From Macrostomum lignano (lineage: Eukaryota), in assembly GCA_002269645.1 (NCBI GenBank), contig NIVC01000364.1, positions 587,471 through 651,470 of the forward strand: a stretch of 64,000 bases of DNA, written 5' to 3'. How positions within the stretch are numbered: position 1 is the first letter of the stretch; each line of letters begins with the position of its first letter. Under the pieces are notes generated by a model. That model saw only the letters and a program-made list of their open reading frames with translations, made no database searches and had not been told where the DNA came from. Both the position numbers and the translations under genes were made by a program. Positions 1 to 64,000 of this stretch are shown here, piece after piece.

Positions 1-148
1 TGTCATTGCTGATTTCCTAGTTTGGTCTCTACTAGTGTGCTCAACTGTGCATAGCAAAAAGCTGTGTGCACCCTAGCATGCTTAAAAAGGACAAGGAGAC
101 ATTGTCATACAACTAGTACAAGGCATTACGGCTAATTCTACCAACTCC

Positions 149-320
149 CATGTTTGGGCGCAACCTATGGATTCACTCGGCTATTTCTATTGGCAACACA
201 CACATATAAGTCGCTATTGGACAGAATAGTAGTCACGTGACTGCTCTCAGCCAATAGCGACTTACATGTGTGTGTTGCCAATAGAAACGGCTGGGTGATT
301 CCCAAGGTTGCGCATGTATG
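149..320. mobile_element. Palindromic MITE-like element (172 bp) with 8-bp target-site duplication CCAACTCC
   Basis: Nearly the whole element is an imperfect inverted repeat centred on GTCACGTGAC (232-241). It begins CAT and ends ATG. CCAACTCC flanks it at 141-148 and 321-328. Confidence 0.7.
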
Positions 321-661
321 CCAACTCCCCTGAGCAGGCATACAAGTAGGCAGATATGCATATATTATGACTTGTATTTACACTTTGCTGTGCATTGGGG
401 GATTGGCTTTCAATGACATTAATTGCATATATATAAATATTTAATAAATAACATAAATATATAAATAAATATAATAAATATATAAATACAATTCATAAGC
501 CTTAGTTAGTCAAGAATTATATTTGTGTATATTTTGAACATAGTATATATGCATGTATTAAAATAAAAACTAAGGACTACATTTTCATAATTGATAGTCG
601 TGAACAATATGAATCTGTCAAAACTTAGAATTAAGTGCACAACATTCATTTCTGTTCATTC

Positions 662-795
662 CTGAAGGAATATAAAGTAGTCGTGTTGGGCAGCGGCGGG
701 GTTGGCAAGAGCGCCCTGACTGTTAAGTTTGTGTCCGGCAATTTTGTTGAGAAATATGATCCAACTATTGAGGACTTCTACAAGAAGCAGATCAC
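662..795 (+). CDS. rap2: Rap2-like small GTPase, coding exon 1 (start unresolved: CTG at 662 or splice acceptor at 667/668)
   Basis: Missed by the ORF track. Translates (L)[44 protein letters not shown], with the G1 P-loop and the Ras/Rap effector loop YDPTIED. Donor GTGAGT at 796 is phase 2, and AC|T gives Thr in frame with exon 2. Confidence 0.9.
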
Positions 796-1037
796 GTGAG
801 TTGACAATAAATTAATTGTGACGCAGTTCCACTGTTAATAAAGCTGAGTTATTTAGGGTCGCATGGAAGGGGCTTGAGGTTTCTACCACTGTGCTATGCT
901 ATCCATTGAGCCAGCAAATCACGCAAGACTGATGTTATCACAGCTGGCATCAAGCTACATGTAGGTTTTGAACTTTTAGAGTCTTATTGTTAATTAGTCT
1001 TAAAGCTTATTAATGCCACAGCATTTCAGAAATTCAG

Positions 1038-2792
1038 GCCTTGACATCTCAACAATTCCCCCATTATGAGCCTTGACATCTCAGCAATTCCCCCCATTAT
1101 GAGCCTTGACATCTCAGCAATTCCCCCATTATGAGCCTTGACATCTCAGCAATTCCCCCCTATTATGAGCCTTGACATCTCAGCAATTCTCCCATTATGA
1201 GCCTTGACATCTCAGCAATTCCCCCAATATGAGCCTTGACATCTCAGCAATTCCCCCCATTATGAGCCTTGACATCTCAGCAATTCCCCCAATATGAGCC
1301 TTGACATCTCAGCAATTCCCCCAATATGAGCCTTGACATCTCAGCAATTCCCCCATTATGAGCCTTGACATCTCAGCAATTCCCCCATTATGAGCCTTGA
1401 CATCTCAGCAATTCCCCCATTATGAGCCTTGACATCTCAGCAATTCCCCCCATTATGAGCCTTGACATCTCAGCAATTCCCCCCATTATGAGCCTTGACA
1501 TCTCAGCAATTCCCCCCATTATGAGCCTTGACATCTCAGCAATTCCCCCATATGAGCCTTGACATCTCAACAATTCCCCCATTATGAGCCTTGACATCTC
1601 AGCAATTCCCCCATTATGAGCCTTGACATCTCAGCAATTCCCCCCTATTATGAGCCTTGACATCTCAGCAATTCCCCCTATTATGAGCCTTGACATCTCA
1701 GCAATTCCCCATTATGAGCCTTGACATCTCAGCAATTCCCCCATTATGAGCCTTGACATCTCAGCAATTCCCCCATTATGAGCCTTGACATCTCAGCAAT
1801 TCCCCCATTATGAGCCTTGACATCTCAGCAATTCCCCCATTATGAGCCTTGACATCTCAGCAATTCCCCCCTATTATGAGCCTTGACATCTCAGCAATTC
1901 TCCCATTATGAGCCTTGACATCTCAGCAATTCCCCCAATATGAGCCTTGACGTCTCAGCAATTCCCCATATTATGAGCCTTGACATCTCAGCAATTCCCC
2001 CCTATTATGAGCCTTGACATCTCAGCAATTCTCCCATTATGAGCCTTGACATCTCAGCAATTCCCCCAATATGAGCCTTGACATCTCAGCAATTCCCCCA
2101 TTATGAGCCTTGACATCTCAGCAATTCCCCCAATATGAGCCTTGACATCTCAGCAATTCCCCCCTATTATGAGCCTTGACATCTCAGCAATTCCCCCATT
2201 ATGAGCCTTGACATCTCAACAATTCCCCCCTATTATGAGCCTTGACATCTCAGCAATTCCCCCTATTATGAGCCTTGACATCTCAGCAATTCCCCATTAT
2301 GAGCCTTGACATCTCAGCAATTCCCCCATTATGAGCCTTGACATCTCAGCAATTCCCCCATTATGAGCCTTGACATCTCAGCAATTCCCCCAATATGAGC
2401 CTTGACGTCTCAGCAATTCCCCATATTATGAGCCTTGACATCTCAGCAATTCCCCCAATATGAGCCTTGACATCTCAGCAATTCCCCCATTATGAGCCTT
2501 GACATCTCAGCAATTCCCCCCATTATGAGCCTTGACATCTCAGCAATTCCCCCATTATGAGCCTTGACATCTCAGCAATTCCCCCATTATGAGCCTTGAC
2601 ATCTCAGCAATTCCCCCATTATGAGCCTTGACATCTCAGCAATTCCCCCCATTATGAGCCTTGACATCTCAGCAATTCCCCCCATTATGAGCCTTGACAT
2701 CTCAGCAATTTCCCCATTTTGAGCCTTGACATCTCAGCAATTGCCCCCATTATGAGCCTTGACATCTCAGCAATTCCCCCATTTTGAGCCTT
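1038..2792. repeat. Minisatellite, about 32-bp unit ATTATGAGCCTTGACATCTCAGCAATTCCCCC, about 55 copies, in the Rap2 intron
   Basis: Tandem units with variable C-run length, read directly. Confidence 0.95.
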
Positions 2793-2891
2793 GAGTTTTG
2801 AGCCTCACTGTATAGTTGCGCAAGACAGCCGGCCACCCAGCCACCCAAATGCTGATAATAAGGCAATTTATACCTGCCTCACTCTCCCCAG

Positions 2892-3306
2892 TGTTGACCA
2901 GCAGCCGGCAGTGCTGGAGATTCTGGACACGGCTGGCACGGAGCAGTTCGCCTCAATGCGCGATTTATACATAAAAAATGGCCAAGGCTTTGTTGTAGTC
3001 TTCAGCGTAACATCCATGCAGACGTTTCAAGATATACAGCAGTTGCGCGATCAGATTAACCGAGTCAAAGGCCAATCCAACAGTCCCATTGTGCTGGTTG
3101 GCAACAAGGCCGACCTGGCCGATTATCGTCAGGTAGCGCCGGACATGGGCGAGAGTCTCAGCCGAGCCTGGTCGTGTCCTTACCTGGAGGCCTCGGCCAA
3201 GACTGGCTACAACATTGAGGAGGTATTCCGCGTGGCCGTCGGCGAGATGAGCGCCGTAGCCAAGGCCAGGTCTGGTGGATCCGGATGCTGCTGCGCCATT
3301 CTCTGA
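2892..3306 (+). CDS. rap2: Rap2-like small GTPase, coding exon 2
   Basis: Acceptor ctctccccAG at 2890-2891. Contains LEILDTAGTEQFASMRDLYIKNGQGF (DTAGTE with the Rap-type Thr61), NKAD and EASAK motifs, and C-terminal CCCAIL CaaX box. Spliced product is about 181-182 aa. Confidence 0.93.
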
Positions 3307-3386
3307 CTGACTCTCGTGCACTCCCGTGTCTGCCTGTGCCCGCGTTGCTATGAGCTTCTTCTAGAGTGATGTAGATTATGTTTACA

Positions 3387-3692
3387 ATCGCACCTGAAGC
3401 ATTTGAGGGTGGTGTTTAGCATCGCACCTGAAGCACCTAAGGGTAGTGTTTAGCATCGCACCTGAAGTATCTGAGGGTGGTGTTTAGCATCGCACCTGAA
3501 GCACCTAAGGGTAGTGTTTAGCATCGCACCTGATGTACCTGAGGGTGGTGTTTAGCATCGCACCTGAAGCACCTGAGGGTAGTGTTTAGCATCGCACCTG
3601 AAGTACCTGAGGGTGGTGTTTAGCATCGCACCTGGTGTTTAGCATCGCACCTGAAGTATCATGGGGTGGTGTTTAGCATCGCACTTAAAGTA
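3387..3692. repeat. Minisatellite, 34-bp unit GGTGGTGTTTAGCATCGCACCTGAAGCACCTGAG, about 9 copies, just after the Rap2 stop
   Basis: TAGCATCGCAC recurs at 34-bp spacing (3417, 3451, 3485...). Confidence 0.9.
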
Positions 3693-4502
3693 CATGCTGA
3701 TCTAAATATAGATTTTTGTCTTTAGAGTGGATAGTGAGTCAAAAGTCAGTGTGCACCGCATGCAAGAAAACGTTTCAATATTGAAATTGCACAGCGTTCC
3801 ACCCTAAGCCGCATGCGCGGCAGACCGACGGTCTTTTATGCTTAAAAATGAAGCGAGCCAAGATTTGACTGGTTCGAGAGACTTGAAGCTAGTTGCTAGG
3901 GCAGTATGGCGTCAGAAAATTTCCTTCACCTGTAAGACAATCCTAACGTTGCGTGCGCATTTGATCCAGGGGCTTAAGAAGGAGCCTTGTTTGTAACTCG
4001 ATTACATTAGTACGCTTTAATTGAGTGAGTCAGTGCGACAGAATGTCTATTTCATATAATGCACTATGAGTGTACAAATAGTATTAGAATTTTTCAAGGT
4101 GCGCACATTTTCCTTAGTCATTCTATTGGAAGCTCTGATGTGCAAGAATTTCCACTGTTGTAAACGTATGTGCCTTTTAAAATTATCAAGAGTAGTACCG
4201 CTTTATAAATATCTGCCTGTCTGTCTATCAAAGCTATAGGTTGAAGCCTTCCATTCCCAAAATTGTTGGTCAAATAATTACATAATCACGTTGCATGCAT
4301 GCCTTGATTTGCTTTGTTTTATTAAATTAGTAAACTTTAATATTCATTTATGTCAGTTTGCTATCGTATAATAATGCCCTTTTACTCAATTATGTTAACC
4401 GGAGTTTCTCTCTTTTTAAGGGAGACATCCTCCAGACGATATCACGATTGGAGAATAATTAGGCTTCTGTGTTCTGTTTAGGTATGTCATGTCTCCACCA
4501 CC

Positions 4503-5655
4503 ATACTCAGTTGCTGGGCCAGCCTCCCAGAGTGTCAGTTGCTGGGCGAGCCTCCCAGAGTGTCAGTTGCTGGGCGAGCCTCCCAGATCCTCAGTTGCTG
4601 GGCGAGCCTCCCAGATCCTCAGTTGCTGGGCGAGCCTCCCAGATCCTCAGTTGCTGGGCCAGCCTCCCAGAGTGTCAGTTGCTGGGCCAGTCTCCCAGAT
4701 CCTCAGTTGCTGGGCCAGCCTCCCAGATCTTCAGTTGCTGGGCCAGCCTCCCAGAGTGTCAGTTGCTGGGCCAGTCTCCCAGATCCTCAGTTGCTGGGCC
4801 AGTCTCCCAGATCCTCAGTTGCTGGCCAGCCTCCCAGATCCTCAGTTGCTGGGCCAGCCTCCCAGAGTGTCAGTTGCTGGGCCAGTCTCCCAGATCCTCA
4901 GTTGCTGGGCCAGCCTCCCAGATCTTCAGTTGCTGGGCCAGCCTCCCAGATCCTCAATTGCTGGGCCGACCTCCCAGATCTTAGTTGCTGGGCCATCTTC
5001 CCAGATCCTCAGTTGCTTGGCCAGCCTCCCAGATCCTCAGTTACTGGGCCAGCCTCCCAGATCCTCAGTTGCTGGGCCAGCCTCCCAGAGTGTCAGTTGC
5101 TGGGCCTGCTTCCCAGATCCTCAGTTGCTGGGGCAGCTTCCCAGATCCTCAGTTACTGGGCCAGCCTCCCAGATCCTCAGTTGCTGGGCCAGCCTCCCAG
5201 AGTGTCAGTTGCTGGGCCTGCTTCCCAGATCCTCAGTTGCTGGGGCAGCTTCCCAGATCCTCAGTTGCTAGGGCAGCTTCCCAGATCCTCAGTTGCTGGG
5301 CCAGCCTCCCAGATCCTCAGTTGCTGGGCCAGCCTCCCAGAGTGTCAGTTGCTGGGCCAGCCTCCCAGATCCTCAGTTGCTGGGCCAGCCTCCCAGAGTG
5401 TCAGTTGCTGGGCCAGCTTCCCAGATCCTCAGTTGCTGGGCCAGCTTCCCAGATCCTCAGTTGCTGGGCCAGCTTCCCAGATCCTCAGTTGCTGGGCCAG
5501 CCTCCCAGATCCTCAGTTGCTGGGCCAGCCTCCCAGAGTGTCAGTTGCTGGGCCAGCTTCCCAGAGTGTCAGTTGCTGGGCCAGCCTCCCAGAGTGTCAG
5601 TTGCTGGGCCAGCTTCCCAGATCCTCAATTGCTGGGCCACCACCGTCACCTTCCC
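4503..5655. repeat. Minisatellite, 28-bp unit CCAGATCCTCAGTTGCTGGGCCAGCCTC
   Basis: Direct tandem repeat; it generates the overlapping ORFs at 4469-5689. Confidence 0.95.
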
Positions 5656-6297
5656 AGAGCATAAAAATGTAACACAATGTTCGACATAGCCTTTTAAACA
5701 GTTTTTAGCCTTACCAACAGTGAATCTTTCTCAAAGCTACCGTTTATGCCTGCCACTGTTTTTCTACGATCAATATTGTGAAAACTTGATTAATTTTTAA
5801 TTATCACCGGTTATTCTGAAAAATACTTAAGCAGGTAATTTTTTACTAAAGCTTTATTAACGTGCTCCGCTGCTTTAAACCCTGTCTATTTTTTGTTTAA
5901 AATATCTAAGCCTAAACAAAAGTCCCCGTTTTTATTGCCGCCGATCCCATTTTCCCTTCGTGCCCCTGAGATGGCTTTCTTCCATCGCTCCGCTCTCTTA
6001 CTGCACACCTGCTGATCCTGTTGCATTTCCTAAAATTATAACTGGCTATTGTTTGCCTGCGTATATATATTGCATCAGCTACTTATATTACTTACAATTA
6101 TCAATCATGTCTGTTAATAGTTTCTATAAATTAATATTTTTCTCATTCGGTTTCCTTTCTCCCACCTTTTTGCAGTCGTGGAGTTCTAGATACGAAATCT
6201 GGATTAGGAAACTCGCTAGCCAGCTTCACTTTGCAGGTCAGCTGCCTTATAAAATCAAAATTTTTGCATCAGCTCTGTCAATAGCTTTCATAATGAC

Positions 6298-6870
6298 CCT
6301 GGGGCCGATTCTAGCGCCCTCTGACACCTATTCTAGCGCCCCTGACACCTATTCTAGCGCCCCTGACACCTATTCTGGCGCTCCCCTGACACCTATTCTG
6401 GCGCCCCCTGACAACCTATTCTGGCGCCCCCTGACACCTATTCTGGCGCCCCCGACAACCTATTCTAGCGCCCCCTGACAACCGATTCTGGCGCTCCCCT
6501 GACACCTATTCTGATGTTCCCCTGACAACCTATTCTGGCGCCCCCTGACACCTATTCTGGCGCTTCCCTGACAACCGACTCTGGCGCTCCCCTGACACCT
6601 ATTCTGGCGCCCCTGACAACCTATTCTGGCGCCCCCGACAACCTATTCTGGCGCCCCCTGACAACCGACTCTGGCGCTCCCCTGACAACCGATTCTGGCG
6701 ACCCCTGACACAACCTTGCACATGCGCCCCCTAGCGCCGATTCTAGCGCCCCCTAACGTCGATTCTAGAGCCCCCTAGCGCCAATTCTAGCGCCCCCTAG
6801 CGCCGATTCTAGCGCCCCCTTAGGTCGATTCTAGAGCCCCCTAGCGCCGATTCTAGCGCCCCCTGACAGT
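6298..6870. repeat. Degenerate minisatellite, about 21-23-bp unit CTGACACCTATTCTGGCGCCCC
   Basis: Direct tandem repeat. Confidence 0.9.
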
Positions 6871-8015
6871 CCACTCTGGCATACATCGTTAATCTTTTAA
6901 TTAATTCCTGGACATAAAAGAACTTATTGAGTTTTTAACTTTCCCTCTTAAGTTTTTTCGTCTAGAACTCCTTATTGGTACTTTAAGTAGAGCGGTTTTT
7001 TTGATGAATATAAATGTCCTTTCAAGCTACTATTCGTTAAGTAGTAGCTGTAATCGGCTTCTTGAAAGTATTGTATTACAAACAAAGTAAATTAACGAAA
7101 ATATTATTTTGTAATGTATTGCATTGTCTATTAAATAATGTTATAAAATTAATTGGGTAAAAGAAAACTATTTCCATTGTAGATACTATATGGCATTGTA
7201 CATGTGCCCTCCACTGCTCCTTCCCTACTAATTAGTACAATATGGATTTATCAAAAACGCCTTATTTCAAAATGATCGATTTGCTTTTTTTTCTAACCTA
7301 GCCAGCCTACTTATCAGTAAGCTGTTTCGCGCAGTAAAATTATCTGATTTATAATTGTCAACTAAATGATCGATTATGAAGCTACTTTTTGAAATTGGCC
7401 CTTTTTAGCGTATTAAACCAGATTATGATTTCCATTCCGCAATATATAATAAAGGGCTTGTTAATAAATTTTGCCTATCTGTTTGCGTTAATTTTAACAC
7501 CACAGACCCGAAAATAAATGTGTTGAGGTTATAAGAGCCGATCAATTTCAGTACTGTATGCTTAATTAATATCGTTTATATAAAAGTAAGTTAAGCTTTA
7601 ATTTTTATCAGCTCGAAATGCCGGTTGTATATCAATATTGACTGTAATTATTACAATTTTTACTCTCACCCGCCAGTCTGTCTGCCTGTGGCTTGGATTT
7701 TTATAAATCTTCTTAAACCTTATTTATTTTGTACTGTTGGCCTGTGAATCTATTTTTATGCTATTTAATACCGATCGTTGCTATATATACTACTATAAGC
7801 TTAATTAATCGTGCGTACTATTTCTCAATAACAAATAAATTAATGAATTTGTTTTTTATATCATTTCCGATTTTGGTTCCCAGCTAATCCAGGCGCCGAG
7901 GATCATTGGTCGTTGGTTAGAGAGCTGCGAGCTAAGCATATGTTTTGATTAGTTTAACTATAAAATATTAGCAGCGCAGTTTTTCATTGTGTTTGTTGCT
8001 TCTTTAACTAATTGC

Positions 8016-10270
8016 ATCTGACACCCATTCTGCCATCTCCTGACACCCATTCTGGCAACTCCTGACACCCATTCTGGCATCTCCTGACACCCATTCTGGC
8101 AACTCCTGACACCCATTCTGGCATCTCCTGACACCAATTCTGGCATCTCCTGACACCCATTCTGGCAACTCCTGACACCCATTCTGCCATCTCCTGACAC
8201 CCATTCTGGCATCTCCTGACACCCATTCTGGCATCTCCTGACACCAATTCTGGCATCTCCTGACACCCATTCTGGCATCTCTTGACACCCATTCTGGCAT
8301 CTCCTGACACCCATTCTGGCATCTCCTGACACCAATTCTGGCATCTCCTGACACCCATTCTGGCATCTCTTGACACCCATTCTGCCATCTCCTGACACCC
8401 ATTCTGGCATCTCCTGACACCCATTCTGGCATCTCCTGACACCCATTCTGGCATCTCCTGACACTCATTCTGGCATCTCCTGACACCCATTCTGGCGACT
8501 CCTGACACCCATTCTGCCATCTCCTGACACCCATTCTGGCATCTCTTGACACCCATTCTGGCATCTGACACCCATTCTGGCATCTCCTGACACCCATCCT
8601 GGCGTCTCCTGACACCCATTCTGGCGACTCCTGACACCTATTCTGCCATCTCGTGACACTTATTCTGGCGACTCCTGACACCCATTCTGCCATTTCCTGA
8701 CACTTATTCTGGCATCTTCTGACACCCATTCTGGCATCTCCTGACACCCATTCTGGCATCTCCTGACACCCATTCTGCCATTTCCTGACACTTATTCTGG
8801 CATCTTCTGACACCCATTCTGGCATCTCCTGACACCCATTCTGGCATCTCCTGACACCCATTCTGGCATCTCCTGACACCCATTCTGGCATCTCCTGACA
8901 CCCATTCTGGCATCTCTTGACACACATTCTGGCATCTCCTGACACCCATTCTGGCGACTCCTGACACCCATTCTGGCATCTCCTGACACTCATTCTGGCA
9001 TCTCCTGACACCCATTCTGGCGACTCTTGACACCCATTCTGCCATTTCCTGACACTTATTCTGGCATCTTCTGACACCTATTCTGGCGACTCCTGACACC
9101 TAGTCTGGCGACTCCTGACACTTATTCTGGCATCTTCTGACACCCATTCTGGCATCTCCTGACACCCATTCTGGCGACTCCTGACACTTATTCTGGCATC
9201 TCCTGACACCCATTCTGCCATCTCCTGACGCTTATTCTGGCGACTCCTGACACCCATTCTGGCATCTCCTGACACCCATTCTGGCGACTCCTGACACCCA
9301 TTCTGGCGACTCCTGACACCCATTCTGGCATCTCCTGACACCCATTCTGGCGACTCCTGACACCCATTCTGGCATCTCCTGACACCCATTCTGGCATCTC
9401 CTGACACCCATTCTGGCATCTCCTGACACCCATTCTGGCATCTTCTGACACCCATTCTGGCGACTCCTGACACCCATTCTGGCATCTCCTGACACCCATT
9501 CTGGCATCTCCTGACACCCATTCTGGCATCTCCTGACACCCATTCTGGCATCTCTTGACACCCATTCTGGCATCTCCTGACACCCATTCTGGCGACTCCT
9601 GACACCCATTCTGGCATCTCCTGACACCCATTCTGGCATCTCCTGACACCCATTCTGGCATCTCTTGACACCCATTCTGGCATCTGACACCCATTCTGGC
9701 ATCTCCTGACACCCATTCTGGCGTCTCCTGACACCCATTCTGGCGACTCCTGACATCCATTCTGGCGACCCCTGACCTGACACCCATTCTGGCGACTCCT
9801 GACACCTATTCTGCCATCTCGTGACACTTATTCTGGCGACTCCTGACACCCATTCTGGCGACTCTTGACACCCATTCTGCCATTTCCTGACACTTATTCT
9901 GGCGACTCTCGACGCCTATTCTGGTGACTCCTGACACCCATTCTGGCCACTCCTGACGCCTATTCTGGTGACTCCTGACACCCATTCTGGCAACTCCTGA
10001 CACCCATTCTGGCCACTCCTGACACCCATTCTGGCGACTCCTGACACCCATTCTGGTGACTCCTGACACCCATTCTGGCGACTCCTGACACCCATTCTGG
10101 CGCCTCCGGACACCCATTCTGGCGTCTCTTGACGCCTATTCTGGTGACTCCTGACACCCATTCTGGCCACTCCTGACGCCTATTCTGGTGACTCCTGACA
10201 ACCATTCTGGCGACTCCTGACGCCTATTCTGGTGACTCCTGACACCCATTCTGGCGACTCCTGACACCAA
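8016..10270. repeat. Minisatellite, 22-bp unit CTGACACCCATTCTGGCATCTC, about 100 copies
   Basis: Direct tandem repeat; source of the many minus-strand MGVRRCQNGCQEMPEW ORFs. Confidence 0.95.
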
Positions 10271-10849
10271 TTTTGCCAGATTCTCGAGCTACCTCAAATT
10301 CCATTGATTCAGGAAACAAATAGTTAATCTGATTATTATATGGAAATCGCGAGTTACTATTACTACTGCTAGCATCTGTTAAGTTTTTTTGACCCTTACT
10401 CTCGATGTGATGTCACTCCCGAATGGAAAGATTGTTCCAATAATGGACCAGTAGGTCTTTTCTTACAATGAAGAATTTCTTTCTAAAGGCTAAAATAAAT
10501 GAAGTGTGAATTGCGAATTGCTTTGTTGGCCAACACCGAAGGCCTGAGTTGCTATCCCTGCATGTCCTATAGGCTCATTCGGGCTTCGGTCAGTTCTATA
10601 GTTGCCAGGCGGGGTCTTAAGGATTCCGCAAAAAACTTCAGTACGGATGATCAGCGATGCGCGATACAGAGGGTCAAGCATGACGACTGGAGCTCATTGT
10701 GTCCCAGTATTTGATCCTGATCTTAACTCTGTCTATATGCGCCTGGCCCTTGTTGATTGCGCAACTTGAGCTCGATTTTTCTTGTCCTATGTGTCAGACA
10801 GTGGCCGTGCCTTCTGTAGGCACTACCAACCTAGTTCTTGTCCCTTACC

Positions 10850-12243
10850 TAGACACGGCCTATACGGCTGTACCTGTGCCTGTTTACAATTAGCTAGACA
10901 CGGCCTATACGGCTGTACCTGTGCCTGTTTACAATTAGCTAGACACGGCCTATACGGCTGTACCTGTGCCTGTTTACAATTAGCTAGACACGGCCTATAC
11001 GGCTGTACCTGTGCCTGTTTACAATTAGCTAGACACGGCCTATACGGCTGTACCTGTGCCTGTTTACAATTAGCTAGACACGGCCTATACGGCTGTACCT
11101 GTGCCTGTTTACAATTAGCTAGACACTGCCTATACGGCTGTACCTGTGCCTGTTTACAATTAGCTAGACACTGCCTATACGGCTGTACCTGTGCCTGTTT
11201 ACAATTAGCTAGACACGGCCTATACGGCTGTACCTGTGCCTGTTTACAATTAGCTAGACACTGCCTATACGGCTGTACCTGTGCCTGTTTACAATTAGCT
11301 AGACACTGCCTATACGGCTGTACCTGTGCCTGTTTACAATTAGCTAGACACGGCCTATACGGCTGTACCTGTGCCTGTTTACAATTAGCTAGACACGGCC
11401 TATACGGCTGTACCTGTGCCTGTTTACAATTAGCTAGACACGGCCTATACGGCTGTACCTGTGCCTGTTTACAATTAGCTAGACACTGCCTATACGGCTG
11501 TACCTGTGCCTGTTTACAATTAGCTAGACACTGCCTATACGGCTGTACCTGTGCCTGTTTACAATTAGCTAGACACTGCCTATACGGCTGTACCTGTGCC
11601 TGTTTACAATTAGCTAGACACGGCCTATACGGCTGTACCTGTGCCTGTTTACAATTAGCTAGACACGGCCTATACGGCTGTACCTGTGCCTGTTTACAAT
11701 TAGCTAGACACTGCCTATACGGCTGTACCTGTGCCTGTTTACAATTAGCTAGACACTGCCTATACGGCTGTACCTGTGCCTGTTTACAATTAGCTAGACA
11801 CTGCCTATACGGCTGTACCTGTGCCTGTTTACAATTAGCTAGACACGGCCTATACGGCTGTACCTGTGCCTGTTTACAATTAGCTAGACACGGCCTATAC
11901 GGCTGTACCTGTGCCTGTTTACAATTAGTTAGACACGGCCTATACGGCTGTACCTGTGCCTGTTTACAATTAGCTAGACACGGCCTATACGGCTGTACCT
12001 GTGCCTGTTTACAATTAGCTAGACACTGCCTATACGGCTGTACCTGTGCCTGTTTACAATTAGCTAGACACTGCCTATACGGCTGTACCTGTGCCTGTTT
12101 ACAATTAGCTAGACACTGCCTATACGGCTGTACCTGTGCCTGTTTACAATTAGCTAGACACGGCCTATACGGCTGTACCTGTGCCTGTTTACAATTAGCT
12201 AGACACGGCCTATACGGCTGTACCTGTGCCTGTTTACAGTTAC
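10850..12243. repeat. Homogeneous 45-bp tandem array CTAGACAC(G/T)GCCTATACGGCTGTACCTGTGCCTGTTTACAATTAG, 31 copies
   Basis: Exact 45-bp period with no spacers. Confidence 0.97.
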
Positions 12244-12998
12244 CTTATCAGGGTGCGTCTAAAAATTGCCTTTATTTAAACAACATTTTTCTTTCCAGCT
12301 CATATTTTTAGATTGATTAAAATAAGCAGAATATGGAAACAAAAATGCGCTAATACAAAAATTTTATTGTACAAAATTGTTTATTTACATTTGAAGTGAT
12401 AATTTTAGCGTGGGCTGTGCTATGAATGCCATGCCTATGAGTGAAAAAAAATGTCATACAGATGATTGAAAAAAACATACTAATATCTTTCTGCAAAAAA
12501 ATGGTGAAATAGAGCACTTTTGTAAATAAAAATTAGTTTAAATCAGCCAACGTACATGTATCGTATAAACTTGATACTTTAAAGCACAAAATAAATTTGA
12601 CGGAACCTACACACTGTGTGAAGTTCAAAAGAATCAATTTTAACTGTCACATAAATTAGTTTCACTTCAGCTCCTGTATCGAAAACGAAGTACCTCTTTA
12701 GTTTACTAATATAATAATATTTAAAGAAGTTTCCTCAATCCAGAGGAAAAAAGAAAACATGAGTCTTATTTTTTTCTAACTACGAGTACTGAGGGGAACC
12801 GTCTAAAAACTAATAAAATACAAGATATCATGTTCTTTTATTTTTACAGATACTAAGTGTATTTAGTCGCGACCGTTACCTTTTGCCCCAGTGAACTGCA
12901 GCTCATGCCGGATGTGCAACACTCTTCGCTTCCAGCAGCTGCACCCAAAATACTTCTTCTAGCTTCTTCTTCAATGCTCGGAAATTGAGCCCAGAGTG

Positions 12999-13001
12999 CT
13001 A

Positions 13002-13041
<40 letters not shown>

Positions 13042-13110
13042 TTGCTGGTGTTGTTGCTGCTGCTGTTGGTGTTGCTGCTGCTGTTGCTGCTGCTGTTGTT
13101 GGTGATGAAG
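12999..13110 (-). repeat. Interrupted (CAG/CAA)n trinucleotide tract
   Basis: Mixed GCT/GTT triplets on the + strand. Confidence 0.85.
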
Positions 13111-14147
13111 GTGTCAGTTTTAGTATAGGCAGTGGAAAGGACGGGCGAAGGTGGCATTGTGAGAAGACCGCGCGTGTGTGCTGCTGACCAATGTAATCGA
13201 CCGGACTCGCTGTAAGCTCCTCGATCTGTTTAGGCTCTCTTCGGCCTCGTAGTTGAAGAAATAACGCGCGAACGAATAGTTTTAATACCAAGTTAAAAGT
13301 GAAGTATCGCTTAAAACTCCCGGCTCAACTCCACTCGGGGCCGAGGCGAGCCTTTATATATATTATTAGTTCAATCTCGCCCCCCCCCCCTGCCGCTGTA
13401 GGGGTGAATTTACGCGTGGGCGTGGCACGCTTTTCCGGTCTTTTAACACTGAACAAGCGAGTTGCTATTTGGGCGCGGTTAATTACCTAGGCGTTATTGT
13501 TTTGCCTAGATTGCGTTCGAGCGATTAGGGGAGGTCTAGTCTGAGTCTTTTTACCGTATTCCGCACGTCCACCGGGCCGGTTGCCACGCTCCTCGGGGTT
13601 GGTCGCCAAATTTGGGTGCGCCTGATGCTCCTCCCCGCCGGCGGACCTCCTGCGCCACCCACGCTCGATAACTTTTTTTCGCCGGGGTTTTTTCCGCCTG
13701 TCAACCGCCTCGCTCGTCTCGCCGACTCGCCATTGTCCGATCTGAAATGGGACTGGGGCTCACTGCTGTCTTTTAGCTGCAGCGCTTTGCTTTATCGCAT
13801 CTATTGAGTTGCCTTCTTCTAGACCTATTATTTTGTTGCCACAGCCTCTTTTTCCGCCCAGCGTTCCTATAGCTTTCGGTGAAGTGTCGTTGCGTCTAGC
13901 GTTTTCTTTAGCTTTGGCTTCGCCTCGCCCAGCTCATGCTTTGCAACAGCCTCTTCTACTGCCGAATTTCCAAACCCTAGCTATACCCCACACGGCCTTG
14001 TTCGCAGCACATCGACCTTGTGGAGCCCTTCTTTGCGAAGCTGCGTCCTGTCCGAGAAGGCGGTAAAACTCTGATCAAGGTCCCGTCGATGTATTGCAAA
14101 AGCCCATATTTGTCATGGGACGTCGATAGAATCGGATTGCTGTGAAG

Positions 14148-14607
14148 CTAGACACTATACCTATACGGCTGTACCTGTTCCTCTTTACAGTTAACAGTTA
14201 CCTAGACACAACCATTACGGCTGTACCTGTTCCTCTTTACAGTTAACAGTTACCTAGACACAACCATTACGGCTGTACCTGTTCCTGTTTACAGTTAACA
14301 GTTACCTAGACTCAACCATTACGGCTGTACCTGTTCCTCTTTACAGTTAACAGTTACCTAGACACAACCATTACGGCTGTACCTGTTCCTGTTTACAGTT
14401 AACAGTTACCTAGACTCAACCATTACGGCTGTACCTGTTCCTCTTTACAGTTAACAGTTACCTAGACACAACAATTACGGCTGTACCTGTTCCTGTTTAC
14501 AGTTAACAGTTACCTAGACTCAACCATTACGGCTGTACCTGCTCCTGTTTACAGTTAACAGTTACCTAGACACAACAATTACGGCTGTACCTGTGACTGT
14601 TTACAGT
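14148..14607. repeat. 52-bp tandem array CTAGACACAACCATTACGGCTGTACCTGTTCCTCTTTACAGTTAACAGTTAC, about 9 copies, related to the 45-bp array
   Basis: Shares CTAGACAC...TACGGCTGTACCTGT..CTGTTTACA with 10850-12243. Confidence 0.92.
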
Positions 14608-15609
14608 GCCTAGACACTTAAGACCCTACCTTGTTCCAATCTATGTATATTACAGCTTCTCCTTCGACAGACACTGCCTGTTACTGTCTAAAGACATAGT
14701 CTATTTCTAATCTAAAACCACTGTTTTATCAGCCACGCACTCGCATTCAAACTAGACTACTCAGAGTAGGCAGATGCAATCGCAATTTCAACCGCGGACC
14801 ATACAGCTCAACTCACTGCCGACTCAGGGCTAATTTAGCGAACAGAAATATCCTGAATGGGAACTAATTGAGCAGCGGTCTCCAACGCCCTTCACGCTGA
14901 ATTGAGCTCACGCTCTATGGCCCTAATCCCCACAGTGATACGAGACCAATTGAACGGCCGCACAGGTGGCCAATGGCATCGGCCCACTCCTCTAAACTCC
15001 AAAGGGGATTTTAGTTGCTAGGCCTGGGCGCTCGAGGTTGATATCGAAAAAAATTGACCGACCTCTTGTGGAGCTGAAATCTACGATAGAATATTGGATG
15101 GATGACGCAGTTTTGACTGAATTTCATACCGCTCGTTCTTCCGTTCTTCCCGACCTTACCCAATATTTTTTCTCCTAATGCATGTATCTCCTCCCGGCCT
15201 CTGCCCGGTGACGCAAGAGGCTCCGGGGTAGCCGCAGGTGCCGCCAGTCAGTAGCGAAGTTTCTTCAAAGTTTCACAGAGAGCTAAGCCGATTAGGAGCT
15301 TAAGTCCACACGACCGAGGCTCGCGTGTCCGCCTGCGTCTTGCCCGCCTGCGTTACCCCCGGATGACTGCTGGTTGGCCATTTCACTGCATTCGTATGGA
15401 TGTGGGGGCTGCTCCGGGCTAGCTTTTGGTGTTCTAATCAAGGATATTGTCATGTTGTTCTGTTGGGATCTTGCACAACATCTTTCCGTGTAAATTTTTG
15501 CCGAAACAATTCGATTGAATCGCGACTTAAGTCACCGCTAGAGCTAAATACTGTCTCAAATTCACTGAATCATATTCAACTGTCTCCCATGTTTGCCTAT
15601 CTTACATGT

Positions 15610-15900
15610 CTCATGCTCACCCGTCTCATGTTCACCTGTCTCACCTGTCTCATGTTCACCTGTCTCACCTGTCTCATGTTCACCTGTCTCATGTTCACCT
15701 GTCTCATGTTCACCTGTCTCATGTTCACCTTTCTCACCTGTCTCATGTTCACCTTTCTCACCTGTCTCATGTTCACCTGTCTCATGTTCACCTGTCTCAT
15801 GTTCACCTTTCTCACCTGTCTCATGTTCACCTTTCTCACCTGTCTCATGTTCACCTTTCTCACCTGTCTCATGTTCACCTGTCTTATCTGTCTCATGTCT
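15610..15900. repeat. Minisatellite of mixed 15-bp (TGTCTCATGTTCACC) and 9-bp (TGTCTCACC) units
   Basis: Direct tandem repeat. Confidence 0.9.
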
Positions 15901-16447
15901 CACACCCACATTTGAGTGTATTGAGTGGACTGTGTAATCTACTGCATATTCACCAAGAACGGCCTGTCGGCCTGTCAGTGAGTGTGACACCTTGGATGAC
16001 ACTGGGGATTATTTAACTCACGCTACTATACACTTTTGCACCTCGCCTCGTGTCTTCTAAAAGAAGAGAGTAGAGAGAGAGAGAAAGAAACAAACTCTAT
16101 AGACTACAGTTCTCCTGGAAGCAGAGCGTGTTGACAGCCTGCGCACTGTGTGCTCTGCGCCCTCTCAAGACAGACTCGCGCAATCACCTGGGATTTCTTC
16201 CTGTGAAAAAGCCGAAGGGGCGAATGGCAAACTTCGCCTCCGATGATCCGATTAGCAAACACTGCTGTCTGAGAAGAACAATTCTCTGAGCTGTATGCTC
16301 TAATTGGGTCCAGGAGAGCTGCTTAGATACACTCGAATCGAACTTTCGTACGATGTGTTAATTAAGCGCTGGGCGAGAATTTTTATCTACATTTTTGTCC
16401 GGGAATTTTAGCTCCAAACTTCCACAAAACTTTGCTTAATTATCCCC

Positions 16448-16466
16448 CTCGCATCAGCAGAAGCAG

Positions 16467-16505
<39 letters not shown>
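16448..16505. repeat. (GCA)n microsatellite
   Basis: Read directly. Confidence 0.85.
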
Positions 16506-16849
16506 GATTCGACTTGCCTCTGAGTTTTTTGTTCCGCGCAGCTTCAAGTTTCACCTGATCTCGTGTCACAATTCGGGCAGTCAGGCAGACAGACGGACAG
16601 ACGGACAGGGAGAGAACGCTTCTGCTGCTGCTGCTGCTGCTGTAAAAGAAGACGGCTCTCTGATGGGGCAGGGACGAGAAGAGAAAACGAAACGATGAGG
16701 CGCCCAGAGGAGACTGAGAGCTGCGAGCCATGGAGTTCGAGATTGGGAAGTGTCTGGAGTGGAAATCGGCATTGCTACGCAATAATTCTGATTTCTTTTT
16801 AACCTAATGGCCTGATAGAATCTAGCGCAACACTAAAAATCAGGGCCTG

Positions 16850-17105
16850 AGAGAGGAGAGGCAAGAGTAGAGAGGGGGAGAGGCGAGATGAGAGGAGCGG
16901 GGAGATAAGGGGAGAGAAGAGAGAGGGCAGATGAGAGAGGAGAGTGGAGAGGAGAGAGGAGATGGGAGAGGAGGGGAGAAAGGAGAGAAGAGAGAGATGA
17001 TGGGAGAGAGAGAGACGGGGGGAGAGGATAGAGAAGAGGGAAGAGGAGGGGAGATTAAAGGGAGATAGAAGAGAGAGGAGAAAAAAGAGAAGAGAGCTGA
17101 GAAGA
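16850..17105. repeat. Purine-rich low-complexity GA tract
   Basis: Almost only G and A on the + strand. Confidence 0.85.
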
Positions 17106-17686
17106 GACACAAACCTTGAGCGGGTTGGATTGCTATTATTGTGAAGTTTCAAAGGACCCGAGTGGCTTCGCCAGTTTCCTTTCCAGATGCTCTATTATTA
17201 GACGTCCATGGCAAGCCAGTCCGGAGCATTAATTGCTCAATCTGCGTGAGTCGCCTCCCTTCCCCTGTCTTTGTCGCGTGAAAGTGACGGAGAGAGAGAG
17301 AGAGAAAAAAAAATCTTTTCCATTCACCTGAGAGAACCGACGGAATGCAGGGGGGGGGGGTGGTGGCGGCTGCTGCTGAGAGTGTGGGGGAAGGCGGATC
17401 CTCTTTCATGACTAGGATGAGCAATAATAGTAGACGTTCTGTTGCTTGAATGGTTAGTTAAGGGCCAGAAAATATGAGACAGCGCGAAAGCCCCCGTGTT
17501 GCTCGTATCGGATGCGAAAATCTGCTGTCGGGGCCCAAGGTGCAGATTGGAAGATTTTGCTTACAGATTTGCGATTTGCCTCTGCTGCCATCTGCTGCTC
17601 AAATTAAATAGATTTTTCTGCTTTTATGACTGTTGTCTTTTGCCTGCCTGGCTCAGTGACGCCCAAGAAAGCTCAACTGAAAAATC

Positions 17687-18892
17687 AGGCGCCACCCTGA
17701 ACAATCAGGCGCGACCCTGAACAATCAGGCACACAATGAACACTTAGGCGCCACCCTGAACAATCAGGAGCCACCCTGAACAATCAGGCGCCACCCTAAA
17801 CAATCAGGCGCCACCCTGAACAATCAGGCGCCACCCTGAACAATCAGGAGCCACCCTGAACAATCAGGCGCCACCCTAAACAATCAGGCGCCACCCTAAA
17901 CAATCAGGCGCCACCCTAAACAATCAGGCGCCACCCTGAACAATCAGGCGCCACCCTGAACAATCAGGCGCCACCCTAAACAATCAGGCGCCACCCTGAA
18001 CAATCAGGCGCCACCCTGAACAATCAGGAGCCACCCTGAACAATCAGGCGCCACCCTAAACAATCAGGCGCCACCCTGAACAATCAGGCGCCACCCTGAA
18101 CAATCAGGCGCCACCCTGAACAATCAGGCGCCACCCTGAACAATCAGGCGCCACCCTGAACAATCAGGCGCGACCCTGAACAATCAGGCGCCACCTTGAA
18201 CAATCAGGCGTGACCCTGAACAATCAGGCGCGACCCTGAACAATCAGGCGCCACCCTGAACAATCAGGCGCCACCCTGAACAATCAGGCGCGCCACCCTG
18301 AACAATCAGGCGCCACCCTGAACAATCAGGCGCCACCCTGAACAATCAGGCGCGACCCTGAACAATCAGGCGCGCCACCCTGAACAATCAGGCGCCACCC
18401 TGAACAATCAGGCGCGACCCTGAACAATCAGGCGCCACTCTGAACAATCAGGCGTGACCCTGAACAATCAGGCGCCACTCTGAACAATCAGGCGCGCCAC
18501 ACTGAACAATCAGGCGCCACTCTGAACAATCAGGCGCCACTCTGAACAATCAGGCGCCACCCTGAACAATCAGGCGCCACCCTGAACAATCAGGCGCGCC
18601 ACCCTGAACAATCAGGCGTCACCCTGAACAATCAGGCGCCACCCTGAACAATCAGGCGCGACCCTGAACAATCAGGCGCCACTCTGAACAATCAGGCGTG
18701 ACCCTGAACAATCAGGCGCCACTCTGAACAATCAGGCGCCACCCTGAACAATCAGGTGCCACTCTGAACAATCAGGCGCCACTCTGAACAATCAGGCGCG
18801 ACCCTGAATAATCAGGCGCCACCCTGAACAATCAGGCGCCACCCTGAACAATCAGGCGCCACCCTGAACAATCAGGCGCCACCCTGAACAAT
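17687..18892. repeat. Minisatellite, 20-bp unit GAACAATCAGGCGCCACCCT, about 60 copies
   Basis: Direct tandem repeat. Confidence 0.95.
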
Positions 18893-19814
18893 AGACGCTG
18901 TTCTTGTACCCTGAAAGAAGGGCGCAATCATATCAAAAAGCCTAAAAATCGCCCTTTTATGCTATTATTTTGCCAGTCACTTTTAAAGCAACTTTGCTTG
19001 GTCTTGCTTGGTCTTGTGTTCCATACCTTCATGAAGAAATCAATGTACGCAACACCTTAGCCAACAATGGACAAAGTGTGCCAGCAGGGGGGAGGGCACT
19101 GCGGACTTTCCACAACGCCTCCAGGCTCTGTGAGCGGCCTGGTGTTAAGGGGATTTATTTACAGACTACTCCGCCCACCACCCCTCTCCTAAAAAAACCA
19201 GCACGAACCCCGCTTGCAATATTGGATTAGACTAAATAGCCATTCAACAATCAGTTCGTGTAGGTGACAAGTCTTCCCAGCACACCTGCATAATATGAAG
19301 CTTTTTTTCAACCGAACTTCTTTAGCAAACACGAATTTCTATTGCAGGCATTGGCAAGTATTGAATATAAGTCAAATTGCCTGTGGGATCAATATTTACC
19401 CTGCAGACACTTCCCTTCCCAACTCGATAAGGCCACCGCAGCGGGAGGGTGAAGGGAGCGAGTAGCTCGAATGTTGAGTAATTATAAACTGAGGGAACAA
19501 ACCAAACTTTTGGTAAAAAGTTCTGCATTTTCAAGTGAAATTTTTCAATGTGAAAATTAACTGTATTTATAATAGCATGATTAGTCGGATAGATTTGCAG
19601 CCTTGGTAACCCGAATTGGTTTGACACTCTCTTATCGAGATATTAATCTCCTTGTGGGTTTGCAGTTTGTTGTCTTAATCTTGAGATCGAAGGGGTCTGT
19701 CGTCACTGTTGGGAACAGAAAAATGAAGATTTAATCCGGCATTGTGAAAGTTGGTTCCAGTGTAATGAAACAGCGATTAGTTTCCATCCTTGAACTGCCG
19801 ATCTGCTGTGCTGT

Positions 19815-20395
19815 GTCTCATCTCCCTCCTCCCATCTGATCTCTCTCCTCCCATCTGATCTCCCTCCTTCCATCTCATCTCCCTCCTCCCATCTAATCTC
19901 CCTCCTCCCATCTAATCTCTCTCCTCCCATTTAATCTCCCTCCTTCCATCTCATCTCCCTCCTCCCATCTAATCTCCCTCCTTCCATCTGATCTCCCTCC
20001 TTCCATCTGATCTCCCTCCTTCCATCTGATCTCCCTCCTCCCATCTCATCTCCCTCCTTTCATCTGATCTACCTCCTTCCGTTTGATCTCCCTCCTTTCA
20101 TATAATCTCTCTTCTTCCATTTAATTCCTCTCCTTTCATCTGATCTTCCTCGTTCCATCTGATCTCTCTCCTTTCATTTGATTTCTCTCTCCATCTAATC
20201 TCTCTCTCCTTCCATCTAATCTCTCTCTCCTTCCATCTAATCTCTCTCTCCTTCCATCTAATCTCTCTCTCCTTCCATCTAATCTCTCTCTCCTTCCATC
20301 TAATCTCTCTCCTACCATCTAACCTCTCTCTCTCCTGCCATCTAATCTCTCTCTTCTGATCTCTCTGATCTCTCTCCTTCTATCTAATCTCTCAC
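19815..20395. repeat. Pyrimidine-rich degenerate minisatellite, CTCCCTCCTTCCATCTGAT-like
   Basis: Direct tandem repeat. Confidence 0.9.
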
Positions 20396-21089
20396 CTTGA
20401 TTTCCGAGGATTATCAAGATCAGCTCCTATAGCTTCCATTCCCCCCCCTGTAGTTGGCCTGTGACTTTTGGTGTGCAGAAACGATCGATAAAACTTTGAT
20501 GAGGCAGCACACACACACACTCAAGCAACACACTCTGCCATGCAACCCAAAGGCTTCAATAAGTTTTTGTGAACTCGATAGCGCGTGTCAAGAGCCGGTG
20601 CGGATGTAATTAGTGACTGCCCAGGCTGCTCCGCTGTCCACTTGATTGTCTCTCCGAGTACGAGTGCCCCACCGCCGGCCGAAATGCGATCCCGGTTCCG
20701 CTCAGAGACAGGAACAGATGGCCACGACTGTCTTGGCAAACAGGAACAACAAGATGATGCTTTGAGTGAAGCTGACGGAGTTTGGGGCCTTAACAGTATT
20801 ATACACTACTGTAGGTGAAATTACCCGAGACAATGCTAACCTTTGCCATTCATAGCCTGCCTGTTCCGTCACTGGTTGAGGCTTAACTTTTTAGGTTGAA
20901 TCGACGGATGTCTTGAAATAATGCTTTTAATAACTTATAGAGTTACATAAATATTATTAGATTAGTCATGCATTTGTGTGTCTCAAGAGCTTGGATCTCT
21001 TATCTTATCTTTTTATGTTTTATTCCACTCCATTTTTGCCTTTTTCAATATTTTCTCGCTCAAATCTCTGTTTTCTCGCCTTTACTCAC

Positions 21090-22805
21090 TCCACCCCCCT
21101 CTCTACTCTCCCCTCTCCCTACTCTCCCCCTCTCTCTACTCTCCACTTCTCTACTCTCCACCTCTCTCTACTCTCCACCTCTCTCTACTCTCCCCCTCTC
21201 TATTCTCCCCTCTCTCTACTCTCCACCTCTCTCTACTCTCCACCTCTTTCTACTCTCCACCTCTCTCTACTCTCCACCTCTCTCTACTCTCCACCTCTCT
21301 CTACTCTCCACTTCTCTACTCTCCACCTCTTTCTACTCTCCACCTCTCTCTACTCTCCACCTCTCTATTCTCCCCTCTCTCTACTCTCCACCTCTCTCTG
21401 CTCTCCACCTCTTTCTACTCTCCACCTCTCTCTACTCTCCACCTCTCTCTACTCTCCACCTCTCTCTGCTCTCCACCTCTTTCTACTCTCCACCTCTCTC
21501 TACTCTCCACCTCTCTCTACTCTCCACCTCTCTCTACTCTCCACCTCTCTACTCTCCCCCTCTCTCTACTCTCCACCTCTCTACTCTCCCCCTCTCTCTA
21601 CTCTCCACCTCTCTTTACTCTCCACCTCTCTTACTCTCCACCTCTTTCTAGTCTCCACCTCTCTCTACTCTCCACCTCTCTGCTCTCCACCTCTCTGCTC
21701 TCCACCTCTCTGCTCTCCACCTCTCTGCTCTCCACCTCTCTGCTCTCCACCTCTCTGCTCTCCACCTCTCTGCTCTCCACCTCTCTGCTCTCCACCTCTC
21801 TCTACTCTCCACCTCTCTCTACTCTTCACCTCTCTCTACTCTCCCCCTCTCTCTACTCTCCACTTCTCTACTCTCCACCTCTCTACTCTCCCCTCTCTCT
21901 ACTCTCCACTTCTCTACTCTCCCCTCTCTCTACTCTCCACCTCTCTACTCTCCCCCTCTCTCTACTCTTCACCTCTCTCTACTCTTCACCTCTCTCTACT
22001 CTCCCCCTCTCTCTACTCTTCACCTCTCTCTACTGTCCACCTCTTTCTACTCTCCACCTCTCTCTACTCTCCACCTCTCTCTACTCTCCACCTCTCTACT
22101 CTCCCCCTCTCTCTACTCTCCCCCTCTCTCTACTCTTCACCTCTCTCTACTCTCCCCCTCTCTACTCTCCACCTCTCTACTCTCCCCTCTCTCTACTCTC
22201 CACCTCTCTACTCTCCCCTCTCTCTACTCTCCACCTCTCTACTCTCCCCCTCTCTATACTCTCCACCTCTCTTTACTCTCCACCTCTCTTACTCTCCCCC
22301 TCTCTCTACTCTTCACCTCTCTCTACTCTCCCCCTCTCTCTACTCTCCACCTCTCTACTCTCCACCTCTCTCTACTCTCCACCTCTCTCTACTCTCCACC
22401 TCTCTACTCTCCCCCTCTCTCTACTCTCCACTTCTCTACTCTCCCCCTCTCTCTACTCTCCACCTCTCTACTCTCCCCCTCTCTCTACTCTTCACCTCTC
22501 TCTACTCTCCCCCTCTCTCTACTCTCCACCTCTTTACTCTCCACCTCTCTCTACTCTCCACCTCTCTACTCTCCCCCTCTCTCTACTCTCCACCTCTCTT
22601 TACTCTCCACCTCTTTCTAGTCTCCACCTCTCTCTATTCTCCACCTTTCTGCTCTCCACCTCTCTGCTCTCCACCTCTCTGCTCTCCACCTCTCTACTCT
22701 CCACCTCTCTCTACTCTCCACCTCTCTCTACTCTCCACCTCTCTCTACTCTCCACCTCTCTCTACTCTCCACTTCTCTATTCTCCACCTCTTTACTCTTC
22801 ACCTC
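21090..22805. repeat. Pyrimidine-rich minisatellite, 17/19-bp unit CTCTACTCTCCACCTCT(CT)
   Basis: Direct tandem repeat; its Ser/Leu/Pro ORFs are artefacts. Confidence 0.95.
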
Positions 22806-23619
22806 TCGCACAGAGCGCACACATTAGTACATATAGCTCACTTTTTGAGCAGTTTCTGAGTAGATTTCGCTACTTTCTACACATTTACGTTTCAGTGCCC
22901 ATTTGCCCCAGAGAATTTGGACAATATGTTCCAGCTCCAGTTATGAGAGATCTATTTAACAGTCTGCTGAATGCTAAATTTTTTTAAAAAGGCCCTAAAG
23001 GCCCCTCTCTCTTGTGTTCTCTGATTGTTGTGGAGGCCCTGCGCCTTGCCTGTCTGTGTGCACAGCCGAAATCCCTGGCCTCGGGGCGAATAGGCAGACA
23101 GACAGACAGAGAGACAGACAGACAAGCAGACAGAGTGTCCACTAGCTGGGTGTTTGCCGGAGCCACTTAGCACCTCGGGCGGCGGATGCTGAGGATGAGG
23201 AACCGCTAGCGAGTTTCTCTTTTCAGTCCCCAGAAAACCGGGCGCCCAGCTTGAGTTTGCTCAGCTCCGGCGTGGGAGAATTTCCCCCAGATTGCTGTTC
23301 GGCTTTTAGCTCGAGTATTACTATGATGAAGGAGAGAGAAGATTCTGGGAGTTGGTAGGGAGGAGAGAAAGTGGCCAGAGGCTACTCAAAGAAAATGTGC
23401 AACCTGCTACTTACTCACGGACAAACAGGGTGGTTGCGGTGGCTGCCAGCACTGAGCTGGGGGCTCCAATGGTTTGCTGTTTGCTCTGGCATCTGGCGCC
23501 GCAATAAGGGCGAGTATTGAGGGTTGCTAAGGCTGTCTGCGATGGCGAGCTGTGGGTCTGAGTGCGCGGCTAGAGACGGCGAGACGGGGATGAAGGAGGG
23601 AGATTTAGAGGTAAAATTG

Positions 23620-25095
23620 ACTGAGATAGAGAAGTGAGATGGAGTGAGATACAGAGGTGGGATGGAGTGAGATACAGAGGTGACATGGAGTGAGATAGAG
23701 AGGTGGGATGGAGTGAGATAGAGAGGTGAGACTGAGTGAGATACAGAGGTGAGATGGAGTGAGATACAGAGGTGAGATGGAGTGAGATACAGAGGTGAGA
23801 TGGAGTGAGATACAGAGGTGAGATGGAGTGAGATAGAGAGGTGGGATGGAGTGAGATAGAGAGGTGAATTGGAGTGAGATACAGAGGTGGGATGGAGTGA
23901 GATAGAGAGGTGGATTGGAGTGAGATAGAGAGGTGAGATGAAGTGAGATAGAGAGGTGAGATGGAGTGAGATACAGAGGTGAGATGCACAGAGGGGGAGT
24001 TGAGAATGGAGTGAGATAGAGAGGTGAGCTGAAGTGAGATAGAGAGGTGAGATGGAGTGAGATAGAGAGGTGAGCTGCACAGAGGGGGAGTTGAGAATGG
24101 TGTGAGATAGAGAGGTGAGATGGAGTGAGATACAGAGGTGAGATGCACAGAGGGGGAGTTGAGAATGGAGTGAGATAGAGAGGTGAGCTGAAGTGAGATA
24201 GAGAGGTGAGATCGAGTGAGATCGAGAGGTGAGCTGCACAGAGGGGGAGTTGAGAATAGAGTGAGATAGAGAGGTGAGATGCACAGAGGGGGAGTTGAGA
24301 ATGGTGTGAGATAGAGAGGTGAGATGGAGTGAGATCGAGAGGTGAGATGCACAGAGGGGGAGTTGAGAATGGAGTGAGATAGAGAGGTGAGCTGAAGTGA
24401 GATAGAGAGGTGAGATCGAGTGAGATCGAGAGGTGAGCTGCACAGAGGGGGAGTTGAGAATAGAGTGAGATAGAGAGGTGAGATGCACAGAGGGGGAGTT
24501 AAGAATGGTGTGAGATAGAGAGGTGAGCTGCACAGAGGGGGAGTTGAGATGGTGTGAGATAGAGAGGTGAGCTGCACAGAGGGGGAGTTAAGAATGGTGT
24601 GAGATAGAGAGGTGAGATACACAAAGGGGGAGTTGAGAATAGAATGAGATAGAGAGGTGAGATGCACAGAGGGGGAGTTGAGAATGGTGTGAGATAGAGA
24701 GGTGAGATGCACAGAGGAGGAGTTAAGAATGGTGTGAGATAGAGAGGTGAGATACACAGAGGAGGAGTTGAGAATAGAATGAGATAGAGAGGTGAGATGC
24801 ACAGAGGGGGAGTTGAGAATGGAGTGAGATAGAGAGGTGAGATGCACAGAGGGGGAGTTGAGAATGGAGTGAGATAGAGAGGTGAGATGCACAGAGGAGG
24901 AGTTGAGATGGAGTGAGATAGAGAGGTGAGATGCACAGAGGGGGAGTTGAGAATGGAGTGAGATAGAGAGGTGAGATGCACAGAGGGGGAGTTGAGAATG
25001 GAGTGAGATAGAGAGGTGAGATACACAGAGGGGGAGTTGAGAATAGAGTGAGATAGAGAGGTGAGATGCACAGAGGGGGAGTTGAGAATGGTGTG
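23620..25095. repeat. Purine-rich compound minisatellite (GAGATAGAGAGGTGAGATGGAGT and longer GCACAGAGGGGGAGTTGAGAATG variants)
   Basis: Direct tandem repeat. Confidence 0.93.
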
Positions 25096-25689
25096 CATAC
25101 AGAGACTGAGATTGTGAAAGCGAAGGCCATAGGTGCAATATTCAATATCTCGATGCCGCTATGCCAAGGCTGTTGTGGCCCAGCGCAACTCAAGTTCAAA
25201 CAGTAATTAGGCCGTTGGCTTATCAGTATATTTAGATTTTCAAATCTCAAACACTGCAGAGAATCAGACAGACCTGTCATCAGTTCCCAGCAGTCCGCCG
25301 CATGTCCCATCAGGGGATTGTGGGAATTTTTAATCCTCTTTCCGCCCGTCCCCATCCCCCATTACAATCTTGGCCGTCATTATGTCCCAAACGGCATAAG
25401 GCTAATTGTCCCTTCTGTGCGTTGGCCGGAGTTTCATATCGCAATCAAGCATTTGGTCAGGCCGGCAGTCGTTATAAATCTCTGTGGGACAAGTGGGAGG
25501 AGCATCTCGTCACGCCGCGGCTGAAGGTGGGTGGACAGCATGGGGAGAGCTCTCCCAAGGTTTAGGGAGCTCATGATTTGCAGATATGCATCAGATCTAT
25601 TTCGCAAGGTATCCGCTGACAGACCTATAGAGCGTTCCCCTTTGCATGCATTGTCGATGATAAATTTAAGGTAGATTTCACTACTCGAG

Positions 25690-27492
25690 TCTCTCCATGA
25701 TCAGTCTCCCCCTTCTCCTGAGTCTCTCCAGATCAATCTCACCCTTCTCCTGAGTCTCTCCAGATCAATCTCACCCTTCTCCTGAGTCTCTCCATGATCA
25801 ATCTCACCCTTCTCCTGAGTCTCTCCAGATCAATCTCGCCCTTCTCCTGAGTCTCTCCAGATCAATCTCACCCTTCTCCTGAGTCTCTCCAGATCAATCT
25901 CACCCTTCTCCTGAGTCTCTCCATGATCAATCTCACCCTTCTCCTGAGTCTCTCCAGATCAATCTCACCCTTCTCCTGAGCCTCTCCAGATCAATCTCAC
26001 CCTTCTCCTGAGTCTCTCCATGATCAATCTCACCCTTCTCCTGAGTCTCTCCAGATCAATCTCACCCTTCTCCTGAGTCTCTCCAGATCAATCTCAACCT
26101 TCTCCTGAGTCTCTCCATGATCAATCTCACCCTTCTCCTGAGTCTCTCCATGATCAATCTCACCCTTCTCCTGAGTCTCTCCATGATCAATCTCCCCCTT
26201 CTCCTGAGTCTCTCCAGATCAATCTCACCCTTCTCCTGAGTCTCTCCATGATCAATCTCACCCTTCTCCTGAGTCTCTCCATGATCAATCTCACCCTTCT
26301 CCTGAGTCTCTCCAGATCAATCTCCCCCTTCTCCTGAGTATCTCCATGATCAACTCGCCCTTCTCCCGAGCCTCTCCATGATCAATCTCGCCCTTCTCCC
26401 AAGTCTCTCCATGATCAATCTCGCCCTTCTCCCGAGTATCTCCATGATCAATCTCGCCCTTCTCCCAAGTCTCTCCATGATCAATCTCGCCCTTCTCTCG
26501 AGTATCTCCATGATCAATCTCGCCCTTCTCCCGAGTATCTCCATGATCAATCTCGCCCTTCTCCCAAGTCTCTCCATGATCAATCTCGCCCTTCTCCCGA
26601 GTATCTCCATGATCAATCTCGCCCTTCTCCCAAGTCTCTCCATGATCAATCTCGCCCTTCTCCCGAGTATCTCCATGATCAATCTCACCCTTCTCCCGAG
26701 TATCTCCATGATCAATCTTGCCCTTCTCCCAAGTCTCTCCATGATCAATCTCGCCCTTCTCCCGAGTCTCTCCATGATCAATCTCGCCCTTCTCCCGAGT
26801 CTCTCCATGATCAATCTCGCCCTTCTCCCGAGTATCTCCATGATCAATCTCGCCCTTCTCCCGAGTATCTCCATGATCAATCTCGCCCTTCTCCCGAGTA
26901 TCTCCATGATCAATCTCGCCCTTCTCCCGAGTCTCTCCATGATCAATCTCGCCATGATCAATCTCGCCCTTCTCCCGAGTCTCTCCATGATCAATCTCGC
27001 CATGATCAATCTCGCCCTTCTCCCGAGTCTCTCCATGATCAATCTCGCCATGATCAATCTCGCCCTTCTCCCGAGTATCTCCATGATCAATCTCGCCCTT
27101 CTCCCGGGTATCTCCATGATCAATCTCGCCCTTCTCCCAAGTCTCTCCAATCTCACCCTTAGGCCCTCAGCCCTAAATCTCTCCAGATCAGTCTCACCCT
27201 CAGACCTCCCCTAAATCTCTCCAGATCAGTCTCACCCTCAGACCTCCCCTAAATCTCTCCAGATCAATCTCACCCTCAGACCTCCCCTAATCTCTCCAGA
27301 TCAGTCTCACCCTCAGACCTCCCCTAAATCTCTCCAGATCAATCTCACCCTCAGACCTCCCCTAAATCTCTCCAGATCAGTCTCACCCTCAGACCTCCCC
27401 TAAATCTCTCCAGATCAATCTCACCCTCAGACCTCCCCTAAATCTCTCCAGATCAGTCTCACCCTCAGACCTCCCCTAAATCTCTCCAGATC
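25690..27492. repeat. Compound pyrimidine-rich minisatellite in three successive sub-arrays (about 31-33-bp units; core CTCTCCA(T)GATCAATCTC)
   Basis: Sub-arrays switch at about 26345 and 27150. Confidence 0.95.
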
Positions 27493-28214
27493 GTAAACAC
27501 TGAGTCGGTGGATCACGTGATTATTATTGTTGACTCAATATTGCAATTCACCTGAATCACCCCCATGGTTATGGGATCATTTTTTGCAAAACTCAAACAA
27601 AAGAAACTCGGCATGATTCCCAAATGTCGCCGCAGTCTTGGATACCGCGTGGGTCGCACAGCAGGACCGGATGATGATAAAGTGCAAATTGCAGGCCAAG
27701 CTCTTGGAGGCTACCAACTATCTAATAGAGTCTGAGATATGGTGCTCTCTGGGCCGTGAAAATGGGAAATATTCTTGTTGGCATGCGGAGCGCACAAAAT
27801 GGGGAGTTGAAAGACCCGGATACTCCCCAGTGTCCTGTGACTTCTTCCTCAGATCTACAGGAGATAATTGCTCACAGATGTTGACCCCTTCAATCTGCAA
27901 TTTAATACTCAAAGTTGATGAGGCGAGGGGTCATTATAAAGCAGAGGAAAGTGAGACTCCTTGATCCTGAGCACCCAAACAAGTATTAAATATTGCCGGT
28001 CAGTATCCAAGTCTTTTTGAGTCCAATATAATCGACCTGTCCATCAAAGGTCGCAGCGGGATTTCGCAACCTAAACAGGACCGAGAAGCCAGGCGAGCTG
28101 GGAGTCTTTATTCGGTGCACCGGGGGTTTGTGCAGCCTGCAGCTTGCCGGCAACAGGCGAGGGGCTCGCTGAGACTCATCGACCGAAAGGGAGGCCTGGA
28201 GGAAGAGATGAGAA

Positions 28215-29545
28215 AGAGGGGTAGAGAGCGATAAGAGAGAGGGGTATGAGAGCGATAAGAGAGAGAAGTAGAGAGCGATAAGAGAGAGGGGTAGAGAGCG
28301 ATAAGAGAGAGGGATAGAGAGCGATAAGAGAGAGGGGTATGAGAGCGATAAGAGAGAGGGGTAGAGAGCGATAAGAGAGAGGGGTATGAGAGCGATAAGC
28401 GAGAGGGATAGAGAGCGATAAGAGAGAGGGGTAGAGAGCGATAAGAGAGAGTGGTAGAGAGCGATAAGAGAGAGGGGTAGAGAGCGATAAGAGAGAGGGG
28501 TAGAGAGCGATAAGAGAGAGGGGTAGAGAGCAATAAGAGAGAGAGGGGTATGAGAGCGATAAGCGAGAGGGATAGAGAGCGATAAGAGAGAGGGGTAGAG
28601 AGCGATAAGAGAGAGGGGTAGAGAGCGATAAGAGAGAGGGGGTAGAGAGCGATAAGAGAGAAGGGTAGAGAGCGATAAGAGAGAAGTAGAGAGCGATAAG
28701 AGAGAGGGGTATGAGAGCGATAAGAGAGAGGGGTAGAGAGCGATAAGAGAGAGGGGTAGAGAACGATAAGAGAGAGGGGTAGAGAGCGATAAGAGAGAGG
28801 GGTAGAGAGCGATAAGAGAGAGGGGTAGAGAGCGATAAGAGAGAGGGTAGAGAGCGATAAGAGAGAGGGGTAGAGAGCGATAAGAGAGAGGGGTAGAGAG
28901 CGATAAGAGAGAGGGGTAGAGAGCGATAAGAGAGAGGGGTAGAGAGCGATAAGAGAGAGGGATAGAGAGCGATAAGAGAGAGGGGTAGAGAGCGATAAGA
29001 GAGAGGGGTAGAGAGCAATAAGAGAGAGAGGGGTATGAGAGCGATAAGCGAGAGGGATAGAGAGCGATAAGAGAGAGGGGTAGAGAGCGATAAGAGAGAG
29101 GGGTAGAGAGCGATAAGAGAGAGTGGTAGAGAGCGATAAGAGAGAGGGATAGAGAGCGATAAGAGAGAGGGGTAGAGAGCAATAAGAGAGAGAGGGGTAT
29201 GAGAGCGATAAGCGAGAGGGATAGAGAGCGATAAGAGAGAGGGGTAGAGAGCGATAAGAGAGAGGGGTAGAGAGCGATAAGAGAGAGGGGTAGAGAGCAA
29301 TAAGAGAGAGAGGGATAGAGAGCGATAAGCGAGAGGGATAGAGAGCGATAAGAGAGAGGGGTAGAGAGCGATAAGAGAGAGTGGTAGAGAGCGATAAGAG
29401 AGAGGGGTAGAGAGCGATAAGAGAGAGGAGTAGAGAGCAATAAGAGAGAGAGAGGGATAGAGAGCGATAAGCGAGAGGGATAGAGAGCGATAAGAGAGAG
29501 GGGTAGAGAGCGATAAGAGAGAGGGGTAGAGAGCGATAAGAGTCA
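28215..29545. repeat. Purine-rich minisatellite, about 23-bp unit GAGAGCGATAAGAGAGAGGGGTA
   Basis: Direct tandem repeat. Confidence 0.95.
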
Positions 29546-30317
29546 AGAGAGAGGGGTACAGACAGGGTACAGCGCGTCTCATACTAAAGAACTATAGCCC
29601 GCAATATCATGCAGAAACAGGATAATGTCAAAGGAGACTTAAAAACCAGAGCAGCAAAAGGGAATTAATTTGCAGAGTAGAGTTCTTGCTCAGTTTATAT
29701 AATACTATTCAAAGTTGGACAATCAAATTCTAGGACATGGCATGAAAATCTTCCGTGAGCTCCTATATATGAACACAACGGTGTATAATATTATAGTTGT
29801 CACACCTGCTCCGCATGCAAGTATCAGCATTCATATTGGGCCAAACAAACAGTAGGCGACAATAGACTTCGCTTTCTGCACCAATTATACTAATTATAGA
29901 ATTGAATATTAAACATAACACCTATACATGTACGCTCGTATTAGTTCCATTGTTAATTGTTTGATTGCATAATTCGTCAATGCTGAACATTCATAGAATA
30001 CGAGCGTACTTGTATAGGAGATTCATTATGCATAAATTGTCGTGTTTAGATTACTGTAAAACTATAATTACTATTGTTCCTCTTTTGACAATTGATCTGA
30101 TGCAGCACAGGTGTTGATTGGATGAAGGTTTTGGCTGGTATAAAATAATTCAGCATTTATATGTATACAACTGCAAGCTGTGGTCACCTCAAATTTTTCA
30201 TGGCGTGAATTTGCTCAGCATGTTTCTGAACTAATTTAGAGCATTGTTTGTTTTTATATATTGTTAAACTTTACTATTATGTGCTTTGCTGTTTTGGGGG
30301 GTTGAGGTACGCTGCTT

Positions 30318-30880
30318 TGAGGGCGCCGTTCTGGAGGTGCAGTTCTGAGGTTTTGGGGGCTTCGTTTTGGGGCGCCGTTTTGGAGGCGCCATTTTTGGGG
30401 CGCCTTTTTTGAGGCGCCGTTTTGGAGGCGCCGTTTTGGTGGCGCCATTTTGGAGTCGCCGTCTTGGAGGCGCTGTTCTGGGGCGCCGATTTGGAGGCGC
30501 TGTTCTGGGGCGCCGTTTTGGAGGCGCCGTTTTGGAAGTGCCGTTCTAGCGGCGCCGTTTTAGAGTCGTCGTTTTGGGGGCGCCGTTTTAGAGTCGTCGT
30601 TTTGGGGGCGCCGTTTTAGAGGCACCGTTTTGGGGGCGCCGTTCGGAGACGCCATTTTTAAGGCGCCGTTTTGGAGGCGTAGTTTTTTGGGCCGTTTTGG
30701 AGGCGTAGTTTTTTGGGCTCCGTTTTGGAGGCGCCGTTCTGGGACGCCGTTTTGGAGGCGCCATTTTTGGGGCGCCTTTTTTGAGGCGCCGTTTTGGAGG
30801 CGTCGTTTTTTGGGGCGCCTTTTTTGAGGCGCCGTTTTGGAGGCGCCGTTTTGGTGGCGCTGCTCTGCGGGCGCTGTTCT
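30318..30880. repeat. Degenerate GC-rich minisatellite, GGCGCCGTTTT(GGA/GG)-like
   Basis: Direct tandem repeat. Confidence 0.9.
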
Positions 30881-31369
30881 GTTTGGGGTTACTTTGTGGA
30901 ATCGAACCTGGGACTTTAATCGGTGGCGCGAGAATTGTTCTGTTAATCAGTTCCTCGCTCTTTCATTTTGTATCCAAGCAGAACGCAGCATCTTTTTGAG
31001 CAAGTTAAGATGAAGCCCCAATAGGAAGGCGGGATATGTGTAACATGCACTTTGAACTTTTGCTTCAACCGAAAGTTGAAACCTTAAAGGTTCTTTACAA
31101 ACTATATTTAGTACACATTATACTGATTGTAAGCACGCGCTAATGGTTCATCATCTTGAGCTTTTTTGATCATTCTGCCATATTTTTTAGTTCTTTTTTC
31201 TCAATCCTCCTCTGAGAATCGAGTACTCATTTCTCATGGGAATTTCTTAGAAAGTCTTCACAGACAGAGGGCTGCTTGGGTGGAGCAGAACCTGCTGAGG
31301 GGAGCAGACAGAGGCTGGCTGCCCTGCCAGCCAACCAGACTAGCCCTGCTCCCTCAGCCAAGGCTCCTC

Positions 31370-31718
31370 ATTGGCTGAGCTCTGAGCGATGGAGCCTCAC
31401 AGCCGCCCCTAACACCTTTCCTCACAGAAGGAACAGCGCCCACTGGTCCGCACCGCGACCCCCGCTCCTCCCCGCCTCTCGCCTCCTCTTGTGCCTACAC
31501 AAAATCCCCACTTAATCCTCTCCTCGCTTCTTCGACAGGAAGACAGGAAAACACAAATCATTTTTATCTGGCATTTCTCCTCGGCCAACTCTGCCGCAGT
31601 CCGTCAGTCCAGCCTTCAGCTCCCCATCAGTCTAATTCATTATCCTCCGATCCGCCTTACCTGAGCTGCTCGCATCCCCTGTTTATCAGCTCGGACTCCG
31701 CCTGCCGCACACGCCAAG
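31370..31718 (+). other. Candidate non-coding first exon of Otx copy A (5' end uncertain)
   Basis: Consensus donor AAG|GTAAGC at 31719. Acceptor ctttctacAG at 33083-33084 lies 3 nt before the Otx ATG. ATTGG box near 31370. Confidence 0.35.
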
Positions 31719-32910
31719 GTAAGCCTGCTAATCCTCAGGGCTCGCCGCAGTAGCTGTTTAGAAATTTTCCCCTTCACAATGCGAGGATAATCCGGCCTGC
31801 AAGCTGGATTATAATCCCCCCGCTGGCACCCACCCCCCCCCGAATCAGCTGAGCTGCAAATGAGGAAGCAGATTTCTTCCTCAGATATGCCCGTCCGTAC
31901 CTCTCTGCTGTGCTCAGAGACAATAAGGATAAATTATTATCGCTAGGCTTGGTTAGGTGAAGATTTCTCAATCCGACTAGAGACTGGTCTTAGCTGCTCA
32001 CAATTCATGAGCTGTTGTAGTTGTGTGCTCAATAAGGGTCTGAGGGGGGACACGGGGATTTGTGACCGATTAGGGGCCAGAAGATTAGCACTGCTTGAGC
32101 CCCAGCTCAAAGGCCTTCAGGATTGGGGTGGGTAGGTGAGGAGTAAGCCAAGGCCCTGCATGGGTTTTATATAAATATCCGAAGAAGCTGGGGATGCAGG
32201 GAGAGATGGAGCTATAGTTGCTCAGCATTCAGAACAGAGGCGAGTCTTGCTCCAAGTCTATGTTAAACGGCTGCGATAAAATGATAGCCAGATTCAACAG
32301 TCGGTGAGTCCTCGTGAGCACAGCTGCATTAAGACATTGCAATCTCTTTTACAAGCGTAGGTATCAGAGTTAGGAAATTTCAGAAACTTTCGAAATTTCT
32401 CGTCTCCCCAGAAAGTTTCCATGCCCAGCGCCTCTCGCCATGCAGGTTTTTCATCTTTAGCAACTCGACTGATACTCGATAGCCAGCAACTCCCAGAGGG
32501 AAGTCTCATTCCCCCCCAGCTCATGCCTCGGGTCTCGAGCTCGATGGGGAATTGTCGGCATATAACAGCAGCTAAAATGCATGGTGTATGGGCGAAAATG
32601 GCGATGGGCGAGGAGGCGGCGAGCTCTGGAACCGGGCAAGCAGGGGGAAACGACAAGGGCGAGGGCGAGGCAAAGGCGAGGCTTGGGGAGACAGACAAGG
32701 CACGCATTTTTCATCAACTTGTATCGGGAGACGGGGTGAATTATTTGGGTAGGAGAAAGGGGATTAAGAGGAGCCGGGAGGGGATTAGCAAGCATGCAGG
32801 ATTGGGATCTTCTTTAGCAGAGGAGAAGGGCGAAGCCATGCCATTTTCTTTCTTCGAAGCAGTTTGCTCAAATGAATCGGAAGTTGCTATACTGAGCATT
32901 AACAACGGCT

Positions 32911-33052
32911 TAGCAACAGCATAGCAACAGCATAGTTACAGCATAGTTACAGCATAGCAACAGCATAGCAACAGCATAGCAACAGCATAGCAGCAGCATA
33001 GCAGCAGCATAGCAACAGCATAGTAACAGCATAGCAACAGCATAGCGACAGC
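32911..33052. repeat. 11-bp tandem repeat TAGCAACAGCA, about 13 copies, just upstream of the Otx A start
   Basis: Direct tandem repeat. Confidence 0.9.
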
Positions 33053-33087
33053 AAATCATTCGTGCTCCCTAAACCTTTCTACAGGAA

Positions 33088-33457
33088 ATGGACTGGAACA
33101 CAGCCTACCAGACTCAGACTCATCAGCAGCAGGCTCAGCTTCATCATCACCACCACCAGCACCATCATAGTTTGGTTGGCCAGACTCAGTTTAGCTACCC
33201 GATGCCCGACATGTCGAGCAGCGTCGGAGGCGGCATGTTCGGCTGCGGCAACGACAGCGACTTGACTGTCGGTCTCGGCGGCGGCTCAGCTATCGGCGGA
33301 TTTTCCACCGGAGCCACCTGCGGCTCTGGCGGCAGCGCCGGCGGCGGCGGTAGAGGCGACGGAATGCCTCTGCAGACAGCGGCGGCGGCGGCGGCGGCGG
33401 CGGCCCAAGCGCATCACGAGATGCTGCAGCACCATCCGGCACTGTCTGCCTATGCAA
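33088..33457 (+). CDS. otx: Otx/orthodenticle homeobox gene copy A, coding exon 1
   Basis: Starts ATG GAC TGG (MDW). Ends HHEMLQHHPALSAYA, matching exon 1 of copy B. Phase-1 donor GTGAGT at 33458; A|CC gives Thr in frame with exon 2. Spliced protein is 437 aa. Confidence 0.85.
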
Positions 33458-33526
33458 GTGAGTTTGAAACAAGGGAAATAGGAGCCTAATAATATAGATT
33501 CGAGAGTTTTGGCGGTTGGTGCGGCC

Positions 33527-34330
33527 AGTTGAAGGAGCGGAGGTAGAGGCTTGAGCAGCTCACTGAAGGAGCGGGGGTAGAGGCTTGAGCAGCTCACTGA
33601 AGGAGCGGGGGTAGAGGCTTGAGCAGCTCACTGAAGGAGCGGGGGTAGAGGCTTGAGCAGCTCACTGAAGGAGCGGGGGTAGAGGCTTGAGCAGCTCACT
33701 GAAGAAGCGGGGGTAGCGGATTGAGCAGCTCACTGAAGGAGCGGGGGTAGCGGATTGAGCAGCTCACTGAAGGAGCGGAGGTAGCAGATTGAGCAGCTCA
33801 CTGAAGAAGCGGGGGGTAGCGGATTGAGCAGCTCACTGAAGGAGCGGGGGTAGCGGATTGAGCAGCTCACTGAAGGAGCGGAGGTAGCGGATTGAGCAGC
33901 TCACTGAAGGAGCGGGGGTAGCGGATTGAGCAGCTCACTGAAGGAGCGGAGGTAGCAGATTGAGCAGCTCACTGAAGAAGCGGGGGGTAGCGGATTGAGC
34001 AGCTCACTGAAGGAGCGGGGGTAGCGGATTGAGCAGCTCACTGAAGGAGCGGGGGTAGAGGCTTGAGCAGCTCACTGAAGGAGCGGGGGGTAGCGGATTG
34101 AGCAGCTCACTGAAGGAGCGGGTGTGGCGGATTGAGCAGCTCACTGAAGAAGCGGGGGTAGCGGATTGAGCAGCTCACTGAAGGAGCGGGTGTGGCGGAT
34201 TGAGCAGCTCACTGAAGGAGCGGAGGTAGCGGATTGAGCAGCTCACTGAAGGAGCGGAGGTAGAGGATTGAGCAGCTCACTGAAGGAGCGGGGGTTTAAG
34301 CAGCTCACTGAAGAAGCGGAGGTAGAGGAT
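33527..34330. repeat. Minisatellite, about 34-bp unit TTGAGCAGCTCACTGAAGGAGCGGGGGTAGAGGC, in the Otx A intron
   Basis: Direct tandem repeat. Confidence 0.95.
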
Positions 34331-35166
34331 TCAGAGGCCTGTGAATTAGAAAACACTTCAAGAAGTCTCTAGTAAGTTTCCAGAACAGGTCAAGGTTGAG
34401 GCTGAATGTTGTCAACACACCTCGAAAGGAAAGCGATCACATCTTCTAACTGAAATAATTGCTTCGGGGCATTTATTTGCTGCTATTAACTTGATTACCT
34501 TACCGCCTCCGCCCTCAGCCATCTTTCTCGATACTCAGCTTGATTAAACCGAAAATCCAGTCCGTATCCCCTACTACCTGTAATCCCCCCACTCGATGCA
34601 ACTATTACTTTTTACTCACAGAAAATCCGCCTCGAGGCGGCTATAGGAGAAAATGAAAGATTTCGTCAACACAAAGAAATGCTCGCGGTCATTGAGCACA
34701 GGCGCTGGCTGCATCAGGCCGAATCCATCACTGACCACCTGAGTGCCGCGTTCAATGGAATGCTCAGATTCATGAGCATACTTGACTGCTCTATAGGGGG
34801 GGGGGGGAGGCCAATCCGACCTTTCAGAGCGCCCGACACGCGACCCCCCCCCAGCCTCTCGCGTGGATGCGAAAGAATTTTATTTGGCTACAAAGGGGCG
34901 CGCCTGTCTGTATAGAGAATAATCCCAGCGGATTGAAGGTCTGCTTTGAATGCTGCAGATTAAAACAAAACGGCGCGGCCCCCCACCCGCCGGGCTCGCC
35001 GAGCCGAGAGAATTCGAGAGGGGGCGGCTGCGGCTCCCCGCTGCTTGTTGGCCCACCTGGGGCAGCTGCTCAGACACGAAAGGCAGTGCGTGTAACACAA
35101 CTGAACTCAACCCATTAGCGCCATTTTCTCAAGCCCGAACGCAACCCCATCGGATTAACTTTGCAG

Positions 35167-36110
35167 CCCCTGTGCGCAAGCAGCGGCGCGAGAGGACCAC
35201 CTTCACCAGGGCGCAGCTGCAGATCCTGGAGGAGCTGTTCGGCAAGACCAAGTACCCGGACATCTTCATGCGCGAGGAGGTGGCGCTGCGGATCAACCTG
35301 CCGGAGTCGCGGGTGCAGGTCTGGTTCAAGAACCGCCGGGCCAAGCAGCGCCAGCAGCAGAAGCAGAAGGAGGCCGGCGAGAAGGCCGCCCACTGCGGCG
35401 TGTCGGCCGCCTCCGCCGGACAGCCGGTCGGACACGCCGGACACGCTGGACACGCCGGACATGCCGGACACGCCGGACACGCCGGACACGGAGCGAAGGC
35501 CGTCTCCGTCTCGGCTTCCGCCGCGCCGCTGGCCGGAGGCTCCGCACTCGCCGCCGCCACCGCTGCCGCTGCGGCCGCTGCCGCCAACATCGGCGGCGGA
35601 GGCGGCGGCGCCGGCATCGACATGACCGGCTGCCTCCACGACGCCGGCGGTGGCGCTGTCAAGTGCGAGGACGTCGACTCGAGCAGCCCGTCGCCCGCCA
35701 AGACGCTCAGCCTGCCCGGCTCGGCCGAGGCCTCCAAGCGCAGCCCCGCCGTCTCCGCCAACGGCCACGCCGCCGCCGCGGCTGCCGCTGCCGCGCACTT
35801 CCTCACCGACTCTACCGGACACTCCGGCGCCGCCGGCTGGGGCGCCTCGGCCGCCGGACGCCTCGCCGGACCCAACAGCCCGACTGACGGCGGCTCCGCC
35901 TACGCCACCTGCGTTCAGCAGCAGCACCGCAGCGCTGCCGCAGCCGCAGCCGCCGCGGCCGCTGCCGCTGCCTACCACAACCAGACCTACGGACAGTACA
36001 GCGCTACAGGCTACCCTCCGTATGACTACCTGCGACCTGCTGCCTACCCGCAGCAGCCGCCAGACTATGACTATCAGGGCTGGTCATCGCGCAAGCTGCA
36101 GCTGCTGTAG
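35167..36110 (+). CDS. otx: Otx homeobox gene copy A, coding exon 2 (homeodomain and C-terminus)
   Basis: Acceptor tttgcAG at 35165-35166. Encodes [57 protein letters not shown], a PRD-class K50 Otx-type homeodomain. C-terminus WSSRKLQLL resembles the Otx tail WKFQVL. Stop TAG. Confidence 0.95.
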
Positions 36111-36529
36111 CTCACTGACTTTAGCAGGAATATTCCATATATAGTCCGGCCTAAACAGTCTCTGTGTATTAATTAATAAGCTTATCTGGATTTGTATGCT
36201 GCATGCCTCCGCCACCGTTTTCTTACCGATCATTGAAATTCTGGCCCCAATGCAGAAGAAAAATGCTTGGCTGTTACATGTAAGCCTCTTCAGTCTCCCT
36301 ATATATTTGTTTTTGTAATTTCCTTCTCTGAATTTTGCATAGTATTGCAACTTTTCTCACTAAAATGTAGCGTATAAAAATTGAAGAATAGCTTACCGCC
36401 TGTGTTCGTGCTCTGATCCTTAGTCTGCCGCAAATATATTTGCTCGTCTGTTAACAATATTTAATGTGCTTTTTGTCGCTTCGTTTCAGTTTGCTGCGTT
36501 GCTTGGATTGATTGGCATACTGGCTGTTG

Positions 36530-37440
36530 GAGGTTGTTTGAGGCTGTTTGAGAGCTGTTTGAGGTTGTTTGGGGCTGTTTGAGAGCTTTTTGAGGTTGTT
36601 TGGGGCTGTTTGAGAGCTGTTTGTGGTTGTTTGAGGCTGTTTGAGAGCTGTTTGAGGTTGTTTGGGGCTGTTTGAGAGCTGTTTGAGGTTGTTTGGGGCT
36701 GTTTGAGAGCTGTTTGTGGCTGTTTGAGAGCTGTTTGAGGTTGTTTGGGGCTGTTTAAGAGCTGTTTGAGGTTGTTTGGGGCTGTTTGAGAGCTGTTTGA
36801 GGTTGTTTGGGGCTGTTTGAGAGCTGTTTGAGGTTGTTTGGGGCTGTTTGAGAGCTGTTTGAGGTTGTTTGGGGCTGTTTGAGAGCTGTTTGAGGTTGTT
36901 TGGGGCTGTTTGAGAGCTGTTTGAGGTTTTTGAGAGCTGTTTGAGGTTGTTTGGGGTTGTTTGGGGCTGTTTTAGAGCGTTTGAGGTTGTTTGGGGCTGT
37001 TTGAGAGCTGTTTGAGGTTGTTTGGGGCTGTTTGAGAGCTGTTTGAGGTTTTTGAGAGCTGTTTGAGGTTGTTTGGGGTTGTTTGGGGCTGTTTTAGAGC
37101 TGTTTGAGGTTGTTTGGGGCTGTTTGAGAGCTGTTTGGGGTTGTTTGGGGCTGTTTTAGAGCTGTTTGAGGTTGTTTGGGGGGGGCTGTTTACAGGGGTT
37201 GTTTGGGGGGTTGTTGGAGGTCTGTTTGTGGGTTTGTTTGAGAGTCTTTTGGAGGCTGTTTGGGGGCCTGTTTGGGGCCTGTTTGGGGGCCGTTTGGGGG
37301 TCTTTCTGGGGGCTGTTTGGGGGCTGTTTGGGGGCTGTTGGGGGGCTGTTTGTGGGCTGTTTTAGGGCTGTTTGGGGTTCTGTTTAGGGGCTGTTTGTGG
37401 GCTGTTTGAGGGCTGTTTGGGGGCTGTTTGGGGCGCTGTT
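36530..37440. repeat. Minisatellite, about 31-bp unit GAGGTTGTTTGGGGCTGTTTGAGAGCTGTTT, degenerating to GGGGCTGTTT; in the spacer between the Otx genes
   Basis: Direct tandem repeat. Confidence 0.93.
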
Positions 37441-38108
37441 CTAAGACTAGAATTTTTCTGACGCTATACTTTTAACAAAAAAACGAACTACAACTGAAAT
37501 GCATCCGTCTTATATAGTTATTCTTAAACATACAGTATTAGTTTTCATTGCTCAATATATATTTCAAATAGATATATATGTATATATACTTGCATTTCGC
37601 ACTTATAAAAATCAGTTTTATTGTTAACCAGTTGCCTAGATTCTGTCTTTATGCAGAATGATTTAAATTTAGAGACGCCACAAAGCGGTGCATAGCTACA
37701 GGCCTTTACTAAACATTGACAGTTCTGGACAATCTGCAGAGACAGATGCTTAAAAACATGTTTAAATTTCTAATTTTAACAAACAGAGAGACCAGAGTGA
37801 CAGGTGTGAGTAAAGTAAGTAATATCGCAGAAATTCGTGCCAGAAGCTATAATAATTACTGTCTACAAGGAGAGCATTTAAACAAAATTTAAACAATAAT
37901 AACTACACTTATTTAGAACGCATTCCTATGGCTGTACATATTGCTCATCGCTAGGGGACTCGTACGCATAAGGAAAATATATAGAAAAGCTTAATAGTGA
38001 AATCCCGGATGAAAACCCGACACAAAAACGGTTTGCACTTTGACGCAAAGTCCCAACAATGACCGAACAATAAATCATTAATCCGATATCAATCATGTGT
38101 CAAAGAGT

Positions 38109-39052
38109 TCACAGCAGCTGCAGCTTGCGCGATGACCAGCCCTGATAGTCATAGTCTGGCGGCTGCTGCGGGTAGGCAGCAGGTCGCAGGTAGTCATACG
38201 GAGGGTAGCCTGTAGCGCTGTACTGTCCGTAGGTCTGGTTGTGGTAGGCAGCGGCAGCGGCCGCGGCGGCTGCGGCTGCGGCAGCGCTGCGGTGCTGCTG
38301 CTGAACGCAGGTGGCGTAGGCGGAGCCGCCGTCAGTCGGGCTGTTGGGTCCGGCGAGGCGTCCGGCGGCCGAGGCGCCCCAGCCGGCGGCGCCGGAGTGT
38401 CCGGTAGAGTCGGTGAGGAAGTGCGCGGCAGCGGCAGCCGCGGCGGCGGCGTGGCCGTTGGCGGAGACGGCGGGGCTGCGCTTGGAGGCCTCGGCCGAGC
38501 CGGGCAGGCTGAGCGTCTTGGCGGGCGACGGGCTGCTCGAGTCGACGTCCTCGCACTTGACAGCGCCACCGCCGGCGTCGTGGAGGCAGCCGGTCATGTC
38601 GATGCCGGCGCCGCCGCCTCCGCCGCCGATGTTGGCGGCAGCGGCCGCAGCGGCAGCGGTGGCGGCGGCGAGTGCGGAGCCTCCGGCCAGCGGCGCGGCG
38701 GAAGCCGAGACGGAGACGGCCTTCGCTCCGTGTCCGGCGTGTCCGGCGTGTCCGGCATGTCCGGCGTGTCCAGCGTGTCCGGCGTGTCCGACCGGCTGTC
38801 CGGCGGAGGCGGCCGACACGCCGCAGTGGGCGGCCTTCTCGCCGGCCTCCTTCTGCTTCTGCTGCTGGCGCTGCTTGGCCCGGCGGTTCTTGAACCAGAC
38901 CTGCACCCGCGACTCCGGCAGGTTGATCCGCAGCGCCACCTCCTCGCGCATGAAGATGTCCGGGTACTTGGTCTTGCCGAACAGCTCCTCCAGGATCTGC
39001 AGCTGCGCCCTGGTAAAGGTGGTCCTCTCGCGCCGCTGCTTGCGCACAGGGG
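38109..39052 (-). CDS. otx: Otx homeobox gene copy B, coding exon 2
   Basis: Acceptor atttgcAG at 39054-39053. Same translation as copy A exon 2. Stop TGA. Confidence 0.95.
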
Positions 39053-39126
39053 CTGCAAATTGGAAAATGAAAACTTAGAGAAACTCGAGTTCGTCCTATG
39101 AATAGTGTGACAGAGTTCAGTCTTAC

Positions 39127-39301
39127 TGGAGTAGGCGGTCAGGGCCGGATGATGGAGCATCTCGTGATGAGCCGGCGGTGTGGCGATCCCGACGCCCAGG
39201 TTGCCCATCATGGCGAAGCCCTGCTTGCCCAGTCCGCTGGCGCCTCCCGGATGCGGGTTATAATTGAACTGCGAGCCGTGGTGATAGCCGCTCCAGTCCA
39301 T
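39127..39301 (-). CDS. otx: Otx homeobox gene copy B, coding exon 1
   Basis: Encodes MDWSGYHHG...HHEMLHHPALTAYS. Phase-1 donor GTAAGA at 39126; 74-bp intron; in frame with exon 2. Spliced protein is 372 aa. Confidence 0.87.
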
Positions 39302-40674
39302 CGCTCTACAGCTGGAATGAAATCACCAAACCTATAGTTGGTATTCAGTTCCCGATTTGAAGAACGATGAAGAACACCGGCAGCTGCAGTTCTTGTGTCG
39401 ATAAAATACTAAATAGAGAGCCAGAGAGGCCTGAGGCACGAGGAAACTTGAGCTCAGGACGATGGGTCCCACTGACACCGGGGCGAGTGGGGCGAGCGTG
39501 CGCCGAGTTAATGGGTCGGCCTCGGATTTCGGATAGACAGGTAGAGAGACGCAGACAGCGTATATGGGAGTTTTAGGGCGAGTGGCGTTGGGTGAAACTG
39601 TCGCTTGAACCCCACTCCCCCGTCACCTTCATCAGCACGGGCTGGGGGATCTCTAATCCCCAGCTGGAAAGAGGAGAGGCTGAGACTAAAAGCAGGCGGC
39701 CTGTCTGCAGGTGCACCACGCGGGGCCGCTGAACGGAGTTGCCGCATCGTAAGTCGAGTCGTCGCCATCGCGATGGATTTAGTAGGGGATTAGGGATATT
39801 CGGGTGGGGGCGGCGGGTCAGCGAGAGTTGGGGAACTTTCGGGACGGCCGATGGCTGTCAGAGGAGATGCTGAGGGGGGGGAAGTTTTAGCGAAATGGGA
39901 AGCCGAGTTTCGGAGCCCCATCGGAGCCACCCCCCCCCCTGTTGCCCCACCTGAGCTCGAGTTTGTCTTCTATTCATATTTTCCCTGCAATTGTCAGGGG
40001 AGAGACAAGCGGAGGATGGGCTCAAGCCATTTTTTTCATCAGCTGCCTCTCTCGCCCTGCTTTTGCCCCGTGTCTCCCGCCTCTTTCCCGGGGGCCCTGC
40101 CATTCGAATGGAAGGGATTAGCGAGAGGATTAAAGGACTGAAAACATGTCACTCTGATGGCCCGGGAGGGGTCGGGTGGGGTGGGTCGAGAGAGAGAAAT
40201 AGAGGAAGGGAGCAGCGCCTGCAGCCCCCCAGGGTGCAGAGACTGGAGACAAAAACTCGCTGGCGTAAGCAGCGACAGCTCGGCGCAGCTTCATCCCCAA
40301 TGGCCTGCCCTCTCCCGTATAGCCGCACAGGGTCTAAATAGGTTTTTCTTTGGCGCACGCAATTTCGGGATAAAAATGAACGGCGGTTTGCTAAAAATTT
40401 GTTAAAATCCGTTTTAAAACGGAATGACGGAAAACAGAAGCTATGGAGATGAAGGCGGGACCCGGAGTCGAAGGGGGCGGAAATAGGGCGGATTTGTCGT
40501 AAAACTGGGCGGTAAGGGGCGGATTTATTAATAAATAAGGAGGAAAACTTTATAATTAGAAATTTTACGAAACAAATGAGGCAAAAAATCTGTGGGAAGC
40601 AACAAAAATAGTAACCCAATTTGGTTGAGCAAAATGACCAGACAATGGGAGAATGCTGTTAAATCAATACTCAC

Positions 40675-41000
40675 CTGAATCGTTTGACACTTGAGATTTT
40701 AATAATAGAAAAGGCGGCCTTCGAAGCCTCAAAGCTGGAGATCTTCTTCTAGAAGGAGCCGGGCAAGGATGGGAGTCCCGCTGGAGGGGATTAAGAAGGG
40801 ATTTGGCGAGCGGGTTGGCGACTGCGGGACGAAGCGAATCGGGCAGCTGTGTTTGGACTGGACACGATGGGGCAGGGAGGCTGGAATAAGGCGCTAGCAG
40901 AAGCAGGCGGAAGATAAGCTCAAGAAATCTGCAGCGCCGGGTTGGAGCTTGGCGCAGAAACTGTTTCTGTCGCGGAGGCCGGCCAATCCGGCGAGTCCAA
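40675..41000 (-). other. Candidate non-coding first exon of Otx copy B (5' end uncertain)
   Basis: Consensus donor CAG|GTGAGT at 40674 on the - strand. Acceptor tttcattccAG at 39313-39312 lies 10 nt before the ATG. Confidence 0.35.
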
Positions 41001-41129
41001 GCGAACCGATTGGCTGCTGGAGATGGCGAGGCCACCCCTGTGCAGCTGCTCAAAACCTGCCTGCCTGCTCAACTGCTGCAGCCAATTTCTTTTTGCCCTG
41101 GTTACTGAGTTAGACAAGTGAAAAAACTG

Positions 41130-41550
41130 GGAGGAGCTGGGAGGATCTGGGAGGATCTGGGAGGATCTGGGAGGATCTGGGAGGATCTGGGAGGATCTGA
41201 GGATCTGGGGGGATAAGAGAGGATCTGAGAGGATCTGGAAGGATTTAAGAGGATCTGAGAGGATCTGGGAGGATCTGGAAGGATCTGGGAGGATCTGGGA
41301 GGATCTGGGAGGATCTGGGAGGATCTGAGAGGATCTGGGAGGATCTGGGAGGATCTGGGAGGATCTGGGAGGATCTGGGAGGATCTGGGAGGATCTGAGG
41401 ATCTGAGGATCTGGGGGGATAAGAGAGGATCTGAGAGGATCTGGAAGGATTTAAGAGGATCTGGGAGGATCTGGGAGGATCTGAGGATCTGGGGGGATAA
41501 GAGAGGATCTGGGAGGATCTGGGAGGATCTGGGAGGATCTGAAGATCTGG
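41130..41550. repeat. Minisatellite, 10-bp unit GAGGATCTGG with variants
   Basis: Direct tandem repeat. Confidence 0.92.
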
Positions 41551-42304
41551 GAGTTGAAGGAATTCAAATCTGAGGAAAATGCTTCAGCATCCTAGAACGA
41601 GTCCAGTCTGGAATAATCCCCATCACGGAATCGCTCAACACTAGTAGCTTCCATTGTTAGCGCAGATCAGCTCCATACTCCCTTCTCCATCATCCAGCTT
41701 CCCTTTTGCGCAGGTGTCCGACATATTCATTCGTTTTCTTCTTGCAAGAACTCGCGTGCCACGTGGCTAAGGCAATCTCCTCTGCACGCGGTCGGCCTTG
41801 CAAAAAAGGCTTCTGAGGAGCAGAGCTCAAGAGCTGGTGGGAGATGAGACTCGAAAATGAGGATGAGCAGAGGCAAAACCTATGTCACTTCTACCTGAAA
41901 TGCATATCATATATAGATGATCTATTTTTAATTAACTTAATAAGCTAAAATGTCTGTCTCTTCTAGAAGATCGGTGAGCTTCCTTTCACACGAAAGAAAC
42001 CCCGCAGAAGCTCGTTAGGCTATCTGCGAACTTTTTCTGAAAATTTTGCCTGATCTATGCGTAACGGTTTAGTATGCCTGTTTGGAACTGATTTCATGAA
42101 ATCTTGGAATGAGACTAGTTGAAGATGAAGATTACACTGACTCAGACTGATGGTTGTGTATTTGAAATAGGCAGCTGTTCACCTTAATATAATTTTGCAC
42201 TTATGCAAGATTTTCTTTTTACACTTTATTCTTTTACTCTGTACTATTTTACTATACATGACTTACTCTTTGACACAAAACCGCGAATTTCTGTCTGACA
42301 TGCG

Positions 42305-42770
42305 TCATTAGATGCATGTAGGTCTAATCAGATGCATGTAGATCTAATCCGATGTATGTAGATCTAATCAGATGTATGTAGATCTAATCAGATGTATTTA
42401 GATCTAATCAGATGCATGTAGATCTAATCAGATGTATTTAGATCTAATCAGATGCATGTAGATCTAATCAGATGCATGTAGATCTAATCAGATGCATGTA
42501 GATCTAATCAGATGCATGTAGATCTAATCAGATGTATTTAGATCTAATCAGATGCATGTAGATCTAATCAGATGCATGTAGATCTAATCAGATGTATTTA
42601 GATCTAATCAGATGCATGTAGATCTAATCAGATGCATGTAGATCTAATCACACATGATTAGATGCATGCAGATCTAATCAGATGCATGTAGATCCAATCA
42701 AAAAGGATTAGGTGCATGTAGATCCAATCAAAAAGGATTAGATACATGTAGATCCAATCAGATAGGAGTA
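42305..42770. repeat. Minisatellite, 20-bp unit GATCTAATCAGATGCATGTA
   Basis: Direct tandem repeat. Confidence 0.93.
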
Positions 42771-43544
42771 ACATGCATATAAATTTTAGACAAACAAATC
42801 ATTGAAAATTTTTAACCATATTGCTAGGTGCTAATTGCCCAATTCAGCAGCGTCACCGGCCTTGACGACGGAGGCTGGGGGTTGGCGTGCTCAGATTCGA
42901 AAGGATTTGGGAAGATCTAGAATGAGAGGATCAGCTAATCTGTTTGCTGACAAAGGAGCCGCCCCACCATATTTCTGTTCGCTTTGGACCACCGACGGAA
43001 CGAGAAAAGAGAGCGGAGGCCGGCCGGGGGGAATTAATTCGAAAAACACAGAGAAATTCATTTCCCAATATCCCCGACGCCCTTTTCGCCACTTTCATTT
43101 CCGCCCAGAAGCTGCTGATGAGGCTGGCAGGGCAGTTAATCTCCGTCTCCTTTGGCGCAAAAAGAAATTGTTGTCCGCCATGCCTAGCGGAGGACCCGAG
43201 GCCCCCCGCTGGGCGGGTGGGGCCCAAAATTATCGACGAGAAACTTTCGGAAGCTGCGGCCCCACTAATCCCTCACACGGGCGCGGGAGATGTTTTAGAA
43301 AATGGGGGGGAACAGCGCGCGAGGGAGCTTAGCCGGGATTAAATCCCCGAAACTGTGATGAGGCAATTTCGCGCAAGCCGAAGCCGAGGAAGACACAGAG
43401 AGAGAGGAGGGGAGGGGAGCTCAGACTGGGATTTCGATTCGATTTATTTTCCTTCTTCTGTGCCTCGCCTCCGAGCCACACCCCGAATGAGGCTGGTACA
43501 CCTGACAGCTCTGCATTCTTGGCTTTGATATTTCTTTGAGGCGG

Positions 43545-44210
43545 CAGCGGCGCCAAAACTGAAGGACTGAAATGAAGAGACAGCGGTGCCAAAACTGAAG
43601 GACTGAAATGAACAGACAGAGGCGCCAAAACTGAAGGACTGAAATGAAGAGACAGAGGCGCCAAAACTGAAGGACTGAAATGAAAAGACAGAGGCGCCAA
43701 AACTGAAGGACTGAAATGAAGAGACAGAGGCGCCAAAACTGAAGGACTGAAATGAAAAGACAGAGGCGCCAAAACTGAAGGACTGAAATGAAAAGACAGA
43801 GGCGCCAAAACTGAAGGACTGAAATGAAAAGACAGCGGCGCCAAAACTGAAGGACTGAAATGAAGAGACAGAGGCGCCAAAACTGAATGACTGAAATGAA
43901 CAGACAGAGGCGCCAAAACTGAAGGACTGAAATGAAGAGACAGCGGCGCCAAAACTGAATGACTGAAATGAAGAGACAGCGGCGCCAAAACTGAAGGACT
44001 GAAATGAAAAGACAGCGGCGCCAAAACTGAAGGACTGAAATGAAAAGACAGCGGCGCCAAAACTGAAGGACTGAAATGAAGAGACAGCGGCGCCAAAACT
44101 GAAGGACTGAAATGAAAAGACAGCGGCGCCAAAACTGAAGGACTGAAATGAAAAGACAGCGGCGCCAAAACTGAAGGACTGAAATGAAGAGACAGCGGCG
44201 CCAAAACTGC
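43545..44210. repeat. Minisatellite, 36-bp unit GGCGCCAAAACTGAAGGACTGAAATGAAGAGACAGC, about 18 copies
   Basis: Direct tandem repeat. Confidence 0.95.
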
Positions 44211-44919
44211 AGTATTAATGGAGATGGCTACAGATAAACCTTGGCTCATAAATCACAACAGGTAAAATAGAGAAATGAAATTCTCGATGAAAGTTTTCTT
44301 AAACAAAAGTTAGGGATCGAGAGGCAGACAGGACGTGACTCCCTGTTGTTCGAATAATTCGATTTCTGAGTTGGCGACTTTCTCACTCGCTCACTGAGTT
44401 TGACTGGCGGCCGGTTCTGACAGAAGGTCGTGCGGCGAGAGAGGCCAGCTCAAGATCGGTATCAAATTAAGCCTGGGCATATGGAACTGCTGATCGCAAC
44501 AGATCCCAGCAATTTTTTATTGCCTCCCATTGCGAGAGAATGGGGAAATTCGGATGAGGAGGTGGGTAAGGGAAAAGGGGGCCAGAAGCTTTTGATCATG
44601 CACCCACAGTCGAAATCCCAGCGAAGATGGCCAGATGACAGGTGCCCTTATCTTCCCTTGGCCAGTCGGTTCTTTGACAGAATTTTCTCAGCCAAGAAAG
44701 GATTGAAATCTGCGTTGCATGCTTGAGAAATCGGATGCGTGAAATTTTCTGGCAAAGAAATAAATCTTATCGGACGCAGGGCTCCACTTGAGTGGATTGA
44801 AATTCCGCAAATACGGCGCCATTCGGCTTAGCAACTGCAAGTTGTGCTTGAAGACTTTTTCTGAGTCTTTGAAATTCAGAATAATTTCGAATAGTTTAAA
44901 TTAAAGTTAGAGAGAGTCT

Positions 44920-45330
44920 TGGCGCCGAATAGGAGGATTAGCGCCGAATAGTGGGATTAGCGCCAAATAGTGGGATTAGCGCCAAATGGGAGGATTAGCG
45001 CCGAATAGGAGGATTAGCGCCAAATGAGAATTTTAGCGCCAAATAGGAGGATTAGCGCCAAATAGTGGGATTAGCGCCAAATTAGAGGATTAGCGCCAAA
45101 TAGTGGGATTAGCGCCAAATTAGAGGATTAGCGCCAAATAGGGGGATTAGCGCCAAATAGGGGGATTAGCGCCAAATGGGAGGATTAGCGCCAAATAGGA
45201 GGATTAGCGCCGAATAGGAGGATTATCACCAAATAGGAGGATTAGCGCCAAATGAGAATTTTAGCGCCAAATAGGAGGATTAGCGCCAAATGAGAGGATT
45301 AGCGCCAAATGAGAGGATTAGCGCCGAATA
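44920..45330. repeat. Minisatellite, 19-bp unit GGATTAGCGCCAAATAG(GA/TG), carrying 19 GGATTA (K50 homeodomain) sites
   Basis: GGATTA counted 19 times between 44935 and 45320. Confidence 0.92.
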
Positions 45331-45680
45331 TAAGAATTTTCGCCCCACAATAGCCAATTATCCCGGTGATTTCAGGATGCCGCACAAACTAATTACCTGC
45401 GTAGAAGCCATATAGAGATGGCCGGGCCCCAAATCAGTCAATATTATTAAGAAAGCCGAGCAACAGAGAAATATGCGGCGTCATAAATTAGACTCAGGCA
45501 CAGGACCAGCTCCCCCTACCAGACAGGCCCCTCAACTCGCTTTGCAGTCACACCTCGCACTGGCCAGCGCACAATTGATGAGCTGACTACGTGCTCAGTT
45601 GGCCAGCTAGCGGCGGCACCTTGGCATTTATCAACTTTCTGAACTCGAGAGAGCTTTTAATTAAGAAAAACTGCGACTTT

Positions 45681-45682
<2 letters not shown>

Positions 45683-45735
<53 letters not shown>
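45683..45735. repeat. (GA)n microsatellite
   Basis: Read directly. Confidence 0.95.
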
Positions 45736-45738
<3 letters not shown>

Positions 45739-46147
45739 CGTAGATTTGTTGCTGGACGTGCCGAAATGAGTAACAGAAAATGAAATTCTGACCAATTTTA
45801 ATAGTATATAGATATAATAGAAAGAGTTTTAGCAGGCCAATACCTACCTGACTAGTCCGCTATCATGGGGCGCATTGTGCCGGTCTGTAACTACAGACAC
45901 AATGCCTCATTTGCATAATCAGGCTCTGTTTGCCTAAATGGGCCATTGTCAGAAAATTTACATTCCGTTTATTTACTGCCAGCATATTGACCCAAGCGAT
46001 GAGAGTGCGATGTTCATTGCTGCAGTCTGGATGGCTTTTTATAGTCTTTTTCCAGACGCATTCTTTTTTTTGAGAAAATCAAGAGTTCACAGAAAAGACT
46101 TGGGTGCTGAGCTGTTCAAGTGAAGCTGAGTAAAACCGTGTTTTAAT

Positions 46148-49100
46148 TCTAGTCTGAGCATCTGGGAGAATTCTAGTCTGAGGATCTGGGAGAATTCTAG
46201 TCCGAGGATCTGGGAGAATTCTAGTTTGAGGATCTGGGAGAATTCTAGTCTGAGCATCTGGGAGAACTCTAGTCTGAGCATCTGGGAGAATTCTAGTCTG
46301 AGGATCTGGGAGAATTCTAGTTTGAGGATCTGGGAGAATTCTAGTCTGAGCATCTGGGAGAACTCTAGTCTGAGCATCTGGGAGAATTCTAGTCTGAGGA
46401 TCTGGGAGAACTCTAGTCTGAGGATCTGGGAGAATTCTAGTCTGAGGATCTGGGAGAATTCTAGTCTGAGGATCTGGGAGAATTCTAGTTTGAGGATCTG
46501 GGAGAATTCTAGTCTGAGCATCTGGGAGAACTCTAGTCTGAGCATCTGGGAGAATTCTAGTCTGAGGATCTGGGAGAATTCTAGTTTGAGCATCTGGTAG
46601 AATTCTAGTCTGAGCATCTGGGTGAACTCTAGATTGAGCATCTGGGAGAATTCTAGTCTGAGGATCTGGGAGAATTCTAGTCTGAGGATCTGGGAGAACT
46701 CTAGTCTGAGGATCTGGGAGAATTCTAGTCTGAGGATCTGGGAGAATTCTAGTTTGAGGATCTGGGAGAACTCTAGTCTGAGGATCTGGGAGAATTCTAG
46801 TCTGAGCATCTGGGTGAACTCTAGATTGAGCATCTGGGAGAATTCTAGTCTGAGGATCTGGGAGAATTCTAGTCTGAGGATCTGGGAGAATTCTAGTCTG
46901 AGGATCTGGGAGAATTCTAGTCTGAGGATCTGGGAGAATTCTAGTCTGAGGATCTGGGAGAATTCTAGTCTGAGGATCTGGGAGAACTCTAGTCTGAGGA
47001 TCTGGGAGAATTCTAGTCTGAGCATCTGGGTGAACTCTAGATTGAGCATCTGGGAGAATTCTAGTCTGAGGATCTGGGAGAATTCTAGTCTGAGGATCTG
47101 GGAGAATTCTAGTCTGAGGATCTGGGAGAATTCTAGTCTGAGGATCTGGGAGAATTCTAGTCTGAGGATCTGGGAGAATTCTAGTCTGAGGATCTGGGAG
47201 AATTCTAGTCTGAGGATCTGGGAGAATTCTAGTCTGAGGATCTGGGAGAATTCTAGTCTGAGGATCTGGGAGAATTCTAGTCTGAGGATCTGGGAGAATT
47301 CTAGTTTGAGGATCTGGGAGAATTCTAGTCTGAGCATCTGGGAGAACTCTAGTCTGAGGATCTGGGAGAATTCTAGTCTGAGGATCTGGGAGAATTCTAG
47401 TCTGAGGATCTGGGAGAATTCTAGTCTGAGGATCTGGGAGAATTCTAGTCTGAGGATCTGGGAGAATTCTAGTCTGAGGATCTGGGAGAATTCTAGTCTG
47501 AGGATCTGGGAGAATTCTAGTCTGAGGATCTGGGAGAATTCTAGTCTGAGGATCTGGGAGAATTCTAGTCTGAGGATCTGGGAGAATTCTAGTTTGAGGA
47601 TCTGGAAGAATTCTAGTCTGAGCATCTGGGAGAACTCTAGATTGAGCATCTGGGAGAATTCTAGTTTGAGGATCTGGGAGAATTCTATTCCGAGGATCTG
47701 GGAGAACTCTAGTCTGAGGATCTGGAAGAATTCTAGTCTGAGCATCTGGGAGAACTCTAGATTGAGCATCTGGGAGAATTCTAGTCTGAGGATCTGGGAG
47801 AATTCTAGTCTGAGGATCTGGGAGAACTCTAGTCTGAGGATCTGGGAGAACTCTAGTCTGAGCATCTGGGAGAACTCTAGTCTGAGGATCTGGGAGAATT
47901 CTAGTTTGAGGATCTGGTAGAATTCTAGTCTGAGCATCTGGGAGAACTCTAGTCTGAGGATCTGGGAGAATTCTAGTCTGAGCATCTGGGAGAATTCTAG
48001 TCTGAGCATCTGGGAGAATTCTAGTCTGAGGATCTGGGAGAATTCTAGTCTGAGGATCTGGGAGAATTCTAGTCTGAGGATCTGGGAGAATTCTAATCTG
48101 AGGATCTGGGAGAACTCTAGTCTAAGGATCTGGGAGAATTCTAGTTTGAGGATCTGGTAGAATTCTAGTTTGAGGATCTGGGAGAATTCTAGTTTGAGGA
48201 TCTGGGAGAATTCTAGTTTGAGGATCTGGGAGAATTCTAGTTTGAGGATCTGGGAGAATTCTAGTTTGAGGATCTGGGAGAATTCTAGTCTGAGGATCTG
48301 GGAGAATTCTAGTTTGAGGATCTGGGAGAATTCTAGTCTGAGCATCTGGGAGAACTCTAGTTTGAGCATCTGGGAGAATTCTAGTCTGAGGATCTGGGAG
48401 AATTCTAGTTTGAGGATCTGGGAGAATTCTAGTCTGAGGATCTGGGAGAATTCTAGTTTGAGGATCTGGGAGAATTCTAGTTTGAGGATCTGGGAGAATT
48501 CTAGTCTGAGCATCTGGGAGAACTCTAGTTTGAGCATCTGGGAGAATTCTAGTCTGAGGATCTGGGAGAATTCTAGTTTGAGGATCTGGAAGAATTCTAG
48601 TCTGAGCATCTGGGAGAACTCTAGTTTGAGCATCTGGGAGAATTCTAGTCTGAGGATCTGGGAGAATTCTAGTTTGAGGATCTGGAAGAATTCTAGTCTG
48701 AGGATCTGGGAGAATTCTAGTCTGAGCATCTGGGAGAATTCTGGTCTGAGGATCTGGAAGAATTCTAGTCTGAGCATCTGGGAGAACTCTAGTTTGAGCA
48801 TCTGGGAGAATTCTAGTCTGAGGATCTGGGAGAATTCTAGTTTGAGGATCTGGAAGAATTCTAGTCTGAGCATCTGGGAGAACTCTAGTTTGAGCATCTG
48901 GGAGAATTCTAGTCTGAGGATCTGGGAGAATTCTAGTTTGAGGATCTGGAAGAATTCTAGTCTGAGCATCTGGGAGAACTCTAGTTTGAGCATCTGGGAG
49001 AATTCTAGTCTGAGGATCTGGGAGAATTCTAGTCTGAGGATCTGGGAGAATTCTAGTCTGAGGATCTGGGAGAATTCTAGTTTGAGGATCTGGAAGAATT

Positions 49101-50092
49101 CTAGTCTGAGCATATGGGAGAACTCTAGTTTGAGCATCTGGGAGAATTCTAGTCTGAGGATCTGGGAGAATTCTAGTCTGAGGATCTGGGAGAATTCTAG
49201 TTTGAGCATCTGGGAGAATTCTAGTCTGAGGATCTGGGAGAATTCTAGTCTGAGGATCTGGGAGAATTCTAGTCTGAGGATCTGGGAGAACTCTAGTCTG
49301 AGGATCTGGGAGAACTCTAGTCTGAGCATCTGGGAGAACTCTAGTCTGAGCATCTGGGAGAATTCTAGTCTGAGCATCTGGGAGAATTCTAGTCTGAGGA
49401 TCTGGGAGAATTCTAGTCTGAGGATCTGGGAGAATTCTAGTCTGAGGATCTGGGAGAATTCTAGTCTGAGGATCTGGGAGAATTCTAGTCTGAGCATCTG
49501 GGAGAATTCTAGTCTGAGGATCTGGGAGAATTCTAGTCTGAGGATCTGGGAGAATTCTAGTCTGAGGATCTGGGAGAACTCTAGTCTGAGGATCTGGGAG
49601 AATTCTAGTCTGAGGATCTGGGAGAATTCTAGTTTGAGGATCTGGAAGAATTCTAGTCTGAGCATCTGGGAGAACTCTAGTCTGAGGATCTGGGAGAATT
49701 CTAGTCTGAGGATCTGGGAGAATTCTAGTCTGAGGATCTGGGAGAATTCTAGTCTGAGGATCTGGGAGAATTCTAGTCTGAGCATCTGGGAGAATTCTAG
49801 TCTGAGGATCTGGGAGAATTCTAGTCTGAGGATCTGGGAGAATTCTAGTCTGAGGATCTGGGAGAACTCTAGTCTGAGGATCTGGGAGAATTCTAGTCTG
49901 AGGATCTGGGAGAATTCTAGTTTGAGGATCTAGAATTCTAGAGCATCTGGGAGAATTCTAGTTGAGCATCTGGGAGAATTCTAGTTGAGGATCTGGTAGA
50001 ATTCTAGTCTGAGCATCTGGGTGAACTCTAGATTGAGCATCTGGGAGAATTCTAGTCTGAGGATCTGGGAGAATTCTAGTCTGAGGATCTGG
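46148..50092. repeat. Large 24-bp satellite array CTAGTCTGAGGATCTGGGAGAATT, about 160 copies
   Basis: Exact 24-bp period; it produces the 1232-aa ILRLEFSQ ORF. Confidence 0.97.
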
Positions 50093-50754
50093 AAGGTCCA
50101 GGCCGACTTGCTAGCTTTAAGTATGGCTGGCTTCGGAAAACTTTGGGAAAATTTACTGCAGCATGGCCCTACAAATTCCGAGTCTATTTGAAGACACGCA
50201 TCACCTCCAATTTTTGAAATTCCGAAGCAATTAGCTTGCATTAGTTAGTCGTAAGCGATGCGCCCTCAATTCCACACAACTGCGGCTGTGTGGCAATGTC
50301 CCAGACATGATCTGTCTAAAATTAACAAGAGAGGTTGCGAAACCAAGTTTTGGTTGATTGCGCACACCCAGTGCAAATGAACCAAGACTCCTGTTAGCAC
50401 AAAGACTCAACAATCTCTATGAGCTCATATAGCTTCGATTCGGAGTTCATGCGAGTGAAAATCCAAACAAATTACGACGGACCACCGACCCTGGCAGTTT
50501 CGATTGTCAAACCTGTTTGCTCTTCGGGTCCGATACAAACAGAACGATATTGGCTAATAGAGTTGGTTATTAAATACTGTCTCAGGGCTGGCGGTAGCGA
50601 GCGATCAACCTGATCGTGTCACGTATGGATCACGGATCCCCGCTGCATTGATAGACGCTAGCGATCTATATTGGATTGTCGCATTATTTGAAAACATATT
50701 TTACTCACTATGGCTTGCAAACTGCAATAGTTAGCAATATTAAACTTTGCTTTT

Positions 50755-52150
50755 GGATCAGGAGTGATTATCATGGGGCGGATCAGGAGTGATTCTTGTG
50801 GGGTGGATCAGGAGTGACTCTCATGGGGTGGATCAGGAGTGATTGTCATGGGCGGATCAAGAGTGATTCTTGTGGGGCGGATCAGGAGTGATTCTTGTAG
50901 GGCTGATCAGGAGTGATTCTTGTGGGGCGGATCAGGAGTGATTCTTGTGGGGCGGATCAGGAGTGATTCTAGTGGGGCGGATCAGGAGTGATTCTTGTGG
51001 GGCGGATCAGGAGTGATTCTTGTGGGGCGGATCAGGAGTTATTCTAGTGGGGCGGATCAGGAGTGATTCTTGTGGGGCGGATCAGGAGTGATTCTAGTGG
51101 GGCGGATCAGGAGTTATTCTAGTGGGGCGGATCAGGAGTGATTCTTGTGGGGCGGATCAGGAGTGATTCTAGTGGGGCGGATCAGGAGTTATTCTAGTGG
51201 GGCGGATCAGGAGTGATTCTTGTGGGGCGGATCAGGAGTGATTCTAGTGGGGCGGATCAGGAGTTATTCTAGTGGGGCGGATCAGGAGTGATTCTTGTGG
51301 GGCGGATCAGGAGTGATTCTTGTGGGGCGGATCAGGAGTGATTCTTGTGGGGTGGATCAGGAGTGACTCTCATGTGGTGGATCAGGAGTGATTCTCATGT
51401 GGTGGATCAGGAGTGATTCTCATGGGGTGGATCAGGAGTGATTGTCATGGGGCGGATCAAGAGTGATTCTTGTGGGGCGGATCAGGAGTGATTTTTGTAG
51501 GGCTGATCAGGAGTGATTCTCATGTGGTGGATCAGGAGTGATTCTCATGGGGTGGATCAGGAGTGATTGTCATGGGCGGATCAGGAGTGATTCTTGTAGG
51601 GCTGATCAGGAGTGATTCTTGTGGGGCGGATCAGGAGTGATTCTTGTGGGGCGGATCAGGAGTGATTCTAGTGGGGCGGATCAGGAGTTATTCTAGTGGG
51701 GCGGATCAGGAGTGATTCTTGTGGGGCGGATCAGGAGTGATTCTAGTGGGGCGGATCAGGAGTTATTCTAGTGGGGCGGATCAGGAGTGATTATCATGGG
51801 GCAGATCAGGAGTGATTCTCATGGGCGGATCAGGAGTGATTCTTGTAGGGCGGATCAGGAGTGATTCTTGTAGGGCGGATCAGGAGTGATTCTTGTGGGG
51901 CGGATCAGGAGTGATTCTTGTAGGGCGGATCAGGAGTGACTCTCATGGGGCAGATCAGGAGTGATTCTCATGGGCGGATCAGGAGTGATTCTTGTAGGGC
52001 GGATCAGGAGTGATTCTTGTGGGGCGGATCAGGAGTGACTTTCATATGGTGGATCAGGATCAGTGACTTTTATATGGTGGATCAGGAGTGATTGTCATGG
52101 ACGGGGGCAGATCAGGTGTGATTCTTGTGGGGCGGATCAGGAGTGACTCT
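50755..52150. repeat. Minisatellite, 25-bp unit GGCGGATCAGGAGTGATTCTTGTGG
   Basis: Direct tandem repeat. Confidence 0.95.
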
Positions 52151-53025
52151 AAGGGGGCGAATGTAAAAGCAACTGGCTCCTGCATTCACTTATTTTCGAT
52201 TTAAATTGTATGCAGGAGAATATCCATAGATTCACTTGCAACAAGTCAGCTACTGAGATTTATAATTACAAAAGCACTTAACACTCGTAGACAGGGTGAA
52301 AGCCAAAGCTCAAGGCAAATTGAAACATGAAACTTTGCCCAGAGAGGAAATCCGGCTAGATCGAAGGTTTAAACTTGACTCCAACCTGAGCCAGGTGCGC
52401 AAGCCCAGTCCCCAGGACCAGCTACAGGCATTCTACACCGTGTATAGCTGTGTATAAGACAAGCAATATCTGAGCTATTAAAGTCTTGGCCACCTGCTCT
52501 CATCAGACAGTTGAATGTCTCGCGAGTATCGCGGGTTGCCACTCCGGCTCAGACAGCAGACAATACAAGCTATTAATGTGATCGCAATGAGTAGAGGAAG
52601 TCAAAGACCAAGTTAAAGCGCTTAAAGTCGATCGGGCGGAAAATCCTCTTCTCCGAAATCAGATATCGGACGGACAGACAGGCGGAGGATGAAAACAATG
52701 GCATTGCCGGGCCGTTCAGAAATGTTTTTTTTCGCGGCAAGAACAGAAACCGAAGGAATCCATTTATAGTCGCCTTGGCACTTAGACAGCGAGACCAGAT
52801 GTCACTGCGGACTTCCGATAAAAAAGGAGGCATTGGCAGATACCGTCTCATGACCGACTGACTGCTTTAACGGGCACCTTTTTTCGATTGAAGCATTGAT
52901 AAAAACTTTATTTTCAATCTGGTAGTTAAAAGCCAGTAGCCAGTGGCCAGAATTCTCGCGAATCGACCGTATAACGAGAGATGACATGAAGAGATGACCG
53001 CCTTAAAAATATGATCGAGCTGTGG

Positions 53026-53600
53026 TGACCGACTCAAATCTAGTGATGATGACCGACTCAAATGAGCATCCAGTGCTGATGACCGACTCAAATGAGCGTC
53101 CAGTGCTGATTACCGACTCAAATGAGCATCCAGTGCTGATGACCGACTCAAATGAGCGTCCAGTGATGATGACCGACTCAAATGAGCGTCCAGTGCTGAT
53201 GACCGACTCAAATGAGCGTCCAGTGATGATGACCGACTCAAATGAGCGTCCAGTGCTGATGACCGACTCAAATGAGCATCCAGTGCTGATGGCCGACTCA
53301 AATGAGCGTCCAGTGCTGATGACCGACTCAAATGAGCATCCAGTGCTGATGACCGACTCAAATGAGCATCCAGTGCTGATGACCGACTCAAATGAGCATC
53401 CAGTGCTGATGACCGACTCAAATGAGCATCCAGTGAAGATGACTGACTCAAATGAGCATCCAGTGCTGATGACCGACTCAAATGAGCATCCAGTGAAGAT
53501 GACAGACTCAAATGAGCATCCAGTGAAGATGACAGACTCAAATGGGCATCCAGTGATGATGACCGACTTAAGTGACCATGACGGACTCAAAATGACCAGC
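53026..53600. repeat. Minisatellite, 30-bp unit GATGACCGACTCAAATGAGCATCCAGTGCT, about 19 copies
   Basis: Direct tandem repeat. Confidence 0.95.
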
Positions 53601-54705
53601 GACCAGTGCTACTGTGCTAGTGATGACAAAGTCAAATATTTTTGGTGATATAAATAAATAAAAGCACAAGACAACAACCGTTATTTTGCTAGTATCTGAT
53701 TACACTGATTTGCAAGACAATTAAATATCTTAAAGAATAAGCTTAATCTGGTCTTTAAGTTGTTATTTAGACACTGGGGCTGACGAGACAGGGGTACTCG
53801 AAGAACAGTCTTCAATAACAACATTTATAAATGGCAAGTCCTATTAAATAAATAGACAAGCAAATTATTGCAGCTTCACATATAAGAAAGGTTGATTTTA
53901 TCCAGACCCCGTCATCAATATTTCTAGCGCCCCCAGCATTGGGACAACACCAACAAATGTAACAAAACTAAAAACACGGTCACGACACGTCTGTAGTTAA
54001 TTTATTAAGAAAATACGCGCAAACTTTTTTATAATCATCAAAATTTACATTCATATTAGACTACTCAAAACAAAACAGTTAGTAGCGAGGGAGGGACCTG
54101 CCAATTGGAAATATATACGCTCGGAAAAAACTCTGCGCTTATCAACTTTTTAAGCACACTTTGTTGCGAAAATTGTAGCATAGATTAATAAATAATAGAA
54201 GAAAAAAATTAATAAGGACAAGCGAACAGACACCAATTAAAATTTTATTGTCAAAAAAGCGATTATGCAATTTTTGAATGCATTAATCCAATCCAATACA
54301 TTTCTGACGAGGAACAAAACGAATAAAAGGGCTAATCAACAAATAAAACTTAGAACAGTTATATCATAGCTTGCATGCGAAATACAACTGGATAGAGCTG
54401 TGAAGATCGAATCGAATACCGAACAGGCAGTTCTGATGTAGCATTTAAATTTGCCAGAATTTTAACACGGTCAAATTTTGCTATAATTTGTCTGAACAAT
54501 CATATCAATGAATATTAATGAATTTTTGTAAATTACTAACTGGAATCAGTGCATACTGTTTTGCGTAATTAATGAGCAAGCAATTATTAAGGTGTTATAA
54601 AATTATCCACTGCCGAGAAAATACCAAGTAGCGTATTACGAGGAACTATTCAATTTTCCTTTACCTTGAATAGTTTAGCAATTCATTGTATCCACTTTAT
54701 AGTTT

Positions 54706-54982
54706 AATATAATTGACTACACCTGCTCTAACGGCCAGATGTGCAACCGACAGCTCAGCCGCATGCTGCGTACGGCTGTTCAGTCCAAGGACTGGGGGGG
54801 GGGTCACCACACACCCTCAATTACCCCAGCTAATGCTGGCACCCATTTTACAGCTGGGTGAACTGAAGCAATGCAGAGTTAAGTGTCTTTGCTCAAGGAC
54901 ACAAATCGTTCCGATTAGGATTGGGAGTCGAACCCCGACCTTCAAGTCGTGAGTCGTGGGAGTAACCACTAGGCTAAAACCC
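54706..54982 (-). mobile_element. tRNA-derived SINE with CORE-like central domain (apparently full length)
   Basis: A-box TAGCCTAGTGG (54976-54966) and B-box GGTTCGACTCC (54934-54924). These are followed by TGTGTCCTTGAGCAAAGACACTTAACTC...CTGTAAAATGGG, which resembles the MIR/CORE consensus from memory, and a 3' tail shared with the adjacent copy. Confidence 0.75.
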
Positions 54983-55028
54983 TTTAATATTAAAATAGAT
55001 TAGCAATTCGTTTTATTCCCTTTACTAC

Positions 55029-55195
55029 GGGACTGTAGCCTAGTCCCCCCTGCCCCAGTCCTTGGACTGAACAGCCGTACGCAGCCTTCAGATGCGCCGC
55101 GCAATAGCTGCGGCTGAGCTGTCGGTTGCACATCTGCCACTTGGGCAGGTGTAATCAATTATTGTTATTATTAATATTATTATTACTACTATTAT
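55029..55195 (+). mobile_element. Internally deleted copy of the same SINE (5' head fused to 3' tail, ATT-rich end)
   Basis: GGGACTGTAGCCTAGT head joined directly to CCCCAGTCCTTGGACTGAACAGCCGTACGCAGC...CAGGTGTAATCAATTA, the reverse complement of 54710-54800. Confidence 0.65.
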
Positions 55196-55522
55196 GTAAT
55201 ATTGAATATATTAGCAATCCATTCTAATAGCCAACAAAATTAAAACAAAAAAGAATCCGGATTTCAAGTTAAGCCTACCAAAGCACAGTACCGATAGCAG
55301 CAAAATTATTTTTAGTCCAGAAAAAACGGAAAAATTTTGCAAGATCGATATTTCAATCATTAGTTTAGTTTGGCGCCTATTGCAATACAGAGGAGTCAAG
55401 CCGATGGGGTGTTGGGTAGCCTAGGACAAGCTCTTAATAACCCGACTAGTGCAGCTGAGCCGCGCTTGCTAAAAAGTTACAAACGAGTGCTTATGGGCCT
55501 ATTGCCTGACTGTATTGGCTAG

Positions 55523-55657
55523 CTAGTTCCAAAAGTCGCCAGCAGCAAAAGCAGACTGCTGTTGAGCAGCGTATTGCTGCGGCTGCTGCTGCTGTTGCGG
55601 AAAGCCAGCAGAATTGGCGGCACCTTTGAAGTTTAATCCGGCCATCTGGCTCTGTAT
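55523..55657 (-). CDS. smap: SMAP-family ArfGAP, last coding exon
   Basis: Acceptor ttcccacAG at 55659-55658, phase 0. IQSQMAGLNF...GDFWN* parallels the SMAP C-terminus (QMTQQMAGMNF...MWK). Confidence 0.8.
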   Translation of the reverse strand: MQSQMAGLNFKGAANSAGFPQQQQQPQQYAAQQQSAFAAGDFWN

Positions 55658-56189
55658 CTGTGGGAATTGCCGCAAACGGTTAATATTACTAATACTATTA
55701 AAATTATTATTATTATACATTATTAGCTAAAGTTACTGAATTATTGTGGACATGGCGGGCCGCTGACAGAGCAAGTAAAAGGGCAAAGAAAGTTCAAATG
55801 AGCTTTGAAAATTTCATTGTTGAAAAAAGCAGTTGCAATGGCAGACACCCAAGCCGTGGAATGGGGCATTCGAAGTTAAAACCCAAATTTGAAGTCTCAA
55901 GGCCACAGAGAACTTCATTTATAGTATATACCATAGAAATGGATCTTATACTTAAGTATTGCGATTAAATATATTTTTTCGTCTATGTCCATAGACTACT
56001 GACGATTAGTTTTCAGTAGTGCAAGCGAACATTTTTTGTCCCCGAGTCATTATTGGGTGTCATTTTCTATGCATTGTCTGAATGGGGAGTGGCCTATCTA
56101 GTGTATATAAGATCTATAATCTATCCTACAATAAAGTGCTAAAAATTAGTATAGAGGAAACCAAATAAAAAATATTAAGCAACACTTAC

Positions 56190-57539
56190 TTGTAGCAAAT
56201 AAGCAGACTGATTATTGACATAGCCTGGTGGCTGAAATCCATAGTGCTGCTGCTGCTGCTGCTGTTGCTGAGAAGACGGTGTCGGCACGCCGCCAAATTG
56301 CGGCGGACCAAACTGCCCACCTGTTGAGTAGAGAGCGCCAGCAGTTTGACTGTACAGAGCCGAGAACTGCTGCTGCTGCTGCTGTTGAGGTTGATGTTGC
56401 TGCTGCAGAAATGGATATTGTTGCTGCTGCGAAAATGAATATTGCTGTTGCTGCTCCGGCATAGGCTGGTAGCCAGTTGAATTGGCTACAGAAGCTAGTT
56501 GAGGAGTACTCATCGAGTATTGCATCCCGCCAAAGTGTTGCTGCTGCTGATTGTGAGCTAGAAATCCGCCGCCTCCACTAGAAGCAGCAGCAGCAGCAGC
56601 GGTATTCTGCTGACCATACAAAGCCATGATAGAATCTTTCATAGATTTCTTTGGAGCAGCGGCGGTGTTCGCAGAATTAGAAGAATCGCTGGCAAACAGG
56701 TCGGCAGCAGTGGCGGTCGTGGCGCTGCCCTCGCTTAAGAATGCCAAATCGTTGGCGTGCGAGCTGGCGACTCCGCCACCGCCACCGCCGCCGCCGCCGC
56801 TAGAGAAGTCGCCAAATCCGTCATCGGCCAGACCGCCAAGCAGATCTGGCGGCGGCTGCTGCGGCACTGCTGAAGGAGGTGCCGGCTGCTGTGGCTGCTG
56901 CGGGGGCGGTTGCTCAGGCTTTGATTGAGACGCAGCCTGCGGCGGAGGCTTCACTGCCGCGGTGGTGTTGCCAGCAGAGCGCCTGGCTGGCGCGGGCGCG
57001 GGCGCCGGCAGCTTCGGCGACACGCCGTCAGCGGCGGCAGAGTTAGCAGCGGCGGCAGCTCGTCGCTGAGCAGTGTTGGTCTTGAGCAGATCGTACACAG
57101 CAGCTGGATCGGGTTTAGGCAGCACCCAGTCCCTGGCTAAGTAGCGCTTCTCCTCATACTTAGCCTTGATGAACTGCTCAAGCGTGGCGTCCGTCTGCGG
57201 CCGACGGAATCCATCCGGCACGTTGGCCTCGTAGGCGGCTCTGGCTAGCGAGTTACCAATAGCGGCCACCCCAGCCACCTGTTCGGCTGTCCAGGAGTCC
57301 AAGTTGACAGATTTCACTCGCGAGATGTGCACGCCCAGCTTCCTGTGGATGCCGGCGCATCTGATGCAGAGGAATACGCCAATGTTCCAGCTGGCCCAGC
57401 GGGGACTTTTAGCATCGCAGTCAGCGCAGTACTTATTGTCCTCGTCTCTTAGCAGCATGCCCAGCACGTCCTGGAGTAGGTCCTTCTCGCTCTTTGCAGC
57501 TGCCAGCTTGCCAGAGCGGTGTCCAGTGCTGGATGACAT
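56190..57539 (-). CDS. smap: Stromal membrane-associated protein (SMAP1/2-like ArfGAP), exon 1
   Basis: ArfGAP zinc finger CADC-x16-[32 protein letters not shown] and [14 protein letters not shown]. Later [13 protein letters not shown] motif typical of SMAP. Donor CAA|GTAAGT at 56189. Spliced protein is 494 aa. Confidence 0.93.
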
Positions 57540-58005
57540 AGCAAGGTCAGTAGGATTGTCTGCTTCAGCTATTAATGGGGTGACGCTACTCTAGGGGCTG
57601 GACTGCAGGTTCTAAAATAGAAAATTGGTATAGTCCATTTAACAATAAACGACTATAATAAGATAAATATTCTCTATTTAATTCTAGAGAATATTTATTA
57701 TATTAAATAGCTTTCTAGGCTATAAGCAAAGTTGTTCATAAAAAAGGGATAACATTGGCCATAGACAAAATGATAAATACCTTTTTCTACTTTGGTTAAA
57801 AGAATTATAAAGGGAGCTAAGAAAATTTATTACTTCTATCAACCTTACTATCCTTCTTTGCTAAATATTATTTGTAACCTATCAAAACATTAGAATATAC
57901 AAGTAAAAATTTATTATTTCTATATTAATTAATTTAAAAAAAATATTACTAGGCCTATATTATCTTACACTTGATGCATTTCAATCAACTCAGATTATTA
58001 TCAAG

Positions 58006-58194
58006 CAGGTGCAGATCCAGGAATTTCTTGAGGGAGAGGCAACTTTTTTCATACTGCCCGAGTAGGAACCTACCCAAGGCCTAAGCCCTTTCTTTATTTA
58101 GAAGGGGGCCAAAGGCCAAAAGCAGAATTTTTTTTGAGGCAGCTGAGGGGGGGGGGCCATGGCCCCCTTGCCCCCCTCCCAGGATCTGCCACTG
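58006..58194. mobile_element. hAT-like MITE (189 bp) with 8-bp target-site duplication TTATCAAG
   Basis: Imperfect terminal inverted repeats CAGGTGCAGATCCAGG / CCAGGATCTGCCACTG. TTATCAAG at 57998-58005 and 58195-58202. Confidence 0.8.
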
Positions 58195-60221
58195 TTATCA
58201 AGCAATATAAACTTAAAGTCGCTTTTATTAGAAACACAGGTTATAAACAACGTGGATTATGTAAAAAGTGAATTAAAAAATTTGTAGGCCCCCTACTCAA
58301 AGTTTTTAAGTATATTAGATCAAGATAAATTGAGCAAACAAGTGTTAGCAAAGTAAACAAAGTAAACAAAACAGAGTGCAAAAAGTATATGTGCACTTCT
58401 TTTCTAAAAGACTCAGAGTAAATGGCCTACACCACCATGCACCAGCTAAGTATTTTATATTCAAATCAATATAGGCCTATTCAATTCAAATATAAATTAT
58501 AAGCCCCCTACCAATGACAAAGTTATCAAATCAAACTAAATATAGTAACTAACAATAGTATTAGGCCTAATGTATAATGTTGTATGTTGTATTTATTAAT
58601 TTTTAAATATAACTAGGGCATGAGATATTTAGACAATCTATTTGTCTTGTCTTAGTCTGGGTTTTATGCCTACTAATTTGCTTTGTTAATGCTCATTGTG
58701 CTGGCACAGTGATAGTAACAAAAGAAATAATTTTGTATTAATTAACAACTCTTCAAAAGAGCACAAATAAAGGCTCTCCTGATCCTAGAGCAAGCAAAAG
58801 TCAACTAAAAATGTAAGAATAACTTAATAAGATATGTCGTCATAACTGACTAAAGTCCCTAGGCCGCCTAGCTCTAGGGCCTCGGCTTAAATAGTGATGA
58901 CACTAAATCTGCAAAACAAAAATCATTAGATTTTTTATTTTTTTCACGTTTGAGTCACCAGTCACACAATCATTATTAATATTGGTAAATGAGAAATGTG
59001 ATATATTTTTGTGATGATTTCGTGATACTCTCATTTCTATAGATTTCAAGGACTACTTAAGTCATCCTTGATAAATAAATTTCTTTCGGGCTGCTTTACA
59101 CTTTTTTAAACAAAACATGTTAAACGAATTGCAAAATTAGACTTAAAAGTAAATTCAGCTATTCCTTACGCTTATTTATCACTTTTAAATTTAAAAAGCT
59201 TCACTACCTTTGATAAAACATTGTTTACAGAAAGTATCAATGTTGCTTTTAATTTATTATTGATTTTATAATAATTCCAGTGACTATTCAATATTCGAGA
59301 TTTTGTTGTGATCTGTTTGATCAAAAACACATAGTACATGCATGAGTGTTAAGACAGCGAAAGGTGCTTTTTTGTAGTAAATCAGCTGCAATAATAGCAA
59401 TGAAGCTTACGTTAGCTAAATCTTGTTTGCATGGATTCCTGCCTCCTGCGCAGCGCACTATACGGCACTAGCATTATATATTTCAATGTTATAAATAATT
59501 TTCACCAAACAATTAGTTAATTATTTTTGAGCTTTAGAATAAATCATGTATCTTATTTCAAATTCTTATCTTAATGGATATTAGAGGTAGGTAGAAAGCT
59601 TAGAATTTTAGCAAAATTTTCTTTTTAGTCACACAGTTATGTAGTCAAGTTAAGCAGTGTGCTTATGTGCCTTTAGTTTGTTAATTTGTCAGTAGCTAGA
59701 TGCACGTTTTAAGGACCGTTTCTTTCTATACAGTCACAGAAATAGAAAAATGAGTATTAAATGAATAAATCGCTTTACTTTTTGATTTATCATATTGGCC
59801 TACCTATCATAAACCACTTGCTTTATGAATTTTAAATGATGCCTTTCTGGTATATCTAAATTGTTAAATGTTCTAAACACATAAAATATACTTCTCCACG
59901 AAATTAATTTTGAACCTAATTTTAACTTCAATATCATGGCCCAGTTGTTCCATTTTTTCTCTAGACTTTCTCTACTTTTCTACAACTTATAAACAAAGTT
60001 TACTTAAGAGTAAAAATAAGTTGTGCTTGTTTAATAACTCTTGATAAATATTTCCCTATTTTCTATATCTTTTTGAAGTCGAAGACCTACTTTATCAATA
60101 ATTGTTTTCAATAATAAATAAACATTCTAGTTTTTTACTGTAAGTAATCCAAACATTTTTTCTTTCCAGTCGCCATAGTTTCAAGGCTTCAACAACCAAA
60201 ATTATCATTCAAGGCTTGGCA

Positions 60222-60584
60222 ATGTCTGGTGAAAACAAAGACAATGGTGACCCCTACTACTGCTCGGAGCAGATTCAGATCCCGCCCCCATTGCCAGACA
60301 TCCTGAAGCAATTCACCAAATCTGCAATCCGCACCCAGCCGCCAGATGTGCTGGCTTGGGCAGCCGCTTACTTCCGTGCCATGGCCGACGGTGAAACTCC
60401 GCCAGTGAAGGAGCGCCTTGAGATGGCAACCGCAACGCAGAAGACGGACACCGGTCTCACTCCCGGTCTGCTCCGAGTGCTCAACAAGCAGCTGGGCCCA
60501 AAGAAGCAAGTTGAAGTAAGCGACATCACAGAAAAATGGAAGGCGCTAAATCTGCCGGAAGAGCGTCTGCAGGAACTGTTCCAG
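60222..60584 (+). CDS. ropn1l: Ropporin-1-like protein (RIIa-type docking domain), coding exon 1
   Basis: QIQIPPPLPDILKQFTKSAIRTQPPDVLAWAAAYF and PVKERLEMATATQKTDTGLT match the ROPN1/ROPN1L family. Phase-0 donor CAG|GTGAAT at 60585. Confidence 0.92.
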
Positions 60585-60782
60585 GTGAATACTGAATGCC
60601 ATTCAGGGTGCAATCAGCGTATTTTTGTGATATTCGTTTTAGATAGCGAATCCTTTATTAAAATACAGTATGCATACATTGTACCACCAGGAATGTGCTC
60701 TTAGCGGCTCGATAGTTCTAGCACAGTCCGCTCCGTTCAGCGGGTCAAAAATATTTTTATGACAGGCTGTTTTTTAGAGGAA

Positions 60783-61670
60783 CTTGGCTCACCTAGCACC
60801 TGACTTGGTTACCCTAGCACCTGACAATTGGCTCACCTAGCACCTGACTTGGTTACCCTAGCACCTGACAATTGGCTCCCCTAGCACCTGACTTGGTTAC
60901 CCTAGCACCTGACTTGGCTCCCCTAGCACCTGACTTGGTTACCCCAGCACCTGACTTGGCTCCCCTAGCACCTGACTTGGTTACCCCAGCACCTGACTTG
61001 GCTCCCCTAGCACCTGACTTGGTTACCCTAGCACCTGACAATTGGCTCCCCTAGCACCTGACTTGGTTACCCCAGCACCTGACTTGGCTCCCCTAGCACC
61101 TGACTTGGTTACCCCAGCACCTGACTTGGTTACCCCAGCACCTGACTTGGCTCCCTAGCACCTGACTTGGTTACCCTAGCACCTGACAATTGGCTCCCCT
61201 AGCACCTGACAATTGGCTCCCCTAGCACCTGACAATTGGCTTCCCTAGCACCTGACAATTGGCTCCCCTAGCTCCTGACAATTGGCTCCCCTAGCTCCTG
61301 ACGATTGGCTCCCCTAGCACCTGACAATTGGCTCCCCTAGCTCCTGACAATTGGCTCCCCTAGCTCCTGACAATTGGCTCCCCTAGCACCTGACAATTGG
61401 CTCCCCTAGCACCTGACAATTGGCTCCCCTAGCACCTGACAATTGGCTCCCCTAGCTCCTGACAATTGGCTCCCCTAGCACCTGACAATTGGCTCCCCTA
61501 GCACCTGACAATTGGCTCCCCTAGCTCCTGACGATTGGCTCCCCTAGCTCCTGACAATTGGCTCCCCTAGCTCCTGACAATTGGCTCCCCTAGCTCCTGA
61601 CGATTGGCTCCCCTAGCTCCTGACAATTGGCTCCCCTAGCACCTGACAATTGGCTCCCCTAGCACCCGGC
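60783..61670. repeat. Minisatellite, 21-23-bp unit GGCTCCCCTAGCACCTGAC(AA)TT, in the ROPN1L intron
   Basis: Direct tandem repeat. Confidence 0.95.
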
Positions 61671-61965
61671 GCCCCTAACAACTAAATCAATTTGCACCTT
61701 TTTGCACTGAGTTTGCGCCTTTGCAACTGAATTGACTCCCTTACAACTAACTTGGCGGCCTCTAGCAATTGAATCATTTGTCGCCCTAGCAACTGAAATT
61801 GCGCCCTAGAAACTGAATTGTCGCCCTTGCAACTGAATTGAAGCCCTTAAAACCTAACTTGGCGCCCCTGGAACCCAAAACGACCCTGCTGTATACCCTG
61901 TAACCAGTAGCAACACAACACCAAAACAAAATAACGCAAAGACTGGCGAACTCCTAACTACCCAG

Positions 61966-62277
61966 ATCGGCGACTTCACTGGCAAAGTGGAATGGCTGAA
62001 ATTCTTCGCCGTCGCTTGCGCCTCCCTGTGCAGCGACCTGACCGGCACCATGAAGCTCATCTGCGAGCAGCTCACCGCCGATCCTGAGGGCGGCCCGGCT
62101 CGAGTTAATTTCGACACTTGGAAGCGATTGTACACCTACCTGTACCAGCTGAACTCAGAGGCCGATCCGCAAGTGATGGAGGCGGCTCTCGGCTACCTGG
62201 CCTCGGATGTCGAGCGTCAGAAAGGCGTCATCCAGCCCAGGAACTTCCTGCACCAGGACTGCCCGCCGTTGCAGTGA
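61966..62277 (+). CDS. ropn1l: Ropporin-1-like protein, coding exon 2
   Basis: Acceptor ctacccAG at 61964-61965. Encodes IGDFTGKVEWLKFF...ICEQLTADPEGGPAR, matching the ROPN1L motif LCEILTDDPEGGPAR. Spliced protein is 224 aa. Confidence 0.92.
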   Translation: MGDFTGKVEWLKFFAVACASLCSDLTGTMKLICEQLTADPEGGPARVNFDTWKRLYTYLYQLNSEADPQVMEAALGYLASDVERQKGVIQPRNFLHQDCPPLQ

Positions 62278-63544
62278 TATTCAACTAATACTACTGATAG
62301 CATAACCTACTGTCTACGAGTGTTTTGTCTATTAATTTGAAATCATATTTTTCTTGTCGTTTTTTTAAGGCTTACTACTCGTACTAATAGTAAGTAGATC
62401 GCGTTGAGTTATTAAATCTATGAAGGCTATTTTTCACCGCAAAATGCACCAGAAAGATGCGTACGAAGTAATTGGACAGACAGATTTTCAGAAGCACGAG
62501 AACTCACTAGTTTCATTTGAAGGTCAAGGTTTCGATTTTCTAGCAAACAGGAAATTTAGCCTTAAAATAGCCACATCTGTAGTTTGTACCTTAAAATAAG
62601 CCTAATTAGATTTCCGAGATTTATAACAAAAAACGGCAGTGATTTTTACTACTTGTAAATTATGATTATTTTTTAATCCATGATATAACTGATAAAGGTA
62701 TTTTAAACCTTTAATATTTGATCTGTTTGTGCACTGTTTGAATTTTTATTGAAATTTTCAATATTTCCTTTGCTGTGATCAATACGAGCGTATCTGGCCC
62801 AAGTTTCGTAGCAGTCTAACGCAAAAATGTGTTTTTTTTAATTGTTGTTTTTCAATCAAATTCTAGATTAGTTCTCGATAACAAAGTGAAAGACAGTTTT
62901 TTCAGGTGTTAACACTCCCCTAAACCCTGGCTAGGTTTAGAGAAGCTTATATCCAGCAAGACTTACAACTTTTTTCAAAATAATATCTACTTATTAACTC
63001 AACGAGCCACACCGAGTTTAATAAACATGATATATGTACCCCGTTTGTTTAAATACATGATTTACACATTTAGAAAACTTTGTTTTTTTTGTTTGCAACA
63101 AGTCAGCAACATATAATGATGATAACATGATTAATAAGCCACAAAGTTATGCTGGCTGTTTTGCTTTTAGAAAATCATTTTTCCTCTAAAATAAAAAAGA
63201 GACCAAGGCCTTGATCAAAGGCCAGAGTAAAAACTTTCTTAGATTTTAACAGATTAATAAAACACAGCTTTTGCATTTTTTTGGAAGGCAAACATTTTTT
63301 TTTATTAAGCAAATTATCTGTTACAATTTGAATTAATTAATTAATAAGATACAAAATTCACAAGGAGCATGTAGTTTTGAGTAACACACTTACACTTTAT
63401 CCGGATGCCTCAAACGAAACTGATATCATAGAAAATGCTTTGTAACACGCGCGCAATATTTTAGCTTGAACTATTTTATTTAACCACGATCTGGATAAGG
63501 TTTTGAATGAGTTCAAGTGCTGAGTATGCAGTATAAGTTATCAG

Positions 63545-64000
63545 TGAGGGAGATGGGAGGGCAGGGAGATGGGAGGACAGGGAGATGGGAGGATAGGGAG
63601 ATGGGGAGGACAGGGAGATGGGAGGACAGGGAGATGGGAGGACAGGGAGATGGGAGGACAGGGAGATGGGAGGACAGGGAGATGGGGAGGACAGGGAGAT
63701 GGGAGGACAGGGAGATGGGAGGACAGGGAGATGGGAGGACAGGGAAAAGGGAGGACAGGGAGATGGGAGGGCAGGGAGATGGGGAGGACAGGGAGATAGG
63801 AGGACAGGGAGATGGGAGGACAGGGATGGGAGGACAGGGAGATGGGAGGACAGGGAGATGGGAGGACAGGGAGATGGGAGGACAGGGAGATGGGAGGACA
63901 GGGAGATGGGAGGACAGGGAGATGGGAGGGCAGGGAGATGGGAGGACAGGGATATGGGAGGACAGGGAGATGGGAGGACAGGGAGATGGGAGGGCAGGGA
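63545..64000. repeat. G-rich minisatellite, 17-bp unit GGGAGATGGGAGGACAG-like, running off the window end
   Basis: Direct tandem repeat. Confidence 0.95.

What the first reader, a model, noticed from the sequence alone, without database searches (positions are those of the whole stretch)
632..700. Rap2 has no genomic ATG; the AUG of a flatworm spliced leader would complete the ORF in frame
Seen: CTG (662) sits where Met1 should be, with an in-frame TAA at 632 and no ATG between. A pyrimidine tract ends in AG at 666-667 directly before GAA TAT AAA GTA. Known: flatworm spliced leaders end in AUG, and in schistosomes this can act as the initiator. Inference: trans-splicing at 667/668 gives M-E-Y-K-V-V-V-L-G, nearly the canonical Rap/Ras N-terminus. 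An ancestral ATG AAG GAA may have decayed to CTG AAG GAA once the leader supplied Met. Alternatives are CUG initiation, an unseen upstream cis exon, or a base-call error.
Basis: partly seen in the sequence, partly recalled or inferred. Interest (0 to 1): 0.75.

Follow-up and report, generated by a model that had tools for sequence, protein, structure and literature searches.

The report
Flatworm Rap2 gene borrows leader's AUG
This Macrostomum lignano Rap2 GTPase gene has no start codon of its own and almost certainly takes its AUG from the trans-spliced leader, a known flatworm mechanism, while the odd CTG at the Met position is most likely an assembly error.

Summary
The window is Macrostomum lignano, assembly Mlig_3_7, contig NIVC01000364.1. 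In detail: TAA at 632, CTG at 662, AAG at 665, and no in-frame ATG before a Rap2 open reading frame. This species' 35-nt spliced leader ends in ATG. GenBank annotates the gene as 5'-partial, starting at Lys (AAG, 665), in all three genomic copies and in both copies of a paralogue. That fits a leader junction at 664/665. The leader AUG followed by AAG GAA gives MKEYK, the normal Rap N-terminus.

The triplet before AAG differs between copies: CAG (a consensus TTNCAG acceptor), CTG (this window) and ATG. Each change moves toward the leader's last bases, ...CATG. A neighbouring, unrelated TauD-like gene shows the same thing: TTTTGCAG| in one contig and TTTGCATG| (the leader's last 7 nt) in the other. 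Mlig_3_7 was polished with Pilon using RNA-seq reads, and models from the older ML2 assembly read CAG.

So T663 is most likely a polishing artefact, and the true acceptor is CAG. The mechanism has been known since 2006, so interest is modest.

The parts
632..634 (+). In-frame TAA stop in the outron. It closes the reading frame 30 nt upstream of the Met1 position.
645..661 (+). Pyrimidine-rich tract (TTCATTTCTGTTCATTC) upstream of the acceptor.
   Evidence: nearly invariant among the three copies
659..664 (+). Trans-splice acceptor hexamer. It reads TTCCTG here, CTCCAG in copy L002 and TTCATG in copy L003. The inferred true sequence is TTCCAG, matching the published M. lignano SL acceptor motif [T/C]TNCAG. 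T663 is the suspected polishing error.
665..795 (+). Coding exon 1, which is the annotated 5' end of the mRNA. It runs AAG GAA TAT AAA ... and encodes [16 protein letters not shown] (P-loop) through ...KKQI-T. The donor is AC|GTGAGT.
666..667 (+). Distal AG of a CAG-AAG (NAGNAG-type) tandem acceptor. At best it is a minor or fallback site and would give MEYK.
   Evidence: inference
796..2891 (+). Intron (GT...AG) carrying a 32-nt minisatellite of about 54 copies at 1038-2794. Intron length is 2096, 1359 and 800 nt in the three copies.
2892..3306 (+). Coding exon 2, running (T)VDQQPAVLEILDTAGTEQF...GCCCAIL plus stop TGA at 3304-3306.

Best explanation
Positions 665-3306 are a two-exon Rap2-type small GTPase gene of Macrostomum lignano whose initiator codon is not in the genome. 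The pre-mRNA is trans-spliced. The outron (including TAA 632 and the pyrimidine tract) is removed, and the 35-nt spliced leader ...UUAUUGCAUG is joined at 664/665, directly before AAG (Lys2). The leader's terminal AUG then starts the reading frame as [10 protein letters not shown]. This is the only way to make a protein that keeps the P-loop. The triplet at 662-664 is not a former start codon. It is the acceptor's CAG. The T at 663 in this contig (and the ATG in a sister contig) most likely arose when Mlig_3_7 was polished with RNA-seq reads. Reads that still carried the last few leader bases (...CATG) overwrote the bases just upstream of the junction. What is shown: the sequence, the copies, the annotation and the published methods. 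What is inferred: the junction position, use of the leader AUG, and the artefact.
For: (1) Species and leader. The protein is 100% identical to M. lignano entries. The SL is CGGTCTCTTACTGCGAAGACTCAATTTATTGCATG, and 30% of genes are trans-spliced at a [T/C]TNCAG motif (PMC8629364). The Macrostomum SL's final ATG is described as a translation start codon (PMC10468722).
(2) Annotation. GenBank proteins for all three copies (PAA53978, PAA73421, PAA84711) and both paralogue copies are 'partial' and start at KEYK. 5' ends in that annotation were set from SL-trimmed reads (PMC5730564).
(3) Acceptor. Copies L002 and L005 read CTCCAG|AAG and TTGCAG|AAG, consensus acceptors exactly at that boundary.
(4) Protein. 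SL-AUG plus AAG GAA gives MKEYK, the same N-terminus and length as orthologues (P0007 is MKEYK, P0005 is MREYK). The Pfam Ras domain starts at residue 4. The next Met is after the P-loop.
(5) Conservation. The 546-nt CDS is identical in the three copies, while flanks differ by 0.7-3.5%.
(6) Artefact. Across 7 acceptor sites in 3 genes, 4 sites carry changes within -5..-1, and 8 of 8 substitutions go to the SL base: CAG to CTG to ATG, and TTTTGCAG to TTTGCATG at the unrelated TauD-like gene. [quoted passage not shown] It was built from the same PacBio reads as ML2. The UniProt models that I attribute to ML2 (my own knowledge) read CSFQK, i.e. TTC CAG.
Against: No RNA or DNA reads could be inspected, so the junction and the true base at 663 are inferred. 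SL-trimmed reads map equally to all three identical exons, so the annotation cannot show which copies are expressed or spliced where. The polishing settings needed to confine the imprint to 1-4 bases (forced end-to-end alignment, few mismatches, or partial SL trimming) are not stated in the paper. The cis-splice sites of the same gene show no imprint. That is expected, but it is not a positive control. Only 3 genes and 7 sites were sampled. Attribution of the A0A1I8... UniProt entries to ML2 rests on my knowledge.
Confidence: 0.7

Rival explanations
1. CTG is a real allele of this copy. With the proximal CAG lost, the spliceosome uses the next AG (666-667), 3 nt downstream. The leader AUG stays in frame and the protein starts M-E-Y-K, one residue shorter.
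For: AG at 666-667 follows an intact pyrimidine tract and lies 3 nt from the consensus site, so the frame is kept. The CDS of this copy is intact and identical to its sisters. DV1 carries extra chromosome copies, so several haplotypes could exist.
Against: The same A-to-T change appears at the paralogue. A four-base change to the leader's 3' end appears at an unrelated gene on the same contig as the paralogue's CTG. Both point to a technical cause. A at -3 departs from the [T/C]TNCAG motif. The annotation starts at AAG, not GAA. The ML2 models show CAG on the TTC haplotype.
Confidence: 0.15
2. CTG is real and this copy is a translationally dead or weakened duplicate. A recent acceptor mutation is tolerated because two or more intact copies exist in this polyploid line.
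For: There is redundancy: three copies with identical coding sequence. Loss of the AG at the annotated junction.
Against: The arguments for an artefact above apply here too. There are no other disabling changes. A usable in-frame AG lies 3 nt downstream.
Confidence: 0.05
3. Translation starts without the leader AUG, either at the CUG at 662 as a near-cognate initiator on an unspliced or differently spliced mRNA, or at an ATG in an unseen upstream cis-spliced exon.
For: CUG is the most efficient near-cognate codon (general knowledge). One old fused gene model (P0123) splices far-upstream exons onto |KEYK.
Against: The annotated mRNA begins at 665, so the CUG is not in it. The N-terminal 173 aa of P0123 are not encoded in the window or within 3 kb upstream of any copy. 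No other gene is annotated within 10 kb. The triplet varies (CAG, CTG, ATG) while everything downstream is invariant.
Confidence: 0.03
4. The leader-like bases are really in the DNA. [quoted passage not shown] In one copy (L003) this created a genuine genomic ATG.
For: The changes are directional toward the SL sequence at three genes. A published note reports a full SL sequence lying at the 5' end of a protein-coding gene in the assembly.
Against: Introns are retained in all affected copies, so conversion tracts would have to be only 1-4 nt long. A documented technical cause exists. ML2 shows CAG.
Confidence: 0.03

Closest known systems
[quoted passage not shown]
   Same: The leader ends in AUG. 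It is joined in frame directly to an ORF that has no AUG of its own. The leader supplies Met1 of a conserved protein.
   Different: This is a different flatworm lineage (free-living Macrostomorpha) and a different gene. Here there is no transcript or translation evidence, only annotation, sequence and comparison of copies.
slORFs (ORFs created by SL addition; slORFfinder, PMC9851317)
   Same: The concept is the same: the start codon is contributed by the SL.
   Different: slORFfinder calls rest on SL-containing reads and ribosome footprints. Neither was available here.
NAGNAG tandem acceptors (single-codon alternative 3' splice sites; my own knowledge)
   Same: The inferred true sequence CAG|AAG| offers two AGs 3 nt apart. 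Using the distal one would drop Lys2 and keep the frame.
   Different: This is a trans-splice acceptor, and use of the distal site is untested. In the window as assembled only the distal AG exists.
Polishing or reference artefacts from non-genomic read ends (adapter, poly(A) or leader bases forced into alignments)
   Same: Bases next to an RNA-only junction are overwritten by the sequence on the other side of the junction. It happens in some near-identical copies and not in others.
   Different: I found no published description of spliced-leader imprinting at acceptor sites in Mlig_3_7. The attribution rests on the stated Pilon plus RNA-seq polishing and on 4 of 7 sites seen here.

Membership tests
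SL-AUG-initiated mRNA (flatworm type) | The organism has a spliced leader ending in AUG. | tested here: met
   The organism was identified as M. lignano. The SL sequence ends ...TTGCATG (PMC8629364).
SL-AUG-initiated mRNA (flatworm type) | A trans-splice acceptor lies immediately 5' of the first genomic codon. | tested here: inconclusive
   Sister copies have consensus CTCCAG| and TTGCAG| at 664/665. The window itself reads TTCCTG|, judged to be an assembly error. An AG also lies 3 nt downstream.
SL-AUG-initiated mRNA (flatworm type) | Transcripts carry the SL joined at that site. | not testable with these tools
   No reads were accessible. The evidence is indirect: the annotated 5'-partial CDS starts at 665 in all copies, the annotation method is based on SL reads, and leader-like bases sit at the junction.
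SL-AUG-initiated mRNA (flatworm type) | The SL AUG is in frame with the ORF, and no other AUG can give the full protein. | tested here: met
   AUG plus AAG GAA... reads through to the stop at 3304. TAA at 632 closes the frame upstream. The next Met lies after the P-loop.
SL-AUG-initiated mRNA (flatworm type) | Translation starts at the SL AUG. | not testable with these tools
   This needs N-terminal proteomics, ribosome profiling or a reporter.
Rap2 subfamily of Ras GTPases | Ras-family GTPase domain with a P-loop. | tested here: met
   Pfam PF00071, E = 3e-54, residues 4-163. GSGGVGKS and DTAGTE motifs are visible.
Rap2 subfamily of Ras GTPases | Closest relatives are Rap2 proteins, and the effector region is Rap2-type (Phe in YDPTIEDFY; my own knowledge). 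| tested here: met
   Named hits are mostly Rap-2a, Rap-2b and Rap-2c-like at about 61-70% identity. [11 protein letters not shown] is present.
Rap2 subfamily of Ras GTPases | C-terminal CAAX box. | tested here: met
   The protein ends ...GCCCAIL.
Non-AUG (CUG) initiation | The CUG is present in the mature mRNA. | tested here: not met
   The annotated mRNA/CDS begins at 665, downstream of the CTG. The triplet is CAG or ATG in other copies.

The most novel reading that the evidence does not exclude
The leader-like bases at acceptor sites (TG, ATG, TTGCATG) are real DNA. They would have been written into some gene copies by RNA-templated repair from trans-spliced mRNA. The leader's AUG would then be in the process of being captured into the genome, and copy L003 would already have a genomic ATG.
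Probability: 0.04. Interest if true: 0.8.

Novelty: new member of a known kind. Interest (0 to 1): 0.3.

Why it matters
The biology is a clean example, not a new principle. A conserved signalling GTPase in a free-living model flatworm depends on the spliced leader for its start codon, in two paralogues. This explains why these genes are filed as "partial" in GenBank. It also explains why older models start at an internal Met and lose the P-loop. The practical point may matter more. In Mlig_3_7, bases just upstream of trans-splice sites can be overwritten by leader sequence. That destroys AG acceptors and can create false ATGs. This would bias acceptor-motif statistics: only 44% of sites showed TTNCAG in PMC8629364. 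It would also affect gene-start prediction, promoter and outron design for transgenes, and variant calls between homeologous copies.

Tried and rejected
The 90% cluster holds no Logan or ENA members, so no raw-read assemblies of this species were reachable.
- Other Rap2 transcripts: the closest non-Macrostomum ones (P0005, P0007) have 5' UTRs of about 770-980 nt and tell us nothing about leaders.
- Upstream cis exon: the N-terminal part of the fused model P0123 is not in the window or within 3 kb upstream of any copy. No gene is annotated within 10 kb either side.
- Leader suffixes in the window: I scanned for exact leader suffixes of 6 nt or more. I counted eight 7-mer matches, against roughly 8 expected by my rough estimate, so there is no enrichment at that length.
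- Poly(A)-tail imprints in 3' regions: two suggestive spots, but no poly(A) signal nearby, so this is left open.
- ArfGAP ORF look-up, meant to reach more annotated sequence: not on record.
- Literature: no paper mentions this gene or this artefact. Wasik 2015 is not held.
- The bacterial promoter/terminator scan is irrelevant for this eukaryote.

Full report
**What is in the window.**
- TAA at 632-634.
- No ATG in frame after it.
- A pyrimidine-rich tract.
- CTG at 662-664, AAG at 665-667, then GAA TAT AAA GTA GTC...

Human RAP2A aligns to 662-793 and 2893-3297. The gene has two coding exons. Exon 1 is 665-795 with donor AC|GTGAGT. Exon 2 is 2892-3306, ending ...GCCCAIL and TGA. They are separated by a 2096-nt intron filled with a 32-nt minisatellite. 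Pfam gives a Ras domain from residue 4. Most of the named hits are Rap-2a/b/c-like proteins at about 61-70% identity.

**Where it comes from.** The protein is 100% identical to Macrostomum lignano entries. The window matches GenBank contig NIVC01000364.1 of assembly Mlig_3_7 (GCA_002269645.1) at 6306 of 6306 bases compared. M. lignano has a single 35-nt spliced leader, CGGTCTCTTACTGCGAAGACTCAATTTATTGCATG. About 30% of its genes receive it. The top motif at trans-splice acceptors is [T/C]TNCAG (PMC8629364). All reported flatworm leaders end in AUG. In Schistosoma mansoni this AUG is in frame with 28% of trans-spliced mRNAs and is required by more than 40 cDNAs (Cheng et al. 2006, as summarised in PMC9851317 and PMC12582326). 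A Macrostomum genome paper calls the leader's final ATG a translation start codon (PMC10468722).

**Evidence that the leader supplies Met1.**
- GenBank lists this protein three times (PAA53978, PAA73421, PAA84711), as 'partial', 181 aa, starting KEYK. The two copies of a 77%-identical paralogue are also 'partial' and start KEYK.
- In that annotation, 5' ends were set from RNA-seq reads that carried the leader, which was trimmed before mapping (PMC5730564).
- A 5'-partial CDS starting exactly at AAG means the mRNA body starts at 665. If it started further upstream, the open frame would have been extended toward TAA 632.
- Copy L002 reads CTCCAG|AAG and paralogue copy L005 reads TTGCAG|AAG. Both are consensus acceptors at exactly that boundary.
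- Leader AUG plus AAG GAA TAT AAA gives MKEYK. This has the same length and almost the same residues as orthologues (MKEYK in P0007, MREYK in P0005).
- The next Met is after the P-loop. Older models of the paralogue that start there are 114-aa stumps.
- No other gene is annotated within 10 kb. The upstream exons of one old fused model are not found in the window or within 3 kb upstream of any copy.

**What the CTG is.** The three copies of this gene differ at that triplet:

| Copy | Contig | Sequence at the junction |
|---|---|---|
| L002 | NIVC01002991 | CAG\|AAG |
| L001 (this window) | NIVC01000364 | CTG\|AAG |
| L003 | NIVC01001013 | ATG\|AAG |

The paralogue has CAG (L005) and CTG (L004). 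Everything from AAG to the stop, 546 nt, is identical in the three copies. The flanks differ by 0.7-3.5%.

Counting back from the junction, the leader ends ...G C A T G. So CAG to CTG puts the leader base at -2. CTG to ATG also puts the leader base at -3.

I then checked the next annotated gene beside the paralogue, a TauD/GBBH-like gene on the other strand, which is also 5'-partial. In contig NIVC01000291 its start is preceded by ...CTGATTTTGCAG|CC, a consensus acceptor. In contig NIVC01000939 the same place reads ...CTGATTTGCATG|CC. There the acceptor is replaced by the last 7 bases of the leader.

Over the 7 acceptor sites of these 3 genes, 4 carry changes within 5 nt of the junction. All 8 substitutions go to the leader's base. 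Direction alone has a chance of about (1/3)^8.

**Why I read this as an artefact.**
- The Mlig_3_7 paper states that the Canu assembly 'was polished with Pilon v. [quoted passage not shown] The same paper used STAR with EndToEnd alignment for transcript mapping.
- Reads that begin with the last few leader bases, if forced to align end to end, place T, A, C, G over the bases upstream of the acceptor. Where RNA reads outnumber DNA reads, Pilon would write those bases in.
- This predicts what is seen. Changes are confined to the last few bases. They are graded from the junction outward. They appear in some near-identical copies and not others. They leave introns and coding sequence untouched.
- Mlig_3_7 and the older ML2 assembly were built from the same PacBio reads of line DV1. 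The UniProt models that I attribute to ML2 (from my own knowledge of the accession series) read CSFQKEYK, that is TGT TCA TTC CAG AAG. This is the flank of this window's copy, but with CAG. None reads L or M at that position.
- A real biological cause, conversion by cDNA, would need tracts of 1-4 nt that leave the introns in place. That is far less likely.

**Consequences for the finding.** The heading is right: there is no genomic ATG, and the leader's AUG completes the frame. The details change:
- The junction is most likely 664/665, not 667/668.
- The protein starts MKEYK, not MEYK.
- The CTG is not a decayed ATG but the acceptor CAG with one wrong base.
- The ATG in the sister contig, which at first sight supports 'ancestral ATG', is two wrong bases.

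The next AG is 3 nt downstream and keeps the frame (a CAG-AAG tandem acceptor). I give that about 15%.

**What is not shown.** I could not see any reads. Trans-splicing at this gene, the exact junction, the true base at 663 and translation from the leader AUG are all inferred. The polishing settings that would limit the imprint to a few bases are not given in the paper. Only three genes were sampled.

**Novelty and interest.** Leader-supplied start codons in flatworms have been known since 2006, and the possibility is acknowledged for Macrostomum. So this is a new example of a known kind. I found no description of the leader imprint at acceptor sites of a widely used assembly. It would be useful to its users, but it is a technical point.

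Noticed in passing
L012:17405-17411 (-) versus L013:18493-18500 (-): A TauD/GBBH-like gene lies next to the Rap2 paralogue. One contig has the acceptor TTTTGCAG|. The other has TTTGCATG|, the leader's last 7 nt. Here the leader AUG is out of frame and would open a 7-codon upstream ORF ending just before the gene's own ATG.
   Followed up: yes
L004:2998-3000 versus L005:2998-3000; L003:2998-3000: The Rap2 paralogue shows the same CTG/CAG difference between its two contigs. A sister copy of the window's gene reads ATG at this triplet. That could be mistaken for a genuine genomic start codon.
   Followed up: yes
window 3759-3772 (-): On the minus strand, in the Rap2 3' region, TTGCATG|CGGTGCAC matches the leader's last 7 nt in all three copies. 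The three bases that differ between copies (3768, 3769, 3772) are leader-like in two copies. This may be the imprinted acceptor of an unannotated antisense trans-spliced RNA, or it may be chance.
   Followed up: partly
window 35160-36108 and 38111-39059: A 949-nt inverted repeat, 100% complementary with a 2002-nt spacer, duplicates the homeodomain exon of an Otx-like homeobox gene (Pfam Homeodomain hit). Perfect identity suggests a very recent inverted duplication or a palindromic assembly error.
   Followed up: partly
window 1038-2794, 8018-10272, 46145-50092 and many others: The window is packed with long minisatellites, with units of 17-52 nt and up to about 165 copies. The one in the Rap2 intron and a 34-nt one in its 3' UTR (3379-3696) vary in copy number between the three gene copies.
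   Followed up: partly
window 158-313: An inverted repeat has 63-nt arms (87% complementary) around a 30-nt spacer containing CACGTG. The arms carry ATTGG/CCAAT motifs. It lies about 350-500 nt upstream of the acceptor and could be a promoter element or a small transposon.
   Followed up: no
L012 about 12,540 versus L013 (Rap2 paralogue 3' region): Adjacent substitutions turn ...TTTCATGATC into ...TTTCAAAATC. This could be a poly(A)-tail imprint from the same RNA-based polishing. No poly(A) signal was seen nearby. The similar GC-to-AA change at window 3768-3769 is the site described in the 3759-3772 item above.
   Followed up: partly
window 56178-57539 (-) and 60216-60704 (+): A single-ORF ArfGAP-domain gene of 454 aa is present, but its exact product is not on record in the collection. 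A further ORF at 60216-60704 has no Pfam hit, and I take it, by eye only, to be ropporin/RIIa-like. Candidate acceptors upstream of both (CCTGCAG|, TTTCCAG|) keep their AG.
   Followed up: partly
proteins P0125, P0126, P0123: Older gene models of these Rap2 genes either start at an internal Met, giving 114 aa without the P-loop, or are fused to unrelated distant exons (472 aa). Both errors follow from the missing genomic ATG.
   Followed up: partly

Follow-up and report, generated by a model that had tools for sequence, protein, structure and literature searches.

The window, a 64,000-nt stretch of contig NIVC01000364.1 in the public Mlig_3_7 assembly of Macrostomum lignano (GCA_002269645.1), contains two convergent two-exon Otx genes, here called OtxL (437 aa) and OtxR (372 aa), whose second exons form the arms of an inverted repeat (Table 1). 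OtxL exon 1, with the product MDWNTAY...HHEMLQHHPALSAYA, was located through its HHEML block in a tblastn search with the OtxR exon 1 peptide (MDWSGYHHGSQFNY...HHEMLHHPALTAYS) as query, and the spliced OtxL coding sequence translates into its full length with no internal stops. Exon 2 of OtxL encodes the homeodomain, GHA and poly-Ala repeats and a C-terminal Otx-like tail. Both genes have intact reading frames and canonical GT..AG introns of equal phase and position, and the MDW start is common to OtxL, OtxR and the transcript-based model of a third M. lignano Otx paralogue, Mlig008535g2. We infer that both genes are likely to be functional.

The collections searched contain no protein model for either gene, and exact look-up of the exon 2 open reading frames, of an ArfGAP open reading frame and of ten others in the window found none on record. 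The window has no match in an Rfam scan, and ARAGORN makes one tRNA-Leu call in it, inside a minisatellite. The OtxL intron carries a 34-nt minisatellite (33530-34331) and the spacer between the arms a 31-nt G/T-rich one (36522-37440).

Table 1. Features of the Otx pair and of its inverted repeat (positions in the window)
Feature	Position	Strand	Details
GGATTA/TAATCC (K50 homeodomain-type) motifs upstream of OtxL	31513..32782		n=7; motif count only
OtxL exon 1	33088..33457	+	370 nt, ATG to GT donor, phase 1
OtxL intron	33458..35166	+	1709 nt, GTGAGT...TTTGCAG
Left arm	35160..36108	+	last 7 nt of intron, whole exon 2 coding sequence, first base of stop
OtxL exon 2, coding	35167..36110	+	stop TAG included; Pfam homeodomain match 35184-35354
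Sole arm mismatch	35204	+	C, codon TTC, versus minus-strand T at 39015, codon TTT; both Phe
Near-identical homeobox patch	35214..35308	+	95 nt, 1 nt off third paralogue; mirrored at 38911-39005
Spacer between stop codons	36111..38108		1998 nt, ends mutually unrelated
OtxR exon 2, coding	38109..39052	-	stop TGA 38111-38109 included; Pfam homeodomain match 38865-39035
Right arm	38111..39059	-	949 nt
OtxR intron	39053..39126	-	74 nt, GTAAGA...TTTGCAG, phase 1
OtxR exon 1	39127..39301	-	175 nt
GGATTA/TAATCC motifs upstream of OtxR	39654..40788		n=5; motif count only

Otx is a head-patterning gene, and the homeodomain and closest relatives of the pair place it in this family. The Pfam Homeodomain profile matches with an E value of about 1e-20, and the homeodomain is paired-like with a lysine (K) at position 50. 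Among the best 120 matches, the named ones are nearly all OTX1, OTX2, otx5, Crx or ocelliless, with homeodomains 80-92% identical, and an exhaustive search agrees on Otx/otd/Crx as the closest relatives. The C-terminal ending is similar, though not identical, to the WKFQVL or WPKFQVL of the Otx matches, and the third paralogue and the pair end in the same 10 residues. The Pfam TF_Otx domain (PF03529) was undetected in OtxL and OtxR at E <= 0.1; since most invertebrate Otx matches do not carry it either, TF_Otx is not family-defining outside vertebrates. A protein search with the post-homeodomain region as query gave no match, the low complexity of this region having swamped the search.

A repeat finder places the 949-nt arms 2002 nt apart, and a direct base-by-base comparison shows that they match at 948 positions. 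The comparison recovers the single synonymous difference that the preliminary description had reported; it sits 45 nt inside the 5′ edge of the arm, at a site where the third paralogue has TTC. The limits claimed for the identity, from the end of the intron to the stop codon, hold base by base. On the 5′ side it begins with TTTGCAG, 7 nt ahead of the splice acceptor, and the preceding bases are unrelated. On the 3′ side the last shared base is the T that opens the stop codon, which reads TAG (36108-36110) in OtxL and TGA in OtxR. Beyond the arm edges identity drops immediately to chance. Within the arms, the 9-nt (GHA)7 repeat, including its internal variant pattern, and every poly-Ala tract show no difference, as had also been noted.

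Outside the arms, the two genes have diverged in exon 1, introns and 3′ flanks, as previously described. Exon 1 is only weakly alike (370 nt in OtxL, 175 nt in OtxR; local alignment z = 7.7 against shuffles) and is alignable solely at ATGGACTGG, QF(S/N)Y and the HHEML(Q)HHPAL.AY block. In this block 12 codons specify the same amino acid in both genes, and 5 of them show synonymous differences, in agreement with the preliminary description; the large indels also reported there are found elsewhere in exon 1, and the sole indel in the block is one Gln codon. Homology between OtxL and OtxR does not rise above shuffles in the introns (1709 and 74 nt, z = 0.2), in the 400 nt past each stop (z = 0.07) or in the 600 nt ahead of each ATG (z = 1.95). 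Similarity between the paralogues is thus far higher in exon 2 than in exon 1 and the flanks, and its limits are sharp. The statement that promoters and N-termini evolve freely appears fair as a description of this divergence.

The third paralogue, which is unlinked to the pair, provides a reference for how far Otx genes of this species diverge. With spliced OtxR as a protein query it was the only close relative found, and an exhaustive representative search added just one further model of the same gene, for which exact look-up gave no record. A reading of the gene as an orthologue from another species was rejected, since M. lignano sequence matches window positions 45523-64000 with 100% identity. 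Exon 1 of OtxR resembles that of Mlig008535g2 no less than that of OtxL. Over exon 2, the arms stand far from the third paralogue: the homeobox is 86% identical, with 20 of 65 same-amino-acid codons differing, the following ~200 residues (~600 nt) are unalignable, and the tail is about 74% identical. At this rate the number of synonymous differences expected between OtxL and OtxR in exon 2 is of the order of a hundred, compared to the one observed. Exon 1 near the third paralogue and exon 2 far from it indicate that the OtxL/OtxR pair is old, as had been proposed, and that its exon 2 was homogenised recently. This discordance, a matter of distances among three paralogues and not of a rooted tree with an outgroup, implies incompatible histories for the two exons, which is a signature of conversion.

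One part of the homeobox departs from this pattern. A 95-nt patch is 1 nt off the third paralogue, whereas in the rest of the homeobox the arms differ from this gene every 3-4 nt (run tests p <= 5e-5). The patch suggests that sequence exchange may have reached more widely within the gene family. The third-paralogue locus and the window have one short dispersed element in common, which is not convincing as synteny. The high GC3 of exon 2 (0.85) was rejected as a specific sign of GC-biased conversion: the third paralogue, which is unpaired, reaches an equal GC3 in its homeobox.

M. lignano is a neopolyploid with three subgenomes, which differ genome-wide by 1.4-2.4% (PMC10733133). The copies of the window in the other two subgenomes lie on contigs NIVC01002991.1 and NIVC01001013.1. 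The compared loci are collinear with the window and end at window-equivalent positions 41460 and 41407, ~2.1 kb before OtxR and with no called gene in the interval, so that they include the ArfGAP gene and their predicted Otx pair would lie outside. Over 1365 nt of the ArfGAP coding sequence, 17 kb away, the subgenome copies are separated by 6 and 12 substitutions (0.44% and 0.88%), and non-coding DNA differs by 1-4%. The arms are 0.1% divergent; under a Poisson model with either ArfGAP rate, one arm difference or fewer has a probability of 0.08 and 0.002, respectively. Because the arms differ less than the ArfGAP copies and less than the subgenomes as a whole, the last homogenisation is recent, and the comparison would put it at or after the recent polyploidisation. 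Conversion is presumably ongoing, as the preliminary description had it.

Taken together, near-identity of exon 2, weak similarity of exon 1 and no homology of the flanks support the conversion reading that had been put forward for this convergent pair, and we consider that recurrent gene conversion between the inverted arms probably homogenises exon 2 of an old tail-to-tail Otx pair. The exchange would be an intrachromosomal, non-reciprocal recombination between the two arms, in which one arm would serve in cis as the template for repairing a break in the other. An occasional crossover between the inverted copies would flip the 2-kb spacer and delete no gene; since inversion of the spacer is its only effect, the arrangement would be stable. 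The introns and 3′ flanks would have lost their similarity long ago, so that heteroduplex could not reach into them, and purifying selection on the coding sequence would keep exon 2 similar enough for further conversion. Accordingly, the homogenised tract would stop at the exon boundaries because homology stops there. The surviving difference lies near the edge of the arm, where conversion should work least efficiently. Exon 1 and the upstream regions would have escaped conversion and diverged, leaving one DNA-binding and C-terminal module with two upstream regions and two N-termini. It is a more tentative idea, and one that may well not hold, that the locus works as two front ends with one shared module, in which conversion makes the exon 2 modules evolve as a unit and occasional exchange reaches the homeobox of the third paralogue.

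The main caveat, named in the preliminary description as well, is that the assembly itself could have made similar exons near-identical, either through Pilon acting on multi-mapped reads or through Canu read correction. Mlig_3_7 was built by Canu v1.4 from PacBio CLR reads and polished by Pilon with Bowtie2-mapped Illumina and STAR-mapped RNA-seq reads (PMC5730564). In this neopolyploid genome 93% of read pairs have multiple mapping loci (PMC10733133), and chimeric scaffolds account for 36% of the assembly length (PMC10733133, PMC5730564). Polishing by RNA-seq reads acts on exons only, and cross-mapping ends where similarity ends, which could mimic an exon-limited identity. A variant close to the arm edge, like the surviving one, would also be the best shielded from cross-mapping. 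Polishing was also imperfect, as a frameshift was kept in the third-paralogue locus, in the same kind of sequence. It nevertheless kept the ArfGAP and non-coding differences between subgenome copies, and a read with a variant aligns best to the copy from which it comes. RNA-seq coverage available for polishing was probably small, as suggested by the missing gene model for either gene, and PacBio reads of several kb cover the whole 3.9-kb structure, with the arms assembled in their own unique contexts. Cross-mapping needs arms that are more than ~95% identical beforehand, the low-complexity region included, and with exon 1 as diverged as it is, such prior identity calls for conversion even if polishing did the rest. 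Polishing may thus inflate the identity of the arms but cannot create the exon-limited pattern, and we regard an artefact as unlikely. A palindrome arising from fold-back or chimeric reads was rejected: each arm has its own unique surroundings, 2 kb of spacer separates the two, and their flanks are unrelated.

Recurrence is less directly read from the data, as one locus gives one snapshot and 99.9% identity dates the last event only. A single recent event, be it one long conversion, a double crossover or an inverted duplication of exon 2 alone, would leave the same near-identity. However, copies left undisturbed until then would be unalignable over ~600 nt, like the third paralogue, and scant homology would be left from which a 944-nt tract could be initiated and resolved. 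For this want of interior homology in diverged copies, a single late event is disfavoured and we infer recurrent conversion. A duplication would moreover have its breakpoints bases away from both the splice acceptor and the stop codon, a double coincidence, while these tract limits are what homology-limited recurrent conversion predicts. We give a single event only a slim chance. Extreme purifying selection on exon 2 at the nucleotide level, acting without any exchange between the two genes, could appeal to the homeodomain protein sequence, which is the same in all three paralogues. Yet the synonymous sites and slippage-prone repeats that are identical between the arms are free to differ from the third paralogue, and the region after the homeodomain cannot be aligned between paralogues. 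The probability of this explanation is negligible.

The locus matters in several respects. Two unannotated Otx genes are added for a flatworm model of regeneration and stem-cell research, and a developmental transcription factor would provide an unusually clean case of exon-limited concerted evolution, with one exon locked and the other free. Gene trees and paralogue counts of flatworm Otx should be read with caution, as the histories of the homeobox exon and of exon 1 conflict. Since the polyploidy is recent and all three subgenomes are assembled, public data alone could serve to measure when and how often conversion took place: if our reading is true, six arms across three young subgenomes would give a direct, datable conversion rate and tract limits in an animal developmental gene.

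Similar cases are known. In Capitella teleta, Dlxa and Dlxb are tail-to-tail linked homeobox paralogues, mostly diverged and with a near-identical homeobox; the identity enters the intron by a few bases, and proximity-based gene conversion was invoked (PMC3199776). As in the Otx pair, close tail-to-tail homeobox paralogues share a near-identical tract within diverged genes. The Dlxa/Dlxb tract, however, is short, a part of the homeobox, split by an intron and 98.4% identical, compared to 949 nt at 99.9% in the Otx pair, where the tract takes in the entire exon 2 with its low-complexity C-terminal region, up to both coding limits. Concerted evolution by conversion is also described for hexapod engrailed/invected and for the inverted Hsp70 pair of Drosophila (PMC3199776). 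These too are linked paralogues homogenised by conversion, like the Otx pair. In the Hsp70 genes, which lack introns, homogenisation extends over the full coding region, and conversion between engrailed and invected is patchy and old; neither is known to combine a locked exon with a free one in a two-exon gene.

For mammalian ETCHbox homeobox duplicates, PRD-class genes derived from CRX/Otx, gene conversion is reported as well (PMC8208926); these are tandem arrays of fast-evolving derived genes, in contrast to the convergent pair of canonical Otx genes found here. The Otx arms can also be set beside the much larger palindromes of sex chromosomes. In primates, the arms of Y palindromes are more than 99.9% identical through intrachromosomal conversion and enclose a unique spacer; they span tens of kb to Mb and hold whole genes with their flanks. 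Both systems have inverted arms around a unique spacer that a crossover would invert, whereas each Otx arm amounts to one exon, delimited by the loss of homology, and its chromosome is not known to be non-recombining. The process at the Otx pair is a known one, here in an unusually clean form.

The two arms of the inverted repeat contain the exon 2 coding sequences of OtxL and OtxR, two convergent genes of two exons each. Both introns are GT..AG, in phase 1, and lie directly ahead of the homeodomain, which Pfam detects in both proteins.

Features of the Otx region and coding sequences elsewhere in the window
Feature	Position	Strand	Remarks
Inverted repeat arms	35160-36108 and 38111-39059		949 nt each, 2002 nt between; repeat finder
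OtxL	exon 1 33088-33457, intron 33458-35166 (1709 nt), exon 2 35167-36110	+	437 aa
OtxR	exon 1 39301-39127, intron 39126-39053 (74 nt), exon 2 39052-38109	-	372 aa
Rap2-like small GTPase exon	2791-3306
SMAP-type ArfGAP ORF	56175-57539		98% identical to M. lignano P0264
ORF inside annotated 236-aa gene of uncharacterised function	60216-60704

The homeodomain has lysine at position 50, and nearly all named matches among the best 120 database matches are Otx, otd or Crx. The C-terminal 10 residues resemble, but do not exactly match, the W..KFQVL Otx tail. The Pfam TF_Otx domain was not detected in either protein, and is likewise absent from most invertebrate Otx matches. Locus L004 (GCA_002269645.1, contig NIVC01000364.1) matches window 45523-64000 at 100% identity, which places the window at the final 64 kb of this Mlig_3_7 contig. 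Although the window's ArfGAP gene (P0384, 494 aa) and the 236-aa gene beside it have annotations on that contig, the collections searched contain no protein model for OtxL or OtxR (33088-39301), and the two appear to be unannotated genes. Between the OtxL and OtxR stops (36111-38108) the plus strand has a single canonical AATAAA, at 38069, some 40 nt short of the OtxR stop; on the minus strand, the first one beyond the OtxR stop lies at 37622. Use of these signals would produce antisense overlap between the two transcripts; M. lignano poly(A) signals may be non-canonical.

Direct comparison over the 949 nt bears out the preliminary description of the arms. They differ at one site, 35204 C versus 39015 T (minus strand), a synonymous TTC/TTT change in a Phe codon. 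The shared stretch starts with TTTGCAG, the final 7 nt of the intron, and its last base is the T that opens the stop codon, which reads TAG in OtxL (left) and TGA in OtxR (right). The repeats singled out there as slippage-prone are indeed the same in both arms, namely the 9-nt (GHA)7 repeat, internal variants included, and all poly-Ala runs. Beyond the arms, the 80 bases outward on each side match at chance level only.

The divergence claimed for exon 1, introns and 3′ flanks was likewise found. The first exons of OtxL and OtxR have little in common beyond the start ATGGACTGG, a QF(S/N)Y motif and the block HHEML(Q)HHPAL.AY (z = 7.7 versus shuffles in local alignment). Homology was not detectable between the introns (z = 0.2), the 400 nt downstream of each stop (z = 0.07) or the 600 nt upstream of each ATG (z = 1.95). 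In the HHEML(Q)HHPAL.AY block the reported synonymous changes are present (5 of 12 same-amino-acid codons, read from the alignment), but the reported large indels reduce to one Gln codon.

As a yardstick we used a third, unlinked Otx gene, Mlig008535g2 (protein P0002; contig NIVC01001954.1, locus L001), which shares the two-exon structure of the pair and whose homeodomain is identical in protein sequence. No partner lies within 10 kb on either side of it. In exon 1 (MDWSAAY..TQFNYSP..AFPLMGGLTGVGLG..HHEILNHPAFS), its alignment with OtxR is as good as that of OtxL or better, in agreement with the old duplication proposed earlier. Its exon 2 is 86% identical to the arms in the homeobox (20 of 65 same-amino-acid codons differ) and ~74% identical over the last 200 nt; the part between these is rich in Gln and cannot be aligned with the Ala/Gly-rich sequence of the window. 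Exon 1 thus suggests that OtxL and OtxR split about as long ago as either did from the third gene, while exon 2 points, at odds with this, to a very recent separation. Such discordance, here judged from distances among three paralogues without an outgroup, is a classic signature of conversion.

Two further features of the third gene were observed. A 95-nt homeobox patch (35214-35308, mirrored at 38911-39005) differs by 1 nt from L001 ~11635-11729, while elsewhere in the homeobox a difference occurs every 3-4 nt. For 31 consecutive codons of which no more than one differs, a codon-usage null and a permutation null each give p <= 5e-5. The patch stems either from older ectopic conversion between unlinked paralogues or from nucleotide-level constraint. 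In addition, the Mlig_3_7 copy of exon 2 has a frame shift before the conserved tail (L001 ~12290-12500), and consequently the deposited P0002 ends in a nonsense tail; P0139, another model of the gene, has the tail intact. Either polishing left an indel error here, or this is a decaying subgenome copy.

We consider conversion the probable explanation of the exon 2 identity. Conversion requires homology on both sides of a break, so that tracts would be confined to the exon because the flanks have none, and selection would hold exon 2 similar enough for the process to go on. The 5′ limit can be placed no finer than -7 to 0, since, of the seven intron bases common to the arms, the four of GCAG recur in the third paralogue (acceptor TTTTCCGCAG) and the preceding TTT is part of the pyrimidine tract.

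Polishing is a genuine risk. Mlig_3_7 was assembled from PacBio reads with Canu v1.4 and polished by Pilon with Illumina and RNA-seq reads (PMC5730564), and the genome is predicted to contain six near-identical copies of exon 2. The sequenced line has three subgenomes, 1.4-2.4% apart in SNPs, 93% of read pairs have multiple mapping loci, and chimeric scaffolds account for 36% of assembly length (PMC10733133). RNA-seq polishing would moreover affect exons only. Nonetheless, after the same polishing the ArfGAP subgenome copies are still 0.4-0.9% apart and non-coding DNA 1-4%. Variant-bearing reads align best to their own copy, and RNA-seq coverage of the pair is probably low because neither gene has a gene model. 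Cross-mapping also presupposes arms already near-identical across a fast-evolving region. Polishing could therefore exaggerate the identity but cannot account for the contrast with exon 1, and we regard a mainly artefactual identity as unlikely. The surviving difference, 45 nt from the arm edge, is where conversion should be least efficient; this position is also the best shielded from read cross-mapping and so does not discriminate between the two. A single recent replacement event seems more doubtful still, and pure nucleotide-level selection on exon 2 highly improbable. A fold-back or chimeric join is a poor fit, as the arms lie in different unique contexts.

The copies of the region in the other two subgenomes (L002 and L003) run collinear with the window at 96-98% identity, their coverage ending at the window equivalent of 41.4 kb, about 2.1 kb short of the pair. 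The ArfGAP coding sequence, 17 kb off with no called gene nearer, differs from them by 6 and 12 substitutions in 1365 nt, compared with 1 in 949 nt between the arms. Under these two rates, 949 nt would show no more than one difference with a probability of 0.08 and 0.002, respectively, and of < 1e-4 under published genome-wide rates. As the arms are closer than the ArfGAP subgenome copies, they were last homogenised no earlier than polyploidisation.

Across the window, minisatellite arrays with periods of 10-52 nt occupy ~45% of the 64 kb (28.7 kb), the longest reaching 3.9 kb (46145-50092), and their lengths vary between subgenome copies. The OtxL intron contains one such array, a 34-nt minisatellite, and a second is found in the spacer that separates OtxL from OtxR. 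A 97-nt tRNA-Leu(GAG) called by ARAGORN (49887-49983) falls inside the 24-nt minisatellite at 46145-50092 and is probably a false positive. GGATTA/TAATCC is the core site of K50 (Otx/Bicoid-type) homeodomains. Seven such sites lie upstream of OtxL (31513-32782), five upstream of OtxR (39654-40788) and ~15 in a 19-nt minisatellite further upstream of OtxR (44922-45330), with only 13 in the other 49 kb; by motif count, these clusters could reflect auto- or cross-regulation. A short element that occurs in the window as an inverted pair (54699-54912 and 55053-55183) is 80-91% identical to L001 3092-3335, 7 kb upstream of the third Otx gene; it has no Rfam match and is probably a dispersed repeat.

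A search of the Macrostomum literature found no report of conversion or of Otx paralogues. Conversion between inverted homeobox paralogues is already known, and OtxL/OtxR would add a further case. In Capitella, mosaic conversion is documented between Dlxa and Dlxb, which like our pair are closely linked, inverted homeobox paralogues (PMC3199776, which also cites engrailed/invected, Hsp70 and Y-chromosome palindromes), and conversion is reported for mammalian Otx-related ETCHbox genes (PMC8208926). Among these, OtxL/OtxR stand out by how long and complete the tract is, and by how cleanly a locked exon is set apart from a free one.
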